The translations under genes and the position numbers were made by a program. The notes below the pieces were generated by a model. The model worked only from the letters and a program-made list of their open reading frames with translations. It was not told where the DNA came from and did no database searches. From Mobula hypostoma (Eukaryota), in assembly GCF_963921235.1 (NCBI RefSeq), contig NC_086110.1, positions 930,001 to 994,000 on the forward strand: a stretch of 64,000 nucleotides of DNA. The letters run 5' to 3'. Of the stretch, positions 1 to 64,000 are shown in pieces; positions within the stretch are counted from its first letter, which is position 1; every line of letters starts with the position of its first letter.

Positions 1-1517
1 TGTGGGGAGCGAGGGAGGAAATTGATGAGCCTCTGGCGATTATCTTTGCATCATCAATGGGGACGGGAGAGGTTCCGGGGGATTGGAGGGTTGCGAATGT
101 TGTCCTTTATTCAAGAAAAGGAGGAGAGATTGCCCAGGATATTATAGACCGGTCAGTCTTAACTCAGTGGTTGGTAAGTTGATGGAGAAGGTCCTCAGAG
201 GCAGCATTTATGAAGATTTGGAAAGGTATATTATGATTAGCAATAGTCAGCATGGCTTTGTCAAGGGAAGGTCGCGCCTTACGAGCCAGATTGAATTTTT
301 TGAGGATGTGACTAAACACATTGATGAAGGTAGAGCCGTAGATGTAGTGTATATGGATTTTAGCAAGGCATTTGATAAGGTACCCCATGCAAGGCTTATT
401 GAGAAATTAAGGAGGCATGGGATATAAGGGAACATTGCTTTGTGGATCCAGGACTGGCTTGCTCACAGACAGAAAAGAATGGTTGTAGACGGGTCATATT
501 CTGCCATGGAGGTCGGTCACCAGTGGAGTGCCTTAGGGATCAGTTCTGGGACCCTTACTCTTCGTGAGTTTTATAAATGACCTGGATGAGGAAGTTGAGG
601 GATGGGTTAGCATGTTTGCTAATGACACAAAGGTTGGAGGTGTTGTGGATAGTGTGGAGGGCTGTCAGATGTTACAGCGGGACATTGATAGAATGAAAAA
701 CTGGGCTGAGAAGTGGCAGATGGAGTTCAACCCAGATAAGTGTGAAGTGGTTCAGTTTGGTCGGTCAAATATGATGACCGAATATAGTATTAATGGGAAG
801 ACTCTTGACAGTGTGGACGATCAGAGGGATCTTTGGGTCCGAGTCCATAGGGCACTAAAGCAGCTGCGCAGTTTGACTCTGTGGTTAAAAAGGCGTATGG
901 TGGAATTCCATCAATCAATGAATTGAATCTAGGAGCCGAGAGGTAATGTTGCATCTATATAGGACACTGGTCAGACCCCACTTGGAGTACTGTGCTCAGT
1001 TCTGCTCGCCTCACTACAGGAAGGATGTGGAAACCATAGAAAGGGTGCAGAGCAGATTTACGAAGTTGTTGCCTGGATTGGTGAGCATGCCTTATGAGAA
1101 TAGGTTAAGTGAACTCGGCCTTTTCTCATTGGAGCGACGGAGGGTCAGAGGTGACCTGATAGAGGTTTATAAGATGATGACAGGCATTGATCGTGTGGAT
1201 AGTCAGAGGCTTTTTTCCCAGGGCTGAAATGGTTGCCACAAGAGGACACAGGTTTAAGGTACTGGGGGGTAGGTACAGATGAGATGTCAGGGGTCAGTTT
1301 TTTACTCAAAGAGTCGTGTGTGCTTTGAAAGTTCTGTCGGCAACGGTGGTGGAGGCGGATACGATAGGGTTTTTAAAGAGACTTTTGGATAGGTACATGG
1401 TACTTAGAAAAATAGAAAGCTATGGGTAATCCTAGTAGTTTCTAAAGTAGGGACGTGTTCGGCACAACTTTGTGGGCCGAAGTGCCTGTATTGTGTTGTA
1501 GGTTTTCTATGTTTCTA
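1..1517 (+). mobile_element. CR1 LINE, 3' part of ORF2 (RT) plus 3' UTR, decayed
   Basis: ORF pieces PGYYRPVSL...SQHGFVKGRS...YMDFSKAFDKVPH, FANDTKVGG and LVRPHLEYC are in successive frames; ends in a TTCTATGTTTCT tail. Confidence 0.93.
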
Positions 1518-2699
1518 AGTCAAGCTAACTGATCGGGAGTTGAATTTCACAAGGAAGTGTTGGGGTCAAGGTCTTGAAGCTTAATGATGACTTTTCAGTG
1601 TATGATTGCATTGAATGATGATATTGGATGTGGCCTGTATTTCGTTGACTTTTCACTGAGTCATTGGCAATAAAAGAGCAGTAAAATCAGTTTATTTCAA
1701 TATTCCATGCGATATAATTGTAATTATCATTGCATCTGGATTTCACCTTTTGTTGCAAGCAGAGACATTTCTCTATGGTGTTTCCAAAAGAGCGTTTTCA
1801 TTCAAAAATCCTAAATAATTGTTCAATATATGTTCTGCCAATACAATTCTATTTCCTCGTTGCATGCAACAACTCAATTCTCGTAAATATCCAGAAGCCT
1901 TGTGGAATTTGGTCAATCTATATTCATTTGCCTGATTGATCATTCAACTGACAGAAGTATTAAAGGCGCTCCGTTTATGATATAGCAACGACGTGATGCC
2001 CGTTCAAAGCAGTTTTCCGGTTCTCACTTCAAGGAAAGACGGATAAAGGATAGCTGAGGGCGAATTTCATACTGTGGGGCGAGCGCCGCTGTGTGGTGTT
2101 GCAAAGCACGAAAAATGAATATAATTTTATTAATCTTTGAATTCAGCTCGGTGTCAAGCCCAGTGAGTTTCTCGGAGTATTGGGATAAAATAGTCTGAAA
2201 CACAACTGAAGAAATGATCCAATCTGAACTGCTTTGCAGCTTCCTTTCAATATACTCTATCCCTCAGGGCAACGGAGATGGATCATCCACCACTGGGGCA
2301 GCGCTGACGGCACATCTTTGGAAATGCAAGTGCTGGCAGATGTCAGAAGGCGCAGGTCTAGTTTGATCCATGGTTAGGCCGCAAGACGTATTCCTTCTGT
2401 AACAAGCACCGGTTCGACCTTAAATACCGAATTGTCAGTGATTGAAATGGCGGACAAATTTCGATGCCAATTTTTTGATTACTTAAAGAGCGCCTGAACC
2501 TAGGTTCGGTACTCAATCGCCAACTTAACTTTGCTTTAGCCTACGAATGCCTTTAGAATTTCTGTATCGTTTGGAATCTCGTCAGGTCTCGTCTGCCATC
2601 TGCCGTCTAGTCCTGCAATATTTTCTCGACTCAGTCTTGAAATTGTGTCTCAATTCCATTCTAGGCACTTCGGACCTTTCATTAGTGTCTAAACCTCTT

Positions 2700-3850
2700 G
2701 TTTCGGTACAATTGAGCCAACATTGACCCAGCCAGGAGTGTCAGAGTCTCTCGTCAGTGTGGCAACCCACTGAGCGTAAATCTCAAAACAGGGCCTGGAG
2801 GCTCACATCTCCAGGTCATCACGCACTAATTCTCGCACGGAAGAAGCCAGCATCACTCAAGTGAAGCCGTAGGTCACACTGCCATCCCGGAGAGGTTAGG
2901 CGGTGGTTCGAGTTCTTGCCGTGGCTTCCTCATACAGTTCTCGGTGATTTTGGAACTCCATTCTTTCCGACCTCATTCCAATCGCGAAAAATAATCTTCA
3001 TTATTCCTTTTCTGAGAAGAAGGTCTCTGGCATGGGCCGCCACCAAAGTCGGATAATTGTTCTGATTTTAAAGAATTCATGAGCATCATGAAGAAGTGTT
3101 CTCTCCTTCCGACGAAGCTAACATCACCTCGGACCGACTGATGAAGCTGCGTCAAGGTAATCGGTCAGCCAAAGCAATTGCGGACGGGGGCTAGAACGAG
3201 GAGGCCTTGTCACTCTGCATCGTCACGGACTTCGAGGCGAAATACAGGATCTCCTTGCCTTGGAAGGTCCGGTAGAGGACTCAGAGGCTCTGATTCGTAA
3301 GCCTGTCCTCTACAATAATCACCTGGCAGAGCGAAAGTGGACCTATCTCAAAAGATCGAAGAAGGCGATCCTTAGCCTACTTCATCTCTTCCTTGTTGCA
3401 ATTCCCGCCATCGGACAATGACAAGCCTGTCTCTCGTACGAAATCTTTTTGGAACCAATGCAAATTGGCTACAAAAACTCTCACCAATGAGTGGTCCCGG
3501 CGTCGAGTCACCGAGGATCGAATATCCGAAGAAGTTGCTGTCTGCAAACTAGCAAAACCATCCACTGTCCGAAGGACGATGACGTTAACATCCGTTACTC
3601 CCAACTGTACATACTACGGAGTCATGCTGAAGAAGGAGGTCTCCGGGAGAAATACTAATTGATTTGTAGACTCCGGGGGCGCGTAATTTCCTAGACATGG
3701 GGACAACCGTAGACTCAACATATCTCTGCAGGTCATAGTCGCAACTGTCCAAGTGGTACAGCAGATATCGCTTTTGTGAATGAGGGTAGGGGAACGTGCG
3801 GAGGACATTTGTTTTCATGTCATAGATTCTCCATAAATACCCTCTGACGC
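2700..3850 (+). mobile_element. Decayed Ty3/Gypsy (sushi-like) element, gag and protease segment
   Basis: Gag-like LMKLRQGNRSA...NEEAL...GLRGEIQDLL at about 3140-3260; aspartyl-protease-like VDSG at about 3665; many stops and frameshifts. Confidence 0.6.
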
Positions 3851-4731
3851 TCGGGCACCCAGGGCTGCTCTAGCGTAACCGTCCATGAATTAACAGGAAG
3901 GGAGAATAACCTCGTGGTTAGGTATTTACGACAAGGGATGCTTTCGCTTTGGTGTTATTATCCCCAAACTTTCTGGAGACACAGAAACCCAGTCATGTCT
4001 CCACGGGCGGACAAGCCGGCTCCAGTCAATGGACAGTACGAGTCCCGATCTTGTCTATTCAGATATCGAGGAAAGTTAAAGTTCAAAGTCGAGGAAAGAG
4101 GACAGGGTCGAGACAACAGAGACTTATGGAGAAGAGGAGTTTGGTGGGCAATAAAATGGACGGGTTCACGGCGCTAGCCAGGCATCAGAGAACATTTCGG
4201 GTGTGCAGTGTTATGTGTTTCACAGGAAGGGGCTGCTCGACGACATACCCCACCAAAACATCTCCATGGACGGCTTCCAGACCGTTCTGGCTGACCGGCC
4301 GTGCACTGAGAGCGGTAAGCGTGCAGGAGTTGGGTGCTTACTGTTCTGGTTAACAACAGATGCTGCAGTCCGGGTCATATTACGATCGAGGAACGTGTTT
4401 GTAGACTGGATATTGAACTTTTTGCTGTTGGATTTCGGCTGTATTCCACCGAGGTACAACAATGGGCGATACACGAGGTCGTTCCTGCCTGTGGCCATCG
4501 AACTTGCAGCTCCTCCCCTGGAGAGTCAGACGCCCTGAGCCAATAGGCTGGTGCTGGACTTATTTTCCATCTGTCATAGTTTGCATTTTGTTGTTTGATT
4601 GTTTGTGTTTTTTTTTAATTGATATATGTATGCTCTATTCTTGGTTGGTGCGGCTGTAAAGTAACCCAATTTCCCTCGGGATCAATAAAGTATATCTATC
4701 CATCTATCTATCTATCTATCTATCTATCTAT
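3850..4731 (+). mobile_element. Internally deleted Rex1/Babar-like LINE inserted in the Gypsy remnant
   Basis: Endonuclease-like CSVMCF...NISMDGFQTV.ADR...ESGKR is joined to the 3' end (RYTRSFLPVAIEL); (TATC)n tail at 4691-4731. 5' boundary approximate. Confidence 0.7.
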
Positions 4732-4739
4732 ATGCGTTG

Positions 4740-5990
4740 GAACTGTAAAGAAAGGGTCGCAAGATCAGGAACAAGGCAAGAAGCTTGTCAAGGTGGTGCC
4801 CAAGAACTTTGGAGCTCTCGCAGCCAAGCCTCAGGGGACAAATCGCTAGGTCCTGTCTAAGGCAGAGGCTCCTGAACGTAAATCCTCGGGTCCAAATCTT
4901 TGGAAATGAAAGGACATTCGTATTGCCTCGTTCCCGTCGTCCGAGGATACGGATGAAGATTTGGACTCTGATTTGGTTAAGCCATGGACTCGGATACGCT
5001 CTCTAATTTGAGCTCTGTTTCTACAAAGGACTCTGGTGAATCTATGGTCGAGACTCCGAGGTCTGCCAAATTTCCCCCGGTAGCAAAGGAGCCTGAGGAG
5101 TCCTCCTCGGAGGGATGTTCGGTGGTAGTTGCAACACCCGAAACTTTGGAAATTACCTCCGTCTACAAAGATTTCACGAGGACGTCAGCAATTCAAATGC
5201 CACGACTCTTCCACCATACCGACCTTGCGATTGTGCAGTAGACCTACTGTCGGATGCTTGTGCTCATCAGGATCGAGGGCACCCGCTCTATAGCCCGGAG
5301 TGGAGCGTTACATAGAGGAGGCATTTGCTCTGGGATTCATTCGGCCTTCCCCCTCCACAGACGTTGCAGGTACATTCCTCGTACAAAACAAAAGACGAAT
5401 GTCTTGCATGGATTCTAAAGACTGGTTGTTTTAGCAAAAATCGTTACCACTTTCCACTCATGAATACTATCTTCGAGATACACCAAGGGGCAAGAGTATT
5501 CTCGAAGTTAGAACTCCGGATTGTGCACTATTTGGTCCACATAACATGCTTATGAATGGAAGACTGCATTGGCTACAACGTCAGGGCTCAGTGAGTACCT
5601 CGTCAGGCGCTTCGAAATTTTTCTGACGCTCCAACAGCTTTCCAGGCCTTAATAAAGGACGTGTTCCAGGAAGTTTTCCATAAGTATGCCTTCGTCTATT
5701 TACGTAGTATCCTATTTTTCTCGTAACCCACAGAGCAGCATGTTACATCAAAGAGGATTCTAGATCATGAACTTCATGTCAAGCTTGAAAGATTAGAATT
5801 TCGTGTCACCACGGTTTCATTTTTGGTTTTATCACCTGCAATAGCAATTTCAAGATACCACTACTAACAGACGGTCAGAAATTGGTCACACGGGCCCTTC
5901 TGTTTGGGCAACCGAAGCAAAGGCTGTTTTTGCAGAACTCAAACAGCGGTTCACGATAGGTCTAAATTTGGTATTACCTAACCGGAACAT
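4740..5990 (+). mobile_element. Decayed Gypsy pol, linker and RT segment
   Basis: ATTLPPYRPCDCAVDLL; KNRYHFPLMNTIFEIHQGARVFSKLELR matches the Gypsy RT motif NRYPLP...FSKLDLR. Confidence 0.7.
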
Positions 5991-7570
5991 ACTCAAACAA
6001 TAAGATATTAAGAAACAGGATATGCTGGAGCTTTGGGAAAACATCAAGTTGGATAAGTCACTGGGACCGGACAAGATGTGCCCAAGGCTACTCTGGGAGG
6101 CGATGGAGGAGATCGCTGAGCCTCTGGCGATGATCTTTGCATCATCAGTGCGAATGGGAGAGGTTCCGGAGGAAGGAGGGTTGCGGATGCTGTTCCCTTA
6201 TTCACGAAAGCGAGTAGAGATAGCCTGGGGAATTATAACCAGTGAGTCATACCTCAGTGGAAAGTTGATGGAGAAGATCCTGAGAGGCTGGATTTATGAA
6301 CATTTGGAGAGGCATAATACGATTATGAATAGTCTCCTTGCGAGCCTTATTGATTTTTTTCAGGATGTGACTGAACACATTGATGAAGGTAGAGCATAGA
6401 TGTAGTGTATATACTTTTCAGCAAGGCATTTGACAAGATACCCCATGCAAAGGTAATTGGCAAAGTAAGGAGGTGTGAGATCCAAGGAGACATTGTTTTG
6501 TTGATCCAGAACTGGCTTGCCAACAGAAAGCAAAGAGTGGTTGTCGACTAGTCGTATTCTGTATGGAAGTCAGTGACCAGTAGTGTGCCTCAGGTATCTG
6601 TTCTGGACCCCTGCACTTCGTGATTTATATAAATTACCTGGATGGAGAAGTGGAGGGATGCATTAGTCAATTTGCTGATGGCACAAAGGTTGGAGGTGTT
6701 ATGGATAGTATGGAGGGCTGTCAGCAGTTACAGTGGGACATTGATATGATGCAAAACTGGGCTGAAAAGTGGCAGATGGAATTCAACCCAGATAAGTGTG
6801 ACGTGGTTAATTTTGGTAGGTCAAATATGATGGCAGTATATAGTATTAATTGGTAAGACTCTTGACATTGTGGAGGAGCAGAGGGATCTTGAGGTCCATA
6901 TCCATAGGACACTCGAAGCTGCTACTCAGATTGACTCTGTGGTTAAGAAAGCGTGGGATTGAGTTTAGCACCCGAGAGGGAATATTGCAGTATATTGGAC
7001 GCTGGTCAGACCCCACTTGGAGTGCTGTGCTCAGTTCTAGTCGCCTCACTATGGGAAGGATGTGGAAACCATAGAAACTGTGCAGAGGAGATTTACAGGA
7101 TTGTTGCCTGGATTGCGGCTCATGCCTTAAGAGAATAGGTTCAGTGAACTCGGCCTTTTCTCCTTGCAGCGACGGAAGATGAGAGGTGACCTGATAGAGG
7201 TGCATAAGATAATGAGAGGCATTGATCATGTGGATTGTCAGAGGCTTTTTCCCAGGGCTGAAATGGCTAACACAGGAGAACACAGTTTTAAGGTGCTTGG
7301 AAGCAGGGACAGAGGAGATATTAGGGGTATGTTTTTGTTTTTTATTCGGAGAGTGGTGAGTGTACAGAATGGGCTGCTGGCGACAATGTGGTGGGACGGA
7401 TCCGATAATGTCTTTTCACAGACTCCTGGGCAGGTCAATGGAGCTCAGAATAATAGAGAGCTTTGGGTAATCATTGGTAATGTCTAAAGTAAGGACATGG
7501 TCGGCACAGTTTTAGGGGTCGAAGGGCCTGTATTGTGCTGTAGGTATTCTATGTTTCTATTTCTATGTAA
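5990..7570 (+). mobile_element. CR1 LINE fragment (RT to 3' UTR)
   Basis: KSLGPDKMCPRLLWE, FADGTKVGG and RGDLIEVHKI motifs; TTCTATGTTTCTATTTCTATG tail. Confidence 0.9.
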
Positions 7571-7574
7571 CAGT

Positions 7575-8690
7575 CATAGTCATAGACTTCGTCACACATT
7601 ATTGATCCCGGGGGAAATTGGTTTTCGTTACAGTTGCACCATGAAAAATAACTAGTAATAGAACCATGAATATTTAAATAGTAATATGTAAATTATACCA
7701 GTAATTTATGAAATAAGTCCAGGACCAGCCTACTGGCTCAGGATGTCTGACCCGCCAAGGGAAGAGTTGTAAAGTTTGATGGCCGCAGGCAGGAATGAAT
7801 TCCTATGGCGCTCTGTACTGCATCTCGGTGGAATGAGTTTCTGGCTGAATGTACTCCTGTGCCAACCCAGTACATTATGTAGTGGATGGGAGGCATTGAC
7901 CAAGGTGGCATGCAACTTAGACAGCATCCTCTTTTCAGACACCACTGTGAGAGAGTCCAGTTCCATCCCCACAACACCACTGGCCTTACGAATGAGGTTG
8001 TTGATTCTGTTGGTGTCTGCTACCCTCAGCCTGCTGCCCCAGCACACAACAGCAAACATGATCGCACGGGCCACCACAGACTCGTAGAACATCCTCAGCA
8101 TCGTCCGGCAGATTTTAAAGGACCTCAGTCTCCTCAGGAAATAGAGATGGATCTGACCCTTCTTGTAGACAGCCTCAATTTTCTTTGACCCGCCCAGTTT
8201 ATTGTTAATTCGTTTCCCCAAGTATTTGTAATCATCCAGCATGTCCACACAGACCCCCTATGGAAACAGGGGTCACAGGTACCTTAGCACTCCTCAGGTC
8301 TACCACCAGCTCCATGGTCTTTTTTTCACATTAAGCTGCAGATAATTCTGCTCACAATATGTGACAAAGTTTCCTACTGTAGACCTGTACTCAGCCTCAT
8401 CTCATTTCCTGAGGCATCCAACTATGGCAGAGTCGTCAGAAAACTTCTGAAGATGACAGGACTCTGTGCAGTAGTTGATGCCCGAGGTGTAAATGGTGAA
8501 GAGAAAAGGAGACAAGACAGTCCCCTGTGGAGCCCCAGTGCTGCTGATCACTCTGTTGACACACGTACTGTGGTCTGCCTGTCCGGTAATCAAGAATACA
8601 TGATACCAGGGAAGCATCCACCTGCATCGCTGTCAGCTTCTCCCCCAGCAGAGCAGGGCGGATGGTGTTGAACGCACTGGAGATGTCAAA
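7575..8690 (-). mobile_element. Rex1/Babar-like LINE, 3' RT region
   Basis: Minus-strand ORFs GAPQGTVLSPFLFTIYT...LQKFSDDSAIVG and YKYLG...LYFLRRLRSF...SHPLH...RNSFLPAAIKLYN. Confidence 0.8.
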
Positions 8691-8849
8691 AACACATGAC
8701 CCTCACAGTTCTACATAATAAGCTACAGCAATGTGTAATTATCCGGGCGTCTATCCCCGGCGTAGGTGTACTAAGATATCGGAAATAAGGAGCTACTCTG
8801 GTTGCATTGGCACAGGTGGAATCGTGTCACTGGCTTAAGGTTGCCAACA

Positions 8850-9650
8850 GCCCTTTTACTGAGTATAGACTACAGAATCCTGGCTTATATTCAGGAGACC
8901 AAAAGACCCAATTCCAGTCAGGCCAGCGGGTCTCATTTCGTTGACCGATCCAAATTGTTTGGAGATTTCGGCCAGTGTCATAGAGTTCTGAACCAAGTCC
9001 TTCACTCGTCAGTGCAGCGAACCCAAAGAAGAGGAGCAGCCTATCAACATTTTGCCCGAAACTAAGGTAATAGATCCTATTCGTTGGGAAATCGACTTTC
9101 TGTTATGCAAGGTCCAGGTGCAAGGGGTTATTTCCGAAAGCGGTCCGCTGGGTTGTCTGTTCGTTCCAAGTCCTGTCAGGTTTATGATTCCCCAATGTCC
9201 GCTCATCAGCGGGTCGTCAGTGTCCTCTAGTTCATTAAGAGGCATGGCTGGTAGCCTGGAATGTCTAGAGAAGTCCGACAGTAAATGTGAACGAAATAAG
9301 GAGCCCCACACCCAATCTCAGGGAATCCTTTCACACTCAACCTGTTCCGGACAGTTCGTGGGAACACATCTAAATGTATCTCATCACGGGTCTTCGGCCA
9401 TCCAAATCGAAGACCGTCATCGTGGTAATGGTGTTTCGTTTCATTAAGCCTGTAACTTCATTGTGTTGAACAAACTAGCGTCAGCGGCGGCGACGGATAA
9501 AATTGATGGAAGTTCTTCTTTATTAAACGAAACTGAGAGGCCGTTAAAACAAAGGGAAAAGTTCTATCGTGGACAATTCTTTATATGTTTCTGTAAGGAG
9601 TATAAGTTAGGTGCAATGAGTAAATTCGACGAAATCGTGCAATTTCTGTG
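8850..9650 (+). mobile_element. Decayed Gypsy RNase H and integrase segment (continuation of the 2.7-6.0 kb element)
   Basis: DYRILAYIQETKRPNSSQAS resembles DHKNLxYI..KRLNxRQARW; ETER resembles the integrase GQTER motif. Confidence 0.55.
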
Positions 9651-9784
9651 ACTATAATTTCAATGCAGGTCTGTGAACAAGTAGTACATACCTGGCTTTT
9701 CTATTTCTTTCAAGAAGGGGAGTTGTGCTAGTTCAAAGGATTATTCCAATGTTTGTTCGTTAGCCTCTGACAACCAAGTACAAC

Positions 9785-10230
9785 TCCTGGCCTTCACGTG
9801 TGGCTTAGCTACTGAGCCATGTGGAACCGGTTGTACAGACAGGAGAAGGTGCATAGGTTGGCACCTGACGCCTTAAAACCAGTCCCGTCGGGCAAATGGG
9901 GCTCGCTCGTCAGCCGTGATTGACAGCTCATCCAGGAGAAGGAAATCTCTGATCTCAAAAAATCTGCTGCCTTGGGGACTATTTTCAGTTATGGGGAAGC
10001 TGTCGGGCGTAAACTCCGAGGGAAATATCGGGAGTTCGTTTCCTTAAAGCAGTAATGCGTTGAGTTCAACGTTGAGTCACAACTGCTGCGACGCTGCTGG
10101 TGCCAAACTGTATCGGTCTCTGCCGTTCGTTTGAGTTGCGTAGAAACGGCTGGGAGCTTGCTACATGGGCAACAACATCATTACTCAACCAAGACCAACG
10201 GAGGCCTCACTCACTCACTTAGCTAATCGC
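9785..10230 (+). repeat. Interspersed repeat, possibly an RTE-type LINE 5' region
   Basis: Pattern recognition only; no coding motif seen. Confidence 0.3.
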
Positions 10231-10329
10231 ACATGACAGGAGTTCACATAATGTACAGGCAGCGTTATCAATAAAGGTCAGTAGCATAGCCTGCATACTC
10301 TTTGCCTCCTCGTGCTGTCTACATTCCCC

Positions 10330-13180
10330 CTCATATCGAACGTATCAGGCCCATCCTCTCTTCGATCTTTTAGCATGGCTGATCCATTTTGCTCTCAATC
10401 CCATACCTCTGTCTTTTTCCTGTAACCTTTCACGCCCTGCTTAATCAAGAATTTATCAACCCCCACTTTAAATACGCTCGGACAACTGGCCTCCTAGCCA
10501 TCTGTGGCAACGAAATTCACAGATTTACCACCAACTATCTGAGGAAATTTGTCTTTATCTCTCTTTCAAACGAATGACCCTTTATTCTGAGGTTGTGTCC
10601 GCTGATCCTAGTCAATGCCAGCTCATCCTTTCTCAGATAAAGCGCCGAAAACTGCTCACATTCTTTCAAGTGAGGCCTCACCAATGCCTTATCTCGGCTT
10701 GGCATTATATACTTGTTTTTGTATCCTTGTCCTCTTAAAACGAATGCTAATATACCAATTGTCTTTATCACGAACTACTTAAACTGCAATTTAATCTTTA
10801 GCAAATCCCGCTCGGGCAATTTCAAGTCCCTTTGTATAAGAGTTTTGAATTTTCTTCTGATCTAGAAAAATGTCTACGCTTTTGTTCCTTCTGTCGATGT
10901 GTTTGACCGTACACTTCCCGACACTGTATTACATCTGCCACTTCTTTGCCCATTCTCCTGATCTATCTAAGTCCTTCTGCACAATGTCTACTTCCGGAAC
11001 ACTACCAGTCCCTCGACCTATCCTCGTATTAACCACAAACTTGGCCAGAAATCCATGAATTTCGGCATCCAAATCATTAACATCAAATTTAAAAAGAATC
11101 AGTTCCAACAGAAACCTGCGGAACACCACTAGTCACCAGCATCCAATCGAAAACAAACAATTAGCCAATGTTCTATTCACTTTAGTACTTTTGGTGCAAT
11201 AGCATGGCTGCTTAACTTGCTAATCAACCTCATACAGGATACCTTGACGAAGGCCTTTTGAAAATCCAAGTACACAATATCCACCGATTCTTCGTAGTGC
11301 ATCCCGCTTCTTATTCCCTCAAGAATTCCAACAGATTTGGCAAGCAAGATTTTCCCTTAACGAAACCATACTGCCTTTGGACCTTTTCTTAGTTATGTTC
11401 AGCCAAGTACCCCTAAATATTCTCAAATATCCGCAATAATGCTAGTGTCCTGCGGAGTGAATATTGGTGCAAAGTACTTACTCAGTTATTCCTCATGTCC
11501 TTCTCCCCAATTACAATCTGTCCAGCGTCATTTATTCAGCTATCTGATCTCTATTCTCGCCTCTCTGTTGCTGTTTATAATGCTGGAAAAAAATGACTTT
11601 TGGCATCTTATTTGATGTTATTAGCTAGCAGACCTCAATATTTTATCTTTGTACTCCGTATGACATTTCCGTTGCCTTTTGTTGTTCTTTTTTTAAACCG
11701 CTTCCGATCCTCCAACTTCCTATTTATGCGCTCTATATACCTCCTCTTTTTAGCTGTCATGCTGGCAAAGACTTTGCTTTTCAGGGACGGTTATGTCACC
11801 ATCGCTTTAGAATATTATGTTTTCGTTAGAATATACCTGCGCCGCCCGAATTACTCCCAAAAACTCAGACATTCCTGTCTGTGGTCATCCTGCTCATATG
11901 TCCTTCCCCTCAACTTTGGCCAACTCCTCCATCATTGCTCTACAATTCACTTTACTGTGCTGTAATAGTGATTCTAACTTGTTCCTCTCAAATTGCTGGA
12001 TGAATTTTAATCATATTAAAATCGCTGCCAACAAAGGGTGCTTTTACCTTAAGTTCCCGAATCAAACCCTGTTTAATACTCAACACCTAATCCAACATCA
12101 CTAATCCGTCAGGGCACTCCACTGCAAGCTGCTCTAACACGCCATCTCAAGGGCATTTTACAAATTCTCTCTCTTGGCAGCCCAACCTGATTTTCCCAAT
12201 CTACCTGTATATTTCTAACCCCGATGACTAACGTATCATTTTCCTTTTGAGGTGCATTTTTCTATCCCCCCCCCCGTATAATTTAGACGCCACATCCTTG
12301 CTACTGTTCGAAGTCCTGTATATAGCACCCATCTGTATCCCTTTATCCTCGCAGTTCCTCAACTCTAACCGCAATAATTCTGCATCTTCCAATCTTATGT
12401 CACCTCTTTCAAAGAATTTGTTGTTTTGTTTTTTTTTAACCAACAGAATTAAGCTAAATCCTTTGCCTACTTGTCTGTCCTTTCTATACAATGTGTTCTT
12501 TGGATGCTAAGCTTCCAACTATAATCCTCTTTCAGTCATGACTCAGTGATGCCAGCAACGTCATAGACCCAATCTACAACTGTCCGACATGGTTATCTAT
12601 CTTATTGTGTATACTGTGTGTATTCAGGTATAACAGCTTCAGTTCTGGATTCGTCAGCTTTTTAAATGTCGTCCCCCTGTTGCACTGCAAATTATCCCAC
12701 TGCCTGCAACATTACCCTCACATATCCCTGTCCCTCCTGACAACCTCACTGCACCCTGCCTGGCTGTAACTGTTCTATCTCTGTTTACCATCCCCACTGC
12801 CGCATCAGATTATACCCTCTCCAACATTTCTTTCAAACCTGCCTGCGAGGTACATACAGGTCAAACCTACCCCAGAAGACATCCCAAACATCCAATAATC
12901 TTTAATCCTACCCTTGGTACCAGTTCCCCTGCCATGAATTAACCTGCCATTTCTTACTCTTACTGGAGCGTGGGACAGGCAGCTATCCAGAGATTACTAC
13001 CCTGCAGGTACTCCTTTTCAGCGCTCTACCTAACTCCCTTCAAGATTTCCTCCCTTTTCATACCTCAGACCGTAGTTACAACATGTAACAAAATCCCTGG
13101 CACCTCATCCCCACACCCACCACCATTCCCCACCTCCCCGCACTTTAGAATTGAGCAATTTTACCTGCTTTCTATCTGGC
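10330..13180 (-). mobile_element. Old CR1 LINE, heavily decayed (3' UTR to ORF1 region)
   Basis: Minus-strand pieces KALVRPHLKEC, FVVNTRIGRG...QKDLDRSGEWAKKWQM, and endonuclease-like LELRNC...GAIYR. Confidence 0.8.
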
Positions 13181-13197
13181 CAAGCATTTAACATGGT

Positions 13198-14600
13198 AAC
13201 ATACATCAAAGTTGCTGGTGAACGCAGCAGGCCAAGCAGCATCTATAGGAAGAGGTGCAGTCGACGTTTCAGGCCGAGACCCTTCGTCAGGACTAACTGA
13301 AGGAAGAGTGAGTAAGGGATTTGAAACTTGGAGGGGGAGGGGGAGATTCAAAATGATAGGAGAAGACAGGAGGGGGAGGGACAGAGCCAAGAGCTGGACA
13401 GGTGATAGGCAAAAGGGGATACGAGAGGATCATGGGACAGGAGGTCCGGGAAGAAAGACAAGGGGGGGGGCGGGGGTTGACCCAGAGGATGGGCAAGAGG
13501 TATATTCAGAGGGACAGAGGGAGAAAAAGGAGAGTGAGAGAAAGAATGTGTGCATAAAAATGAGTAACAGATGGGGTACGAGGGGGAGGTGGGGCCTTAG
13601 CGGAAGTTAGAGAAGTCGATGTTCATGCCATCAGGTTGGAGACTACACAGACGGAATATAAGGTGTTGTTCCTCCAACCTGAGTGTGGCTTCATCTCCAC
13701 AGATGAGGAGGCCGTGGACAGACATGTCAGAATGGGAATGGGATGTGGAATTAAAATGTGTGGCCACTGGGAGATCCTGCTTTCTCTGGCGGACAGAGCG
13801 TAGATGTTCAGCAAAGCGGTCTCCCAGTCTGCGTCGGGTCTCACCAATATATAAAAGGCCACATCGGGAGCACCGGACGCAGTATATCACCCCAGTCGAC
13901 TCACAGGTGAAGTGATGCGTCACCTGGAAGGACTGTTTGTGGCCCTGAATGGTGGTAAGGGAGGAAGTGTAAGGGCATGTGTAGCACTTGTTCCGCTTAC
14001 ACGGATAAGTGCCAGGAGGGAGATCAGTGGGGAGGGATGGGGAGGGGACGAATGGACAAGGGAGTTGTGTAGGGAGCGATCCCTGCGGAATGCAGAGAGA
14101 AGGGGGCAGGTAAAGATGTGCTTAGTGGTGGGATCCCGTTGGAGGTGGCGGAAGTTACGGAGAATAATATGTTGGGCCCGGAGGCTGGTGGGGTGGTAGG
14201 TGAGGACCGGGGGAACCCTATTCCTAGTGGGGTGGCGGGAGGATGGAGTGAGAGCAGATGTACGTGAAATGGGGGAGATGCGTTTAAGAGCAGAGTTGAT
14301 AGTGGAGGAAGGGAAGCCCCTTTCTTTAAAAAAGGAAGACATCTCCCTCGTCCTGGAATGAAAAGCCTCATCCTGAGAGCAGATGCGTCGGAGACGGAGG
14401 AATTGCGAGAAGGGGATGGCGTTTTTGCAAGAGACAGGGTGAGAAGAGGAATAGTCCAGATAGCTGTGAGAGTCAGTAGGCTTATAGTAGTCAGCAGTGG
14501 ATAAGCTGTCTCCAAAGACAGAGACAGAAAGATCTAGAAAGGGGAGGGAGGTGTCGGAAATGGACCAGGTAAACTTGAGGGTAGGGTGAAAGTTGGAGGC
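13198..14600 (-). mobile_element. Penelope-like element, 5'-truncated RT plus GIY-YIG endonuclease plus pLTR (left arm)
   Basis: Minus-strand ORFs LPFLDLSV...YYKPTDSHSYLDYSSSHP.SCKNAIPFSQFLRLRRICS and VIYCVRCSRCGLLYIGETRRRL.DRFAEH. Confidence 0.92.
13258..13295 (-). ncRNA. Minimal type-I hammerhead ribozyme in the Penelope pLTR
   Basis: Minus strand reads UAGUC-CUGACGA-AGG(GUCUCGG)CCU-GAAAC-GUC/GACUG: intact CUGANGA and GAAA core, 3-bp stem II, stem I UAGUC:GACUG, palindromic ACGU stem III, GUC cleavage triplet. Confidence 0.75.
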
Positions 14601-14617
14601 TAAGCCCTCAAGTTTAC

Positions 14618-15578
14618 TCGCAATTCCTCCGTCTCCGCCGCATCTGCTCTCAGGATGAGGCTTTTCATTCCAGGACGAGCATCTAAGCAACTCCCTTGTC
14701 CATTCTTCCCCCCCATCCCTCCCCACTGATCTCCCTCCTGGCACTTATCCATGTAAGCGGAACAAGTGCTACACATGCCCTTACACTTCCTCCCTTACCA
14801 CCATTCAGGGCCCCAAACAGTCCTTCCAGGTGAGGCCTCACTTCACCTGTTAGTCGACTGGGGTGATATACTGCGTCCGGTGCTCCCGATGTGGCCTTTT
14901 ATATATTGGTGAGACCCGACGCAGACTGGGAGACCGCTTTGCTGAACATGTACGCTCTGTCCGCCAGAGAAAGCAGGATCTCCCAGTGGCCACACATTTT
15001 AATTCCACATCCCATTCCCATTCTGACATGTCTGTCCACGGCCTCCTCATCTGTGGAGATGAAGCCACACTCAGGTTGGAGGAACAACACCTTATATTCC
15101 GTCTGGGTAGTCTCCAACCTGATGGCATGAACATCGACTTCTCTAACTTCCGCTAAGGCCCCACCTCCCCCTCGTACCCCATCTGTTACTCATTTTTATG
15201 CACACATTCTTTCTCTCACTCTCCTTTTTCTCCCTCTGTCCCTCTGAATATACCTCTTGCCCATCCTCTGGGTCGACCCCCGCCCCCTTGTCTTTCTTCC
15301 CGGACCTCCTGTCCCATGATCCTCCCGTATCCCCTTTTGCCTATCACCTGTCCAGCTCTCGGCTCTATCCCTCCCCCTCCTGTCTTCTCCTATCATTTTG
15401 GATCTCCCCCTCCCCCTCCAACTTTCAAATCTCTTACTCACTCTTCCTTCAGTTAGTCCTCACGAAGGGTCTCGGCCTGAAACATCGACTGCACCTCTTC
15501 CTATAGATGCTGCGTTCACCAGCAACTTTGATGTATGTTGCTTGAATTTCCAGCATCTGTAGAATTCCTGTTGTTTGC
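14618..15578 (+). mobile_element. Penelope-like element, GIY-YIG plus pLTR (right arm, inverted copy)
   Basis: ORF 14863-15156 is nearly identical to minus-strand ORF 13597-13923; 14681-15539 is the reverse complement of 13198-14070. Confidence 0.92.
15454..15491 (+). ncRNA. Mutated (probably inactive) hammerhead ribozyme copy
   Basis: TAGTC-CTCACGA-AGGGTCTCGGCCT-GAAAC-ATC-GACTG; core G>C at 15461 and G>A at 15484 relative to the left copy. Confidence 0.65.
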
Positions 15579-17469
15579 ATTTAACATGTTTTTTATTTTG
15601 TGGGGAATAAGAACACTAACTACAAAAATAGACTTCTTAGGCATTATATTTTGTTCTCTATGCACGATATATTTAATTTGGGTTCTCTACCTCACTCACA
15701 GACACATATGCGATGCGGTAGAATGACCTCTAAATGAGAGTGATGGGTGTTAACAGAAATTACCATGTCTCTTGAATGCATTTGCATGGGGATTTTTTTT
15801 TTCCATTTTATTATTAAACGTTTCAGCGTCAGCATACTTCCTGCACGTTTTGAAACATTAACACCTTCTCTCGCTATCTCTCTGCCAAACCCCACCCCAA
15901 TTCTCCCTCTCTCTTCCGCTCTTACACACACACATAGAGTACTCCACAAATTTATTCCAGATCAGGCCTACGTATGACAGTGGGAGCAGCCGTATGAAGT
16001 CCTTGGGAACAACAATTCATTTGTCGCTTTGTTTATGGACTACGGGTCTCCAACGTAGCTTCGAACGAAAACTGCTTATACGTTTTCTGAACACCCGCGC
16101 TCAAGCTTGATTAATATCGTGCAGGGTTACGATGGCCTTACAGCTGGCGTGTTTCAATAATCCACCGCCACTCTATTCTTTCCCTCAGAGGTTTACCTAA
16201 CACTGACATTATCTCTTGAACACCAATCTGGGTTTCTGGCAACAGCTGGGGAGCGTACTGGACGCTGATTTCAGACCAACCCACCATCTTCTGATTCACA
16301 ACGGCAAGTACCGAAATATCTAAGAACGTGAAACCTACAGGAGATAGATCCCTCCCTGCATGAGTCAGCCGATTACTTTCCCAACGAAACTTGCAGTGGA
16401 TATATGTAAAGCTATTCCAATCCACGGAGAAATCGCTTCACCACGATCACGGAACCAGATGAATTACCGAGGATTTTGGCGAATGCTGTGGTAATTACTC
16501 AGTTGTGGTACACTTGCGAATACCTTTGCTTCTATTAAATGATCAATCATAGGAATATATCGTGATTGAGCATTGCGATATGGTAATTAACTGTCTGAGA
16601 AATATCATTTTTCTCTGACGCCTTGCTGTATACTCAATGTTGAATCCTGCCTCAGTCGAGCATCGGTTATGTGATAAACATAATAAGTGATAAACACATC
16701 AATTGATTCAGCCAGGTTGGGAACTGATGGTTGTAAAACCGTTTTTGACTGTCAGCCCTCCAGCAACTGAGCTGTAGGAAACTGCCCTTCAGCAAACATT
16801 GTGAAGTTAAGGTTGGGTATTCCCAATCATACTTACAGGCAGGTGCTGCGCCTTCCTTCCCCTCACCATCGTCCTTAAGAAAGTAAAAAGCGCAAATCAC
16901 ACAGTTTCATACTATATGTGTTCGACATAGTAATATAGGCATCAAACAAGTACCCGCGTTGTAAAAGATCGGACCCATGGTATTTTACTGGCAGGTAATA
17001 TCAGTGCACCGTCAGGACTGGTACTCGGCCTTCAATGGCATATAACCGGTCAATATTCTTCCAGCACCCTGGCACGGTAACGGCACCATCTTTCCTCTCG
17101 TTCCACTTGGACTGGCCGATCCTGCTGGATAACCGTGGCATTCCTGGGTCTCTTTTCTCAACACCCACGTCCCGAGCGCCTCCGCAGTCTGTCCAAAACT
17201 GACAGAACAGGATCCAACGTACCTTATCTACAGTGCTACAACAGGCCAATCATTCATCTTGCAAAGAACATCGATTTAAAATCGGACATATATGACATAA
17301 AATGTCGATGGAAACTTTTTTTTCGTAATTATACATATTGAGAAGGACATCACATTATATCATTTATTTTACTTTTTTTTTGTCTTTTGAAGCCTTGAGG
17401 ACGTCAATTTATTAATCTAATGTCGAATGGAATGAATCAAACCATACTTATGAACTTTGCAGTTTTTTT

Positions 17470-18431
17470 TCAACACAAAATGGATAACACAAAGCTGGGC
17501 GGCAGTGTTAGCAGTGAGGAGGATGCTAAGAGGATGAAGAGTGACTTGGATAGGTTAGGTGAGTGGGCAAATTCATGGCAGATGCAACGTAATGTGGAAA
17601 AATGTGAGGTTATCCACTTTGGTGGCAAAAACACGAAAACAGACTATTATCTGAATGGTGGCCGATTAGGAAAAGGGGAGGTACAACGAGACTTGGGTGT
17701 CATTATACACCAGTCATTGAAAGTGGGTATACAGGTAGAGCAGGCGGTGAAACACGGCGAATGGTATGCTGGCATTCATAGCAAGAGGATTTGAGTACAG
17801 GAGCAGGGAGATACTACTGCAGTTGTACAAGGCCTTGGTGAGACCACACCTGGAGTACTGTGTGCGGATTTGGTCCCCTAATCTGAGGAAAGACATTCGT
17901 GCCATACAGGGAGTACAAAGAAGGTTCACTAGATTGATTCCTTGGATGGCAGGACTTTCATATGAGGAAAGATTTGATCAACTAAGCTTATACTCGCTGG
18001 AATTTAGAAGATTGGCGGGACGAGGGTGGGTGGGGGGATCTTATCGAAACGTATAAAATTCTAAAGGGATTGGCCAGGCTAGATGCAGGAAGATTGTTCC
18101 CGATGCTGGGGAAGTCTAGAACGAGGGGTCACCGTTTAAATATAAGGGGGAAGACTTTTAGGACCGAGTTGCGGAAAAACTTCTTCACACAGAGAGTGGT
18201 GACTTTGTGGAATTCTCTGCCACAGGGACCAGTTGAGGCCATTTCATTTGATATCTTTAAGAAGGATTTAGATATGGCCCTTGTGGCTAAAAGGATCAGG
18301 GGGTATGGAGAGAATGCGGGTACAGGGTTCTCAGTTGGCTGATCAGCCATGATCATACTGAATGGCGGGGCAGGCTTGAAGGACCGAATGGCCTACCCTT
18401 GCACCTATTTTCTATTTTTCTATGTTTCTAA
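17470..18431 (+). mobile_element. CR1 LINE 3' fragment
   Basis: DNTKLGGSV...DLDRLGEWANSWQM and LVRPHLEYCVRIWSP; TTTTCTATTTTTCTATGTTTCT tail. Confidence 0.92.
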
Positions 18432-19452
18432 AATTATGGTTTCTTACCACTTCACGTCAAAGCCAGTCAAACAAAAGTTATTGACCGTGTCTATAATGGT
18501 GTCTTAATGTACGTTCGAAATAATTCCGGACCATTGCATTCAGTTCAATGCGGTTTATTGCAGAATGAATCAAATTCAGTTTTTTTTCGCCATCGCCGGA
18601 TAAAACCCCGTTTTGACTGAGATGAGGACACCGAATTTCAAGTTTTGGCTATGAATTGTATTTATCTTTACCAAAGCATTCAGAAACACTAGGAAAAAAT
18701 ACATATGCGTGGAATTGAAATGTTAATATTTATTTTTGTTCAAAACTCCCCCCATCCCAAGATTGGGACAATGAAGAAGAGAGAGAGTGGGAAGAGAAAA
18801 AATCCTGGACGTTGGCGAAATCGCTGTTTATACAATCAAGTTGGAGGCTAACCAGAAGGAATCTAAAAGCATGCGCTATTATTGGGCCCACTGACCTATC
18901 TGACCGAAATTTTCCTACAGTTGATCATTGCCTTCCCCGTAGTTTACGATACCACCTATTTTAATATGATTTGAAACCATATCGCCACTCCTCATGCCAT
19001 CCCATGCAAATCATTTATATAAACAATGAACAGCAACAGATGCTGCACCGACCCTTGTGGTAACGCCTCTAGTCATAAGCCTCCGGTCCGAGACCACCTT
19101 CAACCGTCACGCTCTGCGTCCGACCATCGAGCCAATCACGAATATAATTAGCTATGTCTCCATGCGATAGATGTTTCCCTGTATCCCATGCGAACTGAAA
19201 CAATTTTTTTTTTCAGAAGAAATTCATCAACCGTTCAAGCACTGAAAGTTGTGTCCCACTCACCAAAATGCCGAAACCAACAGACTCCGGAGACAGATTT
19301 CCATGGAATAGGATTCGGTGAGACTTACTCTGACGTTTAAGTTCTTCAATCGGTACAGGATAGAATTACCTTCCACTTACGTCCTCCACCCGTTAGTACA
19401 TTAACCCCTGACAGAGCATCTGACATCCTCCATTTGCGGAATTTAGCAAATA

Positions 19453-19454
<2 letters not shown>

Positions 19455-19503
<49 letters not shown>
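19455..19503. repeat. (TG)n microsatellite, about 24 units
   Basis: Seen directly in the sequence. Confidence 0.97.
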
Positions 19504-19506
<3 letters not shown>

Positions 19507-20642
19507 TCTCTGTTAAATTGAACACTGCCTCCGTTTAAAACAAAACCTGCAATATGTGTGTTCCCAATTATTTATTAAATCATCCCAAACCATCCGAAAG
19601 TACGGCCATCCAGACAACAAATCAAGTTCTCTCTTCCACCTTGCCTCATCAAAGCTGATCAGATTGTATCACTGAATGTTACCAAGTAATTTGATAAGGT
19701 GTGCGGAATACAGGAAGATTTTCAGCATTGACGAAAGCAGAAAGGCAGAAAAAAAGGAGGAAGAATTAATCAAAGTCTCTGATTATCATTAATTGATTAG
19801 TGGTTTAGGGGAAATTACACAAAATAAACAAGCCATGGTCGTAAAATCATTTCTACCTGTTCACTGTTAAACTCAAATCAGTCTCCAGACAAACGTTTGG
19901 TGAATTGCGCGTAAGTCACTCATTTAAGGAAGATGGTGATGATTCTGCTGTTTCGCTGCGATACTATGGCTTAGTGTCTCTTAACCGTATCATCTGACAT
20001 AGTTTCGCGTCACTGGAAGAATTTTCACATGAAATAACGCAATCCTCCTACAAAGAGTCTTAACACAAACCGAGGACACTATGAAATCAACAACTTATTT
20101 TGCCTCCGACAAATTTTGCCATCCTATCGGAGAAATCAGGTGGATTATATACAAAGCGCATAGAAGTTGCCAAAAGCTATTAGGGTTTTGGTGTCTTCGC
20201 CACAGTTCGTTTGGTTGTCGGATACAAGGGTGGCAAGGGTGGAAGGATCGCGAGGAAACGGACGTGGAGCAGTGAGTCGGAGAAGGGTAGGTTAAGTAGA
20301 TGTTAAAGGAGTGCGTGGTGGGGGTGCGAAGTGGTGTGACAACGTGAGTGGACACGTGGGAATGAGTGAGGAGACAGTGCAGTGAGATTGCGGGCAGCAG
20401 CGAGTTAGTTCAGCCAACGAAATTGCACACCGTAGGTAATTAACATTAAAAGCTAAAAACATAATCGGTTTCGAAGACGATGGCGCTGTGGCTCACAAAA
20501 GCACAACTGAAAGTAAATCTCACCACAAATTGGTCAGAAGCCACACTACCGTCACGGAAAGACTGACACAGCACACCCTGTGACTGCTCAACCCAGAAAA
20601 ACAGATCGCGACCGCGCGCTCCCAGTGATCATTTGTACCAGA

Positions 20643-20697
20643 ATGTTGGCCAGCGTGGGACCTCACTGTCTGCTTCTTTGGATGATATATTTTACGG
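20643..20697 (+). pseudogene. IgSF receptor copy A, leader exon (MLASVGPHCLLLWMIYFT-G)
   Basis: ATG at 20643, hydrophobic signal peptide, phase-1 donor G|GTAAAT; one codon differs from copy B. Confidence 0.8.
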
Positions 20698-20827
20698 GTA
20701 AATGGCTTTCCCATCTTCAGAATGAAACTGTTATTGAATATCTCTTCATGTTTGTCCTTGTTGGTCTTTACAATTGTATACACTGTTTATAATGTCTCTT
20801 ATTCCGAATTGACTTTCTTTAATTTAG

Positions 20828-20886
20828 GGTCAGGTGAACTTTCTGCCAAAGTAACACAACTCCCCAAAATAGCCAACATCTTCAAG
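20828..20886 (+). pseudogene. IgSF receptor copy A, 5' part of V exon (interrupted by CR1)
   Basis: Acceptor TTTAG| then (G)SGELSAKVTQLPKIANIFK; aligns to copy B (G)FIEPSVNVTQLPKIANILK. Confidence 0.85.
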
Positions 20887-22860
20887 GATGGGATTGTATT
20901 ACAGACCACCCAATAGTCAAGGAAACTTGGAAGAGCAAATCTGCAGAGAGCTAGCAGGCAACTGCAGGAAACATAAATTTGTGGTGGTAGGGGATTTTAA
21001 TTTTCCATACATTGATTGGGACACCCATACTGTTAGGGGTCTAGATGGTTTAGAGTTTGTAAAATGTGTTCAGGAAAGTTTTCTAAATCAATATATAGAG
21101 GGACCAACTAGAGGGGATGCAATATTGGATCTCCTGTTAGGAAACGAATTAGGGCAAGTGACAGAAGTCTGTGTAGGGGAGCACTTTGGTTCCAGTGATC
21201 ATAACACCTTTAGTTTCAATTTGATCATGGACAAGGATAGATCTGGTCTTCGGGTTGAGGTTCTGAACTGGAAGAATGCCAAATTTGAAGAAATGAGAAA
21301 GGATCTAAAAAGCGTGGATTGGGATAGGTTGTTCTCTGGCAAAGATGTGATTGGTAGGTGGGAAGCCTTCAAAGGGGAAATTTTGAGAGTGCGGAGTTTG
21401 TATGTTCCTGTCAGGATTAAAGGCAAATTGAATAGGAATAAGGAACCTTGGTTCTCAAGGGATATTGCAACTCTGATAAAGAAGAAGAGGGAGTTGTATG
21501 AAATGTATAGGAAACAGGGGATAAATCAGGTGCTTGAGGAGTATAAGAAGTGCAAGAAAATACTTAAGAAAGTAATCAGGAGGGCTAAAAGAAGACATGA
21601 GGTTGCCTTGGCAGTCAAAGTGAAGGATAATCCAAAGAGCTTTCACAAGTATATTAAGAGCAAAAGGATTGTAAGGGATAAAATTGGTCCTTCTGATGAT
21701 CAGAGTGGTCGGCTTTGTGCGGAACAAAAGGAAATGGGGGAGAACTTAAATAGGTTTTTAGCGTCTGTATTTACTAAGGAAGCTGGCATGAAATCTATGG
21801 AATTGAGGCAATCAAGTAGTGAGACCATGGAAACTGTACGGAATGAAAAGAGGGAGGTGCCTGCTGTCTTGAGGAAAATTAAAGTGGATAAATACCCGGG
21901 ACCTGACAGAGTGTTCCCTGGGACCTTGAAAGAGACTAGTGTTGAAATTGCGGGGGCCCTGGCAGAGATAATTAAAATGTCGCTGTCAATGGGTGAAGTG
22001 CCGGAGGATTGGAGAGTGGCTCATGTTGTTTCGTTGTTTAAAAAAGGATCGAAAAGTAATCCGGGAAATTATAGGCCGCTGAGTTTAACGTCAGTAGTAG
22101 GTAAGTTATTGGAGGGAGTACTAAGAGACAGAATCTACAAGCATTTGGAGAGACAGGGGCTTATTAGGGAGAGTCAACATGGCTTTGTGCGTGGTAGATC
22201 ATGTTTGACCAATCTGTTGGAGTTTTTCGAGGAGGTTACCAGGAAAGTGGATGAAGGGAAGGCAGTGGATATTGTCTACATGGACTTCAGTAAGGCCTTT
22301 GACAAAGTCCCACATGGGAGGTTAGTTAGGAAAATTCAGTCGCTAGGTATACATGGAGAGGTGGTAAATTGGATTAGACATTGGCTCGATGGAAGAAGCC
22401 AGAGAGAGGTGGTAGAAAATTGCTTCTCTGAGTGGAGGCCTGTGTCTAGTGCTGTGCCACAGGGATCAGTGCTGGGTCCATTGTTATTTGTCATCTATAT
22501 CAATGATCTGGATGATAATGTGGTAAATTGGAACAGGAAGTTTGCTGGTGATACAAAGATTGGAGGTGTAGTAGGCAGTGAGGGAGGTTTTCAGAGCCTG
22601 AAGAGGGACTTCGGCCAGCAGGAAACATGGGCTTATAAATGGCAGATGGAGTTTAATACTCACAAGTGTGAGGTATTGCACGTTGGAAGGACAAACCAAC
22701 GTAGAACATACAGGGTTAATGGTAAGGCACTGAGGAGTGCAGTGGAACAGAGGGATCTGGGAAAACAGAAACAAAATTCCCTAAAAGTGCCGTCACAGGT
22801 AGATAGGGTCGTAAAGAGAGCTTTTGGTACATTAGCCTTTATTAATCGAAGTATTGAGTA

Positions 22861-23740
22861 TGTTACGTACCCCGTAACTGGGTTGCCAAACCAGCAGAAA
22901 TGGATCACTCAGTTGGAGTCTGGAGTACTAGAACTAAGAAAGTTTTATTAAAGAAACAAGCAACACAGTAATCGAAAGGATAATAAATGCAACAATTCAA
23001 CAATGATAACCACACATGTACACAGAATTAAGATAACAGCATCAATCAAGCTCTATCGTTGTCTAGGGGTAAATGACCAATTTCAAAATTACTCAAAGTT
23101 CAGTCCAGTTAGTAGTTCAGTTCGCAGTAATCATTGCCATGGCGGTGGACAACGTGGGGGAAGAGAGACATAGAACAGGAACAACTGATCATTCAGAACG
23201 GCTTCACTCACAGACCAGCAAGATGGCTCACAGACCAGCGAGATGGCTCACAAACAGCTTTTGGGCAGGTCCTTGGTGATGTCACCTGAGGTCACCGACT
23301 GTGACCCCTCCTCCAGATGCGGTCGATCCTCTGCAGTGAACCCGGCACCCAGGCAAGGGCGGACACACACCGGGTTCCCGCTGATCGTACCTTTCCACCC
23401 TTGTCGTTGTCTGGTACTTCTCACCCACTCGTGAGAAGCGCACCGCTTCCAGGGTCTCGTTACCTCCGGTGGCGTGTGTGTCCGTCTTAGCGAACCTGTC
23501 CCTTTTTATCCCCCTGCTGGGGTATCGCCTGTCCATCACTTCAAACAGTTCAGGGTTCAAAGAGGGGGAGCCGCTCCAGACAGCTCTCTCTCCCACATCC
23601 CTTCATTACACATCTCCAGACGCTGCTTCATTGTTCCTTATCTCTCCTTCCCCTGAGGGCAGGTGGCAGACCAACTGCTGATGCCACTGATGCTAGCCCA
23701 GGCCAGCAAACATCTTAACTTTATGTGTATTCTCGTAACA
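22861..23740 (-). repeat. 3' LTR
   Basis: Direct repeat of 27041-27920 with about 5 substitutions counted by eye; adjacent PPT. Confidence 0.97.
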
Positions 23741-23752
23741 CTTCCCCCCTTT
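23741..23752 (-). promoter_or_regulatory. Polypurine tract
   Basis: Minus strand AAAGGGGGGAAG lies immediately before the 3' LTR. Confidence 0.88.
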
Positions 23753-23911
23753 AAGGATTTTTACCGGGAGGTAAAAATTACAAACATGTCACATTATCTG
23801 ATACGTACACAATATACATCTTTAACAGTTATTTAGCTAATACAGAGAATTTGAAGCTGTCAACACCTTGACAGACAGTCATCACATTTTCTGTTCCTTT
23901 TACACGTGTTA

Positions 23912-25726
23912 TTAATAATCCCTTAGACCAGGCTCCAACTCAGCAAACTTCGCAGTGGCCAAAAACACTGATGAATTGCGACCAATGTAACCTCTCATTT
24001 GGTTTTGTCCCGGACCACAACAACAAGGGTCGTCCCATTCCGGCTCAGTTTTCTCTCGCAAGGGCTTAGTAGGAGGGGAACGGGTATTGACCGCAGAGTT
24101 ATTGCAAAACTTCCTGCAGTACCCCACCATCTCCAAAAGCCTTCTGAGGGCCCTCTTGTCTGTCGGGGTTGGGAGGTCAGCGATAGCCTGCACTGTAGCT
24201 TGCATCACTGCCAGCTGCCCCTGTGTCACCACAATTCCCAGGTAAGTGACCCTCGTGTGGCCGAATTCATTTTTTTCAAGGTTCACTATCAAACTGGCTT
24301 CAGACAGCCGTATTAAATTGCCAATACACACCTCTGTGTTCATCAGCCCTTTAGTCACTGAATTACTCAAAAAATATGGGTGTTGTTTACTTGGCTGCCC
24401 TATGGTAACCACAATCACCCAACGTCCCAGTTCTTTGCATTTCCTCGGGACAATCAAACACATGGGTGCGAGTCGTTTAATTACTCCTTCGGGGATTAAG
24501 GGAGAGACCTTATCAGTAGACCTGGCCAAAACAATAGCCTTCTCCCATCTGACCGATCCCATCCTAATCTTTTCAAAATGGTTCTTTTCTCTTAACAGGG
24601 GGCCCCTAGCTTCATTGATTTCCACGCTAACACCGACTAGGTTTGTTAGCATATCAAAAGCCGGTGACCGTCTCAGTTCGCGTCGGTCATGATCAATAAC
24701 ATTCTTCCCCCTGGGCAGCCGGTAAATCTCTTTCATGATTCCACCAACTGTTTTCTCCAGCACCGCAAAATGTCCACCGGGGGGTACCTCGTGGGCCATG
24801 TTAAAAACCTCATCCCCATAACTCTTTTGCACCACCCCCCACTCCTCATCTGCGGATACTGTCCTTGATTTCCCTTTCTTCCTTAGCACTTCCTCCTCCG
24901 CACAATAGCTTGTCAAGGCTGTGTCAGAGAGAGCGGTCTCGGCAAAAACCATCAGCCCCTCGTCTCGCTCCTGCGTCTGCACAAATTCTTTCCTGGCTAC
25001 TGCTACGTCCGTCCCAGCTCCCTCACTACCTCTTATCTCACTACACCCTGTCTCATACAAGGTTGGCAGAAATGTTTCAGCCAAATTCACCATCGCGGGC
25101 GGGGCCTCCATGCTGGCAGGCTGACCCGTCAATCTCACGACTGGGAACACGATTCCTCCGGCGATGTCATTACCGAGCAAGACTTCCACGTCTTTCATCG
25201 GTAATTTGGACCTCACCCCGATCGTGACTAGTCCAGAGACCAGGTTGCTCTGTAAATGTATCTGGTGCAAAGGGACCGACTCTGTCCCTTCCCCAACACC
25301 TTTGACCTCTACCTCCCCAGTCTGGGTCTCTGAGCTAAACTCTAATACACTCTTCAGTATTAGTGACTGACACGCTCCCGTGTCTCTCCAGATCCGCACT
25401 GGAACTGGTTTTAACCTCTCCTTCACTGACACCAGTCCGGCCGAGATAAACCTCTCGCGCCCTTCCTGGACTTTTTCAGACCTGTCCTTCCCTAGCGGTT
25501 CGCTTAACAGCTCAATACAGCCATTCAAAATTTCCGCTTTTCCTTTCCCCGTCTCCTTCCTTGGGGCAAAGCACCTGGACGCAAAGTGTCCGACTTTCCC
25601 ACAATTATAACAGACGACCCCAGGAGACTTCCTACCAGACTGCTCCCGGTCTACCTTATCCTTTTCACTAGTCCCCGGCTTACTTTCTGACTTTTCCGGC
25701 GGACTCTCCCCGCCGTCCTGACTACC
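23912..25726 (-). pseudogene. CCHC knuckle, protease and degenerate in-frame IN/RT remnant
   Basis: CYNCGKVGHFASRC (about 25570-25612); RIWRDTGACQS protease motif; MAHEVPPGGHF integrase zinc-binding remnant; VTYLGIVV and RRLLEMVGYCRKF RT C-terminal remnants. No integrase DDE core and no RT YxDD motif seen. Confidence 0.8.
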
Positions 25727-26941
25727 CTACTGGTAGCCTTTACTCGGGGCAAACTTCATTTTATGCGTCAACGCATACTCATCCGCTAACTTAGCAGTTG
25801 CGGCTAACGTGGCTGCCTCTTTCTCATCGAGGTAGGGTCTCATACCCTCAGGGACACAACCTTTAAACTGCTCAATCAGAATCAGCTGCAGCAGTCTGTC
25901 ATAATCCCCCTCTACCCCTTTCGAGGCGCACCAACGCTCACAATATGTTTGCATCTCGCGAGCAAACTCCAAATACGTGCGGTCCCACCGCTTCCTCGCA
26001 TTCCGGAACCTCTGCCGGTATGCCTCCGGGACCAACTCATAAATCCTGAGGATGGCCTCCTTCACCACCTCATACTTCTGGGCATCTTCCGCGGATAAAG
26101 CGGAGTAAGCTTGTTGGGCTTTCCCTTTCAGTACACTCTGAAGTAAAACAACCCACTTATCCCTTGGCCAGTCCTGACTTATGGCCACTTTTTCGAAATG
26201 GAGAAAGTACCGATCCACATCGGTATCGTCAAATGGGGGAACCAGCCTAACCTCCTGGGTCGCCCGGAACCCTCCACCTTGGTTCGGCACGAGCCCCTGC
26301 TCGGCCCTTATCTTTAACTTCTCCAGCTCAAATTCCCTTTCCCTCTGTTTCTCCTCTCTCTCCAACTGTCTGTCCCTCTCTCTCTCTTCTCTCTCCAACT
26401 GTCTTTCTCTCTCTTGCCTTTCTACCTCTTTCTCTCTCTCTCGCCTTTCTAACTCTTTCTCTCTCTCCCGCCTTTCTAACTCTCTCTCTTTCTCCCGCCT
26501 TTCTAACTCTCTCTCTTTCTCCTGCCTTTCTAACTCTCTCTCTTTCTCCCGCCTTTCTAACTCTCTCTCTTTCTCCTGCCTTTCTAACTCTCTCTCTTTC
26601 CCCTGCCTTTCTAACTCTCTCTCTTTCTCCTGCCTTTCTAACTGCTTCTCTTCGTGTTCTAACTGCCGTACCCGGAACTCGTGCTCGAGTCTCAGTTTTT
26701 CAAGCTGTACCTGTACCGCGTCTCCAGCAGGTTTTTCAATAGACACCACCCCCAGCTCACCTTGGGGAAACACACCTTTAGATACATAGTGCTCTACAAT
26801 AGCTCTGTGTATCTCCTCTCTCCTCATTGTCGACTTCACCTTAGCAAGATTCACCCGTTTGGCCACAGCTATCAATTCCGATTTCCTGGCATCCTCTAAT
26901 GCCTCCAAGGTCGGCGCCTTTATAAATTCCTCAACCTCCAT
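25727..26941 (-). CDS. Gypsy gag (coiled-coil plus SCAN-like capsid region), ending at an in-frame TAG before the zinc knuckle
   Basis: 404-aa ORF with LVPPFDDTDVDRYFLHFE, LKGKAQQAY, YELVPEAYRQRFR and LILIEQF motifs. Confidence 0.85.
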   Translation of the reverse strand: MEVEEFIKAPTLEALEDARKSELIAVAKRVNLAKVKSTMRREEIHRAIVEHYVSKGVFPQGELGVVSIEKPAGDAVQVQLEKLRLEHEFRVRQLEHEEKQLERQEKERELERQGKERELERQEKERELERREKERELERQEKERELERREKERELERREREKELERREREKEVERQERERQLEREERERDRQLEREEKQREREFELEKLKIRAEQGLVPNQGGGFRATQEVRLVPPFDDTDVDRYFLHFEKVAISQDWPRDKWVVLLQSVLKGKAQQAYSALSAEDAQKYEVVKEAILRIYELVPEAYRQRFRNARKRWDRTYLEFAREMQTYCERWCASKGVEGDYDRLLQLILIEQFKGCVPEGMRPYLDEKEAATLAATAKLADEYALTHKMKFAPSKGYQ

Positions 26942-27017
26942 TTCTGCTGTTTGTCTTTTCTTTCTTTCGGGAATTTTAACCCAATCAATTTACTCCGTCC
27001 CAAATTTAGCGTTCAAA

Positions 27018-27036
27018 ATCGCGGACGAGAACCCCA
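27018..27036 (-). promoter_or_regulatory. Primer binding site, degenerate tRNA-Pro-like
   Basis: Minus strand TGGGGTTCTCGTCCGCGAT lies 4 nt after the 5' LTR; the canonical Pro PBS is TGGGGGCTCGTCCGGGAT. Confidence 0.7.
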
Positions 27037-27040
27037 CTTA

Positions 27041-27920
27041 TGTTACGTACCCCGTAACTGGGTTGCCAAACCAGCAGAAATGGATCACTCAGTTGGAGTC
27101 TGGAGTACTAGAACTAAGAAAGTTTTATTAAAGAAACAAGCAACACAGTAATCGAAAGGATAATAAATGCAACAATTCAACAATGATAACCACACATGTA
27201 CACAGAATTAAGATAACAGCATCAATCAAGATCTATCGTTGTCTAGGGGTAAATGACCAATTTCAAAATTACTCAAAGTTCAGTCCAGTTAGTAGTTCAG
27301 TTCGCAGTAATCATTGCCATGGCGGTGGACAACGTGGGGGAAGAGAGACATAGAACAGGAACAACTGATCATTCAGAACGGCTTCACTCACAGACCAGCA
27401 AGATGGCTCACAGACCAGCGAGATGGCTCACAAACAGCTTTTGGGCAGGTCCTTGGTGATGTCACCTGAGGTCACCGACTGTGACCCCTCCTCCAGATGC
27501 GGTCGATCCTCTGCAGTGAACCCGGCACCCAGGCAAGGGCGGACACACACCGGGTTCCCGCTGATCGTACCTTTCCACCCTTGTCGTTGTCTGGTACTTC
27601 TCACCCACTCGTGAGAAGCGCACCGCTTCCAGGGTCTCGTTACCTCGGGTGGCGTGTGTGTCCGTCTTAGCGAACCTGTCCCTTTTTATCCCCCTGCTGG
27701 GGTATCGCCTGTCCATCACTTCAAACAGTTCAGGGTTCAAAGGGGGGGAGCCGCTCCAGACAGCTCTCTCTCCCACATCCCTTCATTACACATCTCCAGA
27801 CGCTGCTCCATTGTTCCTTATCTCTCCTTCCCCTGAGGGCAGGTGGCAGACCAACTGCTGATGCCACTGATGCTATCCCAGGCCAGCAAACATCTTAACT
27901 TTATGTGTATTCTCGTAACA
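27041..27920 (-). repeat. 5' LTR
   Basis: Direct repeat of 22861-23740; adjacent PBS. Confidence 0.97.
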
Positions 27921-28523
27921 AGTATAAGAGCTGGAATGTTATGATGAGGTTGTATAAGGCATTGGTGAGGCAGAATCTGGAGTATTGTGTTCAGTTTTGG
28001 TCACCAAATTACAGGAAGGATATAAATAAGGTTGAAAGAGTGCAGAGAAGGTTTACAAGGATGTTGCCGGGACTTCAGAAACTCAGTTACAGAGAAAGGT
28101 TGAATACGTTAGGACTTCATTCCCTGGAGCGTAGAAGAATGAGGGGAGTTTTGATAGAGGTATATAAAATTATGATGGGTATAGATAGAGTGAATACAAG
28201 CAGTCTTTTTCCACTGAGGGGGGGGGGGAAACAGAGGACATAGGTTATGGGTGAGGGGGGAAAAGTTTAAAGGGAAGATTAGAGAGGGCTTCTTCACACA
28301 GAGAGTGGTGGGAGTATGGAATGAGCTGCCAGACGAGGTGGTAAATGCGGGTTATTTTTTAACATTTAAGAATAAATTGGACAGGTACATGGATGGGAGG
28401 TGTATGGAGGGATATGGTCCGTGTGCAGGTCAGTGGGACTAGGCAGAAAATGGTTCGGCACAGCCAAGAAGGGCCAAAGGGCCTGTTTCTGTGCTGTAGT
28501 TTCTATGGTTCTATGGTTCTATG

Positions 28524-28785
28524 GGTGAAAACGTTTCTTTTGGTTGTTCCCCTTCCTCCTTGCCGGAGGGTCCCCTCGTTGACATATATTGGTGGAAAAA
28601 GGATGAAAATAATTACATCAACCCAGACCATGACGCCAGAACATTGATCGGCTTAAGTACTAAATTCAACGGCTTCCTGCAGGTAGTCAAAGTGCGTCCA
28701 CAAGATGCGGGAGTCTATTATTGTACAATCACCCATCAGGGCACATTGATTGGCAACGGAACCGGGTCGACTTTAGTTGTGTTGG
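28524..28785 (+). pseudogene. IgSF receptor copy A, 3' part of V(J) exon
   Basis: GENVSFGC...VDIYWWK...FLQVVKVRPQDAGVYYCTITHQGTLIGNGTGSTLVVL; donor G|GTAGGT. Confidence 0.9.
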
Positions 28786-29223
28786 GTAGGTGCATTGAAA
28801 CGATTCAGTTGATGCGAACTTGCAACTGAGAAATTGTCTTTTGTACAACGCCTCTTAAATAGAATAACAGTATTAATCGTAACGGCACGCGTTGACTATA
28901 TTAAAAAAAACGAGTTTCAACGACATTAATTAAAATCTGCCGAATGTATTTGTACATAATCGGTCATTTCAACGTTACATTCTGGAGCTCTTTGAGTTGC
29001 GGAAAATTAAAGTACAGCCGCCACTGATCCCATATGATCGACGATTTGCTCCGTTAGTTAAGGAGCACTATTTTCCTCCATTGCAACTTAAATTGCTGCC
29101 GCTGTAATCTTAAAAATGTTTGGCTTTTATGTTAATAATATCGAACGCTGATATTGCCGAGAATAGACAGCTAACAGTAACAACCATTCATCCATCTATT
29201 CCACTATTTCTTTGTTCTTCCAG

Positions 29224-29517
29224 CTCCATTGACAATTTACTCCGGAGATCCAGAGAAATCGGAAGCCTTGGCTCTTCTGTGCACTACATCTCCCTTTTAC
29301 CCAATGGATATCAGTTTCACCTGGTATAAAGATGGCACCAAAATTACAACCGGCTCGACTGTTACCAACTCCACTTCGGATGGGCTACATGAAGTTTCCA
29401 GCAGATTATCATTGACACACGTTGTGCCAACTGAGACAGCCTACACCTGTGTGGTATCTCACGTCACCCTCCGTGTTTCTGCTCTCGCCACTTACATCAT
29501 CATCAACAACAGCACAG
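29224..29517 (+). pseudogene. IgSF receptor copy A, C1-set exon (294 nt, phase 1-1)
   Basis: TTCCAG| acceptor; [23 protein letters not shown]...SDGLHEVSSRL...YTCVVSH; G|GTGAGA donor. Confidence 0.9.
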
Positions 29518-29973
29518 GTGAGACTATGGATCTCAACTATCATAAAAAGTCGGGTAACTATTAGCCATTTTTCAACGATCTCCGTGTTTAATCGTTTTCG
29601 CTAGATTTCCCTGTGGACGCTAATACGTTCTTATTGAATACATACAAAATTAGCTTTTTACAATTTGTATGGAAGCTGTTTTCTCCAGCATAAAACGCAA
29701 TGCTTTTCGTGTCTTGAGAAAATTATTCCCACGATTTTTCCGATTTGTATAATATATTAAACCTAAGACACACTGGTGTTGCCGGCCGGTGATGAGCTGG
29801 CATCAGCTCCGGACCTCGAGGCGATGATCCCAGGCTGGAATCCAGCCGGAACCCCGTGCTTTCCATCCTTTTTAGGTTGAGAACAGACAGATGCTAAAGG
29901 TGCCACAAGACGTGTAAAAAAGCAAAATCTGGTGTTGTTTAATGTCCGGAGGAAATTTATGGTCTTCAATTGC

Positions 29974-30058
29974 CAAGATGAGGGAGTCTATTATTGTCCC
30001 ATCGCCCATCAGGGCACAATGATTGGAAACGGAACCGGGTTGACTTTCGTTGTGTTGG
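29974..30058 (+). pseudogene. IgSF receptor copy A', 3' remnant of V(J) exon
   Basis: QDEGVYYCPIAHQGTMIGNGTGLTFVVL, donor G|GTAGGT; starts abruptly at a CAAG junction with copy A intron sequence. Confidence 0.85.
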
Positions 30059-30453
30059 GTAGGTGCATTAGAAGCGATTCAGATGGTGCGAACTTTCGAC
30101 TGCCACATTGCCTTTTGTACAGTTCCTCTTAAATAGAATAACAGTATTAAACGTAGCTGTATTCAACGACATTAATTAAAATTTGGCTAACATATTTGCA
30201 CATAATAATTCATTTCAACGTTAAATTCTGGAGCCCTTTGAGTACAGACGCTTTGGATCCCATATGATCGACGATTTTCTCCGTTAGTTATCCAGCACTA
30301 TATTTCTCCAATCCAACTTAAATTCCTGCAGTTGCAGTATTTAAACTTCTGGCTTTTATGTTAATAAAATCGAACGCTGATATGACCTAGAATATGTAGC
30401 TAACCGTAAACAACCAGACATTTGTATATTCCACCATTTCTTAGTTCCTCCAG

Positions 30454-30747
30454 CTCCATTGAAAATTTACTCCGGAGATCCAGAGAAATCGGTATCATTG
30501 GCTCTTCTGTGCAGTACATCTCCCTTTTACCCAATGGGTATCAGTCTCAACTGGTATAAAGATGGCACCAAAATTGCAACCGGTTGGACTGTTACCAACT
30601 GCACTTCGGATGGGCTACGTGAAGCTTCCAGCATATTGTCAGTGACACAGGTTGTGCCAACCGAGACAGTCTACACTTGTCTGGTATGTCACGTCACCCT
30701 CCAGGTTTTTGCTCCAGCCACTTACACCGTCATCAACATCGACAATG
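30454..30747 (+). pseudogene. IgSF receptor copy A', C1-set exon (294 nt)
   Basis: CTCCAG| acceptor; [23 protein letters not shown]...[10 protein letters not shown]; G|GTAAAT donor. Confidence 0.88.
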
Positions 30748-33700
30748 GTAAATCCGCTAATATCAGTTATCAGAGAAATAGGTGTATGGGTGCGGGTTTT
30801 CGGGATATCGCTTTGTAGGAAAGGTCATTTTGTTATCTTTGAACGACCTAGCTATGATGATCCCGCTGTACATCACAGGTACTTCCTGTTTCTCCAAAGG
30901 GATTTGACAAAATTGTATAAATTCGGCCTTTGAGCGTTACTTTGGAAGCTGCTGCCTTTATGACGGCCAAAGGACCGTGTTTTATGCAATTTATTCCCAG
31001 ACATTCCATCTTTACATATTCACTAGAATTTTGAATCCAGCATCATTTGTTTTCAAATCGTTTCTGGCTCCGTTGTCTTTTAAAACAGCTTAAATGTTTA
31101 ATTACTCGTGCACCATCTGCACCATTGAAAATGGAGCTCCTCTAAACTCTCGTCCAGCGAGATGGCAATTGAAATATCTGTTACTTTATCTGATAATGCT
31201 GGAGTGGGAAAGGATATATAGCGTATTTACACTGCGCTTGTACGTCTATAAGCTCAGAATAAAAAGAGGATACCTCAATGAAAGATATATAATATATACG
31301 GTGTACTGTTGAGCAAATATATACATGGAGTGTCCCCTGGTTGACATGTCAAAAGCCAGCGATACTGTTCTGAAAGGTGACAACTGCCTTTCCGCAGAAA
31401 TTCCTTCATCGGGATTCGGGTTAACCTTCAGGATGTCCTGCCTCTCCGATAGGCTAGTGACTGAGGATATTCGAGTCATGTTTATTTTTGTCAGAAACTG
31501 TCAGAAATTGTTCTGAATATAAAACTGGTATTGATTAGAGGTGGAACCGAATGGTTTAATCCTGCTGCTCTATCAGACTTCCACACTCTGTGCTCTTTGG
31601 CATTTGCAAGGTTTCAATATGCTAGTTAAACCGGCCATCATTTCAGTTTAGTCCAAACAATGCTGGATGACCTTGTCGAAGGCACAGCTTGTCAGAGCAA
31701 GTTCTCCAGGTTCCCGGTGATATCGGTTTTATGTACAATCTCCCATACATTCATTCTATCCGTCGCGTATGCGCACATTTTCCCAGACTGTTCCATTTCT
31801 TTAACTATGCTGCACGGCAGAATTACCTATCTTTTTGGTCTACCAACCTCGATCTCTGTTCCTCGTGTGAAATTCTATCTCATTTATAAAACAGATGAAC
31901 ATCGCTCCCAATTGGAATTCCTATGCACTTGAAGCTGATGTTTATCTTTTCTTCTTTAGAGAACCGAACCTTCATTAATCTCAGCAACTCCAACACAGAA
32001 ACAATTGAAATGCTCAGTGGGTTGTAAGCACAGTAGTAATTTGATTCTCTTTGCTCCACGGAACAATGAACAATCTCCCGTGTGGTACTTGTCAGAACAT
32101 TCGGAACTCCGTGTATGCATTGAACTTCTTTCTGGACCAGTTCCTTTGTTCTGGAAAGCAATTCAATCATATTAAACGCCTGCTACGAACGATTACAATC
32201 CTTTTTATCTTCGACGAAATTAAAATTCTGCAAATCCATATGAGAGAGTATGCTGCAGTTCCAGTGTTTGTCATTACTGAACCAATGGGGTGTACTTTAC
32301 CCTAATTTCCTAATTATTCAGCTGGGCACCTCGGCGGATTTTAATCCAGGTATATTTGTTTGCTGTTTCCTGTTTCCTTTAATTCTGCTCACTGAGCATT
32401 CATCTGCTGTAGTCATGATCCAAACATGCAAATAACTTCAGGCTATGAACAAAATGCTGATTAGAATTAAACGCAGAAAAAATAAATAAAATAATGGACT
32501 CATGCAGCGTCATTTCAAGACACTGGGCCGTGCTGTCTAACTAAGCAAATCCAATTTATCTACATTAGTCTCACAGCTCTCTGCACCATATCCATCTTAT
32601 CTACCCAAGTGTGTGTCACAATATCTTTAGACATTGCAATTGTATCTGAACAGGTTGCAATTCTATTATTGCAAAACTTCTTTCGGAATTAAGGTTGATT
32701 CCCTACGCTTTATGAAGAGAACATTTTAGTGCTATTACGATTGGTAGTAGTTTGGGCATTCACTTCCTTATTATATCCTTTATTCTAGATGGAGACAAAA
32801 CGTTGCTGTTTTCCCGATGTGTTTGGTTCGGATACGTATTTCTGATTTTTGGAATATTGCTTTTTAAAGTAAAGGTAATAGTTCCGTTTTATTATTGCTT
32901 AGATCATTATTAGATTATTGCTGAAGATAATTAAATAAAAATGATATGCTATAATTTGTGAGAGTTGAAGCACAGAAAAGTCCCCAATGGTTTGTGCACC
33001 ACGCAACATTAATCCAAATTGTGCGCTTTGATGATTATTTCTGTTTATTCTGGGTCAGATCTTTTGAATTTCAAGACATTCGAACTTTCCCTATTTGGAT
33101 ATTGACTCTGGATTTAAACAGCAGGGATAAAAACGTTTTGTATGCAAAAGAGCAGTGATATAATAATACTGTAGTGAGACTCGATTAGCATGTCCAGCAC
33201 TCCACTCCATCGTTCCAGACTATTCGGCCTGTTTAATGGAAATATATTTCAACAACTCCAATCGATATTTCATCAAAACACGAAAGAAATCGAAGAGGGT
33301 GGGCATTCGGACCATTGAATTCATCTAGCCTTTGTGGAAAAGCAATCTAGACCGTCCCATTACTTTGCCTTTTACCCTTTCCTCAAAATATTTCGTTTCC
33401 ACTACTCCTTTCGGTTAATGTACTAGATTCTTTTCGGTTCTTTTGCCGATCAGCTTCATTGTAGTTCTCCGATTTTGCACTCATTAGAGCAGTTAACCTT
33501 TCCGTATTCATTTTCTATAGCTCACGCGTGATTTCTAATCACTTGGTCAAATCACGCCGCGTCCTTCCCCGGTCGAAGAAAAACAATTAATCCAGACAAT
33601 CAACAAATGTGACTTCCAACATTTCTGTAAAGTTCTCTCACTTTCTCCCCAAAACGCTTAGCCTTTCCTTAACGTGTGTTGGGGATAGTCGAGCAGATTA

Positions 33701-34629
33701 GTCGCAATATTCCACCCGATCACCCATTTCAGTGGTGTCCGTCTCCACCTTTCTTTTTTTTTAATGATGAGAACGTGTATCTTTATTGTCCCGTTACTCT
33801 TCCCGGCCCGTACTCTTTTGAGTGTGCAACCAAGACATTGTTTTGTTGGTGTTCAATTGTGCATAGGTTCCGTAGGAATGACTCGGCCATGGACGGTAGC
33901 AAACCCGGCTTTGAAAGGGGGAAGAGTGGACATGGGGCTTGCGACACCATCCCATAAAAACCCCAACGTCAACACAAGCTCCGGAGTCCTCATTCCTGCG
34001 AGAAAGACTTTAGAAGATGTGACACAACTGGGAATAGTTTGGGAGACTGTCCCAGAGCATAGGACTCAATTCCACTAAAACCGAACAATATAATTTAATT
34101 CTTCACATCAGCCTCCCTGTTTATCCTCTACTTAATTGTCCGTCCGCAGCTTATATCATATATTGTACAATAGAAACCATCGCTCGTTGGCTGTTGCACT
34201 TGATCGGCAAAACTGTTTCATTTATTGCTAGATACCTGGTTTTCATAATGTCTCTTCAGGTGGATTGTTCTACAGCTCCAGTGATTTTGCGTCTGTACAA
34301 GATCACAGTCTTTCCAGAAATTCGTTCCATTCTGATTCCGAATGATCTCTTTAGATTATGTCACTTTGTTCGATAGAATATAGCTCATAAAACACCATAT
34401 AGAACAGTTAAACACAGAACATGCTATTTTGTCACTAATAGTGTGCAAAACTAACAAAACTAGTAGGTAGAGGTTTCACTAAGGAGATCCTTATTCCTGT
34501 GTTCTCAGCATATTTACTTGCTTATCTTAGAGCCTCAAGTATCTACCTATATCAACACCTCCGGCAGGGCACTCCAAACACCCAATAATCTGTGTGAACA
34601 AGAACTTCATTCTCAATACACGAGGAAAT

Positions 34630-34818
34630 CTGCAGTTGCTGAAAATTCAAGTAGCACACACAAAATGCTGGTGGAACGCAGCAGGCTGGGCAGCATCTAT
34701 AGGAAGAAGTACATTCGACGTCAGGACGAAGGGTCTCGGCCTGAAACGTCGACTGTACTTCTTTCTATAGATGCTCCCTGGCCTGCCGCGTTCCACCAGC
34801 ACTTTTTGTGTGTTGCTT
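34630..34818. repeat. Short palindromic Penelope pLTR derivative
   Basis: Two inverted roughly 70-nt pLTR ends flank a partial hammerhead core. Confidence 0.75.
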
Positions 34819-37800
34819 CTCGTACCTTCTGTCAACTTAACCTTTCTTACCTGAATTACATATCCTCTAGTTTTGGACGTTGCATCTCTAGAAAACCGAT
34901 GCTGCTTGTCCACTCTCAGAATATTATAAACGTCTGTTAGGTTTCAGCCTCCACTGTTCCAGAGAAATCAACGCAGCGTTGTGCATTCTGTCCCTTCTAT
35001 GCCACCCTATCAATCTGTGCAGCCACTAACAAGAAGCTTTGAACGTTGACCTTAAAGTTCCTTTGTAAATCTGCACAGTTGAGGGTGTTAGCAGTTATAG
35101 TGTACCTGTACTGTATTTTACCCTTGATCTTACAGTATTACACACGGGTCTGATCTAATCGCAAAACAATCGTTCCAGAGACCCTGCCTGATCTCTCCGT
35201 ACCAGCATTCCCTGTTTTCATTAACAGCTCATGTAATGGACAATAATAACTATCTCATTTACTAAGCTGTATAACCAACAGCGTCGATCTTTCACATTCT
35301 TTCCCCTTGTTGTCGTGTTTAAACAGCGCTGCTATTCTTCAGAAGGAAGACTTTAAATTCAGACTAATTTAATATCTTCGCCTACGCAGACTCGCGAGAC
35401 AGCAAACGAGCTTCTAAATGCATTGGATCAGAGCGGGTTGAAATCTGCTGCCCTGAATTAACATAAAAACTAAGGGCAATACAGGGACTGCTTTGTCTGA
35501 ATAACCGAGCCACCCCACGATTGAAACAAGTTCCTCATGGCGCACAGCGTCACGAAATTCGGAAAAGAAGTGGGCCACATTTCTATAATGGACATCATTG
35601 AGGAGTTCTTACCTAAGCGGGAAAGTATTATGGAGTTTGAATCTTTTGTACAGTTGTACACAGGGAATGGCGGGTTTCCCGCGGTTTCCATATTACCCTG
35701 CGTTTCTGTTATACTTTTACAAATGAATTAGCAGAACCTGTAATTTGTAACCAAAATGGGGGGAAGTTTGGGATATTTATCAATTATTGAAAGAAAATGG
35801 TTGAATCGGTTTGCAAATATGTTAAGCATCTGGTGTATTCTCATTGGGATAGACACGTGGGTATATTTCTAAATTAACTATGATTTAATGTTTGATAAAC
35901 ACGTAATGATTGACAAGCACAGACTCCAGCAGAATCTTCCAATATTCGGAAAAAAAAATCATGAATGAATGAATGAAATTTATTTCGGTTAGTGCAAACA
36001 TAACAAAAACGATGATTGCATAACAATGATTGCATAAGACAAAATAACAACGAAAAACAGATATTCTTTAAAACAGACCGAAAGGGTGTACGCTGAAGCT
36101 ACAACTTAATACGCCTAACGCTCTTCCTTACACAACAACATGTCTGGCATCAATCATCACATCAAATGAAAAAAAATCATAATCTTTTAATACAAAATCC
36201 AATTCCAAGTATCATTTATTTACAGTACTCCCATTCATTTTAAATCAACATAGCTTAAGTCTCTGAGTGACGTGCCCTGTAAATTGATGATGCATGTGTG
36301 CTGTCGGCAAGAACAAGCGTTTCTCAACAGACAAACGTACACGCACAAGCATGTACGCACACAACCGAACTTGTCATTCAACTGCAGGGCAGCCCCCGAC
36401 CCAGCAGGGAGGCTGCGCTACACCGCTTCCGCCGTCTGTGTCCTGGACTGCTGCAACAGGCCTTGTCCTCGCTATAACTGAGGCCATTCAACTCTCCCGG
36501 CTTCTGTCAATCCAAAAAACAGGGAAGCGGACTTTGCAGCATTTTATATTATTATTGTCAAACAGGGTCTTATGATGGGAGGAGAAGCATTCAACACAAT
36601 TACTCATAGTTAGAGTGCGCGTTGCCTTCACACAGTGACTCCAGTGCCTTCCTATAGGAAGCAACAACGCGGTCTGCACGAAATCCAGCTCCTTCAGCTC
36701 CTTGGCGAACGAACAGCTCGCTGCTAGGGTAGACTTGCAGTATCTCAACTTCCCTTCATGTTTACATTCTGTAATTCCGTAAAACAACGTACTTGCCTGA
36801 GTCTGCTCTAATAAAATCCATATATATTATGTAATTTCTTGCCATGTTGCAACACGTCAAACATTGGCATGTAGGAACATATTATAGACGAACATGATTC
36901 AAAATAAAAACAAATATATAATACGGATAAACCGTGAAAGAAAATCAGAATGGCACCTCAGCTTTGTGTAACTGTGATCTGTTCTCTGTCGTACAAAATT
37001 AAACACAAATTAGCGTTAGACAGCATGAAACGTGGAGGTTTACAGTTTCCCGCTTTCCCAGTGTATAATTCTGCTAAATATGGTAAACGTAAAGACTAAT
37101 GTGCAAGCGAGTGTTGGTCTGTGCAGGAAGAAATAAAGGGAGCCTATCATTTTTTTTTTCCTGAACTTATATCTGAATTGCAATGGAAAATATACAAACA
37201 TATCTGGTGTTCATCGAAAAAGCAACTGAGAGAAATTGAGTAGAGCAGACTAATGATATGGTGTAAAGCCAAAGCAAGTTGAAAGAATATTATGAAACAC
37301 GACAAGATAAACGTAAGTGGAAGAATATAAAGAAGGGCATGAATACATTTCCGCAAAGAGGACGAGCCTGAGTTAAGAATGAGAGAGGAGTCAGGTGAAG
37401 GATCAAAGATAAGAAACATACTTCCTTCAGGCTCGAGAAAATTTTGTTTAAGAAAAGTTATCTGTCACAATTAGCTCCTTGGATAACTGATTCCATATCT
37501 GAGCGTTAAAATATTCATGCTCACATTGTGAAGCTCTCAGTTTGAGTACTGAAATCCGGATGCTAGATGCTCTGAGTCACCTGGTAAATTTAAATATAGA
37601 AAATTGAAAAAAATGGAAGAGAACTGTCAGTTCTATAAATTAGTTTCGAAGAACTCATCTTATACAGTGGTAATAAACTGTAAGAGTTCGTTTTTTAACT
37701 CTTAGAGTTAGATATTTAGTTATAAAAGCAGGTGTTTATAGTCATAAAATTTTTCGATGTCATAAAGATTTATTTTATTAATAAATTTGACACGTACTCG

Positions 37801-38321
37801 ATCTGATCAGTGAAGAGCGGAACACCAGATTCCTTCCCTTATAGTAGCGCCCTTCACCTTGCACAGACTCACAAACTGCATTAGTAATAGGTCTAATATA
37901 ATTTGATTCGGGATGTCTTCAACACCGATGATATATCGCAGCATTCTATTTTTGTTGACTCATTCCACATACAGTTCCGTTAACTGCGAGACACTCCCGC
38001 CGCTTCGAAGCAATTCCCGTTTGTCTGAATGAAATGTTTTCGAAGATTTTAACCCTCAATTCAGTTTACTACTTATCCCGTACCCGTTTCCTGTGACGTT
38101 AATACACTTGTACAACACAAATGTATAGATGAAAGTAACTTCGCAAATTCTTTACCTGGATTTGGATGTGTAAAGTGTAATCGGTATACTTGTAGGTGCC
38201 TGGAATAGAAATATGATCAGGGTAAAGGAGAAAAAGTGAGGACAAGCAGAGATAAGATTGAATGAATTGTATCTGCAAATTGGTTACTTAGTTTCGAGCG
38301 GCAACAGCGAATATCTGACAT

Positions 38322-39590
38322 TGTCATAGTCCGGTCCGTGAAGTCCATATTCCGGTTCATGGTCCGGTCCCACGACCCTTGCTCCAGGTTTTCCCATCTA
38401 CCCTGTTTCTGTCCTTTTTGAGCTAATTGAGGTAGCTGATGCTAGTTGGGACTGACTGTATCAATACCACCAGAGACCAGGGCGTGGTTGCTGGATTGTT
38501 CTTGTTCTTACTCCTTGTATCCCTTCCTCTGCCTTCTGTTTCCTCGCCTGAAGCCCTGCCTTGTCTTACCAGTAATTCTCGCCTCGCCAGAAGTTCTGTC
38601 TCGCCTTGCTTTGTCAGAAGCCCTGACTTGTCTTGCCGGTAACAATCGCCTCACCTGAAATTCTCGTCTTGCCTTGCTTTGCCAGTAGCCTTGCCTCATC
38701 TTGCTGTCTGGTCCTGAAGCCACCCTGTTTCTAACTCCTTTCCTGTCCCTTGCCTCCACCCAGGTAAGCCAGGCCGTCTTGCCGTTACTTGGGGTTACTT
38801 TTGTCCCTTCCTGTCCCTTGCCTCCGCCCAGGTAAGCCAGGCCGTCTTACCGTTACCTGGGGTTGGTTCTGTCCCTTCCTGTCCCATGCCTCTGCCGGGT
38901 GGTGATCCGCGCCATGCCCAGGAGTACCGTGCCCTGCCCAAGTGATCGGCGCCCTGCCCAGGTGATCCGCGCCCTGCCTCCAGCCTCGTCTCGCCTCAAT
39001 TCTCCAGCCTCCAGCCTCGCCTCGCCTCAAGTCTCCAGCCTCCAACCTCGCCTCTACTCTCAAGTCTCTTGCCTCCAGCCTCGCCTCTAGTCTCAAGTCT
39101 CCAGCCTCCAGCCTCGCCTCTAGTCTCAAGTTTCCAGCCTCCAGCCTCGCCTCTAGTCTCAAGTCTTCAGCCTCCAGCCTCGCCTCTAGTCTCAAGTCTC
39201 CAGCCTCCTGCCAAGCCCCGCGTCGTCTCTGGCCTAGCCTCGAGCCTGTAGACTCCAGTCTCTAGCCTCTAGCCATTTGCCAAGCCAAGTCAAGTCTCTA
39301 GCCTTTAGCTTCTAGCCTGACGACTCCAGCCTCGTCCTGCCTGCCTGCCAAGCCTCGTCCTTGCCTAATTCTGGGGTCCGAGCCAGAGGCAAGACCCAGG
39401 TACTGGGTTCTTGTCCAGTCTCTGGCTCGGAGTCCAAGCCCGGTCTCCAGGCTCTCCTGTTCAGTCCTGTTCCAGGTTCCTGGTTTTCATGTCCATGTCT
39501 TTGCCTTCGCCCTGTATCCTAGTCCTGTCCCTAGTACTTCAGTGCCTGTGTCTTGCATTTGGGTCCGCTCCCAGCCGTGCCCGAATGACA
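38322..39590. mobile_element. Solo LTR, TGTCA...TGACA, TSD GACAT
   Basis: GACAT at 38317-38321 and 39591-39595; homologous to 41117-42065. Confidence 0.88.
39040..39215. repeat. 33-nt minisatellite inside the solo LTR
   Basis: Unit CCAGCCTCCAGCCTCGCCTCTAGTCTCAAGTCT, about 4-5 near-perfect copies with degenerate flanks. Confidence 0.85.
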
Positions 39591-40399
39591 GACATTTCCC
39601 TTAACTCTGATGTGATTACTGCTACTATGAAATGTGTTGCTTATCTTTTATTCCAGAATAGCCGTTTACGAGTAAAAAGTAGATTATCGCCTTTTTTTTT
39701 ATCATGGCGCATTGGGTAAATTAATACGTAATGGAAATACCGTAAGTGGTTGGTAATTATAATTCTTACGCAGCGAATTACAATGTAAATTTTATAAGTG
39801 AACTGTGTTGCTGTATTTGAAGTATGATAGTCCTGTTCACCAAGAAATGCGACGTTGTGATGAGCATAAAGATATACATAAAACACTGAATTTGCTCTGT
39901 GGAAAAAAGCAGGCTCGTCAGAGGGAGCTGGGTAAGATCTCTGCATTACTTACATGCATGGCACAACTCAGCTTAGCATGCCCAAAACCTTTCCGGAAAT
40001 GCAGTTGTTTATCAGGTGTGGAAGCATAGACACGTGGCAAAAATATAGATGTTTCATTTAGTTTTCAGTGCTTTGAACAAAATGTCTGTCTAATAAAGTC
40101 ATAAAATGGCTGCGTTACACAGAGGAACAATTCCTTCGGCCCAAACGTCTACGCCTTCCAACTGGCCAATCTGAGATAATACAATTCTCATATATTTACC
40201 CATACTATTTTAAACTTTTGCAAACGCCGAAGCTGTCTAAATTCCAGAGAAATGTTCCAATTGCTCTGGCTCTATCATTTCCTCTGGTATTTCTTCCCAT
40301 ATAGTCGTCACTATTTGATTGAAAATCATGCAACACGTCACCTTTTTATGCCTTCCTCTAATTTGCTCTAAGTTTAAACTTCACTACCCTGAGAAAGAG

Positions 40400-42330
40400 A
40401 TGGATCATTCACCTATCATCACCCTAGTGATTTTACATATCTCTATGTTGTGTCTTCTCAGATCCGCACGCACCATTGGAAAGGAAATCTCAAACTATCC
40501 AGTCTTTCTTGATACGTTAAGCCCTCCAGCCTTGGTAACGTTTTTGGGCATCTTTTCTGGATCCCCTTAAGCCTAAATATGTCCTTCCAATAACTTGATG
40601 ACAATAAGTGCACGCAATTCTCCAAGCGTAGTTTTACCAACATCCATTATAGTTGCAACGTAACATCCCAGCTCTTTTACTCAATGTCTTGCCTGATGAA
40701 AGTAAGCATGACAAACGGCTATTTGGCCACATTGTTAAGCTGTATCTCCATTTTCAAGGTGCTATGCCGTTATACTTTCATATCTCTCTGCTTCTTAACA
40801 CTCTCCGGAGTCTTGCAATGACTGCATGCGTCCTGCCCGCGTTAAACTTTTAATTTGGATTTCTCTGAGTTAAGATCCATCTGAGATTTTGTTTGGCCTA
40901 CAGTCCTATTTGTTCGAGATGCTGCTGTATTCTTCAATATGGTTCTTCGTTGTACACTACGCAATCAATTTTGATGTCATCCGCAAAATTACTAACAATG
41001 TTAACATCATTCTCAACCAAATTGTAAAGGTTGATGACGAACGAATATGGACACAGCTCAACTCCCTGTGGCGCACAACTTGGCGTTGGCCTTCAATCTG
41101 AAAAACAGCCTGCATCTGTCATTGTACGGTCCGTGAAGTCCGTATTCCGGTTCACGGTCAGGTCCTTCGACCCTTGCTCCAGGTTTTCCTATCTACCCTG
41201 TTTCTGTTCTTGTTGAGCTAATTGAGGCAGCTGATGCTTGTTGGGGCTGGCTGCATAAATATCTTCAGAGACCCAGGCGTGGCTGCTGGATTGTTCTTGT
41301 CCTTACTCCTTGTATCCCTTCCTCTGCCTTCAGTTTCCTCACCTGGATCCCTGCCTTGTCTTGCCGGTAACTCTCGCCTCACCTGAAGTTCTCGTCTCGC
41401 CTTGCATTGCCTGACGCCTTGCCTTGTCTCGCCTCAGTCTTGTCCTGGAGCCACCCTGTACCTAGCACAATTCTTGTCCCTTGCCTCCGTCCAGTTAAGC
41501 AAGGCCGTCTTGCCGTCACCTGCGGTTGGTTCAGTCCCTTCCTGTCCCTTTCCTCTGTCGGGTGCTGATCCGCGCCATGCCCAGGAGTACCACGTCTTGC
41601 CCAGGAGGAACCTCTATCCTGCGACCTCCAGCCAAGCCTCTGTTCTCTGGCTTCTAGCCCAGCCTCTAGCCTCCCGCCTCCTGCAAAGCCTCACCTCTGG
41701 GCTCCAGCCTCAAGCCTGAAGACTACAGTCTCCTGCTTCCTACCAAGCCTCGCCTCAACTCTCCTGCCTCCTGCCAAGACTCGCTTCAAGTCTCTAAGAC
41801 TCCAGTCTCGTCCTGCCTGCCAGCCAAGCCTCGTCCTTGCCTAGCTCTGGGGTCCGAGCCAGAGGCAAGACCAAGGCACTGGGTCCCTGTCCAGTCTCTG
41901 GCTCGGAGTCCAAATCCGTGCTCCTAGCTCTCTTGTCCAGTCCTGTGCCGGGTTCCCAGTTTTCCTGTCATGTCCTTGCCCTCACCCTGTATCCTAGTCC
42001 TGTCCCTACTACTTCAGTGTATGTGTTTTGCACTTGGGTCCGTTCCCAGCCATCGCCTTATGACAGCATCTGCCAGTCATTCAGTCATACCACCAGACAC
42101 TTCTGCACCCAATTTTCTACCACAGCCTGGACTCCAAATGATCTAACCTTCTGTCAAAGGCTTTGCTAAAGCTATGTTCACCACCTGTTTTTCACCCTAC
42201 CTTCTTCAATCCTCGATGTCACCCATTCAGTAAACTGTTTAATTTACTGCTATCCCTAATGCCCATTAAGGACAAACTGATAGGACTATTTTTTTTCTTA
42301 GAAATACACATAAGTCCATTGAAGGTCTCA
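40400..42330 (-). mobile_element. Old CR1 fragment interrupted by a solo LTR
   Basis: Minus-strand VKLRLENCVHL.SSSYWKDI..L.GIQKR; CR1 sequence continues on both sides of 41117-42065. Confidence 0.65.
41117..42065. mobile_element. Solo LTR (same family as 38322-39590), TSD GCATC
   Basis: TGTCA...TGACA; GCATC at 41112-41116 and 42066-42070. Confidence 0.88.
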
Positions 42331-42884
42331 CCGTAGTGCTGCTACATGAATCATTTAAGCAATTCTACCCAGCTAAGAAGGAGCTCAACTCTAAGTTAGC
42401 ATATGGCGTAACTTGGAGACGGAACACCCTGTGGTAGGTGTCCCTTTATGTCGTCTGTCCGTCCTTTACAATATGGTTGATGTTGTGAGGCGCATTCCAT
42501 ACTCTTTGGTTAATAATCTCTATGCATGTTATAATATGTTAACATTATTTCTTTAATAGTCTCTGCAAACTTTCTTTAGACAGAGAGTGGTGAATGAGTA
42601 GGAATTTAGCCGCAGCCAGCTGTGGGGACCAACCCTTTATGTACATTCAAGGAAGAAGGTGATAGATTCTTGATCTGTCAGGGCATGATGGGATACGAGG
42701 AGAAGGCAAGAGATTAAGGCTGAGAGGAAAATCGGATTAGCCATGATGAAATGGCGGAGCAGACTCGATAGTCCAAATAGCTTAATTCTGCTCTTCTATC
42801 TCATGGTCTTATATGGTGTGAACAACTAAATTACCAATGGGAAAGAAAATAGATATTTTACGAGAAGAATGATGCATCTTGTAG

Positions 42885-43420
42885 CAGACAACATACACAA
42901 ATTCCTGGCCAGGCAGCATCTATGGAAATGAGTATACAGTCAAAGTTTCTGGTCAAGACCCTTTACATGGACTGAAGTAAAGAAGATGAGAAGTCAGAAT
43001 AAGAAGTTCGGGGAGGGGAGGAAGAAATACAAGGTGATAAGTGAAACAGGGCATGGGGAAAAGGGAAGTAAAGAGCTGGGAAGTCAGGCATAAAAGATAA
43101 AGGGCTAGAGAAAGTGGAACCTGATATGGCATAGCAAAAGCCCAAGAAAGAAAGTGGAGCGGAAGAGCACCAGGACGAGGTAATGTCCAAGTAAGCAGGG
43201 TCAGGGAATATTGGAATTAGGAATGGGAAATCGTAATGGAGATTTGGTGGGGAGGGGGGCGCATTACAAAGTTCGAGGAATCGATGTTCATACCATCAGA
43301 TTCAAGGTTAACCAGGTGGATATAGAGTGTTGTCACTTTAACTGAGTGTGGCCTCATCGTGGCAGTAGAGGCGGCCATGGTCTGATATATGGGAATGGGA
43401 AGAGAAAGTGGAATTAAAAC
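42885..43420 (-). mobile_element. Decayed Penelope 3' fragment
   Basis: Similar to 13198-13760; remnant SHSHISDHGRLYCHDEATL. Confidence 0.7.
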
Positions 43421-43639
43421 GTTGTCTTTGCTGCATTGCTGAATTGCTGTTACTTAAGGTAAGCGGAGAAGATGTGCTGTGTACCTGACTATAATTCACA
43501 GTTGTTGGAGTGGAACCCTGCAGTACACTCACAGCCTGAGTACTTGTTATTTCTCGTAGCTACAATATTTGTACATCTGAACGATTTAAGCTTCTGGTGT
43601 GTGATAAGGCCCCGTAATGGCGACATTGAATATTGAATG

Positions 43640-43895
43640 TGTGATGGGGCGGCACGGTACCATACTGGTTAGCACAGCAGTTCAATTCCTGCCGGCGATT
43701 GTAACGAGTCTGTACATTTCTCCCATAACGGCGTGGGTTCCATTCAGGTGCTGCAGTTTCACCCAACATTACAAAGACGTTGGATAATTAGTGATTGTAA
43801 ATTTTCCGGTGATTAGGCTGGGGGTGGCTGGGCGGTGCGGCTTGAAGTGCTAGGAGGGCGTATTCCAAGCGGTATCTGCATAAATAAATCAAATC
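43640..43895 (+). mobile_element. tRNA-derived V-SINE (HE1-like), decayed
   Basis: GGCGGCACGGT...TGGTTAGCAC head, GTTCAATTCC B-box-like sequence, V-domain-like GTGGGTTCC...GGTGCT...TTTCACCCAAC...AAAGACGT, AATAAAT tail. Confidence 0.65.
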
Positions 43896-44093
43896 AAATA
43901 AAATTTTTCATGTAGATACTTTCATAGGCAGTGATCATCAGTGTCTGTTTGTTAATGCTCATTGTCACACAGCTTCTACATATTATCCCTTTGTGATGAC
44001 CTGAATAACTTCTGTACCCCTCTCACTGTGCCTCCTAGCAACCCTGGCTCATTAGCTAGCTCTGGCTAACACCCAGGTAGCTCAGCTGAGCAT

Positions 44094-47000
44094 TGTAACG
44101 GTGAGAAGGTCACCTTCACTAAGCAACACGCGTCTAGGGTCGGTATGATTCAGTTTCAAACAAACAGCGAAGATGGAATATTCCAACGACTGAACGAAAA
44201 TTGTGTTGAATGCTGTGTAAATGCTGTCCCCTGCAAAGGTATCGTTTGCCAGGAAGTAACAGACATTACAGCAGCAGAAAATTAAAGTGGAAGTATATTT
44301 ACAGATATTTACAAACGGTTGGTAAGGAAAAAAACAGAAAAGAGCCTTTACAGTTAACCCAGTCTAAATGTGCACATACATTTTGGAGCTCATCTCTGAA
44401 GTAGTCGGGTGCTTCGCTTTCATTAACCGCTCGCTGGTGACACATTGTGTGTGAAAGATACGAGACAGAGTTCGAACTTCCCACCAAGACCATTTTGTAC
44501 CGACTGGCTAACTCAGGAGTGTTGGCATTACCTTCTTGGAACCATTCATCTGCACAAAACACTTCTTACAATGGCGGGATTCTGCGAGCAGCTTCCTTGT
44601 GCTACATTCCGAAGTACCTTCCACTTCTTATTACTGCCAACTAAAGACCCAAAACCAGTCTACTGTCCACCAGAAATCTGATTTATCCGGCCCTCTTGAA
44701 TGTCCCATGGCATCCCACTGAAGAGAATGCTACCGCACATTATCAGACAAACTCATTTGGCTTACACAATATTCCGCGGCAAAACAAGTGCTTCTTACCT
44801 CAACCAAAGCCAAAACACTAGTGGCTGAAGCTTAACTAACCAAACCAATGGCGTTTGCAGAAAAGCTACTAAAGTGAAAGTACCTCACAGCATAGCAGTA
44901 GGAATACAATAAAACATATTCTTAACCAGGCATTACATTCTTCCCCCGAAAAAAATAGTCATGTCCTCATGACTTCGTTACCCTTCAAAACTTATCAATT
45001 CATTATACATAATACAGTATTCAAATAAATTTCGTGACTTCAGAACCTTCAACCCATTTGTAATTGGAAGTAACATATCTCCCTAGCGGGTAACCACAAC
45101 ACTCGGTTCTCCCGGTGCATCATAGGCCAGCCTATCTGGGAGTTTTCTGACCCTTTCTGATTTCCTTATCCCATCTTCAGCTTTCACAGCCTCAGGCTCT
45201 CCTTGCGACTATTCCTGTTTACTTGCGGATGCCTCCTCCTGTCTTTCACTCGTACCTCCCGGCGACTCAGACTCCCTCCCTTCTAGCCCCTGAAGCTTCC
45301 TTCAGTTTAAACAGGTACTGCCAAATATCTTCAGCCTCCGCTGGTGCAAACTCGAGCGACCTCTCTCGAAAATGGCTCTCCTCTGTCACTCCAGCGACTC
45401 CTCCAGGGCGTAGCATGGCAGGTGTAAACTAGGAATACCACACACTTCCTTATTTATGCTCAACATCCTGCTGAGGAGGAACTTATACCTTCTCAAAAGC
45501 AGCTCTGGGCATCGGGTGAATGGATAAGGTCTTCAAAAAGTTCTCCCCATTTTTCTCCTGGCTCCTTTTTTTGACACAAGCAGTCCAGCAGTTCCTTCAA
45601 CCTAATAAACTAGGCAGAAAGTTTATCTCCTTCCTCCTTGAATGTGTGCCTAAACTTCATCATAAGATTAGCTGAACTTTCAGCAGTCCAAAAGCATTTT
45701 CCAGAGTTTACATACAGTTAGCTGGCATGGCTTACGGATTTTCTGCCTTTAGGAATTTCATATATCAGCCGCTGGACCCTTTAAATTATTCACCAGTCTC
45801 TGTTTCTTTCTTGTTATCTGACCACTGCCATTAATTCAGCGACAGCGATGTCTGCTCAGACAGAGCCTCATATTTGTCTTTCGCAGTGAATGTGGATTTG
45901 AGTCTGGAGAACACTCTCAGCCTATGATATTTTGGACATTCCACAAGTACACTTTGACATTTATCAACCAATCATGCGGTAGCCTATATCAGCTCAGAAC
46001 TTAAATCAACAGATCTTTTACTCTTTCACATCAAAGTCTTCTAATTCCATAGAAAAGAGAACAACTTTTCTTTAAAATCTTCACCCTCAGTTACGTTTTC
46101 TCCAAAACCAGAGATATGAACTGGCCATAGCTGCGACTCTCCAGGTACCCCGAGCCCTTCAGTTACGTCACTAGTAGTTGTATCACACACGGCCTTAATC
46201 TCTGCAGCATCCATAATAATATCCATCACTTTCCAGGAATAACTGCCTTAAACAGAGACATAAGCTGCTTAATGAAACTTTATACAGCTTTCATAGAGCA
46301 TTCTAACTCTGGATGAAAATATACCTCTCTCAGCGTGGCTCATAACAAACTTGGCTCGATAGCTAACTCTGGCTAACAACAACATGGCTCAGCAATGCAT
46401 GGGTAATGGTGCGAAAGCCACCTTCAATCATGTCAAAAGTCAATATGATTCGAGATAAACCAAACAGGGAAGTTGGAATATTCAAATGAGAGAACTGAAA
46501 TTGTAGTGAATGCTGAGTAAGTGCTGTTCCATACAAAGTTTTCATTGGCCAGAAAATAACGGACACTACACCAGCATAAGATTAAAACTGAAAGTATACA
46601 TACACATATTTCAGCTTTACCAACCAGTAAATAAGGGAAAAAGGAAAAGGGCCCAGTACATTTAAACCAGTCTAAACGTGCACATAAATGTTGGAGCTCA
46701 TTTCTGAACTAATCGGTTGCTTCGCTTGGATTAGTCACGCGCTGAATACACCTTCTGCATGAAAGACACCACCCACAGTTCGAACTTCCCTCGAATACCA
46801 TTTAGAAAGAACTGGCTTACTCAGGACTATGGGCACTCCCTACTTGCAAACATTCATCCGCACGAAGCACTTCATTCATCGGGGTCTCTCTTTCGGGTGG
46901 GATTCTGCGAGCATCTTCCCTTGCTCCACTCTGAACCACCTTCGTCTTCCAACCCCTGTCAACAGAAACCTGATTCCGCCCAACTCTCTCGAATGTTCCA

Positions 47001-47220
47001 CGTCATCCCACTGGACAGAATGTTACAGCACATTATCAAACACCCGATTGGCTAACAGAACATTCATGAGCTGAGCAAATGGCTCCTTATATCAACCAAG
47101 GCCAAAACACTAGTCTATGAAATTTAAGTAACAGAATACATGGCGTTTGCAAAATACAAAAATACCTCACTGCATAGCAGTAGAAACATAATAAAACATA
47201 TTCTTAACCAGGGCGTTACA
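44094..47220 (-). mobile_element. Ancient Gypsy element with PNMA-type gag between two diverged LTR-like repeats
   Basis: Repeats 44094-44937 and about 46402-47220 start TGTAA(T/C)GCC on the minus strand; PPT GGGGGAAGAA at about 44938-44947; gag remnants LWPVHI...EDFKEKLFSFL and YHRLRVFS...LVNNLKGPAAD. Confidence 0.65.
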
Positions 47221-47559
47221 CTTCATTTTCTGTTGAGTTGCGTACTGAATTAAAATCATACCATAATCAGCGAATTCCCATTTGATCTTGCGATTCACGT
47301 AATACTGTTGGTGATGCAGTAACACATAACTAAAATGACGGAACTGTCATGAAGGGCATCTGCAGAGACGAGCCAAATATGTTTCCAGAAGTGGATTTTC
47401 TTCTCTTTTATCTGCACATAGTTTAATTTTAACAAATACTTCATATACTTTAGTCAGGTTGTCCAAGTTGGAATAAATACATGAATGAGGTCTGAAACCT
47501 AATGTTTATACTGAATATCAGTCAGTATGAAACACGGGCACATCTGTGCCCTACAAAGC

Positions 47560-47895
47560 TCTCCCGGCCATCGAAGATTTCTTCCACAGGCAGTGTCTCA
47601 AGATCGGGGCATCAATCATTACGAATTTCACCATCAGAGACAAGCTCCTTTCACTTTACCACTGTCAGTGAGGAAGTGCTAGAGCTAAAGAACCCGCATT
47701 CAGAGTTGTAAGAATACCATCTCCCATCTGCCATCAAATTTCTGAATGGTCCATGAATTCATGAACATTATCTTGTGTTGGACTATTGCTCAATTTTACT
47801 TATTTTTGTAAACTTTTGTAAAGTTCATCTGGCTTGCACTGCAATGCTGCTGCAATACAACATATTTCACATGTATCAGTGATAAGCCTGAATGA
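47560..47895 (+). mobile_element. Rex/L2-like LINE 3' end fragment
   Basis: PSAIKFLN-like sequence followed by the common 3' UTR pattern. Confidence 0.45.
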
Positions 47896-48047
47896 GTATT
47901 ATATTCATAACCCACTGATAATTTCTGGGAATTACCAAGGCCCACAGATTTTGTTGCTAAACCTTGTGGGGTGGCAGTCCTTCTAATGAAGGAACTTTCG
48001 CAGTGCTGTTCGGAAGAATTTTACAGAAGTTGAAACCAGTGACGATG

Positions 48048-51000
48048 AACATAGAACATAGAACAGTACAGCACAGTGCAGGCCCTTCGGCCCACAACGT
48101 TGTGCCGACCCTTAAGCCTTGCCTCCCATATAAATCCCAGCTTAAATTCCTCCATATACCTGTCCAGTAGTCTCTTAAACTTCACTAGTGTATCTGCCTC
48201 CACCACTGACACAGGCAGTGCATTCCATAAGACCAACCACTCTCTGAGTAAAAAAACCTTCCTCTAATACCCCCTTGAACTTTGCACGCCTTACCTTAAA
48301 GCTATGTGCTCTTGAATTGAGCAGTGGTGCCCTGGGGAAGAACCGCTGGCTATCTACTCTGTCTATTCCTCTGAAATTCTTGTATAGCTCGACCGTGTCT
48401 CCTTTCATTTTCCTTCTCTCCAGAGAATAAAGCCCTAGCTCCCTTAATCTCTGATCATAATGCATGCTGTCTAAACCAGGCAACATCCTAGTAAATGTCT
48501 TCTGTACCTTTTCCAATGTTTCCACATCCTTCCTGTAGTGAGGCGACCAAACTGGACACAGTACTCCAAGTGTGACCTAACCAGAGTTTTATACAGCTGC
48601 ATCATTGCCCCGCGACTCTTAAACTCAATCCCTCGACTTATGAAAGCTAACACACCATAAGCTTTCTTAACTACCCTATCTACCTGTGAGGCTACATTCA
48701 GGGATCTGTGGACCTGTACCCCCAGATTCCTCTGCTCCTCCATACTGCCAAGTATCCTGCCAATTACTTTGTACTCTCCCTTGGAGTTCATCCTTCAAAA
48801 GAGTACAACCTCACACTTCTCTGGGTTGAAAACTATCTGCCACTTCTCCGCCCACCTCTGCATCCTATCAATGTCTGTCTGCAATATTTGACAATCCCTT
48901 ACACTATCTACAACACCGCCAACCTTTGTGTCGTCTGCAAACTTGCAAACCCACGCTTCTACCCCCACATCCAGGTCGCTTATAAAAATCACGAAACGTA
49001 GAGGTCACAGAACTAATCCTTGTGGGACGCCATTAGCCACAACAGTCCAATCCGAATGTACCCCCACCACCATGACCCTCTGCTATCTGCAGGCAAGCCA
49101 ATTCTGAATCTCCCTGGCCCAACTTCCCTAGATCCCATGTCTTCTGACTTTCTGAATAAGCGTACTATGTGGAAACTTCTCAAATGCCTTACTAAACTCC
49201 ATGTAGATCACATCAACTGCACTACCCTCATCTATATGCCTAGTCGCTTCCTCAATGAACTCTATCAGCCTTGTTAGACACGATCTGCCCTTCACAGAGC
49301 CATGCTGACTGTCCCTGATCAGACTACGATTCCTTAAATGCCCATAGATCCTATCTCTAAGAATCTTTTCCAACAGCTTTCGCACAGCAGGCGTAAGGTT
49401 AACTGGTCTATAATTACCCGGACTATCCCGACTATCTATTTTGAACAAAAAGACAACATTCGTCTCCCTCCAGTCCTCAGGTATCATTCCCGTAGACAAC
49501 GAGGACATGATGATCCTAGCCAGAGGCTCGGAAAGCTCTTCCTTCACCTCGTGCATCAGCCTGGGGAATATTCCGTCAGGTCCCGGGGACTCATCCGTCC
49601 TAATGTACTTTAACAACTCCAAAACCTCCTCTCCCTTAATATCGACATACTCCAGAACATCAACCTCACTCATATTGTCCTCACCGTCATCAAGTTCCCT
49701 CTTATTGGTGAATACCAAAGAGAAGTGTTCATTGAGGTCCTCGCTGATTTCCACAGTCTCTAGGCACATCTTCCTATCTATATCTCTAATTGGTCCTATT
49801 TTCACTCTTGTCGTCATTTTGTTCTTCCCTTTCCATGATAATACTGAACGCCAGGAAGCGGTGGTCACTGTCCACCAGATACTCCCCACTGAGAGATCTG
49901 TGATCTGACCTAGTTCGTTACCTTATACTAGATATAGTATGGCATTCCCCCTAGATGGCCTGTCAACATACTGTGACAGAAATACTGTGAAGGCAGATAA
50001 ATCCCCAGGGCCAGATGGTCTGCATCCCAGAGTGCTTAAGGAAGTAGTCCAAGAAATAGTGGATGCATTAGTGATAATTTTTCAAAACTCGTTAGATTCT
50101 GGACTAGTTCCTGAGGATTGGAGGGTGGCTAATGTAACTCCCCTTTTTAAAAAAGGAGGGAGAGAGAAACCGGGGAATTATAGACCGGTTAGCCTAACGT
50201 CGGTGGTGGGGAAACTGCTGGAGTCAGTTATCAAGGATGTGATAACAGCATATTTGAAAAGCATGTGAAATCATCGGACAAAGTCAGCATGGATTTGTGA
50301 AAGGAAAATCATGTCAGAAGGATGCTAAGAGGATGCAGAGTGACTTGGATAGGTTGGGTGAGTGGGCAAATTCATGGCAGATGCAATTTAATGTGGACAA
50401 ATGTGAAGTTATCCACTTTGGTGGCAAAAATAGGAAAACAGATTATTATCTGAATGGTGGCCGATTAGGAAAAGGGGAGGTGCAACGAGACCTGGGTGTC
50501 ATTATACACCAGTCATTGAAAGTGGGCATGCAGGTACAACAGGCGGTGAAAAAGGCGAACGGTATGCTGGCATTTATAGCGAGAGGATTCGAGTACAGGA
50601 GCAGGAAGGTACTACCGCAGTTGTACGAAGCCTTGGTGAGACCACACCTGGAGTATTGTGTGCCGTTTTGGTCCCCTAATCTGAGGAAAGACATCCTTGC
50701 CATAGAGGGAGTACAAAGAATGTTCACCAGATTGATTCCTGGGATGGCAGGACTTTCATATGAAGAAAGACTGGATGAACTGGGCTTGTACTCGTTGGAA
50801 TTTAGAAGATTGAGGGGGGATCTGATTGAAACGTATAAGATCCTAAAGGGATTGGACAGGCTAAATGCAGGAAGATTGTTCCCGATGTTGGGGAAGTCCA
50901 GAACGAGGGGCTACAGTTTGAGGATAGAGGGGAAGCCTTTTAGGACCGAGATTAGGAAAAACTTCTTCACACAGAGAGTGGTGAATCTGTGGAATTCTCT

Positions 51001-52720
51001 GCCACAGGAAACAGTTGAGGCCAGTTCATTGGCTATATTTAAGAGGGAGTTAGATATGGCCCTTGTGGCTACGGGGGTCAGGGGATATGGAGGGAAGGCT
51101 GGGGCGGGGTTCTGAGTTGGAGGATCAGCCATGGTCATAATAAATGGCGGTGCAGGCTCGAATGGCCGAATGGCCTACTCCTGCACCTATTTTCTATTTT
51201 CTATGTTTCTATGAATCCATCCTGGACACACTTATCAAACTTTGCCCCGTCCAAACCATTGGAACTAATTAGGTGCCAATCAATATGAGCGAAGTTAAAG
51301 TCATCCATGCTAACAACCCCGTTATTTTCGCACCTTTCTAAAATCTGCCTCCCAATCTGCTCCTCAGTATCTCTGCTGCTACCAGGGGGCCTATAGAATA
51401 CTCCCAATAGAGTAACTGCTCCCTTCCTGTTCCTGACTTCTACCCATACTGGCTCAAAAGAGGTTCCTGCTACATTACCCACCCTTTCTGTAGCTGTAAT
51501 AGTATCCATGACCAGTAATGCCACCCCTGCACCTCATCAACCCCATCCCTTTTAAAGCACTTAAATCCAGGAATATTGACAATCCATTCCTGTCCTGGTG
51601 AATCCAAGTCTCTCTAATGGCCACTACATCATAATTCCATGTATGTATCGAAGCTCTTAGTTCATCACATTTGTTCCTGATGCTTTTTACATAAAAAAAA
51701 CTCGCACTTAAGCCCTTCTACCTTAATACCTTTACACCCTTTATTCTGTTTCTGCTTTCTTAAAACCTCTTTATTTGTTACATCTGGCTCTACTCCATGC
51801 ATTATGTTTGCAGTTCTGGCATGACCTTTATCCTCCTCCTCCTCACTCTCTGCTCGAACGCTCTGGTTCCTCTGCCCTAGCAGATCTACTTTAAAACCCC
51901 GGAACAGCACTATCAAACTTCCCCGCAAGGATGTTCGTCCCACTCCAGTTCAGATGCGAACCATCCCGTCGGAACAGGACCCACCTTCCCTGGAACAAGA
52001 TCCAATTGTCCAGAAACATGAAGCCCTCACTCCTGCAACTCCTTGGCCACGTATTTAGCTGCATTATCTTCCTATTTCTAGCAAATCTGGAAGTCCTGTC
52101 CTTCACCTTAGCACCTAACTCCCTAAATTATCTTTGCAGGACCTCCTCCGTCTTCCTATCCACGTCATTGGTCCCTACATGGAGCACGACAGCTGGCTGC
52201 TCACCCTCCCTATTGCGAATGCTGAGAACTCGATCTGAGATATCGCGGACCCTGGCACCAGGGAGGCAACTGACTAGCCGAGATTCTCGATCTCTTCCAC
52301 AGATCCTCTTATCTGTCCCCCTGACTATGGAATCCTTTATCACTACTGCTCTCCACGTTTCCCTCCTTCCCTTCTGAGCTGCGGGTCCAGTCTCGGGCGA
52401 GAGACGTGACCACTACAAGTTGTCCCTGGTAGGTCGCCCCCACCAATGGTATCGAAAACGGTATACTTATTGTTGATGGGAACGGCCACAGGGGTGCTCT
52501 GCTCATTCTGTCTATTCCCCTTCCCTCTCATGACAGTCACCCAGCTACCTGCCTCCTGATTTTTAGGGGTGTCTATCTCCCTGTAACTCCTTTTTATTTC
52601 TGCCTCTGCCTCACGATTGATCCAAAGTTCATCCAGCTCCAGCTCCATTTCCCGTACTCGGTTTCTCAGGAGCTGCAGCTGGATTCACCTTTTACAGGTG
52701 TAGCCATCCGGGACAATTGC
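48048..52720 (-). mobile_element. Long CR1 LINE (3' UTR, ORF2 and ORF1 esterase), interrupted by a plus-strand CR1
   Basis: AACATAGAACATAG tail complement; RT and endonuclease motifs (GVFYRPP); ORF1 DSIVRG...CLPGARV...HVGTND SGNH motif at 52128-52343. Confidence 0.88.
49970..51212 (+). mobile_element. CR1 LINE with internal deletion, nested in the minus-strand CR1
   Basis: KSPGPDGLHPRVLKE...NYRPVSL; jumps from GFVKGKSC directly to DAKRMQSDLDRL at about 50315; TTCTATGTTTCTATG tail. Confidence 0.9.
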
Positions 52721-53559
52721 GACCAGCAATCTTCCAAGTCAGGGTAGTGCATGAATTGCATGTACATTTGTATATAGCAGTGCTCTTCTACTCTGATCTC
52801 TTGTGTTGCTTAGAGGTGGAAGTCACAAAGATCACAGCTTTTGGGTGTTTCTGGCAGAGTAACCTGGGCCAACAACTGCAGTGCATTTTATACGTAGTCC
52901 AAAACTGCATTAGAGGAGGGAGGAAGAAATGGTTGATAAATTGGATGAGGTTGATAACTTGGATCCTAAATGAACTTAATCATTTAGAACTATAACAATC
53001 CAATCAACTGGGGAGCATTTTATCATAATCGATCTGCATGCCCTGTTAATGGTTCGGAGGGACGTCATGTCAATAATTGAGCCATTCGTTACACAATGCT
53101 GAAAGATCATTCAGCTATGGATGTGGGTACCTGATCCAGATGATCTTCTAGTCAGTGGTGGCAATCAAGATACTGATGCTGGAGAAATAAGCGAACTCAA
53201 TAATATGGAATTACACAAGTATACAGTATAATCCACTTTATTGACATTGTTATTGCCTTCCACTTTCGAAGCACAAATGTTCCCACCCATTCAGCAGTCA
53301 ACATTTGAAAACTGCATAGCTGGCTGTATGCGTTTATCGTCTTTTTAATTTGCTGCAGAATTGTAACTGGAAGTGAAAATAGTGCAACCATCAGGGAATA
53401 TCTCTAGCTCTCACCATATGATGCAAAAAAAAGTCATTGACGGTGCTTGAAAATACTTATGCCTGGCAAAATCCGCAGAGCATCTGGTACAGCGATGTCC
53501 TCCATCGTCTGTTTAATCTCCTGCGGAATTGTAATTCACCGTTTTTTTTTACCAGCTGT

Positions 53560-54935
53560 TTCAGAATCAAAGTCTTACTTCAGTGTTTGGTAATTTGACG
53601 GAAAAGGTCCTGAGAAGGAGCATTTATAAATATTTGGAGAGGCATAATATGATTAAGAAGACTCAACATAGATTTGTCAAAGGCTGCTCGTACCTTACGA
53701 GCTTGATTGAATTTTTTGAGGATGTGACTAAACACATTGATGCAGGTAGAGCAGTAGATGCAGTGTATATGGATTTCAGCAAGGCACTTGATAAGGTAGC
53801 TCATGCAAGGCTCATTGAGAAAGTAAGGAGGCATGGGATCCAAGGGGACCTTGCTTTGTGGATACAGAATTGGCTTGCTCACACAAGGCAAAGGGTGATT
53901 GTAGATGGGTCATATTCTGCATGGAGGTAGGTGACCAGTAGTGTGTCTCAGGGATCTGTTCTGGGACCCCTACTCTTCGTGATTTTCATAAATGACCTGG
54001 ATGAGGAAGTAGAGGAATGGGTTAGTAAGTTTGCTGATGACACAAAGGTTGGAGGTTCTGTGGATAGTGTTGAGGGTCGTCAGAGGTTACAGCGGGACAT
54101 TGATAGAATGCAAAACTGTGCTGAGAAGTTGCCAATGGAGTTCAACCTACATAACTGTGAAGTGATTAACTTTGGTAGTTCAGATATGACGGCAGAATGC
54201 AGTATTAATGGTAAGACTTGGCAGTGTGGAGCATCAGAGGGATCTTGGGGTCCGAGTCCATAGGACGCGGAAAAAAAAAACTGCGCAGGTTGACTCTGTA
54301 GTTAAGAACGCGTACCGTGTATTGGCCTTCATCAATCGTGGAATTAAATTTAGGAGCCAGAGGTAATGTTGCAGCTCTACGGGTCCTGTTCAGACCCCAC
54401 TTGGAGTACTGTGCTCATTTCTGGTCGCCTCGCTACAGGAAGGATGTGGAAACCATAGAAAGTGTGCAGAGAAGACTTACAAGGATGTTGCCTGGATTGG
54501 GAGCATGCATTCTGGAAGCAGGTTGAGTGAACTCGACCTTTTCTACTTGGAGCGACGGAGGATGAGAAGTGACCTGATAGAGTTGTATAAGATGATGAGA
54601 GGCATTGATCGTATGGATAGTCAGAGGCTCTTTCCAAGCTGCCACAAGAGGGCGCAGGTTTAGGGTGCAGGGCGGTAGTTACAGAGGAGATGTCAGGGGT
54701 AAGTTTGTTTTTACGCAGAGAGTATTATGCCTGGAATGGGCTGCCGGGAACGGTGGTGAAGGCGGATACGATAGAGCCTTTTAAGAAACTTTTCGATAGG
54801 TACATGGAGCTTAGAAAAAGAGGGCTATGGGTAACCCTAGTAATTTCTAAGATGGGGACATGTTCGGCACAACTTTGTGGACAGAAGGGCAGTATTTTGC
54901 TATAGGTTTTCAATGTTTCTATGTTTCTATTAAAT
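53560..54935 (+). mobile_element. CR1 LINE 3' fragment
   Basis: YMDFSKALDKVAH, QGSVLGPLLF and FADDTKVGG motifs, followed by a tail. Confidence 0.92.
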
Positions 54936-55254
54936 ACCTTACTAAAATCCATATGCGCTACATCCATTGATCTACCTTAATCAATTGTTATTACATCCTC
55001 AAATAATTCAATCAGGTTCGTACGGCACGACCTACCTTTGACAAAGCCATGCTGACTATTTCTAATCAGATTATGTTTCTCCAAATGCCCATAACTCTTG
55101 CCTCTCCGGATCTTCTTCACAACTTGCTCATTACTGAATTAAGACTCACAGTTCTATAATCTCCTGGGTTATCTCTACTCCCTTTCGTGAAAAAGGGAAC
55201 AACGTTTACAACCCTCCAATCCTCCGATACTTCGTCCATCCATATTGATGACGC

Positions 55255-56350
55255 AAAGATCAGAAACAGAATCAGAATCAGGTTTATCATCATCGGCATG
55301 TGACGTCACACTTATTAACTTATTAGCAGCAGTTCAATGCAATACATAATCTAACAGAGTGAGAGAACAAAATAATAGGCAAAATACAACATAATGATAA
55401 ATAAACAAATAAACCATTCATGTACAGTGAAAAGATTTTTTTAATTATGCAAAAACAGAAATGCTGTATATTAAAAAAAAATTGAGGTAGTGTCCAAAGA
55501 TTCAATGTCCATTTAGGAATCGGATGGCATGGGGGGGGGGGGCGGGGGTGGTGGTGGAGAAGCTGAATCTCTGAGCGTGTGCCGTCAGGGTTCTGCACCT
55601 CCTACCTGATGGTAACAGTGAGAAAAGGGCATGCCCTGAGTGCTGGAGATTCTGAAAAATGGACTCTGCCTTTCTGAGACAACGCTCCCTGAAGATGTCC
55701 GGTGTAATTTGTAGGCTAGTACCCAAGATCGATCTGACTAGATTTACAACCCTCTGCACGTCTTTCGGTCCTGTGCAGCAGCCACCCTGCCCCTATACCA
55801 GACAGTGATACAGCCTGACAAAATGTTCTCCATGGTACAACTATAGAAGTTTTTGAGTCCATTTGTTGAAATGCCAAATCTCTTCAAACTCGTAATGAAG
55901 TATATCTGCTGTCTTGCCTACTTTATAACTACATTATTTTGTTGGGACCAGGTTAGATCCTCAGAGATCTTGACACCCAGGAGTTGAAACTGCTCACTCT
56001 CTCCACTTCTGAACCCTCTGTGAGGATTGGTATGCGTTCCTTCGTCTTACCCTTCCTGAAGTCCAGAATCTGCTCATTCATCTTACTGACGTCGAGTCGC
56101 AGGTTGTTGCTGCGGCACCACTCCACTTGTTGCCATATCTCACTCCTGGACGCCCTCTCGTCACCACCTGAGATTCTACCAACAATGGTTCTATGGTCAG
56201 CAAATTTATAGGTGGTGTTTCAGTTATGTCTAGCCACACAGTTATGTGTATACTGTATAGAGAGTAGAGCAGGGGCCTAAGTACACACTCCTGAGATGTG
56301 CCAATGTTGATCGTCAGCGAGGAGGAGATATTATCACCAATCCGCACAGA
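55255..56350 (-). mobile_element. Rex1/Babar-like LINE 3' RT fragment
   Basis: SSSLTINIGTSQECVLRPLLYSLY and HSGHALFSLLPSGRR; (TCTGA)n-like tail. Confidence 0.75.
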
Positions 56351-57399
56351 ATATGATCATCGCCAGAGACTCAGCAATCTCCTCCCTCGCTTCCCACAGT
56401 AACCTGGGGTATGCTTCGTCCGGACCCAGTGACGTGTATAACTTAATAGTTTTCAAAAGCTCCAGCACATCCATAATCTTGATGTCTATATGCTCAAGCG
56501 TTTCTGTCTGCTGTAAGTCATCCCCGCAATTGCCAAGGTCATTTTCACTGGTGAATGCTGAAGAAAATAATTTAATTATGTACCTCTGTTACCTCCTCCA
56601 ATACATGAACCTGTTGCTACTATCGCATCTGATTGGACCTATTCTCACTGCAGCGCTCCGCATTCTTGTAAAATGTCTTTGTGTTTTCCTTCATACTGGA
56701 GGCCTTCCTGCCTTCCTACATTGCACTATCCTGCCTGTCATCTCTGCCTAGCTAAGCAGTTATAAAGAAGAGAGGGAATAACTTGAGCTTTTCTTTCTCT
56801 GAGCGAAGCCTCGAAGAGCTAAAGCCTTAAAATTACCATTCTGACTATATCCACTCAGATGCCGCCGCTGCAACGCTGGGCGGTGCGCTTGCCCCTACCT
56901 CCTTAAATTTGCTCTTATCGATCAACTCCAAAAGCCGACTGGCCGCTGCTCCAACCTCTTATGCTACCTTTTATCCTCGGGCGGTGGACCTGATGGGAAT
57001 CACCTCCTCAACAAACTTTCGATGTCCGGATTGGCCGCCGGTCGTAGCTCCATTACGCAGCCACGAACCGCTTCTACCTTTTATCTTGGGCGGTGGACCT
57101 CATTGAAGTCCCCTCCTCTCTTTGCTGTCTGATGCTTTTGATAGAGGCAAGATGGGACGGTTCCTGAGGAAACGGACTGGGAGCAGTGAGTCCGAGAGTG
57201 GTAGGTTGAGTCTATGTTAAAAGAGTGTGTGAAGAGTGCCGGAGCGGTATGACGGTGTGAGTCGACACGTGGGAATGAGTGAGTGGGGGGCGCGCAGTGA
57301 GATTACATGGAGCGGGGAGTTAGTTTACCTAATGTATCTGCAGACCACACGTTAAAATTGATCTCGATCACATCGATTTGTGAAATAGGTTGCTCTTTA

Positions 57400-57597
57400 T
57401 TCAGCGACTGAAAGCAAAATCGGTTTCGAAGACAATCGCGCCGCTGCTCGCAGAAGCACAAATGAAAGTAAATTTCACCATATATTGGTCAGAAGCCGCA
57501 CTACCGTCACGGAAAGACTGACGCAGCACACCCTGTGACAGGTCAACCCAGAGAAACAGTTCGCGACCGCGCGATCCCTGTGATCACTTGTACCAGA
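57400..57597 (+). promoter_or_regulatory. Putative proximal promoter and 5' UTR of copy B
   Basis: CpG-rich; conserved with 20460-20642; shared TGAAAGTAAA, ATTGG and CGGAAAG motifs. Confidence 0.4.
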
Positions 57598-57652
57598 ATG
57601 TTGGCCAGCGTGGGACCTCACTGTCTGCATCTTTGGATGATATATTTTACGG
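57598..57652 (+). CDS. IgSF receptor copy B, exon 1 (signal peptide MLASVGPHCLHLWMIYFT-G)
   Basis: ATG, phase-1 donor G|GTAAAT, 135-nt intron leading in frame to the V exon. Confidence 0.82.
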
Positions 57653-57787
57653 GTAAATGTCTTTCCTATTCTTCAGAATGAAACAGTTATTGAATATCTC
57701 TTTATGTTTGTTCTTATTCGTCTTTACAATTGTATACACTCTTTATAATGTCTCTTACTGATTCGGAATTGCCGTTCTTTAATTTAG

Positions 57788-58108
57788 GGTTCATTGAACC
57801 ATCTGTCAACGTAACACAACTCCCTAAAATCGCCAACATCTTGAAGGGTGAAAATATTTCCTTTGACTGTTCCCTTTCCTCCTTGCCGGAGGGTCCCCGC
57901 GTTGACATATATTGGTGGAAAAATGGTGAAAATAATTATATCAACCCAGACCATGACGCCAGAGAATTGACCGGCTTCAGCACTAAATTCAGCGGCTTCC
58001 TGCAGATAGTCAACGTGCGTCCACAAGATGCGGGAGTCTATTATTGTACAATCGCCCATCAGGGCACAATAATTGGCAACGGAACTGGGTCAACTTTAGT
58101 TGTGTTGG
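57788..58108 (+). CDS. IgSF receptor copy B, V exon with germline-joined J-like strand (321 nt)
   Basis: TTTAG| acceptor; B-strand Cys (FDC), C-strand Trp (IYWWK), DAGVYYC, GTGSTLVV; donor G|GTAGGT; no stop codons. Confidence 0.93.
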
Positions 58109-58531
58109 GTAGGTGAATTAGAATCGATTCAGTTGATGCGATTGCGACTGAGAAATTGTCTTCTGTACAATGCCTCTTAAATAGAATAACAGTATTAATT
58201 GTAGCGGCACGTGTTGACTATATAAAACAAGAGTATTCAACGACATTAATTAAAATCTGGCTAATGTATTTGTACATAATCATTCATTTCAATTTAAATT
58301 CTGGAGCCATTTGATTTGCGGAAAATTAAAGTACGGCCGCCACTGATCCCACATGATCGACGATTTGCTCAGTTAGTTATCAAAAACTATTTTCCTCCAT
58401 TGCAACTTAAATTCCTGCCGTTGTTACTTTTTTTTGCCTTTTATGTTAATAACATCGAAGGCTGATATTGCCGAGAATATACAACTAACCGTAAACAACC
58501 ATTCATCTATCTATTCCACTATATTTCTTAG

Positions 58532-58834
58532 TTCCTCCAACTCCATTGAACATTTACTCCGGAGATCCAGAGAAATCGGAAGCCTTGGCTATTCTGTGCA
58601 ATACATCTCCCTTTTACCCAATGGATATCAGTCTCACCTGGTATAAAGATGGCAGCAAAATTACAACCGGTTCACCTGTTACCACCTCCACTTCGGATGG
58701 GCTATATGAAGCATCCGGCAGATTGTCAGTGACACAGGTTGTGCCAACCGGGACAGTCTACACCTGTCTGGTATCTCACGTCACCCTCCGGGTTTCTGCA
58801 CTAGCCACTTACATCGTCATCAACAACAGCACAG
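58532..58834 (+). CDS. IgSF receptor copy B, C1-set exon
   Basis: [21 protein letters not shown]...[10 protein letters not shown]...YTCLVSH; the homologous acceptor is CAA, with an in-frame TAG acceptor 9 nt upstream; donor G|GTAAGA. Confidence 0.85.
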
Positions 58835-60315
58835 GTAAGACTATGGATTTCAACTATCATAAAAAGTCGGGTATCTATAAACCAGTTTTAAACGATATCT
58901 GCAGTTAATCGTTTTCACTGGACTTCACTGTCACCGCTAATAGTTTCTTATTAAATACAAACAAAATAAGCTTTTTACAATTCCTATGGAAGCTGCCTTC
59001 TCTGGCATAAAATGCAATGAGTTTCGTGTCTTGAGAGAATTATCCTCACGATTTCTCTGATTTGTATAATATATTAAATCTATAACAAACTCGTAGTGCC
59101 GGCCGGCGATGTGGTGCCATCAGCTCCGGACCTCGAGGCCATGATCCCAGGCTGGAATCCAGCCGGAACCCCGTGCTTTCCATCCGTGTTAGGTTGAGAA
59201 CAGACAGATGCTAAAGGCGCCACAAGACGCGAAAAGGAGCAAATCTGATGCTGTTTATTGTCCAGAGGAATCAGATCGTCCTTATTTGCCAAGTAAATTC
59301 CCTCCAATAATCCGGCATGTTTAACCTTGTCGTTTACCCACAAAACATCCCATCCGTCCTCCCCAAATTCTTCCTCTGCATTTTCTTTTGTGGGGTGTAG
59401 AGTTGGAAGTACTGATAACCCCACTAATTTGCGTGCACAGAGCTTAATGGCAGCCAGTGATTTTGAAATACTGGGTACGTTATCCTTCTGTTTGTATCCT
59501 CTCCCTCTATGAAGCCAAAATATCCACAATCTTTCTGATAGTAATGAAAGGATGTTCTCCAGATACTTTATATGTACTTCTTTATACCTTTTCATCTAAA
59601 AAAGTTGTGTGGCTCAAATTGCAATTCCCGTGACTGAATTCATTTCTTCAGTTTACCTCCAGTCTCCTTTCCTCCTGTTCTGTTTTTAATTAAATGAACT
59701 TCGTTGCAACAATGCCACCATTGTTTCCGCTTTCCCGTCACAATGGCGAAATGTAGCTCACTTCCAGAGAAATGCTGTTCCCAGTAGTCTGCTAACAAGT
59801 GTCGCTTTACCGTTCCGCTTTGATTGTCAAGTGAATCAGAACGGGGTATTGAAAGTATACACAGGCCAGTGTCCATCCCAAGCCGAAACACAACTCCTCA
59901 TTCCCTGCATCTGGCATGGCATACTGCATACCGGAAGAGTGCAAACATATTGAAAGTTCCATTCAACAAGGCACAAAACTATACGTATTTAAATACAAAC
60001 TTCCCGAGAGGATGAAGAGCCTTATAGCTCGCTGAAAGTAGCAGTCTCATAAAGTGACACCTGAAAGCAATGTATGTTTTGACAAACGTTTTTAAACATC
60101 ATTAATCAATTGGAGAGACCGATGCATATATATATTTTTTTTTTTCCGGATTGAATTTACGAAATCCAATGTCTATCTGTCTACTACGTTTTTACTTTAC
60201 AGAAATTAAAGCAGTGGCTAAATTTCAGATGTTATATCAGTTTCAAATACAAAGGGATTTATTAGTATGAACTCCTACAATTTTCATTTGTATCCAACAT
60301 ATTTCAATTTTCCAG

Positions 60316-60426
60316 GAGCTAGTATTATCCGTGATGTCATGACCTCCATATGTGCATTGAGCGGTTTGGTGTCTATATTGCTGGTCTTTCTCATTGCGAA
60401 GCGATGCATTACAAGGAAAAATAAAG
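60316..60426 (+). CDS. IgSF receptor copy B, transmembrane exon (111 nt, phase 1-1)
   Basis: TTTCCAG| then (G)ASIIRDVMTSICALSGLVSILLVFLIAKRCITRKNK; donor G|GTAAGA; hydrophobic stretch followed by a basic stop-transfer sequence. Confidence 0.82.
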
Positions 60427-61084
60427 GTAAGAATGTGAATTAGCTGAACATGCAGGGGAAGGTGGGGAAAGAAAGAGTGAGAGAGAAGTTTTATCTATTC
60501 CTTAAGCATTGCAGTAGGTTACAACTGATTACATCGTACATGTCGGCACGCAAGCGCGGGCCACGATTTATGCTCCTCTAGTGTAAATCACCGTGACTCC
60601 ATACTCTCAATATGATTTTGGCACAGTTCATTTTCATCTTCCTTTGGGATTTTCTTCCTCGTTTTCTTAATCCCTCCACACCTACCGGGGCATTGACCGT
60701 CGACAGCAGCTCGCCCATGTCCAACAATCCGTTCATGTTCGGCTTCTCGCAATGACACTGTCATCCAACAAAACTTATCCCATTCATCCGTCCAAAAACT
60801 CTCTCTGCATTGTTTGGGAAGAACTAATATCCCAACTAACTTGTGTGTACAAAGGTTAATGGGGGGGGGGGGCAGGGATTTTGAAATATCTGTACGTTAT
60901 CCTTCTATTTCTACCCACTCCCTCTATCCTGGGCTGATAGAAGGTTGGTCGCCCTTGTGCTTTTGTTTTCACCAGACGACTTCATACGACTTCTGGGCGA
61001 AGATCTTTCCTCCCGCGGGGGTCAGGTCTTCGGAGATTCTGTTGATTTTTCAGCAGCACTGCCTGACTGGATGGGATTGCTAGC

Positions 61085-62640
61085 TAGTGGGTGCGGTGTA
61101 TATGGATTTTAGTCAGGCATTTGGCAAGCTTTCTCATGCTAGGCTCATTCAGAAAATCAAGACGCAAGGTAATGAGGGAAAGTCGGTTCAGAATTGACTG
61201 GCTGATAGAAGGCAGGGAGCGGTAGCAGGCAGGGTGTGTTCTGCCTGCAGGACGGCAACCAGCCGTGTTCCACTGGGATCTGTTCTGGGGTCCCTATTCT
61301 TTGGGAATTTTATAAATGGCTTGAACGAGGAAGTGGGAGAATGAGGAAGTGGGAGAGTGAGTAAGCTTGCAGATCGCACGGAGATTGGAGGTGGTGTGGA
61401 TCGTGTAGGAGTTTGCCGGATGTTTCAATGGGACATTGATAGGATGCAGAGCTGGGCTCTGAAGCGACAAATGAATTACAACACGGAAAAGTGTGAAGTA
61501 GTTCACCGTCGACGGCTGAACCTGAAGGCATGTTGCAAGGGAGCAATAACAGAGTAGAATTAGAACAGAGAACATATAAATTTACAGCACATTACAAGCC
61601 CTTCGGTTGTGCCGACAACGTAACCTACCGTAGAGATTGCCTAGAATTTCTCTAGCGCATAGTCCTCTATTTTTCTAAGTTCCATGTACGTACCTAACAG
61701 GCTGTTAAAAAGCCCTATTGTATCCGCCTCCACAGGCCGCCAGCAGTGCCTTCCACGCACCTACGACTGTCTCTGTGAAAACCATATCCCTTACAGCCCC
61801 TCGATACCTATTTCCAAGCACATTAAAACAATGCCCCGTCGTGTTAGCCTTTCAGCAATGGTAAAAGCTTCTGACTATCCACACGATTAATGCCCCTCAT
61901 CACCTCATACACCTCTATCAGGTCACCTCTCATCCTCGACCGAACAGAGGTATCTTGGGTCGATGTTCATTGATCTCTCACATTTGCAGTGCCTGCCGAT
62001 TGAGTGGGTAAAAAAGTAATAACTTTCATTAATTGGGGGACTGAAGTCAATAGCCGCGATCTAACACTGCAGCACGATAAAACTCTGATTAGACCACACT
62101 GTGAATATTCTGTTTACTTCTGGTCGCTTCATTATTGAAAACATGTGGTAGATTTAGATAAGGTGTCAGAGAGATTTACCGAAATGTTGCCTGGATGACA
62201 GAGCATGGCTGATGAGGGCACGTTAAGCGAGCTAGGAAGTTCCTCTTTGGAGCGAAGTAGCGTGGGAGATTATGTGATAAAGATCTACAAAATAATAAGA
62301 GGCATATATAGAGAGGACAGGCGGAGACTAATTTTCCTGGGCAGAAATGGCTAATAACAGGGGGGATAATTTTAAGGCCATTGGAAGAAAGAATAGATGA
62401 GATGTCAGGAAGGTAAAAATTCTTATACAAAAGAGAATGGAAAGTGCGTGGGACGCGCTGCCAGGGTTGGTGGTAGAAGCAAATTATTAGAGGTATTTAA
62501 GAGAGAGACTTTGAAATAGGCACATGTATGAAGAAATGACAGAGAGTATGTGGGAGAATATGTTGGAATAGTGCACATTGTCGGCACAAAGGGAATGTGC
62601 CGAAGAGACAGTATCGTGCTGTATTGTTCTATAACGGGCG
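61085..62640. mobile_element. Mosaic of short decayed CR1 fragments in both orientations
   Basis: KLADRTEIGGG...DIDRMQSWA and other RT and 3' UTR remnants. Confidence 0.7.
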
Positions 62641-63330
62641 CAGCAATCGTGAGTTGGAGAGCTCCCGGGGAGCAGGCGGCGCACAGGTCCGGCAGCGAAG
62701 TTTGAAAGGGGAAAGCCTCGCGGGAACTCGGCTACAACCGGAGAACCAGTCCTGACTTGGGGAGCAGGGAAGGTTCAAGTATAAAAGTGAGATACTGCCG
62801 AGCGAAGCGGACGTGAAAGCAGTGGTCTGAGGCAGAGTGGTGGGGCTTTGGATCATTCGGGCTTCAGCGAGGTAAGCGGACTTTTTTTTTTAATCCCTTG
62901 CATTTTTTTTTTGGTGGAACAGAGACCAGATCTCTAGAGTTAGTACTTTGCTCTGGGTGTCAGATGTGGGAATCCTGGGAAACTTCCAGTCTCCCAGATG
63001 GCCACATCTGCGACACGTGCACCGAGATGCAGCTCCTGAGAGACCGTGTTGGCGATCTGGAACTGCGGCTTGATGACCTACAACTTATTAGGGAACGTGA
63101 GCAGGAGATAGTTGGGAGCTACAAGGAGTTAGTCAGCCGGAGGCTCCAGGAGTTAGATTAGAGGGTGACTGTCAGTGAAGGGATGGGAAGAGCTCAGAGA
63201 GTAGAGAGCACCCCTGTGGTCATACCCCTCAGTAATCGTTATCTCGCTTTGGATGCTGTTCAGGGTGTGATCTGACAGAGGACGACCACAGTGATCGAGT
63301 CTCTAGTACTGGCCGTGATTCCGTGGTGCA
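62640..63330 (+). mobile_element. CR1 5' UTR and ORF1 N-terminus (zinc finger and leucine zipper)
   Basis: VLCSGCQMWE...GHICDTCTEMQLLRDRVGDLELRLDDL; homologous to 52343-52648. Confidence 0.75.
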
Positions 63331-63334
63331 GAAG

Positions 63335-64000
63335 GGATTAGATTAGATGAGATTAGATTATGAGATGACTCAGTCTTCCTTTATTTTCACTTAGAAATAC
63401 ATGCGTTAAAATTGACACAATATTCCTCCAGAAAGAAATCACAGAAACACAGGACAAACCAAGACTAAAACTGACAAAATCACCTAATTCTAACATATAG
63501 TTACAACAGTGATACCGTAATTTGATAAAGAGCAGACCGTGGGCACGGTAAAAAAAAGTCTCAAGTCCCGATAGCCCCATCATCTCACGCAGACGTTAGA
63601 AGGGAGAAACTCTCCCTACCATGAAGCTCCAAACGCCGCAAGCTTGCCGATGCATTGGAAGACCCCGAATGCAGTGGACTCTGAGTCCGTCCGAAAAATT
63701 CGAGCCTCCGACCAGCCCTCCGACACCGAGCAACAAGCACCATCCTCTGCCGAGCGCTTCAACTCCGCCCCGGCCGCCGAGCAGCAAGCAAAGCCGAGCA
63801 CTCGGGGCCTTCCCATCCAGAGATTCTGGATCACCCAGTAGCAGCGACAGCGAAGCAGGCATTTCAGAAGTTTCACCAGATGTTCCTCCGTCCTCTCACG
63901 TCTGTCTCCATCAAATCAGGAATGTGCACGGCATCCTACTTGACAGATAACAGCTATCACCACCGGAGTGGCCACTGCGAGTTGCGTCGCGCCGCCATCT
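63335..64000 (-). mobile_element. Non-autonomous LINE-derived or SINE-like repeat with a (TAATC)n tail
   Basis: Tail complement GATTAGATTAGATGAGATTAGA at about 63335-63360; GC-rich head AGATGGCGGCGCGACG at the window end. Confidence 0.45.

Follow-up and report, generated by a model that had tools for sequence, protein, structure and literature searches.

Taken as a whole, the best explanation of the data, and very probably the correct one, is that an intact gene of single-copy type, one of a family of germline-joined VJ-C1 receptors in cartilaginous fish, lies with its 5' two thirds in the stretch of Mobula hypostoma DNA analysed here. That stretch, referred to as the window, comprises 64,000 nucleotides of contig NC_086110.1 (positions 930,001 to 994,000). 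The devil-ray VJ-C1 gene is real, and the structure claimed for it in an earlier note on this DNA, four phase-1 exons splicing in frame to a signal peptide, a V domain, a C1 domain and a transmembrane segment, is confirmed at the same coordinates.

Exon 1 (57598-57652, forward strand, 55 nt) begins with the ATG start codon at 57598, encodes most of the signal peptide (MLASVGPHCLHLWMIYFT plus one nucleotide) and closes at a GT donor in phase 1, the leader being split. Its product is identical to residues 1-18 of a RefSeq protein model (P0175), and the exon itself is 98% identical to the leader exon of an upstream paralog. Exon 2 (57788-58108, forward strand, 321 nt) encodes the end of the leader and one V/I-type immunoglobulin (Ig) domain, exon 3 (58532-58834, forward strand, 303 nt) a C1-set Ig constant domain, and exon 4 (60316-60426, forward strand, 111 nt) a short stalk, a transmembrane helix and a basic stop-transfer sequence. 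All junctions of the four exons are in phase 1, with a pyrimidine-rich tract and AG at each acceptor and GT at each donor. The spliced product of 790 nt translates without a stop into 263 amino acids, in which the leader, the V-type domain with its J-like G strand, the C1-set domain and the transmembrane segment follow one another in that order. These residues are 100% identical to residues 1-263 of P0175, an independent model of 397 amino acids that RefSeq names "tapasin-related protein-like [Mobula hypostoma]". The exact protein had therefore already been predicted, which lessens its novelty. Furthermore, the identity to the RefSeq model over 263 residues and the retention of the motif GNGTGSxLxV in 28 family members show that the exon pattern did not arise by chance.

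The landmarks of the exon 2 domain are Cys46, Trp61 and Cys105, with only 44 residues from Trp61 to Cys105. Pfam recognises the domain as Ig_3 (1.3e-10, 42 bits), ig (39.5 bits), V-set (4e-8, 33.9 bits against a cut-off of 26) and I-set (1.9e-6, 28.3 bits against a cut-off of 23.7). Its AlphaFold model (pLDDT 91.2) contains strands A, A', B, C, a one-residue C', D, E, F and G, while C'' is absent; in a V-set domain a C'-C'' hairpin completes a nine-strand sandwich. The fold neighbours of the model are likewise mixed, comprising an I-set domain (NCAM Ig1), a V domain that lacks C'' (IgNAR V) and true V domains, with SIRP-alpha D1, NKp30, TCR V and CD79b also among them. As modelled, domain 1 is intermediate between V and I types and lacks C'', a trait of IgNAR V and NKp30 too. 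The original call of a V domain stands insofar as the V-set cut-off is passed, but not as an exclusive assignment, given that the I-set cut-off is passed too and that the model is without C''.

The J-like G strand, GTGSTLVV (58081-58104, forward strand), lies within GNGTGSTLVV and inside exon 2, with no gap preceding it. It includes an N-G-T glycosylation sequon (protein residue 116), and the longer motif, GNGTGSxLxV, is kept from chimaera to rays, with both glycines invariant or nearly so. The aromatic residue (Phe or Trp) that precedes GxG in Ig and TCR J segments is missing from the strand. The two further proposals of the earlier note, that a J-like strand shares its exon with V without an RSS-like gap and that the gene is a non-rearranging VJ-C1-TM gene, are both borne out: V and J are contiguous in one exon and the strand is kept family-wide. 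A scan of the window sequence found neither CACAGTG nor CACTGTG at 57000-61000 or 20000-34000; each occurs three times in the whole window, and no heptamer-spacer-nonamer pattern was found anywhere in it. Rearranging Ig and TCR genes are marked by recombination signals flanking separate V and J segments, an arrangement that the window gene does not have, and germline-joined VJ genes by a J-type G strand encoded together with the V body in one exon, which it does have.

Domain 2 is firmly assigned to the C1-set by both Pfam and fold, in agreement with the initial assignment to C1 and not to C2 or I-set. The exon 3 product matches the Pfam C1-set profile at 1.3e-11 (45.1 bits, cut-off 21) against only 0.031 for C2-set_2, and no I-set match to the domain was found in Pfam. 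It carries the motifs FYP..WYKDG..YTCLVSH, and the top fold matches of its model (pLDDT 83) are the alpha2 and beta2 domains of MHC class II and beta-2-microglobulin, at TM 0.73-0.80, proteins that have the seven-strand constant fold in common with Ig and TCR. Its sequence matches in the PDB are Ig heavy-chain C domains, UrIg2, SIRP-alpha and MHC.

The transmembrane helix encoded by exon 4, SICALSGLVSILLVFLIA, contains zero charged residues and is followed by the basic stop-transfer KRCITRKNK; the hydrophobicity maximum of the spliced protein falls at residues 234-254. The exon 4 product is 84% identical to that of the matching exon in Mobula birostris (P0012). Exon 4 closes at a phase-1 donor and the gene continues past the window. 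A sensitive tblastn search with the tails of three relatives, combined with a motif scan, gave only chance matches in 60427-64000, and the RefSeq CDS, which spans 19,456 bp, ends approximately 13 kb past the window; the tail exons therefore lie outside it. In the RefSeq model, the cytoplasmic tail predicted from this more distant DNA has 134 residues and contains two canonical ITIMs, VSYAAL and VPYAAL, which sit in a duplicated 33-residue unit.

The window gene belongs to a multigene immune-receptor family, as had been suggested, and this family numbers more than 60 predicted proteins, every nameable one of which comes from sharks, rays, skates or chimaeras. Around 45 cluster representatives carry both domains and further members were added by additional homology searches. 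The pattern of the family is L-VJ-C1-TM, with GNGTGSxLxV in the first domain and PPTPL...FYP..WYKNG...GLYE.SS...YTCLVSH in the second; the window gene fits it, and its exons carry every invariant column in the V and C1 alignments of its relatives (n=28). A single C1 exon stands between V and the transmembrane segment in the window gene and in almost all relatives, the exception being Amblyraja P0001, in which there are two near-identical tandem C1 domains. Long-tailed members have recurring ITIM pairs of the type xTYAALDL...TEYAxI, and short-tailed members have an arginine in the membrane helix. An interchain disulfide was considered as a family feature and dropped, since only about half of the members have the conserved cysteine that borders the membrane helix on its outer side.

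The window gene is nested within the family tree with strong support, grouping with Hemitrygon (100/97), then with skates and then with a shark clade (100/98). Another subfamily of the tree contains a pair formed by Heptranchias and Callorhinchus (100/99), which shows that the family is older than the split between chimaeras and sharks; at least two of its lineages predate that split. The names that have been transferred automatically to family members clash (SIRP-alpha-like, Ig lambda-like, tapasin-related-like, NCR3LG1-like, and CD276 or PD-L1-like), and full-text literature searches found no study of a cartilaginous-fish SIRP-like or VJ-C1-ITIM family, although an earlier description is possible. 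These results accord with the suggestion that the family is poorly characterised. They also agree with the view that no ortholog can be assigned, since by the scores obtained here no named family is specifically closest to the window gene. PDB profile searches with the V and C1 alignments were of no use for finding the nearest family, as scores are additive over domains and long multi-Ig chains such as titin and the IgA heavy chain come first.

Germline-joined VJ exons on true C1 domains are rare and are raw material for ideas on the origin of antibodies and T-cell receptors. The family described here provides many such genes, in predicted inhibitory and activating forms, in the oldest living jawed vertebrates. 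The single gene in the window adds little, but the family as a whole merits a proper name.

SIRP-alpha is the commonest automatic name in the family, and the window gene could in principle be a cartilaginous-fish ortholog or co-ortholog of SIRP-alpha (SHPS-1) that acts through a CD47-like ligand. Human SIRP-alpha (2wng) is the top whole-chain PDB match of the V-C1 ectodomain (E 3.1e-18, 69.3 bits), the V domain has SIRP-alpha D1 as one of its best fold matches, and SIRP shares the overall plan: V with a J-like strand, then C1 and an ITIM tail, plus short-tailed partners. Orthology is nevertheless unlikely. The 69 bits are a sum of 46.0 for D1-D2 and 22.9 for the same single C1 aligned a second time, to SIRP D3, and the value for D1-D2 is exceeded by kappa light chains, which score 50-56 bits in one V-C stretch. 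The score thus double-counts one C1 against D2 and D3, and SIRP-alpha was rejected as the specific closest relative. SIRP proteins combine V with two C1-set domains, whereas the window-gene family has one; moreover, the homology searches brought up no bony-vertebrate SIRP, tetrapod or teleost, and RefSeq gives other family members the non-SIRP names listed above. The SIRP family is further marked by cytoplasmic ITIMs that recruit SHP-1/2 and by CD47 as ligand; the predicted tail of the window gene has two canonical ITIM sequences, but motifs of the VTYAxL type recur in the ITIMs of many receptor families.

A more far-reaching proposal, and a quite unlikely one, is that the family represents a non-rearranging sister lineage of VJ-C1 chains of the light-chain/TCR type, one that survives in cartilaginous fish only. 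It would then be a relic near the receptor that the RAG transposon invaded, and its inhibitory members and its arginine-bearing, activating ones would pair via C1. If true, the family would be more than an offshoot of SIRP, with C1 pairing as in antigen-receptor chains.

The intactness of the gene bears on a different alternative, namely that the window gene is not transcribed or is decaying, as a young pseudogene whose frame is still open, like its broken neighbour 30 kb upstream. That tandem copy of the family has been destroyed by a 7.6-kb retroelement inserted in its V exon, and divergence between the two copies is the same in exons as in introns, at approximately 91% identity. Against this, the four exons of the window gene are open, its splice sites are intact, none of the four structural cysteines and the tryptophans is missing, and RefSeq models a complete 397-aa product including the tail exons. 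Furthermore, orthologous sequences are open in Hemitrygon akajei (87% in the V and 77% in the C1 domain) and in Mobula birostris (87% across C1-TM), and decay is very unlikely; an intact family member is the reading retained here. The remainder of the window contains only transposon ORFs and one family pseudogene.

Two known groups of elasmobranch genes whose VJ does not rearrange, with links to the MHC or to the antigen-receptor complex, come into question as well: the UrIg/UrIg2 lineage and the NCR3 (NKp30) family of sharks. NKp30 ranks with the closest structural matches to the V domain, is likewise without the classic V-set sheet and has a similar G strand, GxGNGTxLVV, but it has no C1 domain. 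UrIg2 (9dmx) is the top PDB sequence match of the C1 exon (E 3.7e-15); this score adds up three domains of 20.1, 14.7 and 21.6 bits and is no better than that of IgM C domains, and UrIg2 was rejected as the closest relative on this ground. In UrIg genes, too, VJ is a single exon and the leader is split, but UrIg is secreted by the liver with three C domains and UrIg2 has nine to eleven of them (PMC12227049), against one C1 and a predicted ITIM tail here. Membership of either group is very unlikely, with some overlap with the eight subtypes of shark NCR3 being conceivable.

With the window gene taken as a member of the cartilaginous-fish VJ-C1 family, a working model of its function can be proposed. 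Its product is a type I membrane glycoprotein with a signal peptide, a V/I-type domain, a C1 domain, a transmembrane helix and a predicted ITIM tail, and the V domain may bind a putative ligand. Once phosphorylated, the ITIMs would be expected to recruit SHP-type phosphatases and to damp activation of the leukocyte that bears the receptor, an inhibitory function suggested by the predicted tail. Relatives with a short tail and an arginine in the transmembrane helix could be their activating counterparts, the arrangement found in SIRP-alpha/beta and other families of paired receptors.

Several known systems resemble the window gene in part. The RefSeq name recalls tapasin-related protein, in which a C1-set domain likewise precedes a membrane helix. 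Tapasin and TAPBPR are distinguished by a large N-terminal tapasin domain, whereas Pfam shows only Ig families in the window gene product, whose V domain starts at residue 20 of the 397 amino acids; the name is an artefact of best-hit transfer. With NKp30 the gene shares a germline VJ domain of I-like shape and an N-G-T sequon in the J-like strand, but only 22-25% identity over the aligned structure of the V domain. NKp30 is an activating receptor by virtue of the arginine in its transmembrane helix. UrIg and UrIg2 are alike in being non-rearranging, in their single VJ exon, split leader and C1-type domains, and in their restriction to cartilaginous fish (PMC12227049). Their combination of VJ with at least three C1-type domains is not seen in the window gene, and its similarity to the individual C domains is generic, not specific. 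Both SIRP and the window-gene family have members with a short tail and a basic residue in the transmembrane helix, and in both these point to paired receptors. Ig light and TCR chains share the two-domain VJ-C1 layout, the split leader, the phase-1 exons and the GxG(T/S)xLxV G strand, and the alignment to kappa chains extends over the full length (query 8-192, chain 4-201, E approximately 3e-14). Unlike these chains, the window gene has V and J joined in the germline, no RSS, no Phe or Trp before GxG and no C'' in its modelled V domain, and with its predicted inhibitory tail, signalling would bypass CD3 or CD79.

Reading of positions 57000-61000 and splicing of the exons bore out, exactly in coordinates and frame, the four phase-1 exons on the forward strand that the earlier note had joined in frame to a leader, V domain, C1 domain and transmembrane (TM) segment (exon 1, 57598-57652, 55 nt with ATG at 57598; exon 2, 57788-58108, 321 nt; exon 3, 58532-58834, 303 nt; exon 4, 60316-60426, 111 nt). 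A pyrimidine-rich tract and AG precede each acceptor, GT follows each donor, all exon junctions are phase 1, and the window contains no N runs. The 790 spliced nucleotides translate without stops to 263 residues, in the order hydrophobic leader, Ig domain ending in GNGTGSTLVVL, second Ig domain and hydrophobic segment with KRCITRKNK; the product has a signal peptide, an uncharged membrane helix and six N-glycosylation sequons in ectodomain and stalk. Intron 3 also holds a 171-aa minus-strand ORF (59080-59595) without a Pfam match, and a ~110-nt segment of the intron (59405-59510) recurs just 3' of exon 4 (60817-60927, 77% identity); ORF and repeat are probably transposon debris.

The same four exons were picked by the independent RefSeq pipeline. 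The RefSeq model of the gene, P0175, came up when the Hemitrygon relative P0003 served as query in a subsequent search and is a 397-aa "tapasin-related protein-like [Mobula hypostoma]", residues 1-263 of which are identical to the spliced product. Its coding range of 19,456 bp ends ~13 kb beyond base 64000, consistent with the finding of no tail exon in 60427-64000. The last 134 residues contain a tandemly duplicated 33-residue unit with one canonical ITIM per copy (VSYAAL and VPYAAL), as well as additional tyrosines outside the ITIM pattern; this tail is taken from the RefSeq model and from very similar tails in Mobula birostris and Amblyraja relatives.

Exon 3 is clearly a C1-set domain, as had been proposed: Pfam gave C1-set at 1.3e-11 (45.1 bits, cut-off 21) versus 0.031 for C2-set_2 and no match for I-set, PDB sequence matches were to Ig heavy-chain constant domains, UrIg2, SIRP-alpha and MHC class I alpha3, and a structure model built on 28 relatives (pLDDT 83) had MHC class II alpha2/beta2 and beta-2-microglobulin as its nearest folds. 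A C2- or I-set second domain, which would have refuted the reading, is thereby rejected. Ig, TCR and MHC chains dimerise through their C1 domains, and the C1 domain here may do likewise; only about half of family members have a cysteine at the membrane helix's outer edge.

The V assignment of exon 2 stands in part. The V-set threshold is passed (33.9 bits, threshold 26) and a J-like G strand is present, but the thresholds of Ig_3, ig and I-set are passed as well, the conserved Trp and second Cys are just 44 residues apart, and the structure model (pLDDT 91.2) shows the strands A, A', B, C, D, E, F and G, a C' of a single residue and no C''. Its neighbours, all at ~1e-8, are mixed (NCAM Ig1, IgNAR V, SIRP-alpha D1, NKp30, TCR V, CD79b, CD8-beta and kappa V). 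On these grounds exon 2 is best called a V/I-type domain whose G strand is J-like. The gene and its vicinity lack an RSS heptamer, and no heptamer-spacer-nonamer arrangement was found in the whole window, in agreement with a non-rearranging VJ contained in one exon. An N-G-T N-glycosylation sequon (N116; 58081-58089) lies within the J-like GNGTGS and is kept family-wide, so a glycan site may account for part of the conservation of the "J motif" in the family. A similar GNGT occurs in the J-like strand of human NKp30.

Exhaustive HMMER searching with the C1 exon returned long multi-C1 proteins as well as several dozen 200-490-aa proteins, each matched once at 40-87% identity; ~45 of the latter carry the V domain too. 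All members whose source was looked up are Chondrichthyes (Callorhinchus, Heptranchias, Heterodontus, Scyliorhinus, Mustelus, Chiloscyllium, Hemiscyllium, Amblyraja, Leucoraja, Narcine, Pristis, Hypanus, Hemitrygon and Mobula). A profile built from 18 full-length members recovered 32 proteins, every one chondrichthyan, and no other protein, from bony vertebrates or elsewhere, at E 1e-6 among the 8000 scored candidates sharing most words, an absence at that sensitivity rather than proof. Automatic names conflict (SIRP-alpha-like, SIRP-beta-1-like, Ig lambda-1 light chain-like, tapasin-related-like, NCR3LG1-like, CD276 homolog, PD-L1-like and MHC class II beta-like), and a full-text literature search found no paper on the family, which may nevertheless have been described by the Flajnik/Ohta group or in shark NCR3 work. 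The expectation of a poorly characterised multigene immune-receptor family is thus supported.

Conserved positions comprise Cys/Trp/Cys, DxGxYxC and GNGTGSxLxV in the V domain and PPTPL, FYP, WYKNG, GLYE.SS and YTCLVSH in C1. Long-tailed members have recurrent pairs of the type xTYAALDL ... TEYAxI/V/L and short-tailed members usually have an arginine in the membrane helix; together these are the signature of paired inhibitory and activating receptors. In a maximum-likelihood tree of 59 V-C1 regions, the gene groups with Hemitrygon (100/97), then with skates (100/99) and then with a Scyliorhinus/Heterodontus clade (100/98), and Callorhinchus has expansions of its own. In another subfamily Heptranchias and Callorhinchus pair (100/99), and therefore at least two lineages are older than the chimaera/elasmobranch split. 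One member, P0001 (Amblyraja radiata XP_032892405.1), is modelled with two near-identical tandem C1 domains (V-C1-C1-TM-ITIM, a SIRP-like domain count). This reflects either recent duplication of an exon or the merging of tandem copies in the gene model.

The gene product would be a receptor on the leukocyte surface, binding a ligand through its V domain, and tyrosine phosphorylation of its ITIMs would recruit SHP-type phosphatases. Arg-bearing short-tailed relatives would couple to ITAM adaptors, and the ITIM receptor may counteract their signals.

An inactivated tandem copy lies upstream (20453-33954, forward strand). Nucleotide alignment matched 57408-57850 to 20453-20890 and 57846-59293 to 28523-29977, both at 88%; from these two blocks it follows that the paralog's V exon is split by a 7.6-kb insert. 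The 5' part of the copy (promoter, leader at 20643-20697 and V codons 1-19) stops at 20890, foreign DNA occupies 20891-28522 with ATGGG on both flanks, and V resumes at 28523. On the same strand there follow a C1 exon (~29211-29519), an internal duplication covering the 3' end of V plus C1 (29974-30751), a short-tail type TM exon with Arg (32728-32874) and, at 33859-33954, a tail exon, the last two like those of P0003. Now a pseudogene, the copy looks like an activating-type counterpart to the intact inhibitory gene. Between the copies, exons and introns have diverged to the same extent (~91%), and non-synonymous to synonymous codon changes of 14:6 and 17:7 are what neutral drift of the broken copy would predict. 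The insert looks like a nested retroelement. It carries a LINE ORF (20888-22951) encoding endonuclease and reverse transcriptase, a 404-aa ORF on the minus strand (25727-26941) that has a SCAN (gag-like) domain and is bracketed by identical 300-nt direct repeats (22859-23158 and 27039-27338), and a 27-nt tandem array (26319-26669). Elsewhere, minus-strand ORFs with a 36-residue ALKBH8_N-like match (7730-8248) and a reverse transcriptase fragment (49128-49889) are transposon-related, and no other host genes were seen in the 64 kb.

Both the observation and the interpretation of the earlier note are correct. Databases already predict the family to which this gene adds a further member, and the window yields no new kind of thing; the family itself is under-studied and bears on the origin of antigen receptors. 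SIRP-alpha ranks first in PDB for the entire V-C1 ectodomain (69.3 bits), but this sums 46.0 for D1-D2 and 22.9 from the single C1 matched again to D3. For the C1 exon UrIg2 comes first, yet its score is the sum of three domains at 15-22 bits apiece, as with IgM; in the published description (PMC12227049) UrIg is a secreted protein with three C domains and UrIg2 carries nine to eleven. The RefSeq tapasin name is a best-hit artefact, because the gene lacks the tapasin N-terminal domain. Kappa light chains score 50-56 bits over one full-length V-C stretch. Judged by these scores, the gene is about equally distant from light chains, SIRP and UrIg2, in keeping with the earlier note's failure to assign an ortholog. 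The shape of its exon 2 domain is already known from IgNAR V and NKp30. SIRP has two C1 domains, and this gene has one.
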